From Hyaloraphidium curvatum SAG 235-1 (Eukaryota; Fungi; Monoblepharomycota), in assembly GCA_025558095.1 (NCBI GenBank), contig JAIVFI010000005.1, positions 496,001 through 560,000 on the forward strand: 64,000 nt of DNA, given 5' to 3'. Position numbers and translations under genes: made by a program. The notes under the pieces were generated by a model. The model searched no databases, had not been told where the DNA came from, and was given only the letters and a program-made list of their open reading frames with translations. Of this stretch, positions 1 through 64,000 are shown in pieces. Each line of letters opens with the position of its first letter. The first letter of the stretch is position 1.

Positions 1-372
1 AACGAGGTCAACGTGCGGCTCGGCAAGCCGGTCTTTGACTGCTCCAAAGTGGACGAGCGTTGGCGAGACGGGCCTGCAGACGGTTCCTGCGATTAGATGA
101 CGGTGTATCGGCCTCGAAGTCGATGATCGGATGCCAGTAGTCCAAAAGGGGTCGGTGGGGGTTTCTGACGAGCCCCGAGTCAGAAGCAAGTCAAGAGCGC
201 GGAGCCCGTCCGAGTTGTGCGCACTCTCACAAGCGTCACCGGCCATCGAGGTCATTAAGCGAACGCGGGAGCGTCTCGGCTTTGCGTCGGCTTGAAACAG
301 GGCGCCGCGGCCCCGCAGGCTCGCGCGTAGCTTCGTGACTCCGGCGCTTTCCCACCGAGAAACCGCGTCGCG

Positions 373-2161
373 ATGTCCGCCGGCTTGCCCTACCTGGGCT
401 CGAAGATTTCCCTCATTTCGCGGTCCGACATTCGCTATGTCGGCACCCTGCACTCGGTGAACCAGCAGGAGTCGACCGTGTCCCTGCAGAATGGTTTGGA
501 CGCGTTCGCGCAGAGGGAAGACACGTCGGGGTCTAAACAGCCCAACCCGCAGTGCGGTCATTTGGCACCGAGGGCAGGAAAGGAGGCGGCGCAGAGGAGT
601 TGCCGGCCTCGGACCAAGTGTTTGACTACATCGTCTTCCGTGGGGCCGACATCAAGGACCTCCAGGTTCTTGAAGCCGCTTCCGCGCCACCCCCCAAGCC
701 TGCGATTCCAAACGATCCGGCGATCCTTGCGGTCGGTACATGGTTTCTAGTTTTGCCTGCTTCAGTTGTGCTTACGGAAGGTTAAAGACGCAGGTTCCGC
801 CCGGTGCCGCGCCTATGCAAGGCTTTGGCCCTATGGGCGGCATGCCTTTCGGGATGCCACCGAACGCGATGGGCTTGAACCCTTTCATGCTGCAGCAGTT
901 GGCGATGCAGAACCCCGCCTTGTTCCAGCAGCTGCAAGCGGCTATGCTCCAGCAGGCTAGCATGGTGAGAGGTGCGGTCCCGTTGGCAGGAAGCAGCTCA
1001 TTGAGCCACACACAGATGCAGCAACAGATGCGACCTCCAATGGAAGGCCAGGCAGTGCGACCGCCGGCTCCGCAGGCTGCTTCTGCTCCGGCAGAGGCCA
1101 CCAAACCCGAAGAAGAGGCCGTAAAGAAGATGGAAGCGCTCCAGATCGCGCAGCCAAAGGAGGCGCCGAAGGTTGCACCGGTTCAGCCTGCGGCGAGATC
1201 CGCCGCTGCCGAGCCAGAGGCTGCGAAGGCGGCCCCGGCTGCGGAGCCGAAGGCCGCCGAAAACAAACCAAAGGCGGCGCCGACGATGGCGGCGGTAGTC
1301 GCTGGAGCTGCAGTCGCTGCCAGAGCAGATGGTGATTGCTTGTGCGCTAAGCTACTCACACTAGCTGATCGCGATCACAATAGGTGCGGCACCGGCTCCC
1401 AGGCAGCCGCGCGAAAACAACGATTTCAACCGTGGCGGACGTGGAGGGCGCGGCGGCCGCGGTGGTGACCAGGCAGACCGCTCGGGAGGTCAGGATCGCC
1501 GCCCGGCGGAAGGAAGTGGTTACGGAAGGGGAGGTCCCCGTGGTGGCATGGCGGGACAGGGCCGTGGAGGCGCCCCGCGAGCTCCGCGTGTCACGGTGCC
1601 GGTGCCGGACTCGGAGTACGACTTTGAAGGCGCAAACAAGAAGTTCGAGGAGATCACCAAGGACGACCCGAAACCCGAATTTCACCACGACGAGCACGGC
1701 GCAAAGGCCGAGAAGGAGCAGGAGGTTGAGATCGAGGTCCCGGTTTCCCCGACGAACTTCTATGACAAGAAGAACTCGTTCTTTGACAACATTTCGTGCG
1801 AGACGAAGGACCGATCTGAGGCTGCCGAGAGGTGGGCGGCATTTTGCGACGCGGTTCCACCTCTTGCTGACGAACAAGCTGTGGTAGCGGACACCACTTT
1901 GATCGGAGGGCGAACCAGTTCCAGGAGCGGAAACTGAACATGGAGACGTTCGGGCAATCGGGAGCATACGTCGGAAGGGGACGCGGCCGGGGTTACGGAA
2001 GGGGACGCGGCGGCGGCGGGAACCGGGGTCGCGGGCAGGGGCAGCGGTGGCGGGTGGGTGTTGTGCGTCGTACAATCGGTTCGATCTAATCGGTGCGGCT
2101 GTCGCAGGCGAATCCCAACTCTACCGGAGACCCTCAGTCGGTGGCAGAGGCTAGGTCTTGA
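373..2161 (+). CDS. SCD6: Scd6/LSM14 (RAP55) mRNA decapping and P-body protein, multi-exon
   Basis: N-terminal Lsm14 domain ([21 protein letters not shown]...SFGTEGR...[15 protein letters not shown]), DFDF box ([13 protein letters not shown]), FFD box ([15 protein letters not shown]), TFG box ([10 protein letters not shown]) and RGG tail. Stop placed by manual splicing. Confidence 0.93.
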
Positions 2162-2324
2162 ACAAAAGAGGAAGGATGAATCCAATTTGGCGATCCGACG
2201 TGTTGACCATTCGCTGCACATCCACACGCACGATCATGGGCGAAGCATGGGGCGTGCCCGCTGCAACGCCAACGTACGGACGCGCGCTCCAAGTGCCGTC
2301 TCAGAAGTCCGACGAAGATCTCCG

Positions 2325-3853
2325 ATGTCCGGCTTCCAGAACTTCTACGATGCCGGCGGATTTCACGGCGGCTTTCCCGGAATGATGCCGGCCAGGGAAG
2401 GCGCCTTTGTGGGTTCATTAGGGGAAGTTCGGGGTCACTCGCCAACGCTTGGCACCGGACTTCAGGACGAGATGCTCAGGGCGTATTCGGTGGTAATGAT
2501 GGCGACGAAGGAGCCGAAGGAAAATGTGAACTACGGGGGCAAGAGTGGGTTCTCCGGGGCTCCGGGGTCCCATTCGGAGATCTTACCGCGCGACAGTCCT
2601 CCTTCCGCCTTCCGCCCTGGACAAGCTCTGTGAGATTCCATTACCCTCCCAAGCCGAGAATTTTCGATTCTGATCTTGCACCGTTTCGCTGTCTCGCTCC
2701 CCTTGGCTAGCGCGACTGCATATCGAGTATCCCATGACCTTTGAGCTGTCCAACAGATCTTTGGACCGCAAGACCCACGCGGGCGTTTTGGAGTTTGTTG
2801 CCGAGGAGGGACGCGTCTACTTGCCCAACTGGGTCGGTGTGCTCTTTCGCTGGGCCATGGACGAGTCTATAGCTCGCCTGCTTTTCAGATGATGAGCCAG
2901 CTGCTGCTGGAACAGGGCGACCTCGTGCGGATAAGAAACACCAGCTTGCCGACTGGGTACTTCGTCAAGATCCAGCCGCAGCACCCCGATTTTCTTCAGA
3001 TCACGGATCCGCGGGCAGTGTGCGTGTTCCTCACGCCATGGTCCCGTCTGCCGAGCTCACGGACGTCTGCTAGTCTCGAGAACGTGTTCAGGAACTTCTC
3101 GACGCTAACACAGGGCGACATCATTAGCATTAGTTACAACAAGAAGACCTACGACATTCTCGTGATGGAGATCAAGCCGCCAGGGAAGGGCATTTCCATT
3201 TTGGAGACGGACCTCGAGGTCGACTTTGCGCCGCCATTGGGCTACGTCGAACCAGAGGCGAAGCGGCCGGCCAGTGCCACGGTTAGTCGCACTCCGCGCT
3301 TGCCGGGGCTCTTCTCGTGGTGACGGTGGATCGCCTCAGCCGAGCCTTGCTGGGTCCCAGATGAGCATCGATCAGCACGTGGTCGAACGCGAAAAGCCCA
3401 GTTTCTCGGCGTTCGCGGGATCCGGAAACCGCCTGAGCAACAAGGGGAAGGGAGCTGCGGTGCCGCCGTGAGTGTTGTGAGAAATGTCGAGTGCCTTTGC
3501 TAACCGCTTTAGCCCAAACAGGAGCGAACCTGTTGTGCACGCTCCTTCACAAGCCTCCGCTGCCCCCGCTGCTCTTCATCTCCCCCCTGGAAAGCTCTTT
3601 TTCGGTGCGCACATCAATGATGCAAAGTGTTGCTGTAGCTGATGCCCATCACCTAGGTTACAAGGTCGAGCCGTACAAGACCAAGGAGGAGAAAGAGGCT
3701 GAGAAGGAAGCTGCGGCACAAGCTGCTGCCTTGCCGACGACTGGGGGACAGACGCTGCGGGGAAAGAAGCCTCCCCCTTCACCAGCACCCTCGCCGAAGC
3801 CGCCAGCACCGCCATCGCAGGCGCAACCTTCGAAAGGATATACCCTGAAGTAG
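2325..3853 (+). CDS. UFD1: Ubiquitin fusion degradation protein Ufd1, multi-exon
   Basis: Motifs [69 protein letters not shown] and SHP box (FAGSGNRL). Confidence 0.95.
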
Positions 3854-4117
3854 AGACCTGGATTTGTACGCTTGGACGTGGACTGAAAGATCGATGAGCT
3901 TTGTCGTCCTCCGTTGATGTGATCATTCGCAGCATTGGTCTCCCGCTCCGAGCGCACCTCCCCTCCCACACCCGCTCAGGCTCTCGTGCCCCGTTAACGA
4001 ATCAGGCAGGTTCATTACTTGCCGCGCCGCGCCGGCAACGCGTGCTGCGGCCTCTGGCGACTTGTTCTGACCGTGATGGGCCGACTCGGTCGCGGAAACA
4101 AAAGTTCCCGCATCGCA

Positions 4118-4931
4118 ATGTCGGACGAGCAGGCCAAAATTGAGGAGGTCGTTGAGGACGTCGAGGAGGATGATGACATTCCGGACCTCGAGGACGCTCC
4201 CGGTGCGGAGGGAGGCGCTGCTGGCGGCGATGACGACGGCGACGTGCCCGCGGACATGGCCGGTACCCGGAAGAACCAGTCGCGCAGCGAGAAGAAGGCC
4301 CGCAAGGTCAGACATGATGCGTTGGCCGCGATAAGTTTGCGGTGCTGACGCGCCGTCGGTAGGCCCTCTCGAAGCTCGGCCTGAAGGTCATCCCCGGCAT
4401 CACCCGCGTCACCATCCGGAGACCCAAGAACGTGGGTTTCGCTGGAGCTCGCGGCACGATCACGAAGTCTGAAGCTCGCTTCGCAGGTCCTGTTCGTGAT
4501 TGCCCAGCCCGATGTGTACAAGAGCGCTACCTCCGAGACATACATCGTCTTCGGCGAGGCCAAGATTGAGGACCTCAACTCACAGGCCCAGGCCTCGGCT
4601 GCCGAGCAGTTCAAGGCCCCCGACATGAGCGGAGCTCGCGACAACGACGACGATGTCCCGGACCTTGCCGAGGACGAGGAGGCCGTTGACGAGACCGGTG
4701 TCGAGGCCAAGGACATTGAGCTTGTGATGACGCAGGCCAACGTCTCGAGGGCAAAGGCAGTCAAAGCCCTCAAGGTACGGATGCTAATCGGAATCTCCTT
4801 TCGGTATCCTGACGCCTCTCCCTCGCAGGAAAACGACAACGACATTGTAAACGCAATCATGGCGGTAAGTGGACGCGGCGATGCTGTCTTGGCCGCGGGA
4901 TTTACTTCGCTATCCCTAGATTACGCTCTAG
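4118..4931 (+). CDS. EGD2: Nascent polypeptide-associated complex alpha subunit
   Basis: [37 protein letters not shown] and UBA-like [29 protein letters not shown]. Last micro-exon ITL* follows intron 4865-4919. Confidence 0.95.
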
Positions 4932-5144
4932 TGCCAAATTTCTGCGCAAAGCTCCGTCGTGGCTGGCTTGGTTCCTTCTGTACGGGGGCTGGCAATACAC
5001 TGCGTGCTGTGGTGCCAACCTCAGAGGAGTGAAGAGCAAGTCCACAATATAAAATCACGAACCAACTACATCTAGCTAGCTATCAACTTGCCAGAACTGG
5101 AGTAGGCGAACCCCTGAGGTTGCTGGCGCGCGCTGCGCGTCAGA

Positions 5145-6887
5145 TCACTTGGCCTCGATGCGCCGATCCGGGCTGATGACCCGTGTCGGCCCCGCCGTCC
5201 CGTTGGTCCCCACCTGGCCGTTCTCGCCCTCTCCCGAAAGCTCCATCTCGGCCTGCTTCCGAACCACGCCGACGACGGAAGGCAGACACAAGCCGCAACA
5301 GCAGATGAGGATGCCGAGCAAAATCCAGACGGGAATGAGCACCACAGCCATAGAGTAGCCAGCCCCGTTGAGGCGCGCGGCCAGCAGGCCGATCAGCAAG
5401 TAGGCGAAGAAGGAGACTATGCAGAAGAACACGATGCGGGCATTGAGCATGCCGCTCATGGCTTCCTTGACCTCCTTCTCGGCGCCTTCGGGGAGCTCCA
5501 TCCCCAGGGGAAGGTCCAGAGTGGGACCCTTGACGCGGAGGATGATGAGGTGGATGGCCTCGAGCAAGCCGGGGAGGTAGAGGGGAATGAAGACCCTGCC
5601 GACGTGCCGGGTAAGCCGGTGCCCCCACAAGATCGCACCTTTGGTACCCACACTGGCCAGCCGACACTGATCGACCCCTCGGCTTTCAGGCAGATGAGGA
5701 TGGCGAGAGCGACCCTCAAAGCCTGCCACCGGAACTGGTCCCACACCGCAAAGGCGGTCTCGCCTCCCGTCATCTTCTGCAACTTGTAAACCAGCTTGGG
5801 CTCCTGCGTCTCCTCGTCCGTCTCCTTCACCAGATGGGGCACGCCGAGCTTCTGCGTCATCTGGAACGCCCGGATGTTGGCCGCAAAGTTGATGGCCTCG
5901 ATCAGCCAGTACGGCACAAAGACGAGCCACCACGACGCGGATATCGTGGCGTCCAGCTTCAGAACGACCAGGATTTGGAACACGATCCCCAGGATATGGA
6001 ACGTGAGACCGAGGATCTTGGTCATGCGGGCGCGTTCCTCGCGCTGCTTCCGCTTCCGTTTGCGCTCCTCTTCGTCGAGGCCGAGCTCGTCGTCGTGGGC
6101 GTCCCCGAGCTCTCCCTCGTCCTCCCCTTCCGCGGCCTTGGTCGGCAGCGAAATCAGAATGAGGAGAATGACCAGGTCCAAGAGCCAAAGGGGCGAAAAT
6201 ACCGCGGCCCACGGCCACGAGACCTTGCCGTCCGTCTGCAACGTGAGGAAGATCGGGAACAGGAGAAAGACGCAGAGGAGGAAGGTGCAGGTGAAGAAAA
6301 AGACGTTGATGAGGCGGATGACTTCCGGGTTCAGGAACTCCTGGAGCACGAAGGCGTGGGTTCAGAGGCCGAATCATCGGGCGGCCTGCTTCCCGGAACC
6401 CACCGCGAGCGGCCCCGCTTGATCCATCATGGTCACACCGCGCTCGCCATATTCGTCATAAAGTGCCCTCTTGCCCTCGTCGGCTGTTCGTATTGGCCGC
6501 GTTAGCTGGAGGCCCCGCTGCCGCCGCTGCCAGCACATACACAGGGTGTCGAAGGCAAACTTGATCCGCTGGAACTGGAAGGCCGAAGAAACGAGATTTA
6601 AGTGCGTTGATCACAGTTCAGTTCAGAGCTGGTGACCCACGGCCTCGGTGGTTTCCGGCGTGTGGTCGCGGACCTTGTCGGGGTCTGGCGGAGGTCAGGA
6701 CGCCGGACGGGAGCAGCCACGGGGTGCACGCACGGTACTTGAGCGCCATCCGGCGGTAGCCCTTCTTTATCTCTTCCTGCGTGGCCGTGCGCGGCACGCC
6801 CAGCACGTCGTAAAGCGACGCGTGCATCATCTGGGCCGGCGTGAGCTCGGGCGGGGCCGCAGACGACGACGATGCTGCGGCCGCCAT
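5145..6887 (-). CDS. DnaJ-domain multi-pass membrane protein (J domain plus TMEM185-like transmembrane repeats)
   Basis: LYDVLGVPRTATQEEIKKGYRRMALKY(H)PDK J domain split by introns, then repeated TM segments ending in W..VF.P.W motifs (SWPWAAVFSPLW, SWWLVFVPYW, GWPVFIPLY, AVVLIPVW). Confidence 0.85.
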
Positions 6888-7044
6888 CGTGGCGCGACTT
6901 CGAAGGTTGTCGGACGATGCCGTGGGGCGCGGCGAACGTGCGGTGCCGCACGCCGGCGCTGGCAGGTGATCGCGAATATGTGCCGGCGGCCGCGGGCGAC
7001 GCCTAAGAGCTCCGCAAAGTAAACAAAGCTTGCCGGCTCGTCCG

Positions 7045-9875
7045 ATGGCTCCCAAGCGCAAGGAGCCCGAGCCCGCTGTGGCAAAGGGTGTGCCGGCGGG
7101 GAATTTGTCGTCCGATGAGGAGGACGCGGCGCTGGCCAGCTTGGCACTGGAGGATAGCGAGTCGGAACCCGAGCCTTGGAGCGACGAGCTCTCGGAGGAG
7201 GCTGGCTCGGAAGACGGCTCCGAATCTGCGGACGGAGAGAACGAAGTGGAATCTGATGACGCTGGGTCGTCCGCGGACGATGAGAGCGGCGACTCTTCTG
7301 ACGAGGACGGCGAGGGCTCGGACTCGGAAGGCGATGAAGGCTTGTCAGCTGGTTCCGCGGAGGAAGATGCGGAAGCAATGCCAAATGGACGGCCGTTGTC
7401 ATCGGAAGGACTCGGTGACACGGGGGACAAGGAGGCGCCCGCTGCTACTCGCCAACGAGTAAAGGTCCAACGAGGATCGTCTTCCAAGTCTGCCCGGCAG
7501 ACCGTCACGAGCGATGACGACAGGTGCGAAGTTCTTCTGCGTTAGCACCACGTGTCTCTGACGCCTTTTCTAGCGGGTACTCTTCGAAACCGGAGCGGAA
7601 AGGTTCGCTCGATACCGTCGACTCCGCGGAAGGAGAGGCCGGTGCTGTCACTGAACTGCCTTGGTGGCGCACCAACCCGGAAATCGAACCGATTTACGAG
7701 AGCGATACGTCCGACGAGGTGGGTGGAGCCTCCTTCGATCGCCAGAGAGCTGCGTCTAAGACCGGCCGCAGGAAACCGGAAACACCGTCGGCAACATTCC
7801 TTTGGAATGGTACGCGGACTATCCGCACATCGGCTACACCGTGGACGGCAAGAAGATCATGCGCCCTGCGACCGGCGATGCCTTGGACAAGTTCCTTGAC
7901 CAGATGGATGACCCCAAGAGCTGGCGGACTTTCCACGACCCCTACGAGGGCAAAGACGTGGTGCTGACGCGGGAGGAGCTGGACCTGATAAAGCGGCTCC
8001 AGGGCCAGGCTTTTGGTGATTCGTCGGTTGATCCCTTCGAGGTGCGTTTCGATTCTTTCGCAGCGCGAGGCAACCTGACCATGCCCCCATAGCCGACAAT
8101 CGAGTGGTACACCAGCAAAGTAATGGAAACTCCCCTGAACGCAGCTACGGAGCCCAAGAGGCGTTTCATTCCTTCGAAGTGGGAGGGCAAGAGGGTTGGT
8201 TGCACTCCTCGTCCTTCACTATCCGGTACTGAGGCAGCTTTCCGCAGATCATGAAGATTGTCCGCGCGATTCGAAAGGGCTGGATCGTTCCTCGCGCCGA
8301 GAAGGCTCCCAAGAAGCCCCCGGTTTACATGCTTTGGACGGACAATGATGAGGAGCGGCCGGACCACCCCATGCACGTGCCCGCGCCGAAAATGGCACCG
8401 CCGGAGCACAACGAATCGTACAACCCGCCGGCAGAGTACATCCCCACCGCCAAGGAGGTCGAGGAGTGGAACGCGGCGGATCCAGAGGACCGCCCGACCA
8501 ACTTCATCCCCAAGAAGCACAAGAACCTCCGCTCGGTCCCGGCCTACACCCGCCTCCTGAACGAGCGCTTCGAGCGCTGCCTGGACCTGTACCTCTGCCC
8601 GCGCGTGCGCAAGCAGAAGATCCAGATGGACCCCGAGGCGCTGATCCCGAAGCTGCCGGATCCCAAGGACCTGCAGCCCTTCCCCATGGTGCTCGCCATC
8701 ACATACACCGGCCACACCGGCAAGGTGCGATGCACCTCGGCGGATCCCACTGGCCGATGGCTGCTCTCGGGGTCGGACGACCGGACGGTGAGGCTCTGGG
8801 AGGTCAACACGGGGCGGTGTTGGAAGACGTGGGACGTGGAAGCCACCGTCCACTCAGTAGCATGGAACCCGAACAAGGCTCTCTCCGTTTTCGCCGCCGC
8901 CGTGTAGGTGTTTTCCTGTTGGCTCGGTTTTCGAGTTCTGACCACGCGTGACTGCGCAGCGGCGACACCGTGCTTCTGGTTGCCCCGGGGATCGAGAACG
9001 AGGCCGTGCAGACGGCATCCGAGGCGATCTTCCGGTCGGAATCGGCGGCGCCAGACGACAAGGCGGGAGTCGTGTGGGCGAAACCTTCCGAGGCCGAAAG
9101 CCGCGCCGGGATCCGGGTCGTGCTGCGGTTCTCGCGGAAGGTCAGCAGCGTGGTCTGGCACCGCAAGGGCGACTACTTTGCCGTGCTGAACCCGGACGGT
9201 AAGCCGTTCGCGTCGGTGGATCGTGCCGGCATTTGACAGTTCCACAGCTCCGAGCTCTCCAATCTCGGTGCACCAGCTTTCGAAGCGGCAATCGCAGCAC
9301 CCGTTCCGCAAGTCCAAGGGCGCCGTGCAGAAGATGCTCTTCCACCCCACGAAACCTTTCCTTTTCGTTGCGGTAGGTTGCACGGCGGACACCCGTCTTT
9401 ACTGTCTCTGAACCTCGTTGCGCAGACGCAGCGCTACGTCCGGGTCTACGACCTCATGAAGCAGGAGCTGCACAAGACGCTGATGTCCGGCGTCAAGTGG
9501 ATCTCCAGCATGGACGTCCACCCGCAGGGCGACAACGTCATCGTCGGCTCGTTCGACAAGCGCGTGTGCTGGTTCGACATGGACCTCTCCAGCAAGCCCT
9601 ACCGCGTCCTGCGGTCGCACGACAAGGCCGTGCGCGCGGTCAGCTTCCACCGGCGCTACCCGCTCTTTGCCTCGTGCAGCGACGACGGCACGGTGCAGAT
9701 CTTCCACGGCATGGTGTACAACGATCTCATGCAGAACCCCCTCATCGTGCCGGTTAAGGTGCTCCGCGGGCACGAGGTGGCGGACGACCTGGGGGTGCTG
9801 GGGTGCGAGTTCCACCCGCTGCAGCCGTGGATCTTTTCGTGCGGCGCGGACGGCACGGTGCGGTTGTTCTCGTGA
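7045..9875 (+). CDS. ERB1: Ribosome biogenesis protein Erb1/BOP1 (PeBoW complex, WD40)
   Basis: Acidic N-terminus, [45 protein letters not shown], and WD40 repeats ending [17 protein letters not shown]...[20 protein letters not shown]. Confidence 0.97.
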
Positions 9876-9961
9876 TTGTAAACTGGCATTGGCAATTGAA
9901 TCGGTTGGATACAACAAAGCAATGAGGAGACACAGAAGACGAAGCCCTAGACCGGCCGCGC

Positions 9962-11924
9962 CTATGCACAGCGCATCTCTGGCGGGATGTAGTTGAGCTT
10001 CAGGATGCGGAAGACGTCGCGTTCGTCGCGGCAGTCGATCCGCTCGCCGGTGGCCTTGTCGAAGATGCCCCAGCTGGAAGCCGCGGTCAGCGCGATGATG
10101 GCGATCCGGCTGCTTCCGACCGCACCTCTGGAACTGCAGGCCCTTCTCCCTTGCAGAGTACTCCCTGATGCTGCGTTCGAACATCGTGCTGCGGGCATCG
10201 GACTTCAGGCCCGACAGATCGTTGCAGCCGTCAACACCAACCTCCCGCTCCATCCGACGACGGCGCATCCGTAGCACCCGATCGGCGAGACGACGATGTC
10301 CATCTGCCTGAACTTGCCGCTCGTCGGCGACCGCACGATGCAGTAGGCCTTGTCGAGGCAGTCGACCCCGAACCCCTCCTTGGCCACGCCGTTGTGCTCC
10401 TTTGCCGAGTCGGCCGGCGTGTGCTCCGTGAACATGAGCAGCTCCGCGATGAAGTTGCGCCTGCGCAGCTCCTCCACGAGCGCCCGGAGCAGGCCGCGCT
10501 CTGCGCCCTCGGTCGGCGAGGCCAGGAGCACGTCCACGTCCCCCGAGTCGGGCTTGCCCCGGCGGTACCCGCCCACGACGGTGTGGAGGATATCGGGCTC
10601 CATGGTCTTGACCGCGTCGACGACCGCAGCCGCGAGCTCCTCGACCTCGGTGCGCGGGATGCGCAGCTTGAGGTCGTCCCAGTACTTGAGCCCCATGCGC
10701 TGCTGCGACGACAGGTTGGCCTCGCGCTTGCGCACCTCCTCGACGCTGCGGTAGCCCTTGTTGTACCACTCGCGCGCCTTGCCGGGGCCGACGCCGTAGA
10801 CGGTGCAGAACTCGGCCATGACCTTGAACCGCTCCTCGTTGCGCTTCAGGGCGGCCTCGGTGATGCGGCCCGCCATGATGAACTCGTCGATCTTGGTCGC
10901 GATCTTGGGGCCGACCCCGATGATGCCCTTGGCCTCGGCGGGGTTGGTGAGCTTGCGCGGGTAGGCCCGCACCGCGGCCACGGCCCGGCGGTAGGCGAGC
11001 GAGTTCATCTCGTCGCCGTTGAACTCGCGCGCCTCGGCCAGCGTCTGCAGGTCCGCGCACAGGGCGTCGTTCGGCGACCGCAGCGGGGTCGGCCTGCGGC
11101 ACGCGTACTTGGTGTTGACGAAGGTCGGGTCCAGTTTGCCCGGGGCGCGGGGGCGGGGGGCCGCCTCGCCGTCGGAGCTGGCGCCGTCCGAGGCCGCGTC
11201 GTCGTCGCCGGCCACGCGCGAGTGCGAGGAGGCGAGGTGCGACATGAAGGACAGGCGGGCGCGCTTGGGGCCTTCCTGGGCGGCCGGCGAGGGCGGGGCG
11301 GCGGCGGGTGCCTGGGGGGGTGCTTGGGGTGTGACGTGCGGGACATCGGTTGGGGCCGAGGGCCCGGCTGCGGCCGCTGCGGCCTCTTTTTCCAGCTCCG
11401 CCTTGCGCCTGGGTGCCGCCCATAAGCAGGTGAGTGCGACGCGGGCCCGCCTCTTCGCACCTGCGCTCCGCAGCATCCGCGGCCAGCGTGGCGAGCGTCG
11501 ACGGCCGCTTGCGCTTGTCCTGCGGCGGGGGCGGCGGTGCGGCGGCCGGCCTGAGCTCGTCCGGGATGGCGATCTCGTATGCGCCGAACGGCAGCCGCTC
11601 GCGCTGCACGGCCGAAGCGTGGGCCCACGCGAGGGAGACGGCGGGTGCGGCGCGGCAGTCGCGCGGCAGATGGCGGCCGATGCGCGATGCGGACTGCGCG
11701 ACGCTGTCAGCGGTGTCTCGACCGTGCTAGGGCGGTCCCACCTTGAGGGAGGTGACGACGACGTCGAACACGCCCTGCGGGGATGGTGCACCCTGCTCGG
11801 CGACCCGGACGTCCGCGCCGCCGCGCTCGAGCACCGCGCGCGTGGTGTCGTTCGCCGGCAGCCCGATGCCGAGGAGCAGCACGCGCAGCCCCGCGAACAC
11901 CGGTTCCCCCGGCGGACTCGACAT
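9962..11924 (-). CDS. POL4: Family X DNA polymerase (Pol mu/Pol4-like) with N-terminal BRCT-like region
   Basis: YACRRPTPL, HhH motifs (GVGPKIA, GVGPGKA), catalytic GGYRRGKPDSGDVDVLL and RQMDIV, mu/TdT-type VGWSG, and C-terminal ERDVFRILKLNYIPPEMR. Confidence 0.92.
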
Positions 11925-12045
11925 TCTGTTTGGTACGTCGGTCCCGCCCTCCCCGCGATTGGGTGTTCGGCTCAGCGGGCGTCTTGTGCCGCGAACCGCA
12001 CACGGCCGGTGGCGGAGGCGCGTGTCGGGCGCGATCCGGCATCGC

Positions 12046-13722
12046 ATGGATGCCGGCGATGTCCCGGCGAGGACACCGCGGCGGGGGGCGGCCGGCAGCC
12101 CGTGTGACGCCTCTCGGACACGGCCGCCCGGCATGCCGCGGACGGCTTCCGGCGGCCCGCTGAACGCCCCGTGCGGCATGCCGGCAGCCTCGCGGACCCG
12201 CCGGCGCACCGCATCGGCCTTCGGCGGGTTATACGGGACGCGGTGGGCGCTGCTCGGCCTGCTGCTCGCGGCACTCCTCCTCGGCCCCGTCGGCCCGCAG
12301 CACGCGGACGCGCAGGAGGACGTGTCAAGGCGCTGGCGCAAGCAGCAGGCCCCCGCACTCGCCGCGGAGCGCCTGGGCGCGGGGCCCGCGGGGGCGTCTG
12401 CGCGCGACTCCGACAGCCGCACCGCCGTGGCCTACATCGTGCTCTGCCACGACGTCGACTCGGTGCGCGGCGCCGCGGAGCTCTTCGAGGCCCTGTACAC
12501 GTCGCCGTCGCGGACCCGCTTCTACGTGCACATCGACCTGGACGCGCCGGCCGCCGCCGTCGCCCTGCTCAAGGACGTGGTGGCGCGGTACCCGCCCGAC
12601 GTCGCGGTCATGGTGCCGAGGATAAAGGTCGGCTGGGCAGACGTCACGATGGTGGACGCGGAGCTGTCGGCCCTGCGCGCGGCCTTCGAGTCGTGGGACC
12701 GCTGGTCGCGTGCCGTGGTGCTCTCGGGCACCGCGTACCCGATAAAGTCCTCGTGCGAGCGGGAGCGCTGGCTCCGGGACACGGACCCCAGGGTCAACCT
12801 GGTGCACTACGAGAAGCTGTGGAAGATCTGCGAGTGGGGCGACCCCGGCCGCGGCGAGCACTGCAAAAAGACCCGGGCGCGGTGCGAGGACGTCGAGTGC
12901 ACCAGGATGAGCAAGACCCCCGGGAACGGCGTGGTCTACAAGGGGCCGCAGTGGGTCATGGTCTCGCGGCCCTTCAGCGAGTACGTGCTGGAGCACCCGC
13001 TGCCCCGCGCGTGGCTCGAATTTTTCCGGTCCTTCTCCGAGGGGCCGGACGAGATGTACTTCCCCACGGTGCTCATGAACGGGCCCGCCGAGTTCCGCGA
13101 GTGGGCCAGCGTGGGCACGCCGCGCGGCACGCACCGGTGGGACCGCCTGCCGCCCTTTGCGGAGCAGGAGGCCTCGGGCACCGCCGAGGTGCCCGCCGAC
13201 GCCGGCCTGCCCCCCGCGGGCGGCCACCCGCCCCACGCATCGAACCACTCCCACATCCTGCGCACGCCGGCGCTCATGTACACCCTGTGGAACTCGGCGC
13301 GCAGGCTCGGCTGCCCGTCGTACCCCTCGGACTCGCCGTGGGGGTGGAGCCCGTGCTGGCTCGGCCGGGAGGACTTCCCGGACCTGGTGCGGAGCGACAG
13401 GCAGTTTGCACGCAAGATGCGCGCGGGGGAGGGGGTCAAGCGGTGGCTGGCGGCGGTGTGGAACGCGACGTGCACGTCCGGCGGCGAGCTCGGCGCGGAT
13501 CCGGGGCCGGACCCGTTCCTGGAGGGGTTCCGCGCGGCGAGAACGCACAAGCGCGACTTGGCGGCGTCCGAGGCGGCGCTGGGGGCCTACGCGTACACGG
13601 GGATGACGGCGCTGTCGCAGCGCATGCTGCGGTACGCGCTGCTGCTCACGGCGGCGGCTGCGCAGAACATCGCGAGGTTGGGGCGCAGGCTGATGCAGGG
13701 CAGGAGGAAGGCAAAGGCATGA
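12046..13722 (+). CDS. Glycosyltransferase family 14 (core-2/I-branching or xylosyltransferase-like), intronless
   Basis: TM anchor (WALLGLLLAALLLG), then VAYIVLCH, FYVHIDLDA, VGWADVTMVDAEL, LSGTAYPIKS, KGPQWVMVSRPF, PDEMYFPTVL and FARK. Start codon uncertain (12046, 12133 or 12178). Confidence 0.85.
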   Translation: MDAGDVPARTPRRGAAGSPCDASRTRPPGMPRTASGGPLNAPCGMPAASRTRRRTASAFGGLYGTRWALLGLLLAALLLGPVGPQHADAQEDVSRRWRKQQAPALAAERLGAGPAGASARDSDSRTAVAYIVLCHDVDSVRGAAELFEALYTSPSRTRFYVHIDLDAPAAAVALLKDVVARYPPDVAVMVPRIKVGWADVTMVDAELSALRAAFESWDRWSRAVVLSGTAYPIKSSCERERWLRDTDPRVNLVHYEKLWKICEWGDPGRGEHCKKTRARCEDVECTRMSKTPGNGVVYKGPQWVMVSRPFSEYVLEHPLPRAWLEFFRSFSEGPDEMYFPTVLMNGPAEFREWASVGTPRGTHRWDRLPPFAEQEASGTAEVPADAGLPPAGGHPPHASNHSHILRTPALMYTLWNSARRLGCPSYPSDSPWGWSPCWLGREDFPDLVRSDRQFARKMRAGEGVKRWLAAVWNATCTSGGELGADPGPDPFLEGFRAARTHKRDLAASEAALGAYAYTGMTALSQRMLRYALLLTAAAAQNIARLGRRLMQGRRKAKA

Positions 13723-13814
13723 CGGGCTCTCTGCGGGACATGGCGGAGCGGACACGGACAAGGTGCGAGTGCGTGAACCATTGGAAGCGGGGCCAGGGGC
13801 TGCGGGCAATCTTG

Positions 13815-15897
13815 TCAATCTCTTTCGAAAAAGACTACCACCTCCACGAGCTTGGTCTGCGGGAAGAGGTCCACGGGCACCGCCTTGGTCATCCGGAATG
13901 GCCTTCCGGGGAACTTGTCCGCAGTCGGGCGGCAGAGGCTGGAGATTGGGGATCAGCCAGTCTTCGGATACGAGACCTCGCAGCACGCACTCGATGAAAT
14001 TGCGGGACGCTGCCGCGGGGTTGCAGGCGACGTAGACGAGCTGCTTGAGGTCCGCGCAGTTGCGGATGGCCTTGGTCACCGAGGGGTGCACGCCCTCCCG
14101 CGGCGGATCCAGGACTGCGACCACCTTCTCCCCGCCCTTGAGCTTCCCAAACACCCCCGCGAGCGCGTCCTCGACCCTGGCGCAGATGTACTCCACATCC
14201 TCGCCCTCGCGGAGCCCGTTGACCTCGGCATTGATCGCGGCGTCCCGCACCGCGTCCGCCGACAGCTCCACCCCGACGATCCTGCGCGCGACCTTGGCCA
14301 TCGTGAGCCCGATCGTGCCCGTGCCGCAGCAGAGGTCCAGCAGGGTGGTGTCCCGGTCGGGCGAGAGGCCGCACCACTCGCGGACGATGCCGTACAGCTT
14401 CTCCGTCGCCGGCGTGTTGACCTGGAAAAAGGCGTTGGGGCTCACGCGGAACCTGAGGGCCCGAGTCAGCCAGCTCCGCGGGCCCATGCGACGGGCAGAC
14501 GAACCGGAGCCCGCAGAGATCCTCGTGCACGTATCCGTCGCCGATGAGGTCCACGAGGGGCTCCTTGTCCGTGAACCCGTTGAACACGCCGTCCCACTCC
14601 TGCCACATGAGCGACTTGAGCTCCACCTCGCCGGCCGATATCTTGCGCTCGAAAAACTCGGCGAGCAGGCGCTTTTCCTCGTCGAGGCGCTCGCGCGACA
14701 TGCCGCTGGGGTTGATCTGCACGATGGCCTGGTCTGCGAGCAAAGCGGGTCAGCGAGGGCCGCGACGACGATGCCGCGAGATGCGCACTTTCTCCGGACC
14801 AGAACGTCTTGACGACGAGCAGGCGCCACGTTCCGGTCTTGTCGATCCGGTCGTAAGCCTTCCACTCGTGCCCGTCGGCATACTCTTGCATCACGCTGCG
14901 TATGCGCAGGGCGGCCTCGGAAACGTGGAGGCACTCGGAGGCATCCTGTCAGCATAGGTCGATGAGCGTTCGAAAGCGATCGCGGCGTGCCAATACTCGC
15001 CAGAACAGCGGTGTACCCGTCCTTGACCAATCCGAGGAGAAAGCCCAGAGTCTGCTTGCCCCAGGGGTCGACGCCGAACGAAAACTCGCACTTGGTGCGG
15101 TAGTGCGTCTCGATCGGGGAGGGAACAATGTCCAAAAGCGGGCACGGAAGCCCACTGGCGACCAACACGCCGTCGTCCAACCACTGCATCGTGGATGCGC
15201 CCGCCGGGGCCAATTCCTTCAGCGATTTACGCACGCCGACGAGGACATCGCGGGCGACTTTGGTCTTTTCCGCCAGCTGCTGCGCGTACGGCATTCGCCA
15301 CAGCGGGGTCACCTGGTCCGCGAGGCGTTCCTGCGGAGTCCGCGAATCGTCCGGGGCCGCTTCGTTGCGGCTCTTCTTCATGCCCCGCCGCCCTCGCTGT
15401 GCGTTCCCGGTTCCGTTGGCGTTCGGCCTCCACGTGTCGTCGATGCTCTCCAGCTGGACCTGCTGGCCCTTCACGGAGACGTCGGCGAGCTTCTCCATCG
15501 CCCGGTCCCGATCCTCCTTGGACTTGAACGTCACGAAGGCATAGTTCCACTTCTTTGCCTTTTTGACCCGCGAGAGTTCGAAGCCGGCGCAGGCTGCCCG
15601 CACGTCTTGCTCGCTGGCCTTCGTAGGGAGGTTCCTCATTTGGATTTGGTAGCTGACACCCCCGGCACCTCCAGCTGACGCATCGGCATTGTTTGCAGGC
15701 TCAGTGTCCGCCTGATTAGGCCCGTCCGGTTCCGTTTCGTCGTGTTCCAGAGCTTCTTCCTCGCCGCCCTGTTCGACGTCCCCCGAACTGTCCATTCGGC
15801 GCTTCGTGTTGTCCGGATCCGGAAGCTTTCCTTCCGAATCGATTTCCACTTCTTCTATCGGTCTTTTCTTGGAGCCGAGCTCTGTATCCGGCTCCAT
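13815..15897 (-). CDS. TRM2: tRNA (uracil-5-)-methyltransferase TRMT2A/Trm2 with RRM
   Basis: RRM (KWNYAFVTF), DQVTPLWRMPYAQQL, YRTKCEFSFG, FRVSPNAFFQVNT, LLDLCCGTGTIG, AVLDPPREG, LVYVACNP and VDLFPQT..VE. Confidence 0.95.
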
Positions 15898-15975
15898 GTT
15901 GTGTGTTGACGACGGCGTCGGGAGCCGAACAGCAGTCGCAAAAGCGGCCCGAGCTTCGTGTCCTTTTCGAGGCCG

Positions 15976-17868
15976 ATGTATCGACAGGAGCCGTACGACC
16001 GCGGCCGCGAAGAGCGGCGGTACAGCGATGCGCCGCCGGAACGCCGGCAGAGCGACGTCTACGGCTCGAGGAACGAGGCGTACGCTCATCGGCGGCCGGA
16101 GGAGGACCGCCGGCACTACGACGCGCCGCAACAGCGCTACGACTCGGGCTACACTTCGAGGCAGGAATACGACGATTTTTCCAGGAACTTCGGCGACCGG
16201 CGAGGCTACCACGCCGAACGAGGGGACGGCTACGCCGACGGGCGCAGCTTGGACGGGCGGAGAAACGACGCTTACGCGGCCCAGCCCCACCATTCGTCCT
16301 CGAGAAGAAGCGATTACGATGACAGAAGGAACGAATGGGACGGCCGGCATGTTTCCGGTGGTCGGTGGCCCGCCGAAGGCTCGGGTCGGGACCATTACGG
16401 CTACCAGCGAGAGAGCGAGGACCGGCGCTTGAGCTACGACTCGCGCCCGCGGACGGACTCTGTTGCCTTGGACTATGACAGAGGGAGGTCGGGCTATGGC
16501 GATCTGCAAAGTCGGCGACCGTCGAGCTACGACTCGGGGAGATCCTACCATGGATCTGCGACGAGCCGTGATCGAGGCGAGCGCAGCCAAAGCTACGGAG
16601 CGCGGCAAGAGTTCCGAAAAGAGTCTCCCCCTTCCGCAAGAGGGCAGTCGCGGGACAGGGGAGGAGCGTCTCACCACTGGCAGCAACCACATGACGCACA
16701 CAGATCCTACGAACGAAGGGACAGACGTTCGCTTTCACCGAGAGGGCGCGCCGCCTATGATGCTACGCGACATGACTCCAGGGACGATTTGCGCGCCGGA
16801 TCTTACGCGCGCGGAGGGCCGGATGGGTACGAGCACCGCGGGCCCCAACCAGACAGATCGAACGAAGACCGATCGTGGCCGGAGGGGCGCGGCAGAGCAG
16901 GCTACGAAGACGATTATCGTCCACGTGAACGAACGGCGCAAGGAACCTCATACTCGAACGGATCCGGGAGCTACGATGACCGCGGCGAGCCGCCGCCGCG
17001 GCCCGAGGAATCCTCCTCTCCGGCCGATGCATCCGCGGATCTTGCGAACGTAAGCGCACAGGAGCTTCTGATGCAGCTGCTGTCCGCGGAGGACGGTGGC
17101 GAGTCTGTGCCGGAAGATCAGGCCCGGCCTCAGTACGAAACCTACACAATGAAGCCTGAACTCGACGGCAAGAAACCGTCGTTCCGGGACATGGACCCCT
17201 TGGTTCTGCCGGAAGGCGTCTCGGCGGAGAAGGCGGCCAAGCTGCGGCAAGCGCATCAGTCAAGGCTCCTGCAGTCCGAGCTCCACCGAAAGAGAGAGAA
17301 CGAAAGGGACCAAACGAAGACTCAATCTAGGAAGGTGACTGCGTGTCGCTTTGAGCTGAACGGACGCTGCACGAGCGGCTCGGATTGTGAATGGTCGCAT
17401 GACCCGGACGTCCTCGCGGAAGCCCGCCGAGCAAACGAGCGGCTGCCGGATGTGTGCAAGTACTTCAAAGTTGGGAGCTGCAACCGTGGAGCGGAGTGCG
17501 AATTCAGCCACGAGCTGAAGCACGAACCTTGCAAGTTCTACCACTGGTTCGGGCGGTGCAAGGGCGGCGACAAGTGCGACTTCTCGCACGCGCCGTTGAA
17601 CGAGCGGCAGCAGCAATGGGTGCAGAACCAGATGAAGAAGAGGCTCAAAGCCCAGGCATGCCGCTTTTATGCCGCGGGCAAGTGCAAAAAGTCGGATGAG
17701 GACTGCGCCTTTTCCCATGAACCTCTTACGCCCGAGCAAGCTGTTCGCCTGCAGAGGGACCTCGAGGAGGAAAGGCGTCGTGCTTGGAAGGAGGGACAGA
17801 GGAGGGCAGGGGTCGTTAAATCGGAGCCCCGGCCGGAGGAACAGGTACCCTTTGTTCCCGGCCTCTAA
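15976..17868 (+). CDS. CCCH zinc-finger protein (four C-x7/8-C-x5/6-C-x3-H fingers) with R/D/Y/S-rich low-complexity N-terminus, intronless
   Basis: CRFELNGRCTSGSDCEWSH, CKYFKVGSCNRGAECEFSH, CKFYHWFGRCKGGDKCDFSH and CRFYAAGKCKKSDEDCAFSH. Confidence 0.88.
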   Translation: MYRQEPYDRGREERRYSDAPPERRQSDVYGSRNEAYAHRRPEEDRRHYDAPQQRYDSGYTSRQEYDDFSRNFGDRRGYHAERGDGYADGRSLDGRRNDAYAAQPHHSSSRRSDYDDRRNEWDGRHVSGGRWPAEGSGRDHYGYQRESEDRRLSYDSRPRTDSVALDYDRGRSGYGDLQSRRPSSYDSGRSYHGSATSRDRGERSQSYGARQEFRKESPPSARGQSRDRGGASHHWQQPHDAHRSYERRDRRSLSPRGRAAYDATRHDSRDDLRAGSYARGGPDGYEHRGPQPDRSNEDRSWPEGRGRAGYEDDYRPRERTAQGTSYSNGSGSYDDRGEPPPRPEESSSPADASADLANVSAQELLMQLLSAEDGGESVPEDQARPQYETYTMKPELDGKKPSFRDMDPLVLPEGVSAEKAAKLRQAHQSRLLQSELHRKRENERDQTKTQSRKVTACRFELNGRCTSGSDCEWSHDPDVLAEARRANERLPDVCKYFKVGSCNRGAECEFSHELKHEPCKFYHWFGRCKGGDKCDFSHAPLNERQQQWVQNQMKKRLKAQACRFYAAGKCKKSDEDCAFSHEPLTPEQAVRLQRDLEEERRRAWKEGQRRAGVVKSEPRPEEQVPFVPGL

Positions 17869-17925
17869 TGGAGCGCGCATGCCATGTGCGAGAAGATCGA
17901 TGTAATGTAGAGCAATGTACATCGA

Positions 17926-19368
17926 TCACTCGTCAATCTCGCCCTCCTCCAACTCGCCGTCGGGCCGTCGCGGCTTGGCCGGAGATGACCAGCCATGCTT
18001 CGACGGGCAATTGGCATTTACGCAGAATCCAAGCACCTGGAAGGTACACAGATTCGGGGCGGACGTTAGCGGGGGAGCATGTGGTCGCGGCGGACCCGGC
18101 TGCCCGAACGGCATGCCAGGTGCACCGTGCTGCGGAAAGGTCAGGGCATGGAAGCAAGAGAACGGCGTCAAACTCACGGAACCGTAGCCGCCGGGTTCCA
18201 GAGGCCACGGCGGCGGAGGAGGTTCGTGACTGAACACTGAAGAGGGGTCAAAACCGTTCGGCACGGGCATCAGCGGAGCCGGAGCGTATCCCTCCCCAAT
18301 CCAGGGTTGGAAAGGCGCGGGATGATGTTGCTGGAATACGGACGTGATGTCCTGTATCGGAGGTCCCGGAGCAAAGTGCGGCTGCGGCCACGAGCTCTCC
18401 GGCGGCGGAAGGTATGCTCCCGGTTCCGCAAACTGCCCGTTCTGGAACGCGAAATGGGGCTGGGTGTCCATCCACTGGGCACGGCTCTGCGAGGGCACAA
18501 CTCCGCTTGCATGCCACGGCGTCTTGCCTTGCGCATGGTTCGGGCTGACCGGGGAGTTTCCGGGCCACTTTCCGTTCTTCAAGCGTTCCCGTTCAAACGT
18601 GGGTATCGGGCGGGCGTGAGGTTCCAGAACCTGAGGCTTGTTTTTCGCCTTGTTCTTCTTCTTCTTCGCCTTCGGGCCCTCGTTCGCTGGCTTTGGAGCC
18701 GGCGCGCCGGGAGCCGGGCCGGCTCGCTGGGAATCCGCAGAAGGAGTTGCAGCCGGCGGGGCCTTCTTTGTCTGCAGACTCGCAAAGACTTTCGCGCGCA
18801 ACGCGTCGAGATTTCCGAAATCCGGTGCGGCGAGAAACGTTGATGTCTCCGGAGGCACGCCCTCTCCCACGTCCGTCCCCGCAGACTGTTCCCCAGACAC
18901 ATGCGCCAAATCACCCGCAAGATCCATGGGATCCAATTGGGAACCCTCCGCCCCATCCCCGCCGTCCACCGTTGGCGATCCAGTGTCGAGTACCGAAGCC
19001 GCGACCGAAGGAGACTCAAGCAGCGCCTCAGGACCACGCACATCGAGGCCACCGCCGGCGGCTCCCTGATCCGCACCAGAGTCGGATGCGGGCGTTTCGG
19101 CAGAAACGACCCCGGTTTCCGAACTACCAGCCCCCGCCACAATCGGGAATCCACCCGGGGAAGGAGACATGCCCTCCAACTGGCCATCATTCGCGCTTGC
19201 CGGAGCTTCCGCCGCGGCAACAGCGGCTATGGAAGGCGCCGGCGACGCAACAGAAACGGCAGATCTTCCTTCCCCGGCTCCCCTACGAACCAAAGGAAAG
19301 GGGACCGCAAACCCGCGAGAGTCCCGGTACGGACACTTGTGACCATGGCGGGCTAGGTAGTCCGCCAT
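17926..19368 (-). CDS. Disordered protein with C-terminal zf-C3H1-type finger and EEGEI motif (Red1/ZFC3H1-like features)
   Basis: 480-aa ORF with LCTFQVLGFCVNANCPSKH near the C-terminus, terminal ELEEGEIDE and a basic NLS-like KAKKKKNKAK. The true start may lie in an upstream exon. Confidence 0.65.
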   Translation of the reverse strand: MADYLARHGHKCPYRDSRGFAVPFPLVRRGAGEGRSAVSVASPAPSIAAVAAAEAPASANDGQLEGMSPSPGGFPIVAGAGSSETGVVSAETPASDSGADQGAAGGGLDVRGPEALLESPSVAASVLDTGSPTVDGGDGAEGSQLDPMDLAGDLAHVSGEQSAGTDVGEGVPPETSTFLAAPDFGNLDALRAKVFASLQTKKAPPAATPSADSQRAGPAPGAPAPKPANEGPKAKKKKNKAKNKPQVLEPHARPIPTFERERLKNGKWPGNSPVSPNHAQGKTPWHASGVVPSQSRAQWMDTQPHFAFQNGQFAEPGAYLPPPESSWPQPHFAPGPPIQDITSVFQQHHPAPFQPWIGEGYAPAPLMPVPNGFDPSSVFSHEPPPPPWPLEPGGYGSVSLTPFSCFHALTFPQHGAPGMPFGQPGPPRPHAPPLTSAPNLCTFQVLGFCVNANCPSKHGWSSPAKPRRPDGELEEGEIDE

Positions 19369-19555
19369 AGCGACACGGGAGTGGATTCCACCACGCGCAG
19401 GGCGCGTCCTGCACCGGAGCGCTCTGGGAATGGTGCCCGGCCCGGGCTCTAACGTTGACTTGTTGATCTGTCACTTGCGGTCCCCACCACATCATCCTTC
19501 GTCCCCGCACCTTCGTCTTCCTGCATGTATTTCCTTCAGAGAAACAAAGAAATGA

Positions 19556-20343
19556 TCATGACAAAGATCCCCGATTGAACATCCCCGAGAGCTCGCTTTT
19601 GCTCTTTTTCTCGAGTTCCTTTCGCCGTTCCTTAATCTTCTGCAGCTCTGCCCTCGGCGCGGGATCCGCGGGATCCAACGCAACGACCTGCATTCGTCCT
19701 GGTCGTCCTCGTGGTCTGCTGTTTTGATGCTGCAACGTACCTTTTTGAAGTCAGCCTCCGCCAAGTCGAGATCATCGTTGCCGAGCTCCGCCATCGCACT
19801 GCGAAGTCCCCGCAGCGGTCTAGCCGTGGCCAACAACAGAGAGGCAACGACTCCCTACCGTCGGAAGAGAGCTTTTACGTTCTTGTCGTCCACATTGAGG
19901 GCTTGATCGGCTGCTCTGATGGCTTTGTTCCATTCCCCCAGCTTCAGCTGCACTGCGGCCATGTTCGAGTACACCGCTGCCAACTGGGTCTTGATGGAGT
20001 CCTTCTGACTCTGCTCAATCTGCCCCTGGGCGATACCCGGCACGGCCGAACCACTGGTGTCGAGCCCCTGCGATGACGGCCTGGGGGGTTAAGTCGTGCC
20101 GTGCGAAGGCTCCGAAGCCGTGGCCGCGCGCCGAACGGAACTAGGTCGCCGAATCGTTCCAAGCCCCATTGTCCGAGGCGGTGGCAAGGTCCGCTGCGCG
20201 TCCACAAGGACGCGTACCTTCAAGTGCAGGACTGCCTCGTGGTACAGTCGCAAAGCACCCTTGAGGTCGCCAGCTTTGAATGCAGCGTTCCCGGAGTCTT
20301 TTCTCGCGATGCCTTCCTTGATCTTGTCCTCTATTGCTGCCAT
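19556..20343 (-). CDS. TPR-repeat protein (TTC9/FKBP-type TPR), multi-exon
   Basis: KDSGNAAFKAGDLKGALRLYHEA, VYSNMAAVQLKLGEWNKAIRAADQALNVDDKNVKALFRR, DLAEADFKK and C-terminal ELQKIKERRKE..LSGMF. Confidence 0.88.
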
Positions 20344-20445
20344 GTTTCCGCGATGGCCCGGGAAGTGGTGTTGAGACGCGAGTTGAGACGCGTTGGACGT
20401 TCACGCGCCTCACCGGCTCATCTCCAGGTCCTGCAGTCGATCGCA

Positions 20446-20802
20446 ATGGCTCCGTTGAGCAGTCATCCGAAATACGAACAATGGAGCTCCGAAGCGCGGG
20501 ATGACGCGCGTCGCTTCGCACCCCTCGGTGCCGTCTTTGGAACCGCACTGGCCGCGACCGTAGCGCTCGCGCGGGGCAAGTCGCAGATCTTTGCGCTCCA
20601 AAACGTTGTGGCCTGTGCCTTGAGCGGTGCCACGTTTACGTACCTGGCCCACGAATGGAAGTTTGCAACCGGCATCCACGTTCGGATGCGCCAGGACCAG
20701 CTTAGGGCGTTGGAGGAGCGCGAAGCGCGCCTCAAATCGCAGCTCGGGGAGCTCGAGGGGCCGGAGACGAAAGGAAAGCCCGGAAGAAGCGATGCCGCGT
20801 GA
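20446..20802 (+). CDS. Small (118 aa) two-TM membrane protein with C-terminal coiled coil, function unknown
   Basis: ATG-initiated ORF filling the gap between the TPR and ArsB genes. Two hydrophobic segments (FAPLGAVFGTALAATVALA, VVACALSGATFTYLA) are followed by a charged helix. Confidence 0.6.
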   Translation: MAPLSSHPKYEQWSSEARDDARRFAPLGAVFGTALAATVALARGKSQIFALQNVVACALSGATFTYLAHEWKFATGIHVRMRQDQLRALEEREARLKSQLGELEGPETKGKPGRSDAA

Positions 20803-20809
20803 TATGGGT

Positions 20810-22638
20810 CTATTTGACGACGGCCATCTCGCCGGCCACGATCCCCGCCGCAATCGCGAGGACGGCCGGCATCGTCGCCACTCCGTGTTTGAAGAAAGCA
20901 GCCCAGCTCACGCGGAAGCTGAAGCGTCCCAGCACCGAGAGCCATATGAGCCCGGCGAGGGCGCCGATCGGGGTCAGGTTCGCCCCGAGATTCGACCCGA
21001 TGCAAAGTCCCCAGTATGCGCCCTGCTTGATCAGAGGCTCCGAAGCAGAATCCGCAAACTGGAGGAACAGCGGGTGCTCAATCACGAGCACAAAGAGGAT
21101 TGTCATTGGGAGGTTGTTGAAGATGTTCGAGGAGAGCGCGGAGAGGAAGCCGATCGAGAAAACGGCTGCGACAAAGTTGGGACAAAGGAAGGAAAAGGCC
21201 CACGCGAGGCGGCCCGTCCAGCCGAGGTAGTTCAGGGCTCCAACGAGGATGAAGAGCCTGCGAATTGTACGCGTTAGTTGTCTCATGAATGCCTCGACAT
21301 GGCATCCAATACGCACGAAAGGCAAAAGGGCGCAACCGCCCAGGGGAGTCTTGCCAAAGCAAGCGAAGTCCGCGGTAGGCGCGCCCGAACCGTTTCCACT
21401 GCTGTGAGCCAACGACTCCGGGGCTGAGAATCAGTGGCCTCCTCAATAACGGCGATCTCCTTGGTATCAGGGCTCGAACTGTCGGCTACCGGGATCGGCT
21501 CGGGGGCGACTACTTCCGGCGAGACGCGTCGAGACTGCCTGCTGTTGATACTTGCTGCTTCCAGCAAAGAGGGCACGCTGCTCCTTCGCTTCATTTCGCC
21601 GGAAATGGTTCCGGCGGCGGGTTCGCTGTCCAGCTTTCCGGCGACGGGTTCTCCATCCGTCTTTCCGAGCTCGACTTCCACGTCGCCGTCGCCAACCGGA
21701 GAGCTTCGTCTCGTGTCCAAAAGATCCCGCACGAGGTCCTTGCTGAGGACCAGCAACGCCCATGGTGCTGTCAAGAGCGCCACCGAGACGTGCTTGAAGA
21801 ATGACACGAGCAAAAGTGTGAGGAGGCAGGACACCATGCATGCGAGCCCGAACCACATGTCGATGGGGTCGTGAACTTGGTATTTCGTATCGTTTGCCAG
21901 TGAGCCCAGCACGTCCGGGATCGCGGCCGGTATTCGGTTCCGGAAAACAAGTAGCAGCAAGGCAAGGGTTGCTCCAGTGGCAGCCAGAGCGGGTAGGGCC
22001 ATCCAGGCCGTGTAGACTGCATAGGATATCTGGTTGGCCTGCGCAACGACGATGTTCGTCGGGTTCCCGATGACAAGGAACATAGAGGCGGTGTTGGCGA
22101 CTTGGAAAGTCGATACAAGGTAGGGGAAAGCGTCCGCGTCTATCAAGGTCGTGAAGTAAAGAATGATCGGCGTCAGGACCAGGACGACGACGTCGTTCGA
22201 GAAGATTGCAGCAACGACCGCCGTCAGGAGATAGATGTAGACGAAGAACTTGCGCCCCGACTTGCCGCCCAGAGTGGCGACCTTGAGGGCCAAGAAACCG
22301 AACAGGCCCGACAGCTCGATCGAAACCGACATGTACGACAGAGAAAAGATCAAAATGACGATCGCCCAGGGTTCCACGTCCCCGAAGCCAACAATTCCGG
22401 TTCGAACGACGGCAAAAGGTATCGCGGTGGTTGCCAGGAGAAAGAGAACTGCCAGCACCGGGGCCGTCGCCACGCCGAGCGGTATCCGGAACCATGGCGA
22501 CTGGCGTTGCCACGGCGGAACCGGGATCCGCACAGGGAAGAAGCAAAAGACCAGGGCACAGAGGAAGGCCGCGAGGGCCAGGTACGAGAACACCGTCAGC
22601 GGTTGCAGGTCTGCAGGAACGGTCCCGGAATCTGCCAT
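20810..22638 (-). CDS. ArsB/NhaD-family anion permease (arsenical pump membrane protein-like)
   Basis: About 12 TM segments with FSNDVVVLVLTP, NTASMFLVIGNPTNIVVA, SNIFNNLPMTI and IGSNLGANLTPIGALAGLIW. One intron near 21260-21313. Confidence 0.9.
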
Positions 22639-22851
22639 TCTGGCCGTCCCGGCGCGAAGGAATCCGGTGTCCTGTAGCCGGAGACAAGGGAGAGTGAAGT
22701 CCCGGTTCCCAGAGGCAAGTCCATAGCGCGCTATGCCTCTGGTTCTAGCATGGCGGTCAACCAGGGTTCGGGGCGACGAGCAACAAGGGAACGCTGCACG
22801 TGCACTTCACGCACGGCCGTTGCCGGCATCGCTGCAGAAGCCTCTCATACG

Positions 22852-23200
22852 ATGCTGAGCCGGGTTCCGCGATTGGCCGTGTTGCGGGCCGCGGCGCCCC
22901 GGGCGCCCGTGTCCGCTTCGCTCGCGGTTCGCTGGGCATCGGACGCGGCGAAGGACGCACCAAAGGAGGCACCAAAGAAGCCGGCACCGGCGGCCAAGAA
23001 AGCGGCTGGGGGGGACGGATCGGATCTTCTGCCGCCCCTGTAAGTCTCGTTGTCCAAGCGAGCGAGATGGATGGTGCTGATGACGGGACAGCGTCAAGGA
23101 CGTCGAGCCCGGCATGCTGGTGTTCGGGCTGCCTCCTAAAGCGGACGACTTCTATTCTAAGCAAGGATGGCATTGGCCAATGGCCGGACAAAAGCACTGA
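22852..23200 (+). CDS. Small (~98 aa) predicted mitochondrial protein, two exons
   Basis: Presequence MLSRVPRLAVLRAAAPRAPVSASLAVRWAS. Intron 23040-23091 (GTAAGT..CAG) gives the in-frame tail LVKDVEPGMLVFGLPPKADDFYSKQGWHWPMAGQKH*. Confidence 0.7.
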
Positions 23201-23364
23201 GGCGGATATTGAGGATGGGGATGCCGCTGTGCCGCATCGCAGCCGCGACAAGCTGAGCGGAGTGTGCCACGACCGGCCCATGACCGGCGCTCGATGTAAA
23301 GGAAGGCGCAAGATGGGCATTTTCTTCACCAGAAGCCTACATCACGCCTGTGCGGGGCAAGCAC

Positions 23365-25748
23365 CTATTGGCGGTGGCTGCCCTTCCTGCTGGGCGAATT
23401 TGGCGGCCGCGGGCTCGCGCGTCCAAGGAAGGACGTCGTCCGCCCCAGTTTCGGCGTCCAGCCGTCGTGCCCATTGCCAGGCCCGTCCGGATGATACGGT
23501 TTGGGCGAGCTGCGCCTGTCGATGCCGATCGTGCCGGCATACGGGTCCATCGGCTTGGCGATCCCCGCGTACCCAGAGTACGGAACTTCGTCACCGACAA
23601 AAGTGCCCGCGCTGTCGTCCGGTCCCGCCTCAATGTCCGCGTTGAGGAGAGAAACCCCCTCCGGTCGCGACGACCTGCGTGCCAGCTCGACCGCGCCATT
23701 CCTCGGGCTAAAGTGCCTCCGTCGAGGCTGCCAGACGACGATGAAGAGCGCGACCAAGCAGACGCCAATCAGGGCAACCGGCACGGCCACAACAGCTGCC
23801 GTTGCAACTCTGCCCAGGGCCTCGCCGGCGTGTCCCGCGGGAGGAACGGTTCCCGCCGCGTAAATGACCATGACGCCGAGCGTCCAGCTGATCTGGAGCC
23901 CGCTGATCTCGTTCACGGACCGCAGTGGCACCATGTCGTCCTTGTCCTCGTCCGCCAAATACTGCTGCGGGATGCCCAAGCCTTCGTGCAGGAAGTTGAC
24001 CAGCCACGCGGCCTTGAAGCACTGGAACTGCAGCTTCTCCACGTCGTGCACGTGCGGGAACTTGCTGCTCCGGAACGCGTCCATGGTGGTGTTCCAGTCT
24101 TGGGCGCAGAAGGTACGGGCGGCGTTGGCGAAGTCCTTGTACGAGTAGTCGCCGCCCAGCTGGAAAACGTTCTCGACCGTGTACCAGTACTCCGAGATGC
24201 CGATAAAGTGCATGTCCGGCCGCCTGCCCGGGGCACCACCGGGAATGTGCACCCCGTTGAAGAGGCAAGGCTCGTCAGGGCACGGCGCCGTCTTGTTGAG
24301 GAGCGGGATGGTGGTGAGCACGCACTGTGCAAAGGAGCCTGTGCCGACGAGGGTGGGGTTGAGTGAAGCGATCGCCGACGGGAGATGTTCGCGGTCCTTC
24401 ATGACCACGCCGTTAGGCAGACAAGGGTCCAGGACAGTCAGCCGATCCTGCGACGACGTGTTCCCTGGCGGAGGTGCCGCCTCCATCTTGCGGAGGACGT
24501 GACCCGTCGCGGCAGCGACCGCGGACGACGGAGAATCCGCCGCAGATTCGTCGTCGGCGCTCGGGCCGTCTTCCGCGCGCCGCTGCAGACGCTGGGTAGA
24601 AGCCGTGGGTGCCACAGTCCGCGAGTTGTGCCTCGAGGCGCGATCCTTCCCTGCCACCTCGCGCGAAATCGCGCTGGCCTGCTTCTGCGCTCGGTCCACC
24701 AGCCAGCCGAGATACCGCCGGCGCGCCTCGTTCATCCCGTACCCGAGGAACGTGGTGGTGTACACCGAGTACTCCAGATCGGCCCCGCCGAGCGTCCGCA
24801 GGTTGACCTGCATCATGTCGTTTGCGTGCACCTTCCGGATGTCGGCGGTGGGCTCAAAAGTGATCTGGGTAGACGCGCCGCCCATGTCCAAAAAGCCGAG
24901 CGTCTCGCCAGACGCGAAGCCGCCCATGAGCTGGTTGATGGCCACCCAGCCGTAAATCCCCTCCCACTCGCCCGAAATGACCTGGATGTGGGCGGCGCAA
25001 TCGGGCAAATGGAATTTGTAGTTTGTCCGGAAGAAGCGGCAGGTCTCGGCCAGCACCGCGTCGCGCTGGCTGGGCGGCAGCAAGCGCATCCCGGCCGTCG
25101 CGTAGAGGAAAACGGGCGTCGTAGACACCTCCGATTCCGGAATCACGGTGAGGGCGTGGTCCATGAGCGGCTTGAGGTACGCCGCAAGTTCCTGCGGTTT
25201 CGGCCCGAACGACGAAATGCCTGGTCGTGTCCGACAGGGACTGTCAGCTCCCCAGAGAGCCTTCGGAATCGCGACGACCCACCCGGCTCCACGCGCTTCT
25301 GCCAATCTTCCCCATCCTCGTCGCCCTTCTCGACCAGCGGGAGCGAATTCCGCGTGAGGTTGCCCACCGTCCCGTGTGCCTCAATCTGGGCCAGCGTCCA
25401 CCGCGTGTCCTTCCACGAGTAAATCTGCAGCCGCGAGCCCGAGCTGCCGGCGTCGATCACGATGCCGTACTTGCGGTGCGCGGCCCACGGCTCCGGCGCG
25501 TCCGGGCCCGAGACCGCGGGCGCTGCTGCTTGGCGCCGCTGAATGCGGGGCAGCATTGCCGGGTCCACCACCAGCGCCAGCCCGACGCCCGCGGCGTACA
25601 GCAGCAGGAATACAGCCGCGAGCAGCGTGCACGTGCGGCGCGCGGCCGCACGGCCCCCGAACCCCCAGTGCTGGAGCACCACCAAGTTGTGCCGGATGAA
25701 GACGGGCCGGTGCGCCTCGCCCACGCCGCAGAGCGGGCAGGCAAACAT
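23365..25748 (-). CDS. YND1: GDA1/CD39 nucleoside phosphatase (Golgi apyrase Ynd1-like)
   Basis: Apyrase regions YGIVIDAGSSGSRLQIY, LYATAGMRLL, ISGEWEGIYGWVAIN, LDMGGASTQI and ISWTLG, plus a C-terminal TM and cytosolic tail. Confidence 0.93.
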
Positions 25749-25889
25749 GCCGTCACGCGCGGCAGCCGCTCATTCGGCGCCGGCGCTCCCGGTCGGGGAA
25801 CTGCGGGCGGGCACAGCCTCGGTGTTGATCGTTCGCACCGCTGCGGCAGACAAGCAAACACTGCGACGTGTCGCAGACGGGAGCGCGAA

Positions 25890-27401
25890 ATGGACAACGA
25901 CACGCTCGTCCGGCTGTTCGAGACCGGCGCGATCGTGTTGTTCCTGGACGCGCCGCTGGGGCTCGAGTTCGGCATCGACTACTCGTCCTGGGAGACGGGC
26001 CCGCGGTTCCGGGGTGCCAAGCTGATCCCACCGGGACTGCACTTTGTGTATTACAGGTGGGCCAGAAGAGGCTGCGGCTCGTTTGCCGGGGCTGTCGGTG
26101 ACCTGATCGTGGCGTTCTCGGTGGCCATTCGCTGCTGCGCAGCGCACGGAGCAAGGCGGGCGAGACCGCGGTGCGGACGGGATTCTTTGCGTTCCTCGAG
26201 CCGAAGCAGGTCCGTGAGCCGGAATCGGCTGCTGCCATTGTCACCACTGGGTGCTGATGCCGCGATGTCCGAAGATCGTGGTCAAGCAGTGGAACCCGGA
26301 AACGGAGGATGTGTTCGAGGACAGCGAACTGGATCCGGATCAGGTCGAGCGCTACAAATTCAGTGCGTCTAGCACCGCCATCTCTCCGTCGTGACTTGTT
26401 CTGACAACTGCATGACCAGATATCCGCGAGTTTGAACCGTACCTCGGCCCATACCCCCTCATTCCCGACGAGCCCGGGGCGCCCAACATGTACCACCGCT
26501 GGCTGGTACAGACGAGCTACATCAGCAAAGATGCGCTCAAGCGGATCCTGCCGCCGTCGGGCAAGGTCTCGGGCATGACGTCTACTTCGCTCCTGTCCGA
26601 GGTGCCGGAACCGAGAGCACGGGCAGCGGGCAAGGGCAAGGGCCCGCCACCCCAGGCGGCGGACGCCGCCAACGAGTCGCTGCGGATCAATTTCACCCCT
26701 TTTGACCTGCGCATGTCGTTTCCGCCGACGGCGAACGGGCCGGAACGGACAAAGTACAGCCTGGACAAGAGCTGGCTGCTGGAGCAGCTCATCCGGACCG
26801 AGTACGAAGGTGGGCCGTCGTCCACGTTGCTTCCTGGATCGCATTGCCTGAGAGCGTTGCCAGGCGACTACAGGCTCCTGCTCGCCGAGCTGCAGCTCTC
26901 CTTCCTCGTCTTCCTCATCGGCCAGGTCTTTGACGGCCTGGAGCAGTGGAAGAAGCTCATCGGCCTGCTGTGCCAGTGCGACGAGGCCCTGGCTCGCTAC
27001 GGTGCCACCCTGTTTGCCGAGTTTGCCGGGGTGCTGCTGAACCAGCTCGAGGACGTGCCCGAGGACTTTTTCATCGATGCGCTGTCTGGGGACAACTTCC
27101 TGGGCCATATGCTCAAGGTGGGCTTCCCGTTTCCCGGTAGAGGCTCCGGTTGACGCCGAGTCCGCCCCAGAACTTTGTCCTCCTTCAACGGGACGCCGAC
27201 ATCCCCCTGCCGGCCGTGCTGCGCAGCCGCACCGACGCCCTGCTCGACCACCTCCGGGACAAGCACCGTTGGGACCTGCGCGGGGAGCTGGCGGACCTGA
27301 TACCCGAGGACGACATCTCCGAGACGGGCGAATACTACGGGGACGGGGACGCACCGGAGCCGGAAGTGGTGGAGCTGGACCCGGAGGACGAAGAGCAGTG
27401 A
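25890..27401 (+). CDS. AAR2: U5 snRNP assembly factor Aar2, multi-exon
   Basis: EFGIDYSSWETGPRFRGAKLIPPGLHFVYY, LGPYP, TKYSLDKSWLL, LLAELQLSFLVFLIGQVFDGLEQWK and DVPEDFFID..SGDNFL. Confidence 0.93.
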
Positions 27402-27528
27402 ATGCGCGGAGACGCCGACCGTGCTGTTAGCTATTCCCATGCTGCATCCCATACCCGAAGAAACCCGCAAGCTCTCTGCCTTTGTACAGATCGAAAGAAG
27501 AAGCCGAAGATGAAGATGATTCCCCCGC

Positions 27529-30500
27529 TCAGTCGCTCTGCGCAGCCACCGCCTTGCCGTTGGTCTTGGGCGGCGCCCTCTCCTCCACCTCGAACTCGGG
27601 CGACAGCGGGTTGGTCGGCGTCGCGACGTGGAACGACGAGTGCGGCGTGCCGGCACCCCATGGCAGGTGCAGCGCGCCGATCCCCGCCACCGAGTCGATC
27701 GGGAAGCCGAGGTCCATCACGCTCGAGTTCTTGCCGAGCCCGCTGGGCGGGCTGGCCGGGTCGAACAGGCCCATGTGGTCGTGTGCCCCGCGGCCTTGGA
27801 ATCCGGCGTTGCTGCCCCTGTGCGCCGGGGCGGCGGGCAGATCGGGCGACGGCGGCCGCATGCCCGCGGCGCCGGCGAGGATGCCGAACTCCTCGTCGTC
27901 CTCGGCGCGGAACGCGTGCCCGAGCTCCACGGCGAACTGCTTCTCGCCCGCCACCGCCTCGTCGAACTCCTTGTCCAGGCCGTTGGCGCGCATGAGGTGC
28001 TCGAGGGCCTCGAGGTAGCGCCCCGCCAGGGACCAGAACCGCGTCATGCGGCGCAGGCCCAGCACGTGGGCCTTGATGTAGCGGCGCGCGCGCGCGCCGA
28101 CGTCGCCCGAGACCGCGGTCGGGCCGGCGTTGTTGGTGTCGTACGGGTAGACGGCGTTGATGATGTGCACGACGCCCGTGTGGAACATGGAGTAGGCCGC
28201 GAAGCCCGAGAAGCGGTTCAGGAACGGGTTGGGCACGATGACCTCCTCGAGGATCTTGCCCACGCGCTCGGCCGAGGTGGTGCACACGTCGCGCGAGATG
28301 GGCGTCGGCCAGACCGGGTTGTTGGGCGGCAGCTGCGGCTCGGGGATGTGCGGGTGGCCGGGCTCGTCCGGGTGGTGGTAGATGCTGGCGATGGGCCCGT
28401 TGGGCGGGTCGTTGTGCGTCGCCGCGCCGATCTCGGACTGCGGGATGGGCAGGGGCCCGTAGGGGAAGGGGAACGAGGGCCGGTGCAGGATCACGAGCAC
28501 GGCGTGGTACGTGATGTGCAGGTAGCCCCCCATCCACATGTGCTGGTTGTAGGGGAAGCCCGACAGGTGCGGGTGCGTGAGCTCCGGGGGCAGGGAGCGG
28601 TACCAGTTCCTCAGGCTGGCGTCGAGGATGGCGAGCTCCGAGTCGATCATGGAGTTGTTGCCCGAGCGCGCCACGTGGTAGCCCAGGCCCATGCCGGTGC
28701 CCATGCCCTGCAGAGCGCCCGCGACGGCGCGGTTGTTGCTGCGGCGGGCCTGGTTGGCGTACCGCAGCACCTTGCCGAGGATGTCGATCAGCACCACGTT
28801 GAGCGCGTTGTGGCCCAGCGGCGGCGATCCCGGCGGCGGCGGCGTGTAGGGGAGCGTGTTGGTGAAGGGGATCCGCGGCAGGCGCGAGTTGGAAAAGAGG
28901 CCCGACCCGTCGTCGTCGACAAAGGACGAGTGCGTGTGCTCCCAGATGGTCTCGTCCGCCGGCAGCGACAGCAGGCAGTCCCGCTCGTCGATCGTGAAGG
29001 GGCGGTCCGCGCCGGCCGAGATGCAGCGGTCCTGTGTCGCAGAACGAGCGATCAGCGAGGCGAGGAGAAGCGGGTGAGGGGTTACCAACCATGTTGAAGC
29101 AGCTCCACCAGATCCTCCGCCTCGTCTCGCGGTCGATCCACCCCAGAGGCTTGTCCACCATCGGCAGGTCCTCGTAATCGATGTTCATCTTCATCTCCTG
29201 CGCCATCCTGATTGCCATTCCTGGATAGGGGGAAGATCATGATCAGTGATCCGTCGAAGGCGGCGAGGCGCCGGCGAATGACGTACCGGTGTACATCCAA
29301 CCCAGGCTGCCCTTCCCGCTCCCCGCGGCGCCGAGCGCCAGCAGCAGCAGCGCCTGCACGGTCGGCACGCTGGGCTCGTCCATTGCGTTCTGGAGGAGCT
29401 TCTTGGCGCGGTTGAAGAAGGGGTCGCCGGCCGCGTACGGGCGGCGCGGGTCGGTGTAGATCAGGGGGTCGTTGGAGAAGCGCGCGGACATGGTGTAGAT
29501 GGCGTTGAGGAGCAGGGGCGGGTGCTGGTTGGTCGGGATCAGGTTCTCAAGGAAGCTCGAGCTGCAACGGCGGGGAACGGCAGATCAGCAGCCGATCGTC
29601 GTGCGGGCAAGCCGCGCAACGCGTGTCCGAACTACCCACCGGTGGATGATGGGCATCAGCGGGTACACGTGCGAGAAAAAGAGGGTGATGAGCGGCATGA
29701 TGACCTCGTTCTCGCCGTAGGGCGGCTCCCTGGCCGACGAGCCGACCTCGGAACCAGCCGAGTGCACCGACACCGAGTCGGAGAAGCTCTGCCTGGGCGC
29801 GTGGTGCGCGGCGACCTGGGCCAGCGCGGTGGCGGCCGGCTGGGCGCGCGGCGAGTGCAGCTGCAGGCCGCCGTCCGGGTAGAGCACGCCTCCGTTGGCG
29901 TGGACCGCGGGCTCGTCGCCGTCCGCGTAGCCGCCGTCGTCCGAGCCCGACTCTGAGCCCGAGCCGTAGCCGTCGTCGCGGTCCTGCGAGTCCGAGGCGG
30001 CGTCGTCGCTCTCCTCGGCGTACGAGAAGCCCGCGGCCGAGGCCGAGGCCTGGCGCCTGCGGTCCGAGCCGGCGTTGCTGGGCGTGCCCGAGTCGATGCG
30101 GGCAAACAGCAGCGGGTTTGCGACGCCGGGCGAGATGGTGCCGGGCGGTGCGGCGTGGCGCGAGCCGGCTGCAGCGGCGGTAGCGAGGCGGCCGGGCTTG
30201 CGGGCTGGTTGGCGGCCGCGTGCAGCCGCGCGAGCGCCGTTGCCGGCGGCCAGGGCGGCCTGCATGCCCAGCGCGGCGGCCGCGGCCGAGGCGGCGGAGG
30301 GTGCGGGCGACGGGGCCAGCGGGAGCGCGGGCGAGGGGGCGTGCCCGGCTCCCCCCCTGCCCCGTCCCCTGCCCCTGCCCCGCGGCGCCCTGCCCCGCGG
30401 CTCGCCCGTCTCAGCGGCCAGCCCGCCCAGGCCGGCCAGCGCCGACAGCGCGGGCAGCGCGGCCAGCTCGCCGACGGCGCCGGGCACGTGGTTGGACAGC

Positions 30501-30760
30501 AGCGACTCCATCATGGAGAGCCGCTTCTCGAGCGACTCGATGTAGCCGACGCGCGGCCCGCGCTTCTTCGTGCTCGGCGTGTACGCGCACTCGGCCTTGG
30601 CGTGCACGCAGTGGCCGCACGGCGCGGCCCCGTCGCACTTGATCTTCTTGCGGTGGCACGCGTCGCACGCCTTGGTCGACCGCTTGCGCTTCTCCGCTCG
30701 GCCCGCGCCGGGCGTGCCCTCGCGCGACCCCACGCTCTCGGTGTCGACCGCGCTGCTCAT
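27529..30760 (-). CDS. Zn(II)2Cys6 fungal transcription factor with Fungal_trans domain
   Basis: ACDACHRKKIKCDGAAPCGHCVHAKAECAY..KKRGP, then LFFSHVYPLMPIIHR, TVQALLLLA, GWMYTGMAIRMAQEM and RETRRRIWWSCF. Confidence 0.95.
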
Positions 30761-31231
30761 CGCCGCGGCGGCGGGGGGGAACCGTGGGGGACCGGTGGGC
30801 GAGTGATTGTCCCAAGCAGCCGGCATGCAAAAGAGCCGACGAGCCGAAGATCGGCCCGCAACACGGCCAGACCCCATTACCCCATTCATGTCTCGGGCAC
30901 CGTCAGATTAATTCCAATACATCCTCATTGATGCCATGAAAGCGCATCCGGCCATGTCGCTCCCTCCCCCGCGTCCCAGCCCGGGCTTCTGCCTCCTCTT
31001 CGCGGAAACTTCGCAACCGGGGAGAGTTAAGCGTCAAGACGCCCAGGAATGGGATGCCATGCTCAATCTTCGACATCTCGGAATATTCTTGTGGTCTTCC
31101 CTCTTTCTGATCTGCTCTTGCTTGACTCAAAGGTTGGCAGGGCCTCCGTTCGGGCCGCACAGCCACACTGAACTTCCACGCCGTTAAAACCTGTAACTGC
31201 AGCTCGCCTGGACCCCGCAACCGCCGAAACG

Positions 31232-32329
31232 ATGCTGGCCACCGCCGAGTCTCCCCTCGCCCCCCCGATCCTGACCTCGGCCGGCGGCGCCACCTCCTTC
31301 CCGGCCCCCACCCGGGCGCTCCCTGCCTCCTGGTTCACGAGCGAGGAGATTTACCAGCTCGAGCGGCGGGCCATCTTTTCCCGCGCGTGGCTTGCCGTAT
31401 GTCACCTCTCGCGGCTCGAGACGGGCGTGCCGTACGAGGACGAAATGGCCAACTACCCCTTCACCGTGCTGCTGGCGGAGGACGGCACGGTCACGGCCTA
31501 CCGGGGCCACGGCATGCCCGAGGACAAGAGGGAAAAGGTCCACGTGTACTGCACAAAGCCGGGCGATTTCGTGTTCGTCAACTTGGACGCTGCGCCGGAG
31601 CCCGTGCCCTTCTCGGAGTTCTTCCCCGGCATGGAGAAGGTGCTCGGCGAGTTTGACTTTACCGGTTTCAAGTACCACACGCGCTACGAATGGCTTGGCG
31701 AGTTCAACTACAAGACGTTTGTCGATGGCTTCCAGGTACAGTACAGTTACTCGTGCGCCCTCGCCGCAAGTCGTTGATCCCCTCCCGCTGCACAGGAATG
31801 TTATCATTGCGCGATTGCCCACCCCGGCCTCGCCAAGGACTACCAGATGGATTCGTACAGCGTGGCCTCGTTCCAGGGCTGGTCGCGGCACTCTGTCGCG
31901 CGCAAGGACTCTTCCTGCCGCCCCCGGTCCGCCGAAGGCCCGTCCAGCGGCGACGCCGACGGAGCGTGGCTCTGGCTCTTCCCCAACCTCGCCATCAACA
32001 TCTACAGCGCCTCCATCTCGATCCAGCGGCTGATCCCGCTCTCGGCCGTGCGCACGCGGATGGACATCTCGTTCTACCGCCGGCACGGCGTCACGGACGC
32101 CGAGGTCGACGCCTACGTGGAGTTCGCCAAGGTCGTGGACCGCGAGGACTTTGACCTAGTCGCGGGGGCACAGACCAACCTGAATCGCGGGGTGTACGGG
32201 TCGGGATTGCTGCACCCTTCGAGGGAGGCGGGGGTGATCTACTACCAGGGCGAGATACGGAGGATGATGGAGGCGCATGCGAGGGCGGAAAAGGCGGAGG
32301 GGAGGGAGATCTGGCCCGCGGGCCGGTGA
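31232..32329 (+). CDS. Ring-hydroxylating/choline monooxygenase-like alpha subunit lacking the Rieske [2Fe-2S] motif
   Basis: LPASWFTSEEIYQLERRAIFSRAW, FVFVNLD, NYKTFVDGFQ|ECYHCAIAHP (intron 31736-31795), WLFPNLAIN and EDFDLVAGAQTNLNRGVYGSGLLHP. Confidence 0.85.
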
Positions 32330-32363
32330 TCTACTACCAGGGCGAGATCCGGAGGATGATGGA
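32233..32363 (+). repeat. Direct repeat of 39 nt (38/39 identical) at 32233-32271 and 32325-32363
   Basis: GGTGATCTACTACCAGGGCGAGAT(A/C)CGGAGGATGATGGA occurs twice, 92 nt apart. The second copy supplies the oxygenase TGA stop. Confidence 0.9.
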
Positions 32364-32624
32364 CTTGGAAAGAGGAAGGGAGGGGGGAAGGGAAGAAGGA
32401 CGAGATCGGGCCCATCTATCGCCGCTACGCGGCATGCATATGTATCGCTGTATTGCCTAAATTGGAGACCGAGCACGAAGCTCTGACGTGCTTTGGGCGT
32501 TTCCCGTCTTCGGGTCCACTCGGGCGGCTTCTGTGCATGGGAGGATCCGTCCCCCATTGCCACCTCGTCTTCCCCCTCCGGCACGGCCACAAAAGCCCAT
32601 TCTCTCTTCTCGGCCTCCCGAACG

Positions 32625-33536
32625 ATGCCACACAAAGCAGCGGCCCACAGCGGTGCGCTGCCGGACCTCAAGGTCGCACAGACGGCGCGCGGTCCCGTCG
32701 AGTTCTGCGAGGCCGGCTCGGGTCCCCCGCTCCTTTTCGTGCACGGCGCACCAGGCGGCGCGGACCAGGGCATGCTCATGGGCAAATTCCTCGCCGATGC
32801 GGGGTTCCGCGTCGTCGCCGTGTCGCGGCCGGGCTACTTGGGGACGCCGCTGTCCGAAGCGAACGCGCTGCCCTCGCAGCAGGCCGACCTCTGGGCCGCG
32901 CTGATGGATGCTCTGGATATCGAGGCAGCCGCGGTGGTTTGCTGGTCGGGAGGGGCACCGTCGAGCTATAGGCTCGCTGTGCAGCACCCTCAGAAGGTCA
33001 AGGCAATAGCCGTGCTTGCTGGGGTCAGCAGAGCCTACTCATGGAAGGGAACTCTGGACGAGAAGCTGCTCAGCTCCGCCGTCGGGCAAGGGCTCATCGG
33101 CCTGCTTGCTAAGGTGGCGCCGAACTCGTTGATCGAGAGCACGCTCGCGGCGCAGGGAGACCTGCCCAAGAAGGAGCTCCACGAGCTCGCAAAGCACGTC
33201 GAGTCGGACCCGGCCAAACGCGAGTTCGTCCTCCAGCTCGCGCGGACGGTGGTGAACCGCAAGGTTGGGCTGGCCAACGACCAGAAGCGGTTCCCCGAGA
33301 TCGGTGACCTTGAGCTGGACAAGATCGCGGCCCCCGTGCTGCTCGTCCACGGCGATCGCGACATTGATGTGGACATCAGCTACAGCAGGTTCGCAGCAGA
33401 GAAGATCCCGGGGGCCAGGCTCGAGGTGGTGCCCCACGGCACGCACATTGCCGTGTTTACCGATCCCAACAGCGCCTCGATCCAAAAGATCATTGTTGAT
33501 TTCCTGGGACTGCACGTGCAGCAGAAGATATTGTAG
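32625..33536 (+). CDS. Alpha/beta-fold hydrolase, intronless, bacterial-like
   Basis: LLFVHGAPGGADQ, VAVSRPGYLGTP, nucleophile elbow CWSGGAP, LLVHGDRDIDV and HGTH. Confidence 0.88.
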   Translation: MPHKAAAHSGALPDLKVAQTARGPVEFCEAGSGPPLLFVHGAPGGADQGMLMGKFLADAGFRVVAVSRPGYLGTPLSEANALPSQQADLWAALMDALDIEAAAVVCWSGGAPSSYRLAVQHPQKVKAIAVLAGVSRAYSWKGTLDEKLLSSAVGQGLIGLLAKVAPNSLIESTLAAQGDLPKKELHELAKHVESDPAKREFVLQLARTVVNRKVGLANDQKRFPEIGDLELDKIAAPVLLVHGDRDIDVDISYSRFAAEKIPGARLEVVPHGTHIAVFTDPNSASIQKIIVDFLGLHVQQKIL

Positions 33537-33588
33537 ATGCAACATTGTGTGTAGAGCAGCGTGGAGATTGAAGGCATGCACGGAGCAT

Positions 33589-35832
33589 CTACCCCTCGAT
33601 CGCCAACACGTCGAGGTAGAACGCCAACTCGGTCTCCAGCGCCTTCCTGATGTTTGCCGCCTGCCTCCATCCGTGGCCCTCGCCCTCGAAGAGCACGTAG
33701 TCCGCCCGCCCGCCCTTTTTCCTGACGGCATCCACGATCGCCTCGGACTGGGCCGGTGGCACGACCTTGTCCTCGCTGCCTTGGAGGACCAGGAGGGGCA
33801 CGGAAATGTTGCCCGCACTCGTGACCGGGGAGCGGGAGACGTAAACGTCGGGGATCGTGGCAGCGGGGCCGCCCATGAGCGAGTCGAGGTAGCTGGAAGG
33901 ACGCGGTAAGCAATTGTTCTTCTGCGAGCGAGTCCGACGCACCGAAGCTCGAACTTGTGCGTGAACTTGGACAGGTGAATCTAGGTGCATGTGAGGCACA
34001 ACAGGGGAATCAAACGCTTTGCAACGTACCAGATCGGCGACGCCGTACGATGAACAGCCAGTAGCAAACGTCACAGGGGCACCTGGCACAAACGGCAGCG
34101 GCAACTCGAGCGCCAATAGCGTTGTCAGGCCGCCTGAAGGAATATCAGCAAGCTTTCTAATCGAGCAGGCAGCACACGTACCGGCCGAGCCACCTGCGAT
34201 AACAATTTGCTTGGGATCAGCAAGGCCCTCCTTTGCCAGGTACCCCGCCGCCGCGACCGAGTCCAGCACGTCGACAACGCCCCACTCCCCGTCCAGCCGT
34301 GCCCTGTACTCCCTTCCGTAGCCGGTGCTGCCGCCGTAGTTCAAGTCCAAGTATGCAAACCCGCGCGTGGTCCAGTACTGAACGCCGTATGAAAGGCTGC
34401 CGAAGCAGTTGCTCGTCGGCCCGCCGTGGATCTTTACGACCGCCGGCGGCTTGGCACCCGCGGGAGCCGAGTAGTCCGGGTTTGTCGGAGCGTAGTAGAA
34501 GGCGTAGGCGGTGCGCTCCTCGCCGCTCGGCGAGCGGGTTGGGAAGGAAACGGCGCGGGCAGGCGAGATGTAGGACTTGTCCACGTCGATGGACGAAGTC
34601 CGCTTGAGGACGTCCAATTTGCCCGTGGTGGCGTTGTATAGGTGGAGACAGGCCTCCGAAGTCGGCGAGGCGGCGACAAAGACGGCGCTTTCGGCCCCAG
34701 GGACGGCGCGCAGGCGCGAAATGACGGTGAACGGAAGGTCGTGCTTGGTGAGCTTGCCTGTGGGGATGTCAATTGAGCAGAGCGTGCTGACGGCGTTGCG
34801 AGTGAACGAAGCGACGATCGTTTTGTCGTTTAGGAAATCAAACTGCGACCTGAGGCGCGAGCGTGAGCACGACATCAAGTCCAGCGATTGCAGGTCATCT
34901 CACCCTCCGAAAGTCCATTCGGGCGAACCGAACTCGCCGTCAGCAACACCACCATCCTTCACGACCGGCGACACCACTTTCTTGCCGACATCGTAGGCCA
35001 TGAGCTGCCAGAAGCCGCTCGAGTCGTCGGCGAAATAAACCCGCCCGTCCGGTCCGAACTTGGGATAGGCGCAAGACGCCCCATCATCCTTGCTCGTGGG
35101 CCGTCCGGCCACGACTGTTTCCTCGCCAGAAGCAAGATCCTTCACACAAAGTTCCGAACCTGTCCAGGGCATGTCCGGATGATCCCACCGCAGGTAGCAC
35201 GCCATCTTGCCCGAGGCGTCGTACCGCGGGTTGGAAAAGAAGTCATGGCCCTGTGCCACCGTGCGCAGTGTTTCCCCGGTCTCGAGGGAGATGGAAACGA
35301 TGCTGTTCACAACTCCGGTCGGCTCGTCGTCCGTGTGGTCCTCCGCGACACAGAGCATTTCCTTGCCGTCTGGGCGGATGCTAAAGTCGGCATACCGGAG
35401 AACGCTCGATTCCGGTGTAAGAGGAGTTATGTTCGAGCCAGGCCGGGCAATGTAGACGCGATTGCCGGGGAAGTTGGAGAACACGATCGTGCCGGCCCCG
35501 GCAGCCACGGAGCCACCGCCGTACTCATGCACGGTGGTGCGGGAATTGAGCGGCGCGGGATTCACTTCCCTGACACGGTCCTTGGCCCTTTCTGCGCCGA
35601 GAACGCGTTCCACGATCACGCCTCTCGCTGGCGCGGGAGTCGGGCGGTTTTCGACGTGTACAATGGCGCCAGTGGCCGGATCGACAACAACGTCGGGAAT
35701 GGAGACGGAAGCCGACGCGATGAGGTCGGCCGAGATCGGCGATTCCCACAGTCCGTAAGGCGAGGTCGTGGGGGACATGTTGTTCGACGCGTGCGAAAAG
35801 GCACGCAGGACGGCTCGGAGGCGCGACAGCAT
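33589..35832 (-). CDS. S9 prolyl oligopeptidase-family peptidase (acylaminoacyl/dipeptidyl peptidase type)
   Basis: PYGLWESPISA, VHEYGGG, WDHPDMPW, IHGGPT, QYWTTRGFAYLDLNYGGSTGYGREYR, GGSAG (Ser), QGSEDKVV (Asp) and FEGEGHGWR (His). Several introns. Confidence 0.93.
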
Positions 35833-35982
35833 GCAACGCGTCCTCGACGCGTTCGGAGTTCGGAGTCCTCGACGCGGAGTGGGGCGGGTGAAACAAAGGC
35901 CCGAGGCGGCCGCCCAAGGGCGCGCGCCCTGCTGCAACTTGAGGGATCAAACTGGATCATCCCAACGTGCTCCCACAGCAAA

Positions 35983-37425
35983 ATGGACGACCAGAGCGAC
36001 TTCAGCCTCTCGAACTCTTCGGTCAGCGACTTCTCGAGTGACTCCGAAGGGGCGGCTTTGGCATTGGCGTTGGCCGCGGCGGTGCCTTCCCAGGCCTCGC
36101 CCCGCAGCACCTTTCGTGGCATTACACTGCCGCTTCCGGCCGGCCAGGCGCCACATCCCGTGGACTATGGCCCTCCACCGGCCATGTCGCCTGTAGCATC
36201 ACACGCTCGTGCATTGGACGGGCCGCCGGCCGCAGCAACGCCTTTTGCATCGCCCGCCCCATCGGCTGCGTCCCTGGGGTCGTCTGCCACGGCTGTTCCG
36301 CCGGCAACGGCCCGGACTTGGGACCCCTCCCGCGGTGTTGGCGGCCTATTGCTCCAGCGGACCATGCTTTCCAGCGGCGTGCGGCTTTCGTACGTCGATT
36401 CCGGCCCCTTCACGCCGCGCGACACCGTCCTCCTCCTGCCGCCCTTTCCGGAGGGGCCGCTGGCCTTCAGGAAGCTGATGCCCGCGCTGGTGGCCAGGGG
36501 ATTCCGGGTCATCGTCCCCACGCTGCGGGGCTGGGCTCCGGGGGATCCGTCGCCGGCCAACGCCGACGCCGCGACGCTGGACGCATTTTATTCCGTCAAG
36601 GCGCAGTGCATCGACCTCGCCGAGCTCATTTCGGTCCTGGGGTTGCCGAACGCAGTCGTCGGCGGCTCCAACGCCACCGTCGTGATGGCGACACATTTCG
36701 CCTTGCTGTTTCCCCACCTGGTATCGCGGCTCTTGATCCTTTCCGGGCCATACCATCCGCCGCCGGAGAACTACGTGCCTCTGGCCTTGCTCGCCGTCGG
36801 GGCGGACCCGACGCTGGGGTACAAGCTGTACCTGGCCAGCGACCGCGCGAGGATCGAGTTCGATGCCGATCTGCCCTTCATGCTGAAGGTCTTCATGCGC
36901 GGGGGAGGACCGGAGGAGATGGAGCTGCTCCACAAGCTCAAGAGCATATCCGGGCTTGCGGCCGTGGGACCGATGGTGGGCTTTCCCGTGCCACCGTCGC
37001 CGCTTCTGTCGCAAGCGGATGAGGACATGCTGGTTGCCCACCTGGAATCAATAGGGGGATGCTCCGGGCCGTTGATGTGGTACCGATGCGAAGCCCGGAC
37101 GTTCAAGGAGTTCCAGGGGGTGCCGAGAGAGATACGCTGCCCGGTGCTCTTCTTGACCGGTGCCTGGAACCCGCTCGGGGCGCCGGGGCAGCGCGCCGAG
37201 ATGCGGCGGCTGTGCGCGGACCTCAACGAGATCACTTTGCCGCACGTCGGGACGTGGATCTCGATCGAGGCACCCGAGGAGGTTGCGGAGGCCGTGTCGG
37301 CGTGGACCGGCCAACCGCGCCGCGGGAGCATCGGCCCACCCCGAAGCGGGAGCGTCGGCACGTTCCAGGGCGGGAGCATGCAGCTGCACGGGGGAAGTCA
37401 CGGTTGGGGCAGCGGGTGCCCGTAG
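35983..37425 (+). CDS. Soluble epoxide hydrolase-like alpha/beta protein with degenerate catalytic residues, intronless
   Basis: LLLPPFPE..AFRKLMPALVARGFRVIVPTLRGW, GPLMWYR, PVLFLTG and HVGTWISIEAPEEV follow the sEH order of motifs, but the triad positions are altered. Confidence 0.8.
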   Translation: MDDQSDFSLSNSSVSDFSSDSEGAALALALAAAVPSQASPRSTFRGITLPLPAGQAPHPVDYGPPPAMSPVASHARALDGPPAAATPFASPAPSAASLGSSATAVPPATARTWDPSRGVGGLLLQRTMLSSGVRLSYVDSGPFTPRDTVLLLPPFPEGPLAFRKLMPALVARGFRVIVPTLRGWAPGDPSPANADAATLDAFYSVKAQCIDLAELISVLGLPNAVVGGSNATVVMATHFALLFPHLVSRLLILSGPYHPPPENYVPLALLAVGADPTLGYKLYLASDRARIEFDADLPFMLKVFMRGGGPEEMELLHKLKSISGLAAVGPMVGFPVPPSPLLSQADEDMLVAHLESIGGCSGPLMWYRCEARTFKEFQGVPREIRCPVLFLTGAWNPLGAPGQRAEMRRLCADLNEITLPHVGTWISIEAPEEVAEAVSAWTGQPRRGSIGPPRSGSVGTFQGGSMQLHGGSHGWGSGCP

Positions 37426-37718
37426 GTGCAACCGGAACTCTCGAACAAGGTCGTTCGCGGTGCACACAACTTCCGATCGGTTCCATCCATTCTCTACTCC
37501 CGTGCTGACGGAGTGCCCGGTCCGATCAACGGCCCGTCCTCCGCGCCGAGTTTCCCGCGGTGACCCGTCCGCGGCCTCCCCCCCTCCGTCCTCTTGCGCT
37601 CCACGAAGCAAGCGGCTCGCCCTGTCCGCCTCCGACCTCCCGCGCCGGCAGCATGCCCTATGAACCGGGAATCCGGGTATCTTGCCCCCCCTTAACGCCC
37701 CTCCGCGCGATTTTCCGA

Positions 37719-39551
37719 CTACGCGTTCCCAGCCGCGTTCGAACCCGCGTTCGAGTTTTGCGACTTGCGGTGCCGGTGCCTCCGCGAGAACCCCTCCCCG
37801 CCCTGCGCCGACGACGGCCTGCCGCCGCCCGCGGCGCCGTTTTCGGCGTCCGCGGGCGGCTGGGCGGGGCGGATCTGGTGCGAGTGCGAGCGCTGGTGCT
37901 TGGGCGGGGCGGTCAGGAAGGCCGAGAGGAGGACGGGGCGCGGGCCGGGGGGTGGGGAGGAGGAGCCGTTGGTTGCGGGGGGCGTGCGAGTGCGGGCATC
38001 GTCCGGGGTGCCGCCCGCCTTGCGCGAGGGGGCGGGGGCGTTGGTCGGGGGTCGGGGGGCGTTGCCGCAGCGGTCCTTGCCAAAGTTGATGCGGTACGAG
38101 GACCATGCGGGGTCGTTGCGCTTGGTCTCGACGGCGGTGATGGCGGAGAGGATGTCGGCAAAGTTGACAAAGGCGATCGACTTTTCCGGCACCGTGTCTG
38201 CGGGGCGCGCCGGTGAGGGCAAACGAAAACGCGCGGCACAAACACGACGCACTCAGCAGCTCGATCTCGCCAAACGTCTCAAACTCCCTCCTGATCTCCT
38301 CTTCCGGGAAGGTCTCCAGGTCGACGTTGCCCACGTACACGTTCCGCGTCGCTCCGTTGGACACGGCGTTCATGACCACGGGCGGCATCGGCTGCGTCTT
38401 GCCCCACCCGATCTTTATCCGCTTGCCGTGGATGATGAGGCCCTCGGACGCGGCGCGGTTGTGGAAGGCCGCGGCGCCGTCGGGGCTGATGAAGGTGACG
38501 AAGGCGATGCCCTTGTCGGGGAGGTACTTGATGTTCTGCAGGATGCCGCCGCGGATGTGCTGCGGACATGCAAGAAAGCGGTAAGGAACGGGTCGCCTCG
38601 GGGTTGCGGATCGGCACCCACGTCGCACAGCTCCTTGAGCACCGTGTCGGCGTGGATCCCGCCCAGGTACACGGTCCGGTTGACGACGCCGTTGGGCCCC
38701 ACGGACGGCTGCGCCTGCGCGTTCTGCCCGCCGTTGGCCTGCGGCGCCCACGGCTGCACCGGCTGCGGGTACGCGTAGGGCATGGCCATGGGCATGCCGG
38801 GGATGCCCATCGGCGGCGGCACCATGCCCGCGGCCATGAACCTGAAGTTGGGCATGCACCTGTCCTTGCCGAAGTTGACGCGCTTGTTTGCCCAGCGCTC
38901 GTCGACCTGCAGGGCCGTGACGGCGCGCACGGCGTTTGCGACCGAGGCCATGTGGACAAAGGCGATGCGCTTGTCCGGGATGACGCGCACGGTGTCGACG
39001 GTGCCGAAGCGGGCAAACTCCTCGCGCAGAAAGGCGTTTGTGAAGTTGGAGTCGATGTTGCCGATGAAGACGACGCGCGTGGCGCCGTTCTGCAGCGCGG
39101 CGAGCACGTGCGCGGGCGGCGGGCTCGTGGGCTTGCCCCAGCCGACCTTGAGCTCCTGGCCGAGCACGGCCAGGCGGCGCGTGGAGGCGTCGTGGTGGAA
39201 CATCGAGGCGGCTGCGGGGTCGAGGAAGGTGACGAAGGCGCACCCCTTGTCCTCGAGGATCTTGCAGCTCTCGAGCGCGCCGTGGCGCACGTGGTTGAGG
39301 ATGTCCTCGACGGCTGTGCCGCGCGGCAGGTTGCCGAGGTACACCGTGCGCAGCGTGGGCTGCAGCAGCGCGGCGGGCGTGCCGTAGTAGGGCATGTACG
39401 GGTACATGGGCGATGCCGGCGCGTACGCGTCCAGCGGGGACGGCGGCGTGTGCGCGCCGCGGCGGGCGGGCGGCGGCAGGTGCGCGGCGGCGCCGTTGAC
39501 CGCGTCCGGCGCGGCGGCCGCGGTGCTGGTGCTGCTGCCGCTCGCGTTCAT
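37719..39551 (-). CDS. Four-RRM RNA-binding protein (Mrn1 / S. pombe Nrd1-like)
   Basis: [58 protein letters not shown] and [22 protein letters not shown]. Confidence 0.9.
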
Positions 39552-39846
39552 TTCGGCGGGAGCGCGGCGGCCGAGATCTGCGGGTGCGGCGGGCCCGCGG
39601 GGCCGCGGCGGCGCGGCGGCGGGGTCGGCGGGGCGCGCGGCGCGGAATGCGCGGCTGCGCGGGCGCCCGGCGGGGCGGCGGGTGTGCCGAGCAGCGAAGT
39701 GTGGGTGAAGTGCGGCGGGAGATCAGCCCGCCCTGCAGTGCCGTCCCCACGCCCATTTAACCCAGCGGTCCCGATTCGGGTCCGGCCGGCGCCACAGGCC
39801 GCGCTGCCGCGGTACCGGGTGCGCTTCTGGCGGGCCCGCGGCCGCG

Positions 39847-41291
39847 ATGACCTCCAAAGTGAACCTCAGCGAGCGGTTCAAGGCGAGCCCGCATCCACGT
39901 GCCCCGCCCCAACCGCCCCCGCTCATCCCGCGTTTCCGCTCCCGCAGTTCGGCGAGACCCTTGGGAAGTGCGTCCCTGCGCGTCGGGCTGCCCCGGGAGG
40001 CCGCTGACGCGCCTCCGCAGGGGCTCGTTCGCGACCGTGGTCATGGCGACAGAGGCCGCGACGGGCAAGCGCTTCGCGATGAAGATCATAGACAAGTCCA
40101 AGTGCCGGGGACAGGAGGTCGGCGCCTGCACTTTCCGCGGCGGAGGCCCGCGATCGCCGACGCCCTCCCGCCCCGTCTCCAGGAACACATCGTCAAGGAG
40201 ATCACGATCCTCAAGAAGCTCGACCACCAGAACATCATCCGCCTCTACGACGTCTTCGAGACGCGCGAGAAGCTGTACCTGCAGATGGAGCTGGTGTCGG
40301 GCGGCGAGCTGTTTGACCGGATCGTGAGCAGGGGCTTCTACACGGAGAAGGACGCGCAGAAGATCGTCAAGTGCCTCCTCGAGGCCCTCGACTTTCTGCA
40401 CAGCCAGAACATCGTGCACCGGGTGCGTGGACGGGCTGCTTTGGTGGCGATGCGCGCCTGAACCCTTCGGTTCCTTACCTTGTGCCCCCTCCCACCACCC
40501 GTTCCAGGACCTCAAGCCCGAGAACCTCCTCATGTCCAGCGACGCCGAAGACGCCGACATCAAGCTCGCCGACTTTGGCCTCGCCACCGTGGCCAGCGGC
40601 GACGACGCCCTCAAGACCTCGTGCGGCACGCTGACCTACGTCGCCCCCGAGATCCTGCGCAACCAGCCCTACGGCAGGCCCGTGGACATGTGGTCGCTCG
40701 GCGTCATCACCTACATTCTGCTGTCGGGCTACCCGCCGTTCTGGGCCGAGGACGACAAGGGGATCCTGGACCTGACCATCCACGGGTCGTACAAATGTGG
40801 GGTCCGCGCCAGTATGCCCCCCGAAACTCCCTCCAACCGAACTCGTTGCCGACAGTCTTCTCCCCCGAATGGGACGCCATCTCCGCCGACGCCAAGTCCT
40901 TCATCTCCTCCCTCATCGTCGTCGACCCGGCCAAGCGCATGACCGCCGCCCAGGCGCTGAAGCACCGCTGGATCGCCGAGGAGGTCGAGGCGACGGCCGA
41001 CATCGGCAAGGTGGTCGGCGAGAACCTGGTCAAGAACTTCAACGCCAAGAGGAAGCTCAAGGTGGGCGTGTCCGCGCGATCGCGATCGTGCGGCGGCTGA
41101 TCCGTCGCGTGCAGGCGGGGATGAAGGCCATCCAGGCCGCGAGGAAGCTGATATCGATGGGGACGCTGGGCCGGGTGGCCAAGGCCGCGCCGGAGCCGGA
41201 GCCGGAGGTGCCGCCGCAGGAGGCCGAGGAGCCGCCGGCCGAGGCGACGACCGTGGGGACGCTGTCGAGGCTGGAAATGAAGGAGAAGTAG
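39847..41291 (+). CDS. Ca2+/calmodulin-dependent protein kinase (CaMK1/Cmk-like), multi-exon
   Basis: LGKGSFATV, FAMKIIDK, ELVSGGELFDRIV, HRDLKPENLL, ADFGLA, CGTLTYVAPE, DMWSLGVI and CaM-binding NFNAKRKLK. Confidence 0.95.
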
Positions 41292-41430
41292 CGATACCCT
41301 GTCTTGCTTTGGATTATTGGCAGCGAGGCGTCTTGTCGACCGACGATGATCATCCCGACCGCATCCCGTCTCCCACGGCAACATTTCGTTAAACACCCGC
41401 CTGAGCACCGTCTCCGCGCATCTCGGAGCG

Positions 41431-42504
41431 ATGGCCACGATGCGCGCCGTGGTCGTCAACGGGAGCGGAAAGAGCCCCTCCGACATGGCCATTGGCGAGG
41501 TCCCGCGCCCCGTGCCCGGGCCGCACGAGATCCTGGTCAAAGTATCTGCATTCGGCATCAACAGGGCCGACACGCTGCAGCGCGCCGGCGGGTACCCCCC
41601 TCCGGCGGGCGCCTCGAGCATCATGGGCCTCGAGATCGCGGGGACCGTCGCCGAGGTCGGGCCTGGGGTGGAGGACTTCAAAGTCGGCGACCGCGCTTTC
41701 GGCCTGGTCCCCGGCGGAGCGTACGCCGAGTTCTGCACGATCCACAAGGACATGGCCACGGCGATCCCGGCCGCTTGGTCGTTCGAGCAGGCTGCGGCGC
41801 TGCCCGAGGTCTGGATGACGGCGTACCAGGCGCTCTGCTACATCGCTGGGGTCAAGGAGGGGGAGGACGTCCTCATACATGCGGCGGCCTCGGGGGTGGG
41901 CACGTGCCTGCTGCAGCTGGCCAAGGCGGCGGGGGCGAGGAACATCATCGCGACGGCGGGGACGGACCGGAAGCTCGAGCTCGCCAAGAGCCTTGGCGCG
42001 ACCCACGCGATCAACTACAAGAAGGAACCCGAATGGCACACCAAGGTCAAAGAGATCACCGGAGGCAGAGGCGTGGATGTGATCATTGACTTTGTAGCAG
42101 GGAGCTACTTCAAGGTGCGCAGTACACTCTGCTGTTGAAGCCCTCTGCCTGCTCACTTGCCCCTGCTCACTTGGCACCGCCAGAAAAACATCGAGTCGGT
42201 CGCCCTTGACGGTCGCATCATCATGCTCGCCCTCCTCGGCGGCATCAAGGCCGACCCCGACCTCAACCTGGCCCTGATCCTCATGAAGAGGATCCGGATC
42301 CAGGGCTCGACGCTCCGCACGCGCAGCCTGCCGTACCAGATCGACCTGGTCAAGTACGTGCGCAAGGATGTGTACGCCAAGATCGAGAAAGGGGAGCTGA
42401 AGAGCGTGATCGACAAGGTGTTCCCCTGGACGGAGATTGCCGAGGCGCACAAATACCTCGAGGCGGACCAGAGCATGGGCAAGGTCGTCATCACCGTCAC
42501 TTGA
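41431..42504 (+). CDS. NAD(P)H:quinone oxidoreductase, PIG3/zeta-crystallin MDR family
   Basis: GINRADTLQRAGGYPPP, GGAYAEF, AAALPEVWMTAYQAL, LIHAAASGVGT, IQGSTLRTRS and MGKVVI. One intron. Confidence 0.93.
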
Positions 42505-42546
42505 TTCCCATGTACACAGCCAAAAGATGCCGCCGGCATGGCTAGC

Positions 42547-43767
42547 CTACTTCGCCTTAGCCTTTGCCGCTCGCGACGGCCGCGCAGGAGGGACGTCCGC
42601 GGCGGCTTCGGCGTCTTTTCGCCTCCCGCGCGCCGGCTTTGCCGCCACCGGGGGTTCCTCGGCTTCCGCCTCCTCCTCGGCTGTCTTCTTCCGCTTAGGT
42701 GCGGCCTTCGGTGCAGGTTTGCCTCGTCGCTTCTTCGATGCCGAGTCCGCAACCTCTTCCTCCTCGCCTTCCCCATACACTTCATCGTCGACCTCGACGT
42801 TCCCCTTCTTCCCGCGCGGCACGGTGTCCCCTTTCCCGCCGTCGGCGCCGTTTTTCTGGGGCCGCTTCGGCTTGAGCTTCTGCAGCGAGGGGACGAAGGC
42901 CGAGGTTCTGCCGCCGACGGTGACGAAAGAGATCGGCAGCCCCGAGAGCGTCCGAGCGTCTTTCTTGCCTTTGCTCCACTTTACGTGGAATAACCATTCT
43001 TTGGGGAACAGGGATGAATCGGCACCGGCGTCACAAGCAGTTTTGATGATGGACTCCATCTTGTCGTAGATCTCCCGCATGTCCTTGTCGTCCAGGGCTT
43101 GGACCCGCTCCTCGGGATGGATCCGGGCCTGGAAAAGGATCTCTGCAATCACAAACTGGCCAATCAGTTCGGCGATCTCAAGTTCTAGCTCACGGGGCCC
43201 ACCGTCCGCGATCCAGTTGCCGACACCCGCGGAAAAGGCCTGGTCCAGGAGCAGCGCTTTGATGGCCACGGCCCGCTTCCTCGCCTTCTCGCAAAAGACA
43301 TCGAAAGGGGGCATTTCGAGGTACGGATCGAAGCCCAGGAGGGAAACCGGGGGCTCGGCCTTGGGATCGTCGACCAGTCGCACGCGGCCGAGCCTTCGCG
43401 CGTCTGAAAAGGCCGCTTCCGTGCCGTCTTCGGTCGTGACGATCCACTTGACGAAGCGCGGGGGCCAGACGTCCTTGACGCTGAAATCCATGAACGAGAG
43501 CGGCGTCTCTCCTTTCACGCGGACGTGCCCCGTCATGCCCGCATGGAGCAGAATGCACGGCTTCTCATCCAGTACGAGCCAGAAGTGCTTGCCGTGACGC
43601 CCACTGCCCGTCACCTTGCGGTTTAGCACGTGCTGCATGAACGTCTCGTGCGTGCAGTTGGTGAACACGATAGGATCCTCGTACGCGACGACCTTCGTGA
43701 TCTTCTTGCCCTTGAGCGCGGCCTCCAGGTCCCGGCGCATCCTTTCGGCCTCGGGAAGCTCCGGCAT
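42547..43767 (-). CDS. mutM: Formamidopyrimidine-DNA glycosylase (Fpg/MutM, zincless plant/fungal type) with basic tail
   Basis: N-terminal MPELPE, RHGKHFW, HAGMTG, FSDARRLGRV, H2TH IKALLLDQ..AGVGNWIADEILF and VGGRTSAFVP. No Cys4 finger. Confidence 0.95.
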   Translation of the reverse strand: MPELPEAERMRRDLEAALKGKKITKVVAYEDPIVFTNCTHETFMQHVLNRKVTGSGRHGKHFWLVLDEKPCILLHAGMTGHVRVKGETPLSFMDFSVKDVWPPRFVKWIVTTEDGTEAAFSDARRLGRVRLVDDPKAEPPVSLLGFDPYLEMPPFDVFCEKARKRAVAIKALLLDQAFSAGVGNWIADGGPRELELEIAELIGQFVIAEILFQARIHPEERVQALDDKDMREIYDKMESIIKTACDAGADSSLFPKEWLFHVKWSKGKKDARTLSGLPISFVTVGGRTSAFVPSLQKLKPKRPQKNGADGGKGDTVPRGKKGNVEVDDEVYGEGEEEEVADSASKKRRGKPAPKAAPKRKKTAEEEAEAEEPPVAAKPARGRRKDAEAAADVPPARPSRAAKAKAK

Positions 43768-43977
43768 CGCGGCGGAGCAGAGTATGCGAATGGCAGTCGC
43801 CCAGCTCGGCACTGATGAGTCCGGGGCGATGTCAGTTCGCGTCACGGAAGGGCGTTGGGACGGAAAAGGGTGAGGGGGAACTGATCAACTGGGCAACGCG
43901 GACTGTCTCCCTGCCCGTACCGACTCGAGATCGACGCGCACTAAAATCGCATTCAAGGTCAGGTACATTGATTCCAG

Positions 43978-45349
43978 CTAAAGCCCATCGTCGCACCGCG
44001 TCTTTAGATCCCGGAGGTACCCGCACCACTCCCGATGCTGCTTGGGCCAATCAGCCTTCTGATGCTCCCGCGAGCAGTAGCTAGCGACACCGCAGCCACT
44101 GCACTTGAGCCCGGTGAGCTGAGTGTCTCGACAAACCCAGCAAGATGCGCATTGCGGGCACGTGCAAGCAAAGCGCCACCTGCAGGAGAAGAGGCTCAAA
44201 CGACGATCGGAGCGCAGCCAGCACCGATCCTCACGTCTTCATGATGAACTCGAGCCGCACGGGCAAAGTCACTCCGTCGCCTTCACCAAACTTGCCGTAC
44301 TCGATACGCAGCTCCTCCCCGGACTTGACGTCGCGGCGCGCCGTGGCGACAAAGACGCCGCTGTCGGGTCCGCCGGCTTCGACAGCCCAATCTGCGTTTG
44401 CCGACGAGCCACAGGCGTGGTTCAACAGGCTGGCGATAGGATAGATGCCCATGCCAACGCTGCGGCCGGCGGCTGTATCCGAAACCTCGTGCGCATTGTG
44501 AAACGCCGTGCGCAACAGCTTCTCGAGGATGCGTTTCTGTTCATCCAGCCCCACAACGTGCAGGTGGGTGTCCAAAAGGGACACGAAAGTGAGGATCTGT
44601 GGCTCGATGCTAATGTGCTCCGTCTGCGGGCACGTCAGGATAAAAGCATGCTGAGGCGCCGTGATGACCGGTGGTGCCGGATCCTCGTCGGCAGGTCCAC
44701 CGAACTTCCAGTTCAGCTGGGCGTCCCATCCAAAGACGCAGCGCTGGAAGAAGCGAAACAGCGAGTCGTCAATGTCCTCCGGAGACAGAGCACCGTCGGC
44801 CGATCTCTTCTTCGGCTTCCCGAATGCCGACTCCTTCTTCTGCGATCCGGCATTGGCCGCGCCGTCGGAAACCTTCAAGGTCGAGAGTCCGTCGCTGACG
44901 TCTTCCTCTTCCGATTCGGATTCCTCCGGCACGTCACGCCAAAAGACCTTCCGGTCGAGGTAACGGACCCGAGACGAGCGTTCGCAGTCTTCGCAAAGTT
45001 CATTCGTGGAGTCGTTGTGCCGCGGATCCTTCGCTTCCCACTCAGCAACTCGCCGATCCGTAAGCCTGTCGAAGCAAGAGTTGCAGAATCGGGCTTCCCG
45101 GGCTTCCCATTCCGGCCGCACGATCCCGGCAGGCGGCGCCTCTTTCAAGAACACTTCCCCTTTGGCAATGTCGCGATCTGCAACCAGGTGGAGCCCTTTG
45201 GCCTTCGTGAAGGCGATCCGAACCGGATAGCGGGCCAAGTTGGGAATCTCGAACGGCAAGGGCGCTGACGCCGATGCGGCGGCCACGAGCTGAGCACGCA
45301 GACCCGTGGATTCCGGACCCAGCAAATGAGGCGGGATCGAGAGGCTCAT
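43978..45349 (-). CDS. SET-domain (SMYD-like) protein with C-terminal zf-MYND
   Basis: KGLHLVADRDIAKGEVF, GIYPIASLLNHAC, ATARRDVKSGEELRIEY, post-SET WRFACTCPQC, and terminal CWVC..CSGCGVASYCSREHQKADWPKQHREWC. Confidence 0.88.
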
Positions 45350-45513
45350 GTTGCCCTCGACCCTTCCAATCGCAAGCGTCGCACGTCGTGTTTATGTAAT
45401 GAGGAGCTAGCAATCGTGTTTATTCAGGGTCTCAGAGGCGTCAGCATCGACGCCAGAATCGCATCATGCCTGGCCGAATCTTGATCTTCCAGGGCCCTGA
45501 GAGACCCCTGTCT

Positions 45514-46332
45514 ATGCTTCTATGTCGGACTTTCGCTCGCCCGTCGGTTTCACAACGATTGGATACACGGGCCTTGCTTTCGCGAACACATGCCCTTGGG
45601 GGTCACGAAGCACCCCCACCGAAGCCCGGGTCTCGCGTGGTGTGGTTTCTCCGTCGAGTCGCCTGGTTTGTGCTGCCATCCATGGTGGTGTGGCAGAACG
45701 TTGTCGCGATCGGACGCGTCGAGGGCCGCTCCATGCAGGTGGGCAGTCCGAGGTCGACGAAGAGCTGTGCTCACACGGAGCCCGCAAGCCTACGTTAAAC
45801 CCGGACTCGAACCAGCTTATAGATGACATCGTCCTCCTGGACAAGTGGTCCATCAAGCGGGGCTATAAGTTCAACGTGGGAGACATCGTATTCTGCACGT
45901 AAGGTCGTCGCCGGCTCTACCCCACGCATGGCCGCTCTAACGGCCCATAGAGCTCCGCATGACAAGTCGCTGACCTTGACGAAGCGTATAGTTGCCCTGC
46001 CGTTCGACCTCGTGCGGCCGCTTGACTTTACCAAGAAGGCGTCTCCCTCGGGACAGTTTCTGTCGGACAAAGTGATCGAGATCCCGCAGGGTCGTTGCTG
46101 GCTCGAGTCGGACGAACCTTTCCACGGAACGGACTCGAACACCTTTGGACCCGTGCCGTTGGGCCTTATCCAGGCCCGCGTCGCCTACGTCATATTCCCC
46201 CGCTTCCGCAAGCTCGACCGAGGGGACTGGGAGGAGCGATCGAAGGTGCCGATGTGGGAAGAGACGGACAGCCCTACAAGGCGGATATCGTACCGGAGCG
46301 GCGGTACTTGGGTCCAGCCCAGCGGAGACTGA
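45514..46332 (+). CDS. IMP2: Mitochondrial inner membrane peptidase subunit (S26, Imp2-like)
   Basis: VEGRSMQ|PTLNP (catalytic Ser), DIVLLDK, TKRIVAL (catalytic Lys) and IPQGRCWLESD..TDSNTFGPVPLGLI. Alternative start at 45466. Confidence 0.88.
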
Positions 46333-46361
46333 CTGGAGGTTATATTGGGAAGGCCATACCC

Positions 46362-47943
46362 CTACATAATCGAGCAGATCCCCGACTTGGACTCCTTTTG
46401 TTCGCCGCCGCTCTTCTCGAGCTCGTCCAGCAGCTGCAGTCCCAGCTTTGCTTCGTCGCCCGTCGCGCCCTCCACTTGTGCCACCCTCTCCATGAGTGTG
46501 CGGGCCATGGCGAGGTCCTTCGGCAGAACGGTACCCTCCATGTAGAGCTTTGCGACGTTCATGACGGACGGCGTGAATCCCTGTTGCGCGGCCATCCTCC
46601 AGTACTCCGACGCACGCATCTCGTCCTTCGGTGCAATCTCCTCGCCAGTCGCGAGGTCCTTCATACCCGTCTGGTACATCGCAGCCAGGTTGTGCTGCGC
46701 AACGGCCAGGCCCATCCCTGCAGCTTTCTCAAAGAGCCGGAAGGCGCGCGCCACATCCTTAGGAACCGGATCGGCACCTGTGGACAAAATGGCGCCCAGA
46801 ACGAAGATCGCATGCGGGTGATCTGTCGCCAAACCGACGTGAGGCCTTCTTCATGTCGGCGGGTGCTTGGACCTACCCAGTTCGGCCGCCTTCTCCAAAA
46901 GAACCACGGCCTTCTCCACGTCCTTCTCGACCATATCGCCTCTTCCATCCTTGTGCGCGATTCCCATTTGCGCCAAAGCATCCGGGAAGCCCGCTTCAGC
47001 GGCCTTCTTCATGAGGTCCCATCCTTGCCGCTGGGTCTCCTCCACGGCCGCCCAAATGGTCGCCAAGGCATACTGCGACGGTGCGTGTCCCTTGGCCAGC
47101 GCGAGTTCCTGCAACCTTCCAAGAGCGATTTGGGGACCATCCGGAACGGGTATTATGCCCCGGTGAAGCATGACAGCGACGTCACACTCCGCGTCCAAGT
47201 CCTCGCGCGAGATGGCCACATCGTAAAGCCGCATCGTAACCGGAATGGCGTTGGGATTCCGTGCCAGGACGCGGGCCAGCATGCTAATGTTTCGCGTGTC
47301 CTTTGCCGCGACTGGAGGAACGTTAAGCGGTGAACCAGGGGCGGAAAAGCGGCCGGGCCACTGACGTTCGAAAATCCTCTCATCGGTCTCCAGCATGTTG
47401 GGTTCGGGTTTCGGTCTTCCATCGGCCGCGTCCCCCACTGTGCTATTCACCGCGTCCACAGCGATTCGGAGCAACTGCATCCCATCCGGGGGTTCGATGG
47501 TAATGAGCTTCTGCTCCTTCATGGCTTTCAAAGTCCGGTCTGGGATTGCAACGTCTGCATCACATTGGCTGATCAGGGCGGTCTCTGGAGCTCATGATCC
47601 GCCGGGGCTAACCTTCTAAGGTGATCCGTCCCGGGACGTCGGTCTCCTCGTGCGCAATCGGCTCGTCTCCCTCAGACCCGGCTTTTTCTTCGGCGGCAGC
47701 AAAAATCCCGCCCATGGCAGATTTCTTCCGAGGTCCATGGGTCGAAAAAGGGCGAGAAGGCGCCACCCGCGTCCAAGCGGAACGTTCGGGCGGATTCGCG
47801 CTCTGCGCTCCTTCCCAGCTCGCAGAACACGCGTTCCCCACTCTCGGCGCCAAGAGCAAGGATGACGTCGCAAGGATTGGAACGCGCGACGGAGATGCGT
47901 GGCATAGGGCTAGAATCGGTGGCAATGGCCGCGATGGTCGCAT
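46362..47943 (-). CDS. Sel1-like repeat protein with mitochondrial-like leader and C-terminal CaaX (CSIM)
   Basis: Repeats GHAPSQYALA, AAEAGFPDALAQMG..VEKDVEKAVVLLEKAAELD, KDVARAFRLFEKAAGMGLAVAQHNLA and KDEMRASEYWRMAAQQG. Introns near 47552-47611 and 46823-46874. Confidence 0.85.
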
Positions 47944-48048
47944 GTTTACAGCACGACGGGTGGCGTCGATCACGGGCTTCGTCTCGGTGAGTCGCACACA
48001 TCGCCTCTGCTACTAGCTGTTGCTAGAAAATCCGCCGGCAGCGCCCCA

Positions 48049-51000
48049 ATGCCAGTGGCCTTGGCATCTCCATCTGCAAACTCTGCGCCTCGGGCTTCTT
48101 CACAACTACCTGTGCCCCGGACGCCAATGTTGGTGGACGGCCCCGCCATCGCAACTCGGCTCAAGCAGACTGGGAAGCTGAGCTCGGCGGAGATTTCTGC
48201 GTCGTTGGGAGTACATCGCACGACCTATTTTCGTTGGATCAAGTGGGCATCGCTGCCCCCGGCATCGAGAGAGGGAGTTCGCAAGGTCCGGAGCCGCCGC
48301 AAGGTCACGGACCAGATGGTCCAGGACATCGTACACGAGGCAAAAAGCCAGGTCAGGGTCACCCAGCAGGAGCTAGTTCTTTTTCTGGCAGAAAAGTACG
48401 GGATCCGCGTCTCCCAGCAGCACGTTTCGCGGCTGCTGAAGGCAAATGGCGTCACTAGGAAGAGGCTCACCGTCAAGTCTTCCGAGGCCTTACGGCAACC
48501 GGAAAGGCATCTTCTGTTTCATAGTCGCATCGAGAATGTGCCTATGGAACGCATGGTCGCACTGGACGAAACGGCTTTCGAGCTCAACGACCCGGGCAGC
48601 CACGGGTACTCGGACCGCGGAAGCCGCGCTGTTGTCTACCTCCCGCGGAATAGAGGTCCAAAGGTGACTCTGTGTCTCGCAGTGTCACCAAGTCCTCGTC
48701 CGGGAGCAGTTGCTGGAACGGTGATCTCGTATGTGATCTACCGTGGCAATATGAACACGGAGCGATTCTGCGCTTTCTTGAGGTCTGTTAAGGCAGACGG
48801 ACAGGGCCCCAAGAACGCGCTGAACATTGTGATTGACAATGCTGGTTACCATGGATCCCCTTTGAGGGCAAAGAAGACCGCAAATGGTACTGCGATTGTA
48901 GAGAACACCTCCGGCAAATCGTTCCTCGCGGTTCAGGCGGTGGCGAAAGCCAACAACCTCAACCTCGTGTACCTGCGACCCCGTACTCCCGAGTTCAATG
49001 CGAGTGAGCACGTGATAGGGCGGTTGAAGCGCCTTGTCCGGCGAGACTGTCCCTCCACTGTGGCCGATCTGATTGACGCTGTCGAGAGGGCGATACGAAT
49101 TGTTGGGGAGAGCGATCTCTGTCCCACTTTTCGGCACTGCATCAAGCTCAGCGCGGAAGAGAAGGCGCGCATTCAGCGGGAGATGCTTCGGTCCGACAAC
49201 CTTGGTTCCACGAGCGGGTGCATACAACCGGAAACGGCAACTGGCGAGATCACGGGAGACACAAACTCGACCCGCATGGACACCGGATCGGGTCCCGGGG
49301 CCGCGCCCAGGAACGCGGTGGACGACGGCATCGCTGCTCGAGAAGCGGCCCGCCTGCTGCAGGAGGTGGGGAACTCGTCGCCGTCGTCATTGACGCGTGC
49401 CGACCTCCGTTTGACTTCCCAGGCCCGGGAACTCGGAGTGGCCGAGGTCGACGTCCACAAGGCCTACGATGTGAACCAGCTCTATGGCCGACTACGAGGA
49501 CTCAGTAATGGAGGTGCTTTCGGATCGGCGTGGAACACGTTTCTGGACGAGCTGCAGAACGCCCGCGCCACCGCCTCCAAGGACGTCATCGGCACCCTCA
49601 CCTCCCTCCCTCCCGACCAGTTCCGCGGAATATGCTCCGCAGTCGAGAAAGGCAAAGGCAAGGAGGTCCGCGCGGCCCTCTGCCGGAAGCTGCGGAACTT
49701 CGTCGAGCGACGTCGGCTCCCCGCGCCCGTCGCCGACGAACCATCGCCGGCCACTGCGGGCACCCCTTCCGGCCTCTCGCCGCCTCCGCCGCTCTTTCCA
49801 ACTGTTTTAGCGAACCCGATTTTCGCTCCAGCCGTTGTCGGAGCCCCGGGGGCGCAGCTGGACGCTCTGCTGGACTACGCTCTGGAGCCGACCGTGCCCA
49901 AGGACCTGCGTGAGGCTGTCAAGTACGCGTGCTGTGCCGGGCTTTCCGACCTGGACCAGGGTCGTCCGGACGGCAGTTACTCGTCCCTCTCCGCGACGAG
50001 GAAGGAACGACTTTTTGTCTCGCGCCTGGTGGCGGTCGACCGTGAAGGAGGCTTCCACCGCTGGACGGCAGCGACCGAGATCCGTCTGCGTGGGCGGCTG
50101 ATGGCGAGTGATGCGGCTCGTTTGGATGATTTCGTCCATTCCGTATTCCTTGCTCGAGTGCGGCACTTCGTTCGCCAGCCGGAAGCCGGGCTCATACCCG
50201 TGGAGGACTTCGAGCTCCCAGCCCAGACCCACCTCCGCCGGCCGCAGAACTGGCGCAAGATCCTGGAGGACGCCCTCGGCGCGCTCAAGAACGCGTCCGG
50301 GAAAGCCCTGTGGGATCGGAGGAGTCGTTCGCTCGAGGTTGCGCTCGCCAGCCTGACTCTGGAAGAGCGCATGGCGCTCGTTGTCCGCACGGACTTGCCC
50401 AAGGACATTGCCTTTCAGCAGGCTGAACAGCGCCGCATCTTCTTCGAAACCTTCCTCTGGGGCCCCATGAAGGCCAACGAGGCGCTCCTGGGCATACCGG
50501 ATCGTGGTCCGGTGCCCGCGCTGGTGAGCAACGTTCTGGCTTCCAGCTCCAGCATTCTGGGCTGACGGTGCACTCCTCGCAGCCGCTGACCTTCTACGAG
50601 ATCTTCCAGCCCACGAAGGGGTTAAGAGGCGTGAGCGAAAGGGCGGACGCGGACCTCGGCTCGTTCTTCGACAAGGCTTTGGCTGCTGTGCACGGAGAGG
50701 AGGGGCGCTCGGTCCTGTTTGAGTTGATCTTTTCTGGCCACCCGATGCGCGACCATTTGCTGGACTATTGGGGGTTCGATTCGCTCGTGAACCCTGTCAG
50801 CGACGCCGCCCGTCGCGCGAGCGTCGCGTTCCACCTGAAGTTGGACGCGCTCGAAAAGGCCTTTGACGCCAAGCGCGTCGACATCTGTTCCCTCGGATGC
50901 CTTTATTGTCCCTTCACAGTGGCGGTCGAGGGCCGGGTGCCGGCTCGGAACCCGGAGCGGAAGAGAAAGGACGCGAACGGCGCTACGGCCGGCAAGTCGT

Positions 51001-51167
51001 CGGATCAGCGCCAGTACGACGCTGGCGTGCGGCTCGGGCATCACGTCGCGGGGAAGCACTTTACGTGCCAGATCTGCCGCAAAGACGGCAGGCGTGTCAC
51101 GTTTGCGTTCGAGGCCAAGTACCGGGAACACGTGGAAACCCAGCATGCAGATGCTCCTCTCCAGTAG
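48049..51167 (+). CDS. IS630/Tc1-mariner DDE transposase with long C-terminal extension and C2H2 zinc fingers (exons 48049-50523, 50583-51167; ~1019 aa)
   Basis: Two HTH motifs (SAEISASLGVHRTTYFRW; TQQELVLFLAEKYGIRVSQQHVSRLLKANGVTRKR) and triad LDET (D 48565), IDNAGYH (D 48835), YLRPRTPEFNASE (E 49006). A phase-0 intron 50524-50582 (GTGAGC..CTGAC..CAG) joins the ORF with CLYC..HH..H and CQIC..H..H fingers. Confidence 0.9.
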
Positions 51168-51344
51168 GTCTCCGCAAGAGATCCACACGGGGTCATTACT
51201 CATCCTCGCTGTCCCAGCCTCGTCATCCCCCGGGCCTTCACATCACGGCGCGGACTGCTGCTCGCCCAGGTCAACTACATTGTGCCGCACGCCTGCCGCA
51301 CTCAAGCAACGGAAGCGGAGAGTGCTGCCGCCGGAGCAACGGCG

Positions 51345-54300
51345 ATGGACGTAGACGGGGCGAAGGACGAAGGTTGCGCGGCAAAGGAGCCCAGGTGCCA
51401 CCTCTGCCTGTCGACAACCCGGGGACACCGGCGAGGATGCCGGCCGGCTTTGCGGCAAGCTGCGGAGAATGCGTACAAGGCCGTCGGGGATGCGGAGCAC
51501 GAGCGGCACGTGACCGAGCGCGCCATGTCGACAACCTGGTTCTTGCCCGAGGAGGCCCTCCACCCCTGGGCGATCGAGCCGCTCAAGAGCGTGGGGCTGC
51601 TCATTTCCCGCGCCGCAACCGGTGCGGCGTCCTTTGCAAAGCTCGTCTGGACCTCGGCGATGCTGGCAGTATACAACGGTCTGCTGGACAACCGCTCCGT
51701 TCCCCCTGCCATCCTGCGCAAGTTCCCACCTTCCGTCGTAGCGAACATGGCGATGCGGGTGGTTTTGAACGAGGGGGCGCTAAACGCCAACGCAGGCACA
51801 CGCCGGAGGAAGAAGCCGCGCGGGGACATCGGCACGGATCCGGGCGTGGAGATCACCGCAACTGGCGCGGGACTCGGCACGGTCACGGAAATGGCGGAGG
51901 ACGATGACGAGCCCGCTGCCGAAGATGGGGAAGAAGAAGAGGAGGGCGGAGATTTCGGTGAATACGCCGGGTTCGCGGACTTCCTGGCCGGCGAGGGGGA
52001 AGCCGACGGACCTGAACACGTGCTGGAAGCTCTGGGCGCCGGCTTCGGTGGCGACGGGATGGCCGACGACGGCGAGGCTTTTGACGGTCCCGGCACCCTC
52101 TCCGTGGAGGAGCATAACGCGGCGGCTGCGGTTCTGCGGGCGGTAGTCACCGACGCCTACCACGAGCTGAGGCCGGACCTGGCTTCCGAGTTTGCCGACT
52201 GGCACCACTACCTGCTGCGCGGCCCGCTGCTCGGTTACTTCAGGAATCTTGCCGCAGGACGCCTCCGCACCGTCCCCATCCAGCTGCGCAAGGAGCTTTC
52301 GGACCTGATCCGCACCTTCCTGAAGGAGGAGCTGGACAACGCCGTGAAGCGGCAAAAGATTGGCCACATCTTGCGCTGCGTGCTGGCCAAGCTCGGGACG
52401 GGTGATACGAACTTTTTCGGCACCAGCTTCGCGGCCTTTGGCTGCAGCCCCGAGTTTGACGCGGAGGCTCGGCTTCGCCTGACCTGGCTACTCCTGCCGC
52501 TATCCGGACGCTCGCTGAATACGATCATGGACCTGCGGGAGCCCCGCGACCGGCCAAAATGGCCAGCGACTGTCCTACAGCGCGTGATGCTTTCGCTGAG
52601 GAAGCGGGACGTGGAGCTGAAGCGGTCGGCGATGGCGACGCGTATCCGCAGCGTCGCCATATCGCCGCAGAAGGCGCGCGGCAAGTCGCAGGACGAGGAG
52701 GACGCAAAGGCGGCGTACCTGCTGGATCTGCGCGACCGGGCCCAAGCCGAGCTCCGCCGGATGCCGCCTGAAGCGATCAGGCAACTGCAGGAGGAGGAGC
52801 GGCACGAACTGGTCGAGACGTATGTGGCTGACAAGCTGCAGTTGCGTGGCATCCCCGTCGAGATCCCCTCCGTGCAGGGGGTTGGCATCCACCCCACAAA
52901 GAGCCGCTTTTGGGGGCCGGAGTGGACGGAGGGCCTGGACAAGGAGGCGCTGTTGCAGCGCTACGAGAGGGAGCTGCTCGATGAGAGGCAGAGGGCGCGT
53001 CAGCTGAGCACAGCTGAACTTCGCCTCGCGCAGACGGGCAAATGCGCGGACGCGGACGCGTTTGGCTCCGAGGCTCTCTTTCAGACTATGCGGCTGCGGG
53101 AGGAGCAGATCGCGAGGCTCAAGATGCGGCGATCGTCAAGCGTTGCCTCGACCGGATCTGAACCAAGCCCGACGGCCTTGCCGCAAAGCTCGACACCGAC
53201 ACCTTCATCATCGAGTGCGGCGGACAGCGCTCGGCGCGTCGCCGCCAGCTTCACCACCGAGGCCGCAATGGACGTTGACCCTGCGAACGAGGCGGAGGGT
53301 GGTGGACCCTCTGCGACTCTGTTCCGCGGAAGTGCCGCCGTGGACCTGCTTTGCGCGGACATGGAATGCTCCGACTCGGAAGACGGCAATGTTGAGGCTG
53401 CTGACGACTTCCCCACGATCGGCGGCGGGAAGCAGAAGTCGAAAAAGGGCCGACCGATCCGAGTGGACCCCAAGCCGTGGCCGAAGAACGGGGCACCCAA
53501 GCGATTCCATGGCTACGTCACGACGGGGAAGAAGCGGGCGCCGCTGTCGCCCGAGGGCAAGGTGAAGAAGCGATTGGGGAAGTCACGTGTGGCGGCTCGC
53601 CGATGGTCCAGCGCGGCCGGAGGGAGCGGGGAGAAGAGCGTGGGTGACGCGTTCTCTCCCGTGGTGAGGTCGTCATTCTGATACGTTTCATGAACAACAG
53701 CAGTCAAGGACCCAAGGCGGCACCACCGGAGGGACCTGGGCCGCGGGCGGGATCCGGCCGCTCTTGACCAGGACTTCCCTCACCCCCATAGCCCTGTACA
53801 TAACCGCGAGCGATCTGCCCGACCTCTTCAAGATGCTCGGTGTTAAGCTCGGCCCCTTGGCACCGGACGTGGCCAAGATCAACCCCGATTACCTGTTTGG
53901 ACACCTGTTCAACAATGGCAACAAAATTGTTCAGGACGAGCGTCTTTTCCGCCTCCATCAGGAGGGGAAGCGCTCCCCGGCAGGGCACGCGGACGCCTCA
54001 CGGCCGACCCTTCGCCGGTCGGGCGATGCGCTGCACTGCTCGTGCATTGCTGGCATGGTTCTTCGTGGCCCAACCTTTGCCATTGTCGAGGAGCACATGG
54101 CCGTCGTGCCCAGGGCTTCGAAGCCGAAGGCACCGCAGCAGCAGTGGACGGAATCTGAGCCCAAAGTGACGCCGCCCTTGGATTGTAGGTCCCCGTTCTT
54201 TCATCGGAGCTTCCGCGCCTAACCTGCTTCCCAACAGTCTTCCTCAGCGCGCCATCGCCCGAGCCGTGTTGGGAGTGTACGGAGCCAGAACAGCACGCCC

Positions 54301-56630
54301 ACTGGCACGACTTTTCGGCCCAAGATTCGTTCGGGATGCCCGCGGTCCTCGTGCCCACCCTTCCGCACGGTGCTCCGGACCCCCCGCCGGGCATGGCCGT
54401 CGTTGATGGTATGTCATCCTTGCCGCTGCACTCAGCGCTGCTGATGTGTTCATCTTCAAGCTCACGGCTGGCTCCATGCTGGCGGGACCGTCTTCTTCCC
54501 CCCGCCCGCCATTACCGACGATGCCGAGCACTTGCTGGTAGATCCCGACTCGACTCCTTTCACGTGGATGGACGTGGATCAGGATTGGATCGGGCTCCCG
54601 CCTCCCGCCTCCATCCCCCCCGAACCCCCACCCGCAACATCACCGAACTCCTCCACATCGGTACCTTCCGAGTCTCCATCCTCCTTCACTCCCACCCTCG
54701 CTCCTCCGCCTCCTCTTCCCATCCCGACGGCCTCGCCTGTGGGTGCCGCAGGATCTTCTCCGCTTCCGCCCTCTTCTCCACCTGCCCCTGCTCAGCCTCC
54801 AACCTCCGCTCCTCTCCCACCGCACCCTCGCTCTACGTGCTCATCGATACCTCGTCCGCCTGTTGACTGGAAGACCTCTATACCGTGCTACAACTTTAGC
54901 CGGAAGGCGGACGCGGAGAAGCTAATGCCGCACTTCCTAACAATGGCAACGGAAGAGGAGATGTGGGATGCCGCCCAACGGGGCCTTCCCGTTTCTGGTG
55001 GCGTTGTCTTTTGCGATCCAAATCGCTGGTTCTATATGCAGGGCGGTCGACGACTTGCACCCGCGTTTGTGGCCCGCTGCCTGGACCCCGGCCCGGGGAG
55101 ACGGTTCGACTTCGCAAACACCCACCTACCCGAGCTTTCGGAGAAGATCGTCGTCACCAACCCGGACGGCACCACATCGACATACATTCTTGTGCGCGCC
55201 AACGTGCCCAAGGGGTGCATCTCTGCGGGCCGCATCAAGGACATCCGGCTCGAACACTCCTGCGACGAGACGGCCCGCGTTGCGCGGGCGACGCAGGCGG
55301 CGCCGCGCAACATCCGCTGCCGACACCACCCGGACGGCGCCGCCAAGCTCTCGGCTCACCGCCCGACCAACCGCGGGCATGCGAACCGCGACGAGAAGCT
55401 GCGGAAGGCCGAACGGAACTGGACGCTTTTCCCCAACCCCGACGGCGGGTCCGATGCCGACGGGGACAGGTTCTGGGGTGGTATCGCCGGCTTTGGGCGC
55501 GCCGGCGTCCGCCAGCTTCCGGAGCTCATTCTCGGCGTGCCTGGGGACCTCGATCGCCGGATGTGTGGTTACCAGCACGCTTCTAGGAAACTGGCGTCGC
55601 TGCGCAAGTCGCACACCCTCCCCTCCGGCCTGACAATCGAGGCTTGGGAATCGGCACTGCCTTCGCAGCGGACGACGAGCTGCGAGCAGTTTCGCAAGTA
55701 CGCCCATGCCATCACGAAGGAGCTCTGCTCCGTCGTCAAGTTCTACTGCAATGATGAGATATGGTTTGTTCACGGCCAGCCTGCGTGATTGGGATGCAGC
55801 CTTCCTGACGCCTTCTTTTGCAGCCGCGACCGCGTCCGTACCATCCGGAGGCGTCGGCAGGTGCTCGACTGGATCGCCCGCGACCTGTGTCGCAACCCGT
55901 ACTCGGGCAAGTTCGATTCCCAGACCACCTTCGCCTATGGCGCCGCCCGCTTTGGTCACGCAAGCAAGGGCGGTCCGGCTTCTCGGATTGTGCAGTTCAG
56001 GGCCGCGCTCGCGGCCGTTGGAATCCTCGTTTTGATCAACGAGTACCTGACGAGCCAGATGTGTTCAAAGTGAGTTTTCCCTCGTACTTCGCGCCTGATT
56101 TCGCGGCATTGATCGCCCTCTCGGCAGGTGCCTGACGACCTACGTTGTCCCCATCACCAACCCCGGGTGCCGTGGCGAGATCCGGGGCGCCAAGTACTGC
56201 CCGACCTGTCGCACGTACTGGATGAGGGACGTCAACAGCTGTCGGTCCATCGGGTACCTGTTCTGGTTCGCGATCGCTACCGGTGGCGAGCGCCCCTGGC
56301 CGTTCAAGCCTGACACCAGGAGGCGCAAGCCGTCGAAGCCGGCCGCGAAGTCCGCTGGTACGCTGATTTTGCTCGCTTTGGAGCGTGTGAGCTGATGGCG
56401 TTGCAGGCACCACTCTTCAGACCGGATCCGTTCCCACCGTGCCCAAGCGTCCTGGTGCGGTGGCGCGGGGACGCGGCTCTGCCAAGAAGGTCAGGCTGGA
56501 CGGCCCCGGCCGTGGGTCTTCTTATCTTTCTTCTCTACAAATTGGCGGGTGGTGCGAGCCCTCGCCTGTGCCCGATTGTGGGCTTGATCGAGGTGGAGTC
56601 CGAGAGGACCGCCTTTTTGGTGGCAAGTAG
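51345..56630 (+). CDS. Fanzor (Fanzor1-like, TnpB/Cas12 homolog) RNA-guided endonuclease, intron-split, ~1650 aa from the first ATG
   Basis: Predicted exons 51345-53639, 53701-54184, 54238-54408, 54461-55763, 55824-56069, 56128-56357 and 56407-56630 keep frame through GT-AG introns of 49-61 nt. RuvC-I CLDPG (D 55084); FY..R.R..RQVLDWIARDL; AYGAARFG..GGP; RuvC-II INEYLTSQMCSK|C (E 56041); CPTC; RuvC-III WMRDVNS..SIG (D 56228); terminal RPWPF. The stop is 56395 if the last intron is retained. Confidence 0.88.
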
Positions 56631-56645
56631 CATTCCATATGTGTG
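56510..56645 (+). ncRNA. Candidate Fanzor omegaRNA scaffold
   Basis: Hairpin GGCGGGTGGT-GCGA-GCCCTCGCC (56544-56566) and hairpin AGGTG(GA)GTCC-GAGA-GGACCGCCT (56591-56614) both have GNRA loops, with GCCC-N6-GGGC (56570-56583) between them. They lie at the Fanzor 3' end, where TnpB/Fanzor omegaRNAs are encoded. Boundaries are approximate. Confidence 0.6.
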
Positions 56646-56676
56646 TAGCCAGGTCGACGTCCAACTTGAGACCGGA

Positions 56677-58365
56677 TTACACCTTGTCGAGAACTGCTTT
56701 TAGCCCCTTGACATCTGCTGCGCGCTCGATCCTCGCACCCGCGATGCCAGCCCGGGATAGCAGCCCGCACACGCCCCCCCTCTTCTCCCACGCCTTCTGC
56801 ACCTCGCGCGCGACCTCTTCGCCAACCACGATGGCGTAAATCGCGTCCATACCACCTGCTCCGGGCACGGCAGCGACCAATACTCCGGGGCATGCCATGG
56901 TCTCGTCCAGCAACGAAGTCTGCTCCGGAGGCTCGATCGGCACCGCGGCCAGGTCCGACATCAATCTGAGGTTGGATCGGAGACCCAAACAAGTCTCATG
57001 CAGAGCTCGGAGGGCGGCAGTGGTTTCCGACGTCGACTTCATATCCTTGGCAGGTTGCGCCGAAGCACGGGCAAGGTCCGCCGCGTAACCATCCGGATCG
57101 GCACTGGCAAGCTCCTCCAAGCGCCGGAACAGAGCAAACAGCTTCATGTTCGCGCGATCAATGTCGGTCCACAGCACCCCGGCCTGATCCGGGTTGTCGG
57201 CCCGCCATTTGAGCACCTTGCTCACCATTCCCGGAGTCTCTGACCCAGCGGATATGTCCGCAAGCATGAGCACCAACCCACGTGGCAGACTGACTGCTGT
57301 ATGGCTGTAGTTCCAGGGGTCCGCGCCCGGTTTCGGCGCCAGCAGTTCCGCCAAGTCATTCAGCGTCAGCTTGGAAGCTTCATGGAGCTGAAGCAGGGAC
57401 ACTGAACTTAGCTTAAGCAAAAAGTTGAACATCGCCTATGCTCACCTTGATTGCGCGGGCGACAATTTCCGGGTCGAATCGACGGTACACGCCGGAACCA
57501 AACACGGCGCTCGCGACGTCGAACCCGCTGCCGACCTTGCCTTGCGCCAGACAGTGGGCAAGCTGCGCCGTAGCGTGCCCAATCTGCCTCCCGCGCCGCG
57601 CGAGGTCGGCGTCCTCGGAGGAGAGGGAGATCACTCCAAAGAACGAAAGGATCGTGAACACGAGGGACGTGACCAAAGCCGCAGACGACCCCAGGCCAGT
57701 CTTCCGTACGCCGCTCAACGGACCAAGCGGCATAAAAGGTTCCAGCTGCCCAAGTCCTTCCGCGGTCCGCGGCAGACCGCGCGCCTCAAGGTTGGAAGCC
57801 TGGGAGTAGAAGTCGTTGTCACCAAGCACGGCGACGGTCAAGCCCGCGGCAAGCTTCTCTTTGAAGATATGCGGCTCCGTGGTGAGGGCCAAAGACAACG
57901 AAAAGAGCAAGGCATTGGCAAGGTACGGGTTGCTGCCCGACCGCGCTTCCAAGCCTACGAGCGCCCCAGCGCCCTTGTCCACCACATCGTAGGCCCATTG
58001 CACCCCGTCAAATTGAGGGGAGACCACCGTAACCCGTCCAAGCAGGTTATGGGGTCGCTCCGAGAGGCCATCTGCGGTTGCATGGCCGGCGGTCCTCGCG
58101 CACGAGAAGAAGCGCGAATCCGTTGCGACCGACGTTCCCTCGTACGCCCTATCGAGAACAAGGTAGCCGCCGGTGATGAGCACTTTGCCGGGAGCCGAAA
58201 CGATTCTGTTGGGAGAATGGGCGCGGCGGCATCCGGAAAAGAGCGAGGCCGGCGTCCGCAGATTGGCGACGGCATCGCGACGGAAGGTCCGGGATCAGGA
58301 AACGCTGCAACTGAATGCCCGTTGGCCAATACTCACGTCCATTCCGCATTGCTTGCGGAGGGCAT
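56677..58365 (-). CDS. ERG8: Phosphomevalonate kinase
   Basis: MPSASNAEWT|IVSAPGKVLITGGYLVLD (intron 58206-58336), LGDNDFYSQ, KTGLGSSAALVTS, AHCLAQGKVGSGFDVASAVFGS, GSETPGMV, VPIEPPEQT and VPGAGGMDAI. Confidence 0.96.
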
Positions 58366-58497
58366 GGCGAGCTGGCGCCGACGAGAAGTGTTTGGGCTCG
58401 GATCAGAGCTGGACGCATGGGCTGACCGTTCTTCCCCGTCTCCTGGCGAGGATTCCATTGTATCTGGCCTTTTGAGGAAGGGTAAAGTCATTACAAA

Positions 58498-59874
58498 CTA
58501 CTTTTCCTTCAGCCCGCCTTCGGGCATTTTCTGCATGGAGGCGTCGATCAGCTTTGTCCACAGAAAAGCAGCACTCTCGAACTCACCAGGACGATCTTGC
58601 CGATCACGCCCATCGACTTGATCTTGTCCTGAGCGAGGCGCACGTTCTCGAGTGTGAAGGTCATGCGCTCCGTCGCCGTGGTCTTGAGCACGCCCTCATC
58701 AACGTACTTGCTGACCGCCTGGAGGATCTCTCCTTGCGTGGCGATCTTGTCCTCAACGGCGAACATGCTTTTGGCGTACATAATCTGCCGGTTGCCGCGG
58801 TTAGGATGTGGCGTCCCACGGATTCTGCGTTACAACCTCGAGGGAGAGGCCCTAAAAGTACAGCGTCCACGGTCAGCGCCAGACCGGTCAAGCATGACGA
58901 TTCCACCCACCACAGACTTGAAGAACAGCGTCATCATCGTGGATGCCGACATCGCGAACCAGGGTAGGATGAAGTTCATTTTGCCCAGCGGGGCAATGAC
59001 CTGGGCGAGCTCGTTTATGAGTTCTGGATCCCAGCAGACGCATGCAAGACTGACCTGGGCGAGCTCGTCCATGAACAGATCCGGATCGTAGCACACGAAC
59101 GCGTAGTCGATCGTCTTGAGACCGATGGCCTCGAGCTGGGGCTTGAGCGGCTCCTTGTGGTTGATCACGTCTGTGGCGCCACATTGCTTGCACCACTCGC
59201 TAGACTCGGGCCGCGAGGCGGTGGCGACGACGCGCTCCAGCTTGAGCACGTTCCGGGCCAGCTGGATGGCAATGCTGCCGACACCGCCGGCACCGTTGAT
59301 GATGAGGAGCGACCTCGGGTTGGGCACAGAGCTGACGGGGATCCCCATGTGCTCGACGAGGCCTGAACAAGGCAAGTGAGTTTCATCGCCACGAGCACCT
59401 GCAGGTGAGAACTCACCCTCCCACGACGTGATCGCGCACAGCGGCAGCGCAGCGGCGTCCTCGAAGGACAGCGACTTGGGCTTAAATCCAACGATGCGGT
59501 AATCGACTAGCTCCAGCTCGGCATTGCAACCGGGCCTCGTACGATCACCTGAGGCAAGACATCAGACGTTGTGTCGCCTCGCAGCCATCTGGGGGACAAT
59601 ATGCACCTGCCCAGAAGACTTCGTCACCCACAGCGAAACCGCTGACTTCGCTGCCGACTTCCTCGACGATTCCCGCGGCATCCCAACCAACGACGAGGGG
59701 CGCATCGCCTCCCTGGAATCCCTCGCGGTGCTTGTAGTCGGTTGGATTCGAACTTGTCGAGAGAATCTTGATCAGGAGGTCCTTCGGGCCGGGCTTCGGC
59801 CTCGGGAGCTCCACGATCTTGAGCACGGACGCGTCTCCGGCCGTGGTCTGGCCAATCGCCTTGTAGGTTGCCAT
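58498..59874 (-). CDS. Zinc-type alcohol dehydrogenase-like / quinone oxidoreductase (MDR family), multi-exon
   Basis: ELPRPKPGPKDLL, SSNPTDYKHR, VGWDAAGIVEEVG, PKSLSFEDAAALPLCAITSWE, LLIINGAGGVGSIAIQLA, ATASRPES and IGKIVL. Confidence 0.92.
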
Positions 59875-60028
59875 CGTGGTCCAAATGATGGGACTTTCTG
59901 GTTGTTCGAGAGCTAATGGCGGGTGAAGAGTGGAGCCGCTGTGGCGAAGTGTGGTGTGTTTGGGTCGGGAGCGTCTCCCGAGGCGCTTTCCTCCTCCTCG
60001 CGCTCGAATTCGAGAACGCCCCTCCTCC

Positions 60029-61207
60029 ATGCCCCAGCAACAGGCCCGTGATGCTGCACGCAGCGCACTGCCGCGCGACGGGCGCAGGGAGCCGTCCGCC
60101 GATGTCCCGGCGGGCGCCTCGCTGCCCGCCCTGGAAACCCTCCCGCGCAAACACCGCGCGGTCGCCGCATCCCTCCGCGGCGTCCCGGCCGACCAGCAGG
60201 AGGACGCGTTGCTCCAGGCTGTCCTCGTCGGCATGCGCGTGATCAACGCAGGGGGCCTTGGGGCCAATGAAGTGAACGACGCGGACCGGACCCAATGGGT
60301 GCACCCCACGGACATCCCCGGTGCTTCCGGCGAAGGACACGAGGCCGTGGCGGAGGAGGAAGTCGAAGAAGAAGAGGACGAAGCGCTCACCGTCGACGAG
60401 CTGTCGGCGCCGGAGCCGGAACAGCGTCCGAATCCCGTGCTCTACCCGGAGTGGTGGGGTCACGAGGAGCACAGCCCGGGCAGGCAGCCTATCAGGGAAC
60501 CTCTGCGACCCGCCAACTTGAATGGCATGCGCGGGGCGGCGCCCGGTAACGTGAGGACACATACCCAGACAAAGACGACCGGACCGAAGACCCTGAGGCA
60601 GGGTGAGTTCCAGTTCAGGCTTGAATGATTCTGCTCCAACTAACGTGCGTGTGCAGGACCAATGCAATCGTCCCAAACGCGGACCACTACGACGACGGTC
60701 ACGACGGTCGTCGTCGAACCGGGACCGGCACGCCAGCCCGCGGCGGGACGCACTGCGTCCGCCAAACGAGCCTCGGCAAACGGCACTCCAACAACTGCCG
60801 AGGCATCGAACGGGCCGAAAGCAAAGACTCCCGTGCCCGCTGCCGCTTCCTGGGAGATTCCCCTGCGCACTCGCGGGCCGACGCCGAACGCCGCGCCTCA
60901 GCAAAGGCCTACACGGAACCAGAGCACGACGCCGCAACCTCGGGCCCGGCCGGCGTCTGCTCAGCGACAACCTGCCTCGGTGGGCGCTTCCCCCGCGGAT
61001 TCTGCTGCCTTCTCGAGCCCGGAGGCCAACTCTGCGGACAATTCGCCGCGTTCGGCCTTGATGCCCCTGGTCAGAAGCTTTCTGAGCGATCCCATCATCG
61101 AGTGCCTCGATCTCAGCGTGCTGGAGGTGCGCGACGAGGAGGACGAGGAGCCGGAAAGCGGTCGGACGTGGAACGACGCGCGGGGCGGAATGCTCGCCGA
61201 GCAATAG
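60029..61207 (+). CDS. Hypothetical, largely disordered protein (two exons)
   Basis: ORFs 59930-60628 and 60662-61207 join in frame through intron 60603-60656 (GTGAGT..CTAAC..CAG). No recognisable domain. Confidence 0.6.
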
Positions 61208-61239
61208 CTTTCATTTGTGTTGCTCCTACAGGCAACTCG

Positions 61240-64000
61240 TCACGCCACACGCGGTGCCGTCCTCGTCTTGGTTCCAGATCCCCTCGACTTGTTCATGTAG
61301 TACTCGCTCAGCCCGCCGACCTCCACCACCTTCATCTTCCCAGCCTTGATGTCACAGATGGCCAGCTTCTCCCTCAGTACGTCCAGGAAAGCGGACGTGC
61401 GCCTCCACCGCTGCACACCGCTCTGGAAGTTATGTCTGTGCGTGAGGAACAGCTGCAGCGTCGCAGTTCGCTTCTCGAAGGACATGGTCTCGAAGTAGAC
61501 CTCGACGTTGGCCAGAAAGTCCCGGTAGAGCCGCTCCTTGATGGCCGTGTTGAGCTCCGTCTGGAGCTTCGTTAGCTTCTCGCCCGTCGTCGTGATGTCC
61601 ACCCGCATCCGTATCGTCTCGACCTGGTAGCCCGAGCGCTTGATGTTGTAGATGAACAGGGGGGAAAGCACAGGATTGGCAATGTAGACTTCTCGCCCGT
61701 CCGTGTGGGTCAGGCACGTGGACATGAGCGACATCTCCTTGACAAAATAGCTCGTGTTGCCAAACGTCACCCGATCACCGATGTCGAACGGGTGGGTGAT
61801 GAAGAGGAAAATGATGCTCTCAATCAGGTTCTTGATCGGAGTCTGATGGTCGATGGGCGACGCGTCAACGAGCGAACGATCGGGTTGGCAAGGCATTGCT
61901 CACCTGGAAGGCAAACATGGCCCCGGCCCAGAAAGATGCCATTGCGGCGATCCACACCGAGACGTCCACTGAGAATGGAATTCAGCATCCTCCTCGACTG
62001 GCATTGCCAAGCTTCCACTCACGCCAAACGCTCAAGTAGAACAGCACGCTGACGAACAGAAGAATTGTGTTGACCAGAGCGTCCAGCTTTTGGAGAGCCT
62101 GCCAGGCATTCTGGAGGCTCTTGTCCAGAGCGACCTTGTCCTGGTAGATCTCAACCACGGCGTCTTTCATCTCCTGGCGGCTCACGAGGGAATCTCCATT
62201 GAGATCAAAGAGCGCAAACGCTTTTTCGGTCAAGCGTGGATCGCCGAAGAAGGTGGAAAAGGAGGAAAAGGGAAGCTGGTAGGTGGGATCCAACCACGAC
62301 AGAGTTCGCTGCTGCGGCAAGGTTGACGTTGCGTCGGTAAAGGGGCTTGCCAGCGGCGGCTTTCCATTGCCGTCCGGCACGTTCCCTCCGTCCGCAGGCG
62401 GAGCAGTTGCGGCCCCAGAAGAGTTCGCAGCGCCGGAATTGCTAGCCAAATGCGCCAAGCTGACGAACAGGTCGCGAGCCAACGTCTTTGCGTCCGTCAG
62501 GGTAGAGAACTTGAACTCGTCCGTCTTCAATACGCGAAGCAGCTCTTCCTCCACGGTATGATGGGCAGTAAAATGGTGGGTCACGTTCTTCAAGGTCGCC
62601 CAGTGCTTGAGCCCAGGGGAGCCACTGTTGGCTTCCCGATCGATGCCCGTTGCAGCCGCACCCGTCGTCTTGGTGACCTGAGGATGCGGCGCGGGGGCGT
62701 GCACCTCGTGCGATTCGGGTGATGGTTCCGCGGAATGGTCCGGCTCCGCATTCCCCGGCGTGGGAACCTCCCCAGGATCTCGCGGATCAGTGACGCTTGC
62801 GCTCGCCAGCGCCCGACACTGAATGACGGCCTTGTACAGCCGCTCCAAAACAAACTCCTCGAAGCGCGACTTCTCGCGCCGCTCCTGGTAGATGCGGCGC
62901 TGGAAGGAGCGCGCAAAGCGAGACATGGAAAAGCGCGACATGAGCCAGATCCAGCAAACGACCGTGGCCACGAAGAGGAAGCTGTCCACCGTGCTGGTGA
63001 TGCCGGTGGGATTCGTGAATGCGGACCGGAACACAACAAGCGAAACGGTCGTCGAGGTCGTCAGGATTGCGAACTTCTTCGTGACGCGGATAAACTGGTT
63101 GACTGAGCATGAGGCATGGTTAGCGCGTTGCCAGAAAGGGATCGCAACCTACCGTTGTCATGCCAGGTCTCGCTCACGTAGCCGAAGATCGCGTACTGAA
63201 TCGTCAACGAAAGATAGGGAATCAAGGGAACGGTGTACCACGACAGCCAAAAGACGTCCCAGGAAATGACGCTCCATATCGACCACATGACAACGGGGTA
63301 CCCGTTGATGGCAAAGAGCGGGACCCCGTCCACGGTGGTCTTTGCGCGGAAGTTCGTCCACCACGCGAGAGGGTTCTCCACGAAGAGGATCAAATCGATG
63401 ATGCCCGGAATCATGAGAACGATCGTCCCTGCGATCGCCATGAACAAAGCTGCGTCCCCCGGAGTTTTGTTGCGCACAAAGTCAATGATCTTGGTCAGGC
63501 GCGTCTCGCGCTTCGACCAGTCCACTTCCTTGCGGTCATCGACCTCCTCGTCGATCCAAGTGAAGGTGTCCTCGGGCGGCGCGACGCCCGGCGCATTCAG
63601 GGCCGCGCTGGGGTCCTTCTGGTGCGCATCGAGGTTCTTGAGCGTCGGCACCCGCTGCGGTGGTGCCACTTTGAGAGCAGAGTTCGGCACGGGTTCGAGC
63701 GGTTGAAGAATTTCATCGTGAAGGCGCTGCTCCTCGCGGTTCGTCACGGCCGTCGAGTCCGAGAGAGCAGAGGCAGGCCGCGGCGGGACCCCGAGTCCGG
63801 TGGTCGCCGACGGCGCAATGTGGACGGCCAAAGGATCGTTCTGTACAGCTGATTCGGAGGCCCACGGCTCAAATGTTGCCCCGGAGGCAGCCGTCAACTG
63901 TATAGGCGACACGTTCGGGATCTCCGGCAGCACGGGTACTGTCCGAGAGCCCTCATCCTCGTGCGATGGCTCCAAAGGAAACCCGTCCTCGTCGATTCGC
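61240..64000 (-). CDS. MscS-family mechanosensitive channel with EF-hand (Msy1/Msy2-like); 5' end outside the window
   Basis: N-terminal TMs, DAKTLARDLF, EF-hand AFALFDLNGDSLVSRQEM, SIIFLFITHPFDIGDRV, VKEMSLMST, DGREVYIANPVL..IYNIKRS and HRHNFQ. Confidence 0.93.

Follow-up and report, generated by a model that had tools for sequence, protein, structure and literature searches.

The question raised by this locus is whether a transposase and a Fanzor-type nuclease, which lie one behind the other in the window (the whole stretch of DNA that was analysed, 64,000 nucleotides), are made as two proteins or as one, and whether the stop codon between them acts as a switch. The first-pass annotation had proposed a single chain controlled by a stop-containing intron, an interpretation that as a whole is partly supported. 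The best explanation is that the locus is an autonomous, recently active DNA transposon with a single gene, from which one mRNA gives a single protein of ~2,650-2,711 aa (seven RNA-verified introns and one predicted), with a joint probability of about 0.78 for transposon, one mRNA and one fused protein taken together. The N-terminus of this protein would be an HTH-HTH-DDE transposase of the IS630/Tc1-mariner superfamily and its C-terminus a TnpB/Fanzor-type RuvC nuclease with a zinc ribbon and an NLS-like tail. In the Fanzor literature searched no natural DDE transposase-Fanzor fusion was found.

The element and its copies

The gene (48049-56630) occupies nearly the whole of a mobile element of 8.66 kb (47989-56652, + strand, as for all features below), here termed family A, of which there are five copies in the GC-rich eukaryotic host genome. 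The copies are more than 99.8% identical, this identity stops at both ends and the flanks differ. The termini, TAGTCGCACACAT (starting GA.. in the window copy) and ..ATGTGTGTAGCCA(G), pair as an imperfect inverted repeat at 9/13 positions, and a search of the genome found no solo ends or short derivatives of the family. A second family in the same genome, family B, has ten copies and is collinear with family A. Each of the ten copies examined from the two families is flanked by a 2-bp duplication, which in the window copy is GT (47987-47988, on neither strand in particular, with the second copy at 56653-56654); eight were read directly and two, those of the window copy and of copy C16, with one extra 3' G allowed, this G being common to the subfamily that the two form. 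It is apparent that this is a multi-copy mobile element that duplicates 2 bp of its target, and the duplications examined in the two families are not TA.

Between the family A copies there are 8 synonymous and 7 non-synonymous SNPs, and in copy C4 the ATG has been lost and 1 bp inserted at 54098. This copy, together with terminal repeats that are only short and imperfect, could be taken as the sign of a decaying or domesticated locus, either a nonsense-mutated transposase ORF beside a Fanzor relic or an immobile host gene. Such a state is extremely improbable, as the gene is transcribed, the near-identical copies sit at different sites with fresh 2-bp duplications each, neither half has lost its catalytic residues in the sequence alignments, and the TAG that would be the nonsense mutation is present in five of the five copies and is spliced out.

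The transposase half

Exon 1 (48049-50523) opens with the ATG and encodes an HTH-HTH region and a DDE core of IS630 type (aa 36-350, nt 48154-49098), after which come ~475 aa without a family match. There is a Pfam match to DDE_3 at 3.4e-12, along with HTH models, and the N-terminus passes the NCBIfam model transpos_IS630 (112.9 bits; cut-off 100). The acidic residues lie in ALDE, IDNAG and NASE with DD56E spacing and are retained in family B. Judged by these models and residues, the N-terminus belongs to the IS630 transposases. The label of Tc1/mariner first given to the locus stands as far as the IS630 model is concerned, but does not fit the 2-bp target duplications.

Gene structure and splicing

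Exon 1 is followed by intron 1 (50524-50582; 59 nt, phase 0) and by exon 2 (50583-51163), whose frame and peptide were read and which ends with two C2H2-like zinc fingers, the finger residues being conserved in family B. Next comes intron 2 (51164-51217; 54 nt, phase 2, donor GTAGGT, acceptor CCCAG), which is identical in all five family A copies. The ORFs at 50568-51167 and 51282-53681 share one frame, a point absent from the first-pass annotation, and a single TAG (51165-51167) is their sole separator. This TAG forms positions +2..+4 of the donor CA|GTAGGT that starts at 51164, and that the stop lies inside the donor had been read correctly.

The RNA evidence consists of the assembled transcript contigs of one public run (X1), which do not reveal full-length molecules, transcript starts and ends or rare isoforms. 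The exact joint 51163|51218 (GT..AG, 54 nt skipped) is found in these contigs, including one of 6,636 nt that extends over 50200-52020, lacks introns 1 and 2 and holds exon 2 with part of exon 1 before it and 803 nt from exon 3 after it. The coordinates proposed for the intron, with an acceptor ending at 51217, are thus correct, and the predicted open frame across the joint, ...ADAPLH|LVIPRAFT..., is recovered in the spliced translation. GT..AG joints are present at 7/7 of the predicted introns examined (introns 1-7), an agreement that far exceeds chance, and no contig of run X1 covers the entire 8.1-kb coding sequence. At the three sites within the junction-spanning contigs where the window copy differs from the other four (50622, 51757, 52078), the contigs have the alleles of those four, therefore the RNA proves splicing for family A and not necessarily for the window copy. 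The contigs support the claim that splicing unites the transposase frame and the Fanzor frame in one mRNA, and since the TAG is absent from the spliced RNA seen, the fused protein is probably the main, possibly the only, product.

Beyond the junction, exon 3 (51218-53639) encodes 807 aa with a C2HC-like motif and then a long region, and is followed by intron 3 (53640-53700; 61 nt, phase 0), exon 4 (53701-54184; 41% identity to family B), intron 4 (54185-54237; 53 nt, with GTAGGT again the donor, as had been foreseen), exon 5 (54238-54408) and intron 5 (54409-54460; 52 nt), with joints at both ends of exons 4 and 5. Exon 6 (54461-55763) holds a proline-rich linker and then the putative Fanzor core, where the RuvC-I aspartate lies in DPNR (codon 55015-55017), intron 6 (55764-55823) is 60 nt long and of phase 2, and exon 7 (55824-56069) contributes the first zinc-ribbon half as well as a conserved stretch, G...INE-Y-L-T-S-Q-M-C-S-K, with its glutamate encoded at 56041-56043. 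After intron 7 (56070-56127; 58 nt, phase 2, GTGAGT with an in-frame TGA) comes exon 8 (56128-56357), with CPTC and then W-M-R-D-V-N-S (RuvC-III aspartate, codon 56228-56230). Intron 8 (56358-56406; 49 nt, GTACGC..TTGCAG, branch-like GCTGATG) is predicted from reading the sequence only, as is exon 9 (56407-56630), an open frame with an NLS-like KRPGAVARGRGSAKKVRLD and a stop TAG at 56628-56630, 21 nt from the end of the element. With the seven RNA-verified introns removed an open frame of 2,649 aa starts at ATG 48049; without removal of intron 8 it stops at 56393, and if this intron is also removed the protein has 2,711 aa. The nine exons first proposed (8,136 nt, 2,711 codons and a stop) agree with the sum of lengths, the frame itself having been read without removal of intron 8.

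Intron 2 as a possible switch

It had been suggested that intron 2 is a control switch, with splicing giving the fusion, regulated retention giving a transposase-only protein that ends at TAG 51165, and the ratio of the two controlling activity. A stop directly after exon 2 would let the retained form end cleanly past the zinc fingers, the length of the intron is a multiple of three in family A (54) and in family B (66), and in family A it has only TACTCAT and no CTRAY branch motif, which is present in 6/7 of the other introns (not intron 3). However, no contig of run X1 retains intron 2, rare retained forms being beyond the reach of contigs, and the contig depth within 51164-51217 is zero, the same as within intron 1. 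The in-frame stop at +2..+4 is there because phase 2 with a GTRAGT donor gives TAG, TGA or TAA automatically, and the same is found in intron 7, in the family B homologue and in an unrelated intron, at a different position, in locus Cc. The family B homologue (66 nt, GTGAGT..ACAG, phase 2, TGA inside the donor) carries a perfect CTGAC branch site, and two lengths divisible by three amount to a 1-in-9 coincidence. A switch is therefore unlikely, and intron 2 is an ordinary phase-2 intron.

A further possibility is that the transposase is made from an unspliced or 3'-truncated mRNA and the nuclease from a Fanzor transcript starting at ATG 51345, with the spliced junction a minor by-product. Published elements with both genes encode each separately (PMC3627910), an ATG is available 177 nt past the TAG, a distance that was confirmed on recounting, and transcript starts are invisible in contigs. 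Two separate proteins are nevertheless very unlikely, as the spliced form is the only one assembled, the halves are separated only by the 54-nt intron, and family B also speaks against them. Exons 1-4 and 6-8 have collinear counterparts in this family, with a protein identity of 33-81% (33% over 653 aa from the first residue of exon 3, 42-45% in exon 6, 81% in exon 7), and introns 1, 2, 6 and 7 have the same position and phase in both families. The similarity runs on through the junction and takes in the 42 codons between acceptor and ATG 51345, which are conserved as protein in a family that itself has no ATG in the first 81 codons past the junction, and a conserved zinc-finger cluster straddles the junction. 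The fused layout and intron 2 are conserved in this diverged family, in keeping with a single fused protein. In two more loci, both on contig C2, a Fanzor ORF is preceded on its own strand by a transposase ~7 kb away.

The middle region and the putative nuclease half

The ~1,500 aa between transposase and nuclease, which include three zinc-finger-like motifs, have relatives in their own genome only, and the product of exon 3 had no match among 1.84 billion representative proteins. Exons 6, 7 and 8 align in order with a PF07282-positive paralogue on contig C2 (BLASTP 2e-29 with DPNR aligned, 7e-10 and 8e-13, the last on the part that Pfam calls Cas12f1-like TNB, PF07282), a paralogue that has weak matches to TnpB models and to Cas12f/TranC chains. 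D, E, TSxxC..C, CxxC and RD are retained across four families in the alignment, with a D-to-TS spacing in the Fanzor part of 324, above the published range of 125-275. The Fanzor part of the window copy had no direct match in the Pfam, PDB or protein databases searched, and the C-terminus, a putative TnpB/Fanzor nuclease, links to that group only through these motifs and the PF07282-passing paralogues.

The 3'-terminal 200 nt (56452-56651) are a candidate omegaRNA region, as this is the place in which the guide RNA of a Fanzor should lie. Apart from a block conserved between families A and B, with 21 nt (56583-56603) identical in both, no omegaRNA signal is seen in them, and their folding energy is no better than that of shuffles (z -0.67 in family A, -0.48 in family B).

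Comparison with known Fanzor and TnpB elements

Fanzor1-carrying Tc1/mariner elements are already known in PGv-1 and PUl-1, with two separate proteins and TA duplications (Bao & Jurka 2013, PMC3627910), and the Fanzor1c clade is Mariner/Tc1-associated (Jiang et al. 2023, PMC10530073). As in these elements, a DDE transposase of the IS630/Tc1/mariner superfamily would share one transposon with a nuclease of Fanzor/TnpB type, the ORF of which reaches almost to the 3' end, but in family A the two are encoded by the exons of a single spliced gene (~2,700 aa), with ~1,500 aa between the halves, and the insertions have non-TA 2-bp duplications and adjoin a specific motif.

The IS200/IS605 and IS607 elements, with TnpA and TnpB-omegaRNA (OMEGA), likewise combine a transposase and a TnpB-superfamily RuvC nuclease in one element. 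They are prokaryotic, with two genes, an HUH or serine transposase and no target duplication, whereas family A is eukaryotic and intron-split, with a DDE transposase, a single polypeptide and an omegaRNA that is a candidate only. The role proposed for the nuclease is borrowed from these systems: with an RNA from the 3' end it would cut the emptied or homologous site, and repair would restore the element, as in the TnpB/OMEGA 'homing' model. The fusion would also allow a compact eukaryotic transposon to express transposase and nuclease at a constant 1:1 ratio under a single promoter. This functional model, of homing and co-delivery, is one that we wholly infer.

Target site

Outside the element, 13 nt upstream of the duplication, lies the motif GCGTCGATCAC (47963-47973), which is likely to be a determinant of the target site. 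Its core GCGTCGATC is exact in four of the five family A copies, with one mismatch in the fifth, and is on the element's strand in every copy, at 16 nt from the insertion in three copies, 13 nt in the window copy and 1 nt in C16. The frequency of the 9-mer is about 3 per 128 kb of strand, and the other genomic sites that carry the motif have no wider consensus. In family B there is a weaker position-specific signal ~30 nt upstream (z about 3.2).

The one orientation and the position 16 bp downstream of GCGTCGATC(AC) in three of the five copies, together with the family B signal and the covalent linkage of both activities in the spliced frame, could mean that the Fanzor half aims insertion. An element-encoded RNA bound by the Fanzor part would then guide the fused transposase, and the element would be the eukaryotic equivalent, in a single chain, of CRISPR-associated transposons. 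The type V-K transposons (Cas12k with TnsB/TnsC/TniQ) also tie a TnpB-derived module functionally to a DDE transposase, and they insert with a single orientation and a defined spacing to the site recognised. They differ in having separate proteins, a nuclease-dead Cas12k and a target chosen by guide pairing; in family A the RuvC triad is intact, and a first look gave no guide-like match, the matches of the target regions being no longer than 9 nt with the 3' flanks of other copies and no longer than 10 nt with the element itself, which is on a par with control 32-mers (mean 9.6). In addition, the 13-16 nt from motif to insertion point differ wholly between copies, the 21-nt block common to both families cannot account for family-specific motifs, and a fixed motif of 11 bp suits recognition by a protein (HTH or zinc fingers) at least equally. 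Aiming by the Fanzor half is accordingly unlikely, and the RNA-guided transposition envisaged in the first-pass annotation is speculation.

A protein module, the HTH or the zinc fingers of the fused protein, would aim integration ~16 bp downstream of GCGTCGATC. Protein-aimed insertion is known from TnsD of Tn7 at attTn7, and some insertion sequences (e.g. IS30) target sequences that resemble their own inverted repeats. As in these, insertion in family A lies at a short and, in three of five copies, constant distance to one side of a sequence that is putatively bound by a transposon protein, the candidate binding modules here being the HTH, the C2H2 or C2HC fingers or the Fanzor part. Between the family A motif GTCGATCAC and the terminus of the element itself, GTCGCACAC, 7/9 positions agree.

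Splicing across the transposase stop

The fusion of a transposase to a Fanzor-type nuclease in one protein is supported both by RNA and by conservation. The ORFs at 50568-51167 and 51282-53681 lie in one frame and are separated by a single TAG, which the first-pass annotation placed inside a short intron. Its coordinates are exact when read from the sequence, with the TAG (51165-51167) lying within the donor CA/GTAGGT, the acceptor CCCAG ending at 51217, an interval of 54 nt between them and the next ATG correctly placed at 51345. The sole public RNA run that contains this DNA (X1) exists as assembled contigs, which were compared with window 50200-56150. Seven GT..AG joints were found in this range, at 50524-50582 (intron 1), 51164-51217 (intron 2), 53640-53700 (intron 3), 54185-54237 (intron 4), 54409-54460 (intron 5), 55764-55823 (intron 6) and 56070-56127 (intron 7), and because all five genomic copies of the element contain the seven intervals, the contigs represent spliced RNA. 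The proposed removal of intron 2 is thereby borne out, and a single contig of 6,636 nt spans 50200-50522, 50582-51163 and 51218-52020, thus crossing the "transposase stop" with intron 2 gone.

With the seven joints applied the frame is open from the ATG at 48049 to 56393, giving 2,649 aa, and the single transposase-Fanzor frame that had been suggested runs through every RNA-supported joint. The longer product also suggested, of nine exons, 8,136 nt and 2,711 aa, is exact if a predicted intron 8 (56358-56406, outside the RNA-compared range 50200-56150) is removed as well, with the stop then a TAG at 56628; the seven other introns are RNA-backed. All five copies of this family (family A) share the same 601 nt around the intron-2 junction, and at 50622, 51757 and 52078, where the window copy is unique, the junction-spanning contigs agree with the other copies. 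The X1 contigs are uninformative on transcript ends, strand, rare isoforms, isoform ratios and small RNAs. The 6,636-nt contig reaches 4,928 nt upstream of 50200 and, if exon 1 is without a further intron, runs ~2.7 kb beyond the 5' end of the element, an overhang that could stem from transcription reading through from a host gene beside one of the copies, or from a join made in assembly.

It had further been proposed that intron 2 acts as a switch, its retention giving the transposase alone and its removal the fusion. This is unsupported, as the spliced form alone is found in the X1 contigs and contig depth within 51164-51217 is exactly zero, the same as within intron 1 (X1 depth table), although contigs drop rare variants and a minor form retaining intron 2 could escape them. 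Intron 7 likewise has an in-frame stop in its donor. A lone stop between two long same-frame ORFs is the look of ordinary phase-2 introns in this genome, and intron 2 is no special device. The TAG is present in 5/5 family-A copies, which rules out a dead copy with a nonsense mutation as its origin. In GC-rich, intron-rich genomes a pair of same-frame ORFs split by a stop is often a phase-2 intron, and such fusions would escape Fanzor surveys built on ORFs or on short gene models.

Conservation of the junction in related elements

The same genome carries a second transposase-Fanzor fusion transposon (family B), found at G000:C6:418175-426805 (L019 and L018) and nine further places. Its ten copies are ~8.63 kb long, with 99.7-99.8% identity among the five compared and termini T[C/A]GTTTCACACAC...GAGTGTAGCTA; in at least one copy, that on contig C35, there is an in-frame TAG and the 5' end is odd. 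Family B is collinear with family-A exons 1-4 and 6-8 at a protein identity of 33-81%. Frame and splice sites are kept in these relatives, as the proposed fusion would have it, with a 66-nt phase-2 intron at the homologous place (GTGAGT...CTGAC...ACAG, the TGA being the +2 to +4 triplet of the donor) after which the frame continues. The position and phase of introns 1, 6 and 7 are also common to both families. Protein similarity extends through the end of exon 2, with its two C2H2-like fingers, and continues from residue 1 of exon 3 (LV.PR..T...G...A..YIVP); the first ATG after the junction is at residue 43 in family A and residue 82 in family B. As this similarity beside the junction lies upstream of the first ATG in both families, translation must enter from exon 2.

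Further relatives are two single-copy loci on contig C2 (C2:394500-409500 and C2:423500-438500; L014, L028, L016, L029), where an IS630-like core precedes a same-strand Fanzor ORF by ~7 kb. One of these has open frames of 1,374 aa and 691 aa in the same frame split by one TGA, which lies inside a 48-nt GTGAGT..CAG phase-2 intron at a position unlike that of intron 2. In the C2 relatives a DNA identity of 92% is restricted to the 1-kb transposase core and the sequence is different elsewhere, matching the "chimeric" pattern of Bao & Jurka.

The transposase half and the middle region

The N-terminal half passes the NCBIfam transpos_IS630 model (112.9 bits against a cut-off of 100, model positions 6-296 of 299) and Pfam DDE_3 (46.9 bits against 28.6), and HTH models also match the N-terminus. 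The earlier Tc1/mariner label therefore stands as far as the profile goes, the IS630 model being passed above its curated threshold, but not as regards target-site duplications, which are not TA. The acidic residues of ALDE, IDNAG and NASE, which are present here and retained in family B, probably form the catalytic triad, with an unusually long D-to-E spacing of 56 (DD56E). A comparison of the transposase core with PDB sequences gave nothing meaningful.

The middle ~1,500 aa are conserved between families A and B and have no relative outside this genome in Pfam or the protein database searched. Exon 3 had no match among 1.84 billion representative proteins, and Pfam gave nothing on exons 2-8.

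The probable Fanzor-type nuclease half

The C-terminus is, with moderate confidence, a divergent, giant Fanzor-type nuclease as judged from its sequence, and both catalytic centres (DDE and RuvC) look intact. No direct profile, database or PDB match to the C-terminus was found in searches run exon by exon, and the window exons do not match PF07282 (the TnpB/Cas12f zinc-ribbon, TNB) even at E = 10. With the same model family B reaches 22.6 bits, under the cut-off of 26.3, and the C2 paralogues reach 31-36 bits, over it. One of these paralogues (Cc), an intron-free protein of 686 aa, aligns collinearly with exon 6 (2e-29), exon 7 (7e-10) and exon 8 (8e-13). It passes PF07282, weakly matches the NCBIfam models for TnpB, and its best PDB matches are TranC/Cas12f. 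The motifs DPNR, G...[NH]E.x[TS]S..C, C..C and W.RD[VI]NS are common to all four families. The Fanzor motif D-X(125-275)-[TS][TS]-X-X-C4 zinc finger-X(5-50)-RD (Bao & Jurka 2013, PMC3627910) has all its parts present and ordered in the window (DPNR ... INEYLTSQMCSKC ... CPTC-RTYWM-RD), with a D-to-TS spacing of 324 residues, above the published 125-275. The Fanzor-type call therefore comes from the Cc alignment, the PF07282-passing paralogue, the four-family residues and the Bao & Jurka motif; the identity given by the first-pass annotation is upheld on motifs and by way of a paralogue, but not by a direct PF07282 match.

Exon 6 and the Fanzor ORF of the C2 paralogue had no match in an index of 5.8 billion proteins, exon 6 gave nothing meaningful against PDB sequences, and a four-family profile gave a single weak TranC match in PDB, at the RD motif (E 0.14). 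A feature-based comparison of exon 6 with the ESM Atlas was uninformative (scores 0.77), and an AlphaFold2 model of the nuclease part of the C2 paralogue, from a 9-row alignment, was unusable (pLDDT 44.5).

Towards the 3' end a 21-nt block, GCTTGATCGAGGTGGAGTCCG, is identical in the two families (window 56583-56603; ~4185-4205 of L018 in family B), the coding sequence around it having diverged, and in family A a small GNRA-type hairpin lies 3' of it. The block could serve as a cis site or belong to the scaffold of a guide RNA. Folding of an omegaRNA-like kind at the 3' end of the element was no better than in shuffles.

Family A as a mobile element

Within the 32-Mb genome (55 contigs) the family-A element (window 47989-56652) has five copies that are >99.8% identical over 8.66 kb and have unrelated flanks. 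The termini, TAGTCGCACACAT / ATGTGTGTAGCCA, show no more than an imperfect 13-nt inverted repeat, with a match of 9/13 in family A and of 8/11 in family B. The coding sequence starts 60 nt from 47989 and stops 22 nt from 56652. Copies are flanked by 2-bp duplications (47987-47988 / 56653-56654 for the window copy), which are CC, CT, CG, GT and AC in family A and AC, CC, TG, CG and GC in family B; duplications of 3, 4 and 5 bp were tried and rejected. None of the ten copies examined in the two families has a TA duplication; the length of 2 bp is as expected, but a sequence other than TA is unusual for a transposase of the IS630/Tc1/mariner type. At its first position the element varies (T, G or A), and the subfamily of the window copy and that on contig C16 has an additional 3' G. 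No solo ends or short derivatives of family A were found in the genome.

With 15 near-identical copies across the two families, the element is still moving. SNPs among the family-A copies comprise 8 synonymous and 7 non-synonymous changes. In the copy on contig C4 a larger deletion near the 5' end has removed the ATG, and a 1-bp insertion is found at 54098. There is also a 9-bp indel at window 48021-48048 among otherwise near-identical copies, and family B has 6- and 22-bp deletions (L019 ~5690-5720), in both families within the first 30-60 nt of the 5' end; these small deletions may be traces of imprecise repair there. An in-frame join of the 5' end to host genes was rejected, since a stop sits directly at the junction in two copies. 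Host genes lie nearby in the window, an ERB1/BOP1 exon (BOP1NT and WD40) at 8251-8904 (+) and a long ORF with a tRNA (uracil-5)-methyltransferase domain at 12328-16701 (-), and these confirm the eukaryotic chromosome context of the element; a comparison of an ERB1 exon with the ESM Atlas indicated no more than a eukaryotic genome.

Target sites and the question of a guide

The landing sites of the element are non-random. Upstream of 5/5 family-A copies, on the strand of the element and in one orientation, is GCGTCGATC(AC). This flank motif lies at window 47963-47973, with equivalents upstream of the copies on contigs C36, C25, C16 and C4 (L006-L013), and is exact in four copies with one mismatch in C36. 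Between motif and duplication, three copies have a gap of 16 nt, the window copy one of 13 nt and the C16 copy one of 1 nt. The 9-mer of the motif occurs ~3 times per 128 kb of strand, which puts the chance of four such placements at ~1e-12, and the 11-mer is found 79 times in the genome compared with 6 for a reversed control. That the motif is part of a host repeat was ruled out, as 20 other sites share nothing wider. It resembles the element's own terminus at 7/9 positions. The positional signal of family B is weaker, A-R-G-G-R-N-Y-T-T at -32 to -24 (z ~3.2).

RNA-guided transposition had been suggested, with the Fanzor half supplying the guidance. When exact matches only are counted, complementarity between target and a flank-derived or internal guide reaches 9-10 nt, equal to controls, so that this suggestion finds no backing and family A differs in this respect from CAST-like RNA-guided transposition. 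The comparison covered the target regions against the 3' flanks of other copies and against the element. Protein-mediated aiming is therefore favoured over an RNA guide, as the sequences between motif and insertion differ among copies and give no matches above controls.

Fanzors beside or inside transposons are well described (Bao & Jurka 2013, PMC3627910; Saito 2023, PMC10432273; Jiang 2023, PMC10530073 and preprint; Yoon 2023, PMC10711439; a 2026 OMEGA review, PMC13565253; a 2025 engineering preprint), and within this literature (PMC3627910, PMC10432273, PMC10530073, PMC10711439, PMC13565253) Mariner/Tc1 elements carry Fanzor and transposase as separate proteins. In contrast to the separate genes of published Fanzor transposons, the two enzymes are here encoded as one protein by an expressed gene; no natural DDE transposase-Fanzor fusion was found in the Fanzor/OMEGA literature searched, which is not proof of absence. 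It is rather unlikely that the covalent link does more than ensure co-expression, with the Fanzor half and an RNA from the 3' end taking part in the choice or preparation of the integration site, or re-cutting the donor or homologous site whilst tethered to the transpososome. If true, a eukaryote would here have a natural DNA inserter that is site-directed, coupled to a nuclease and made of one polypeptide, and the family-specific motif, which stands at a set distance from each insertion, would be the footprint of this targeting. The element offers a system for asking whether RNA-guided cutting aids the persistence or aiming of a cut-and-paste transposon which part of the protein reads the target motif, and whether a eukaryotic machine that would "cut, guide and insert" as one protein can be reprogrammed.

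Other Fanzor-like and transposase loci

Additional PF07282-like matches are found at C5:336026, C14:724943, C12:33579, C15:378576 and C23:297326, and additional IS630-like transposase genes at C5:421533, C23:314192, C13:321446 and C15:359125, these loci being without the transposase-Fanzor pairing of families A and B. The genome seems to be rich in Fanzor-type elements.
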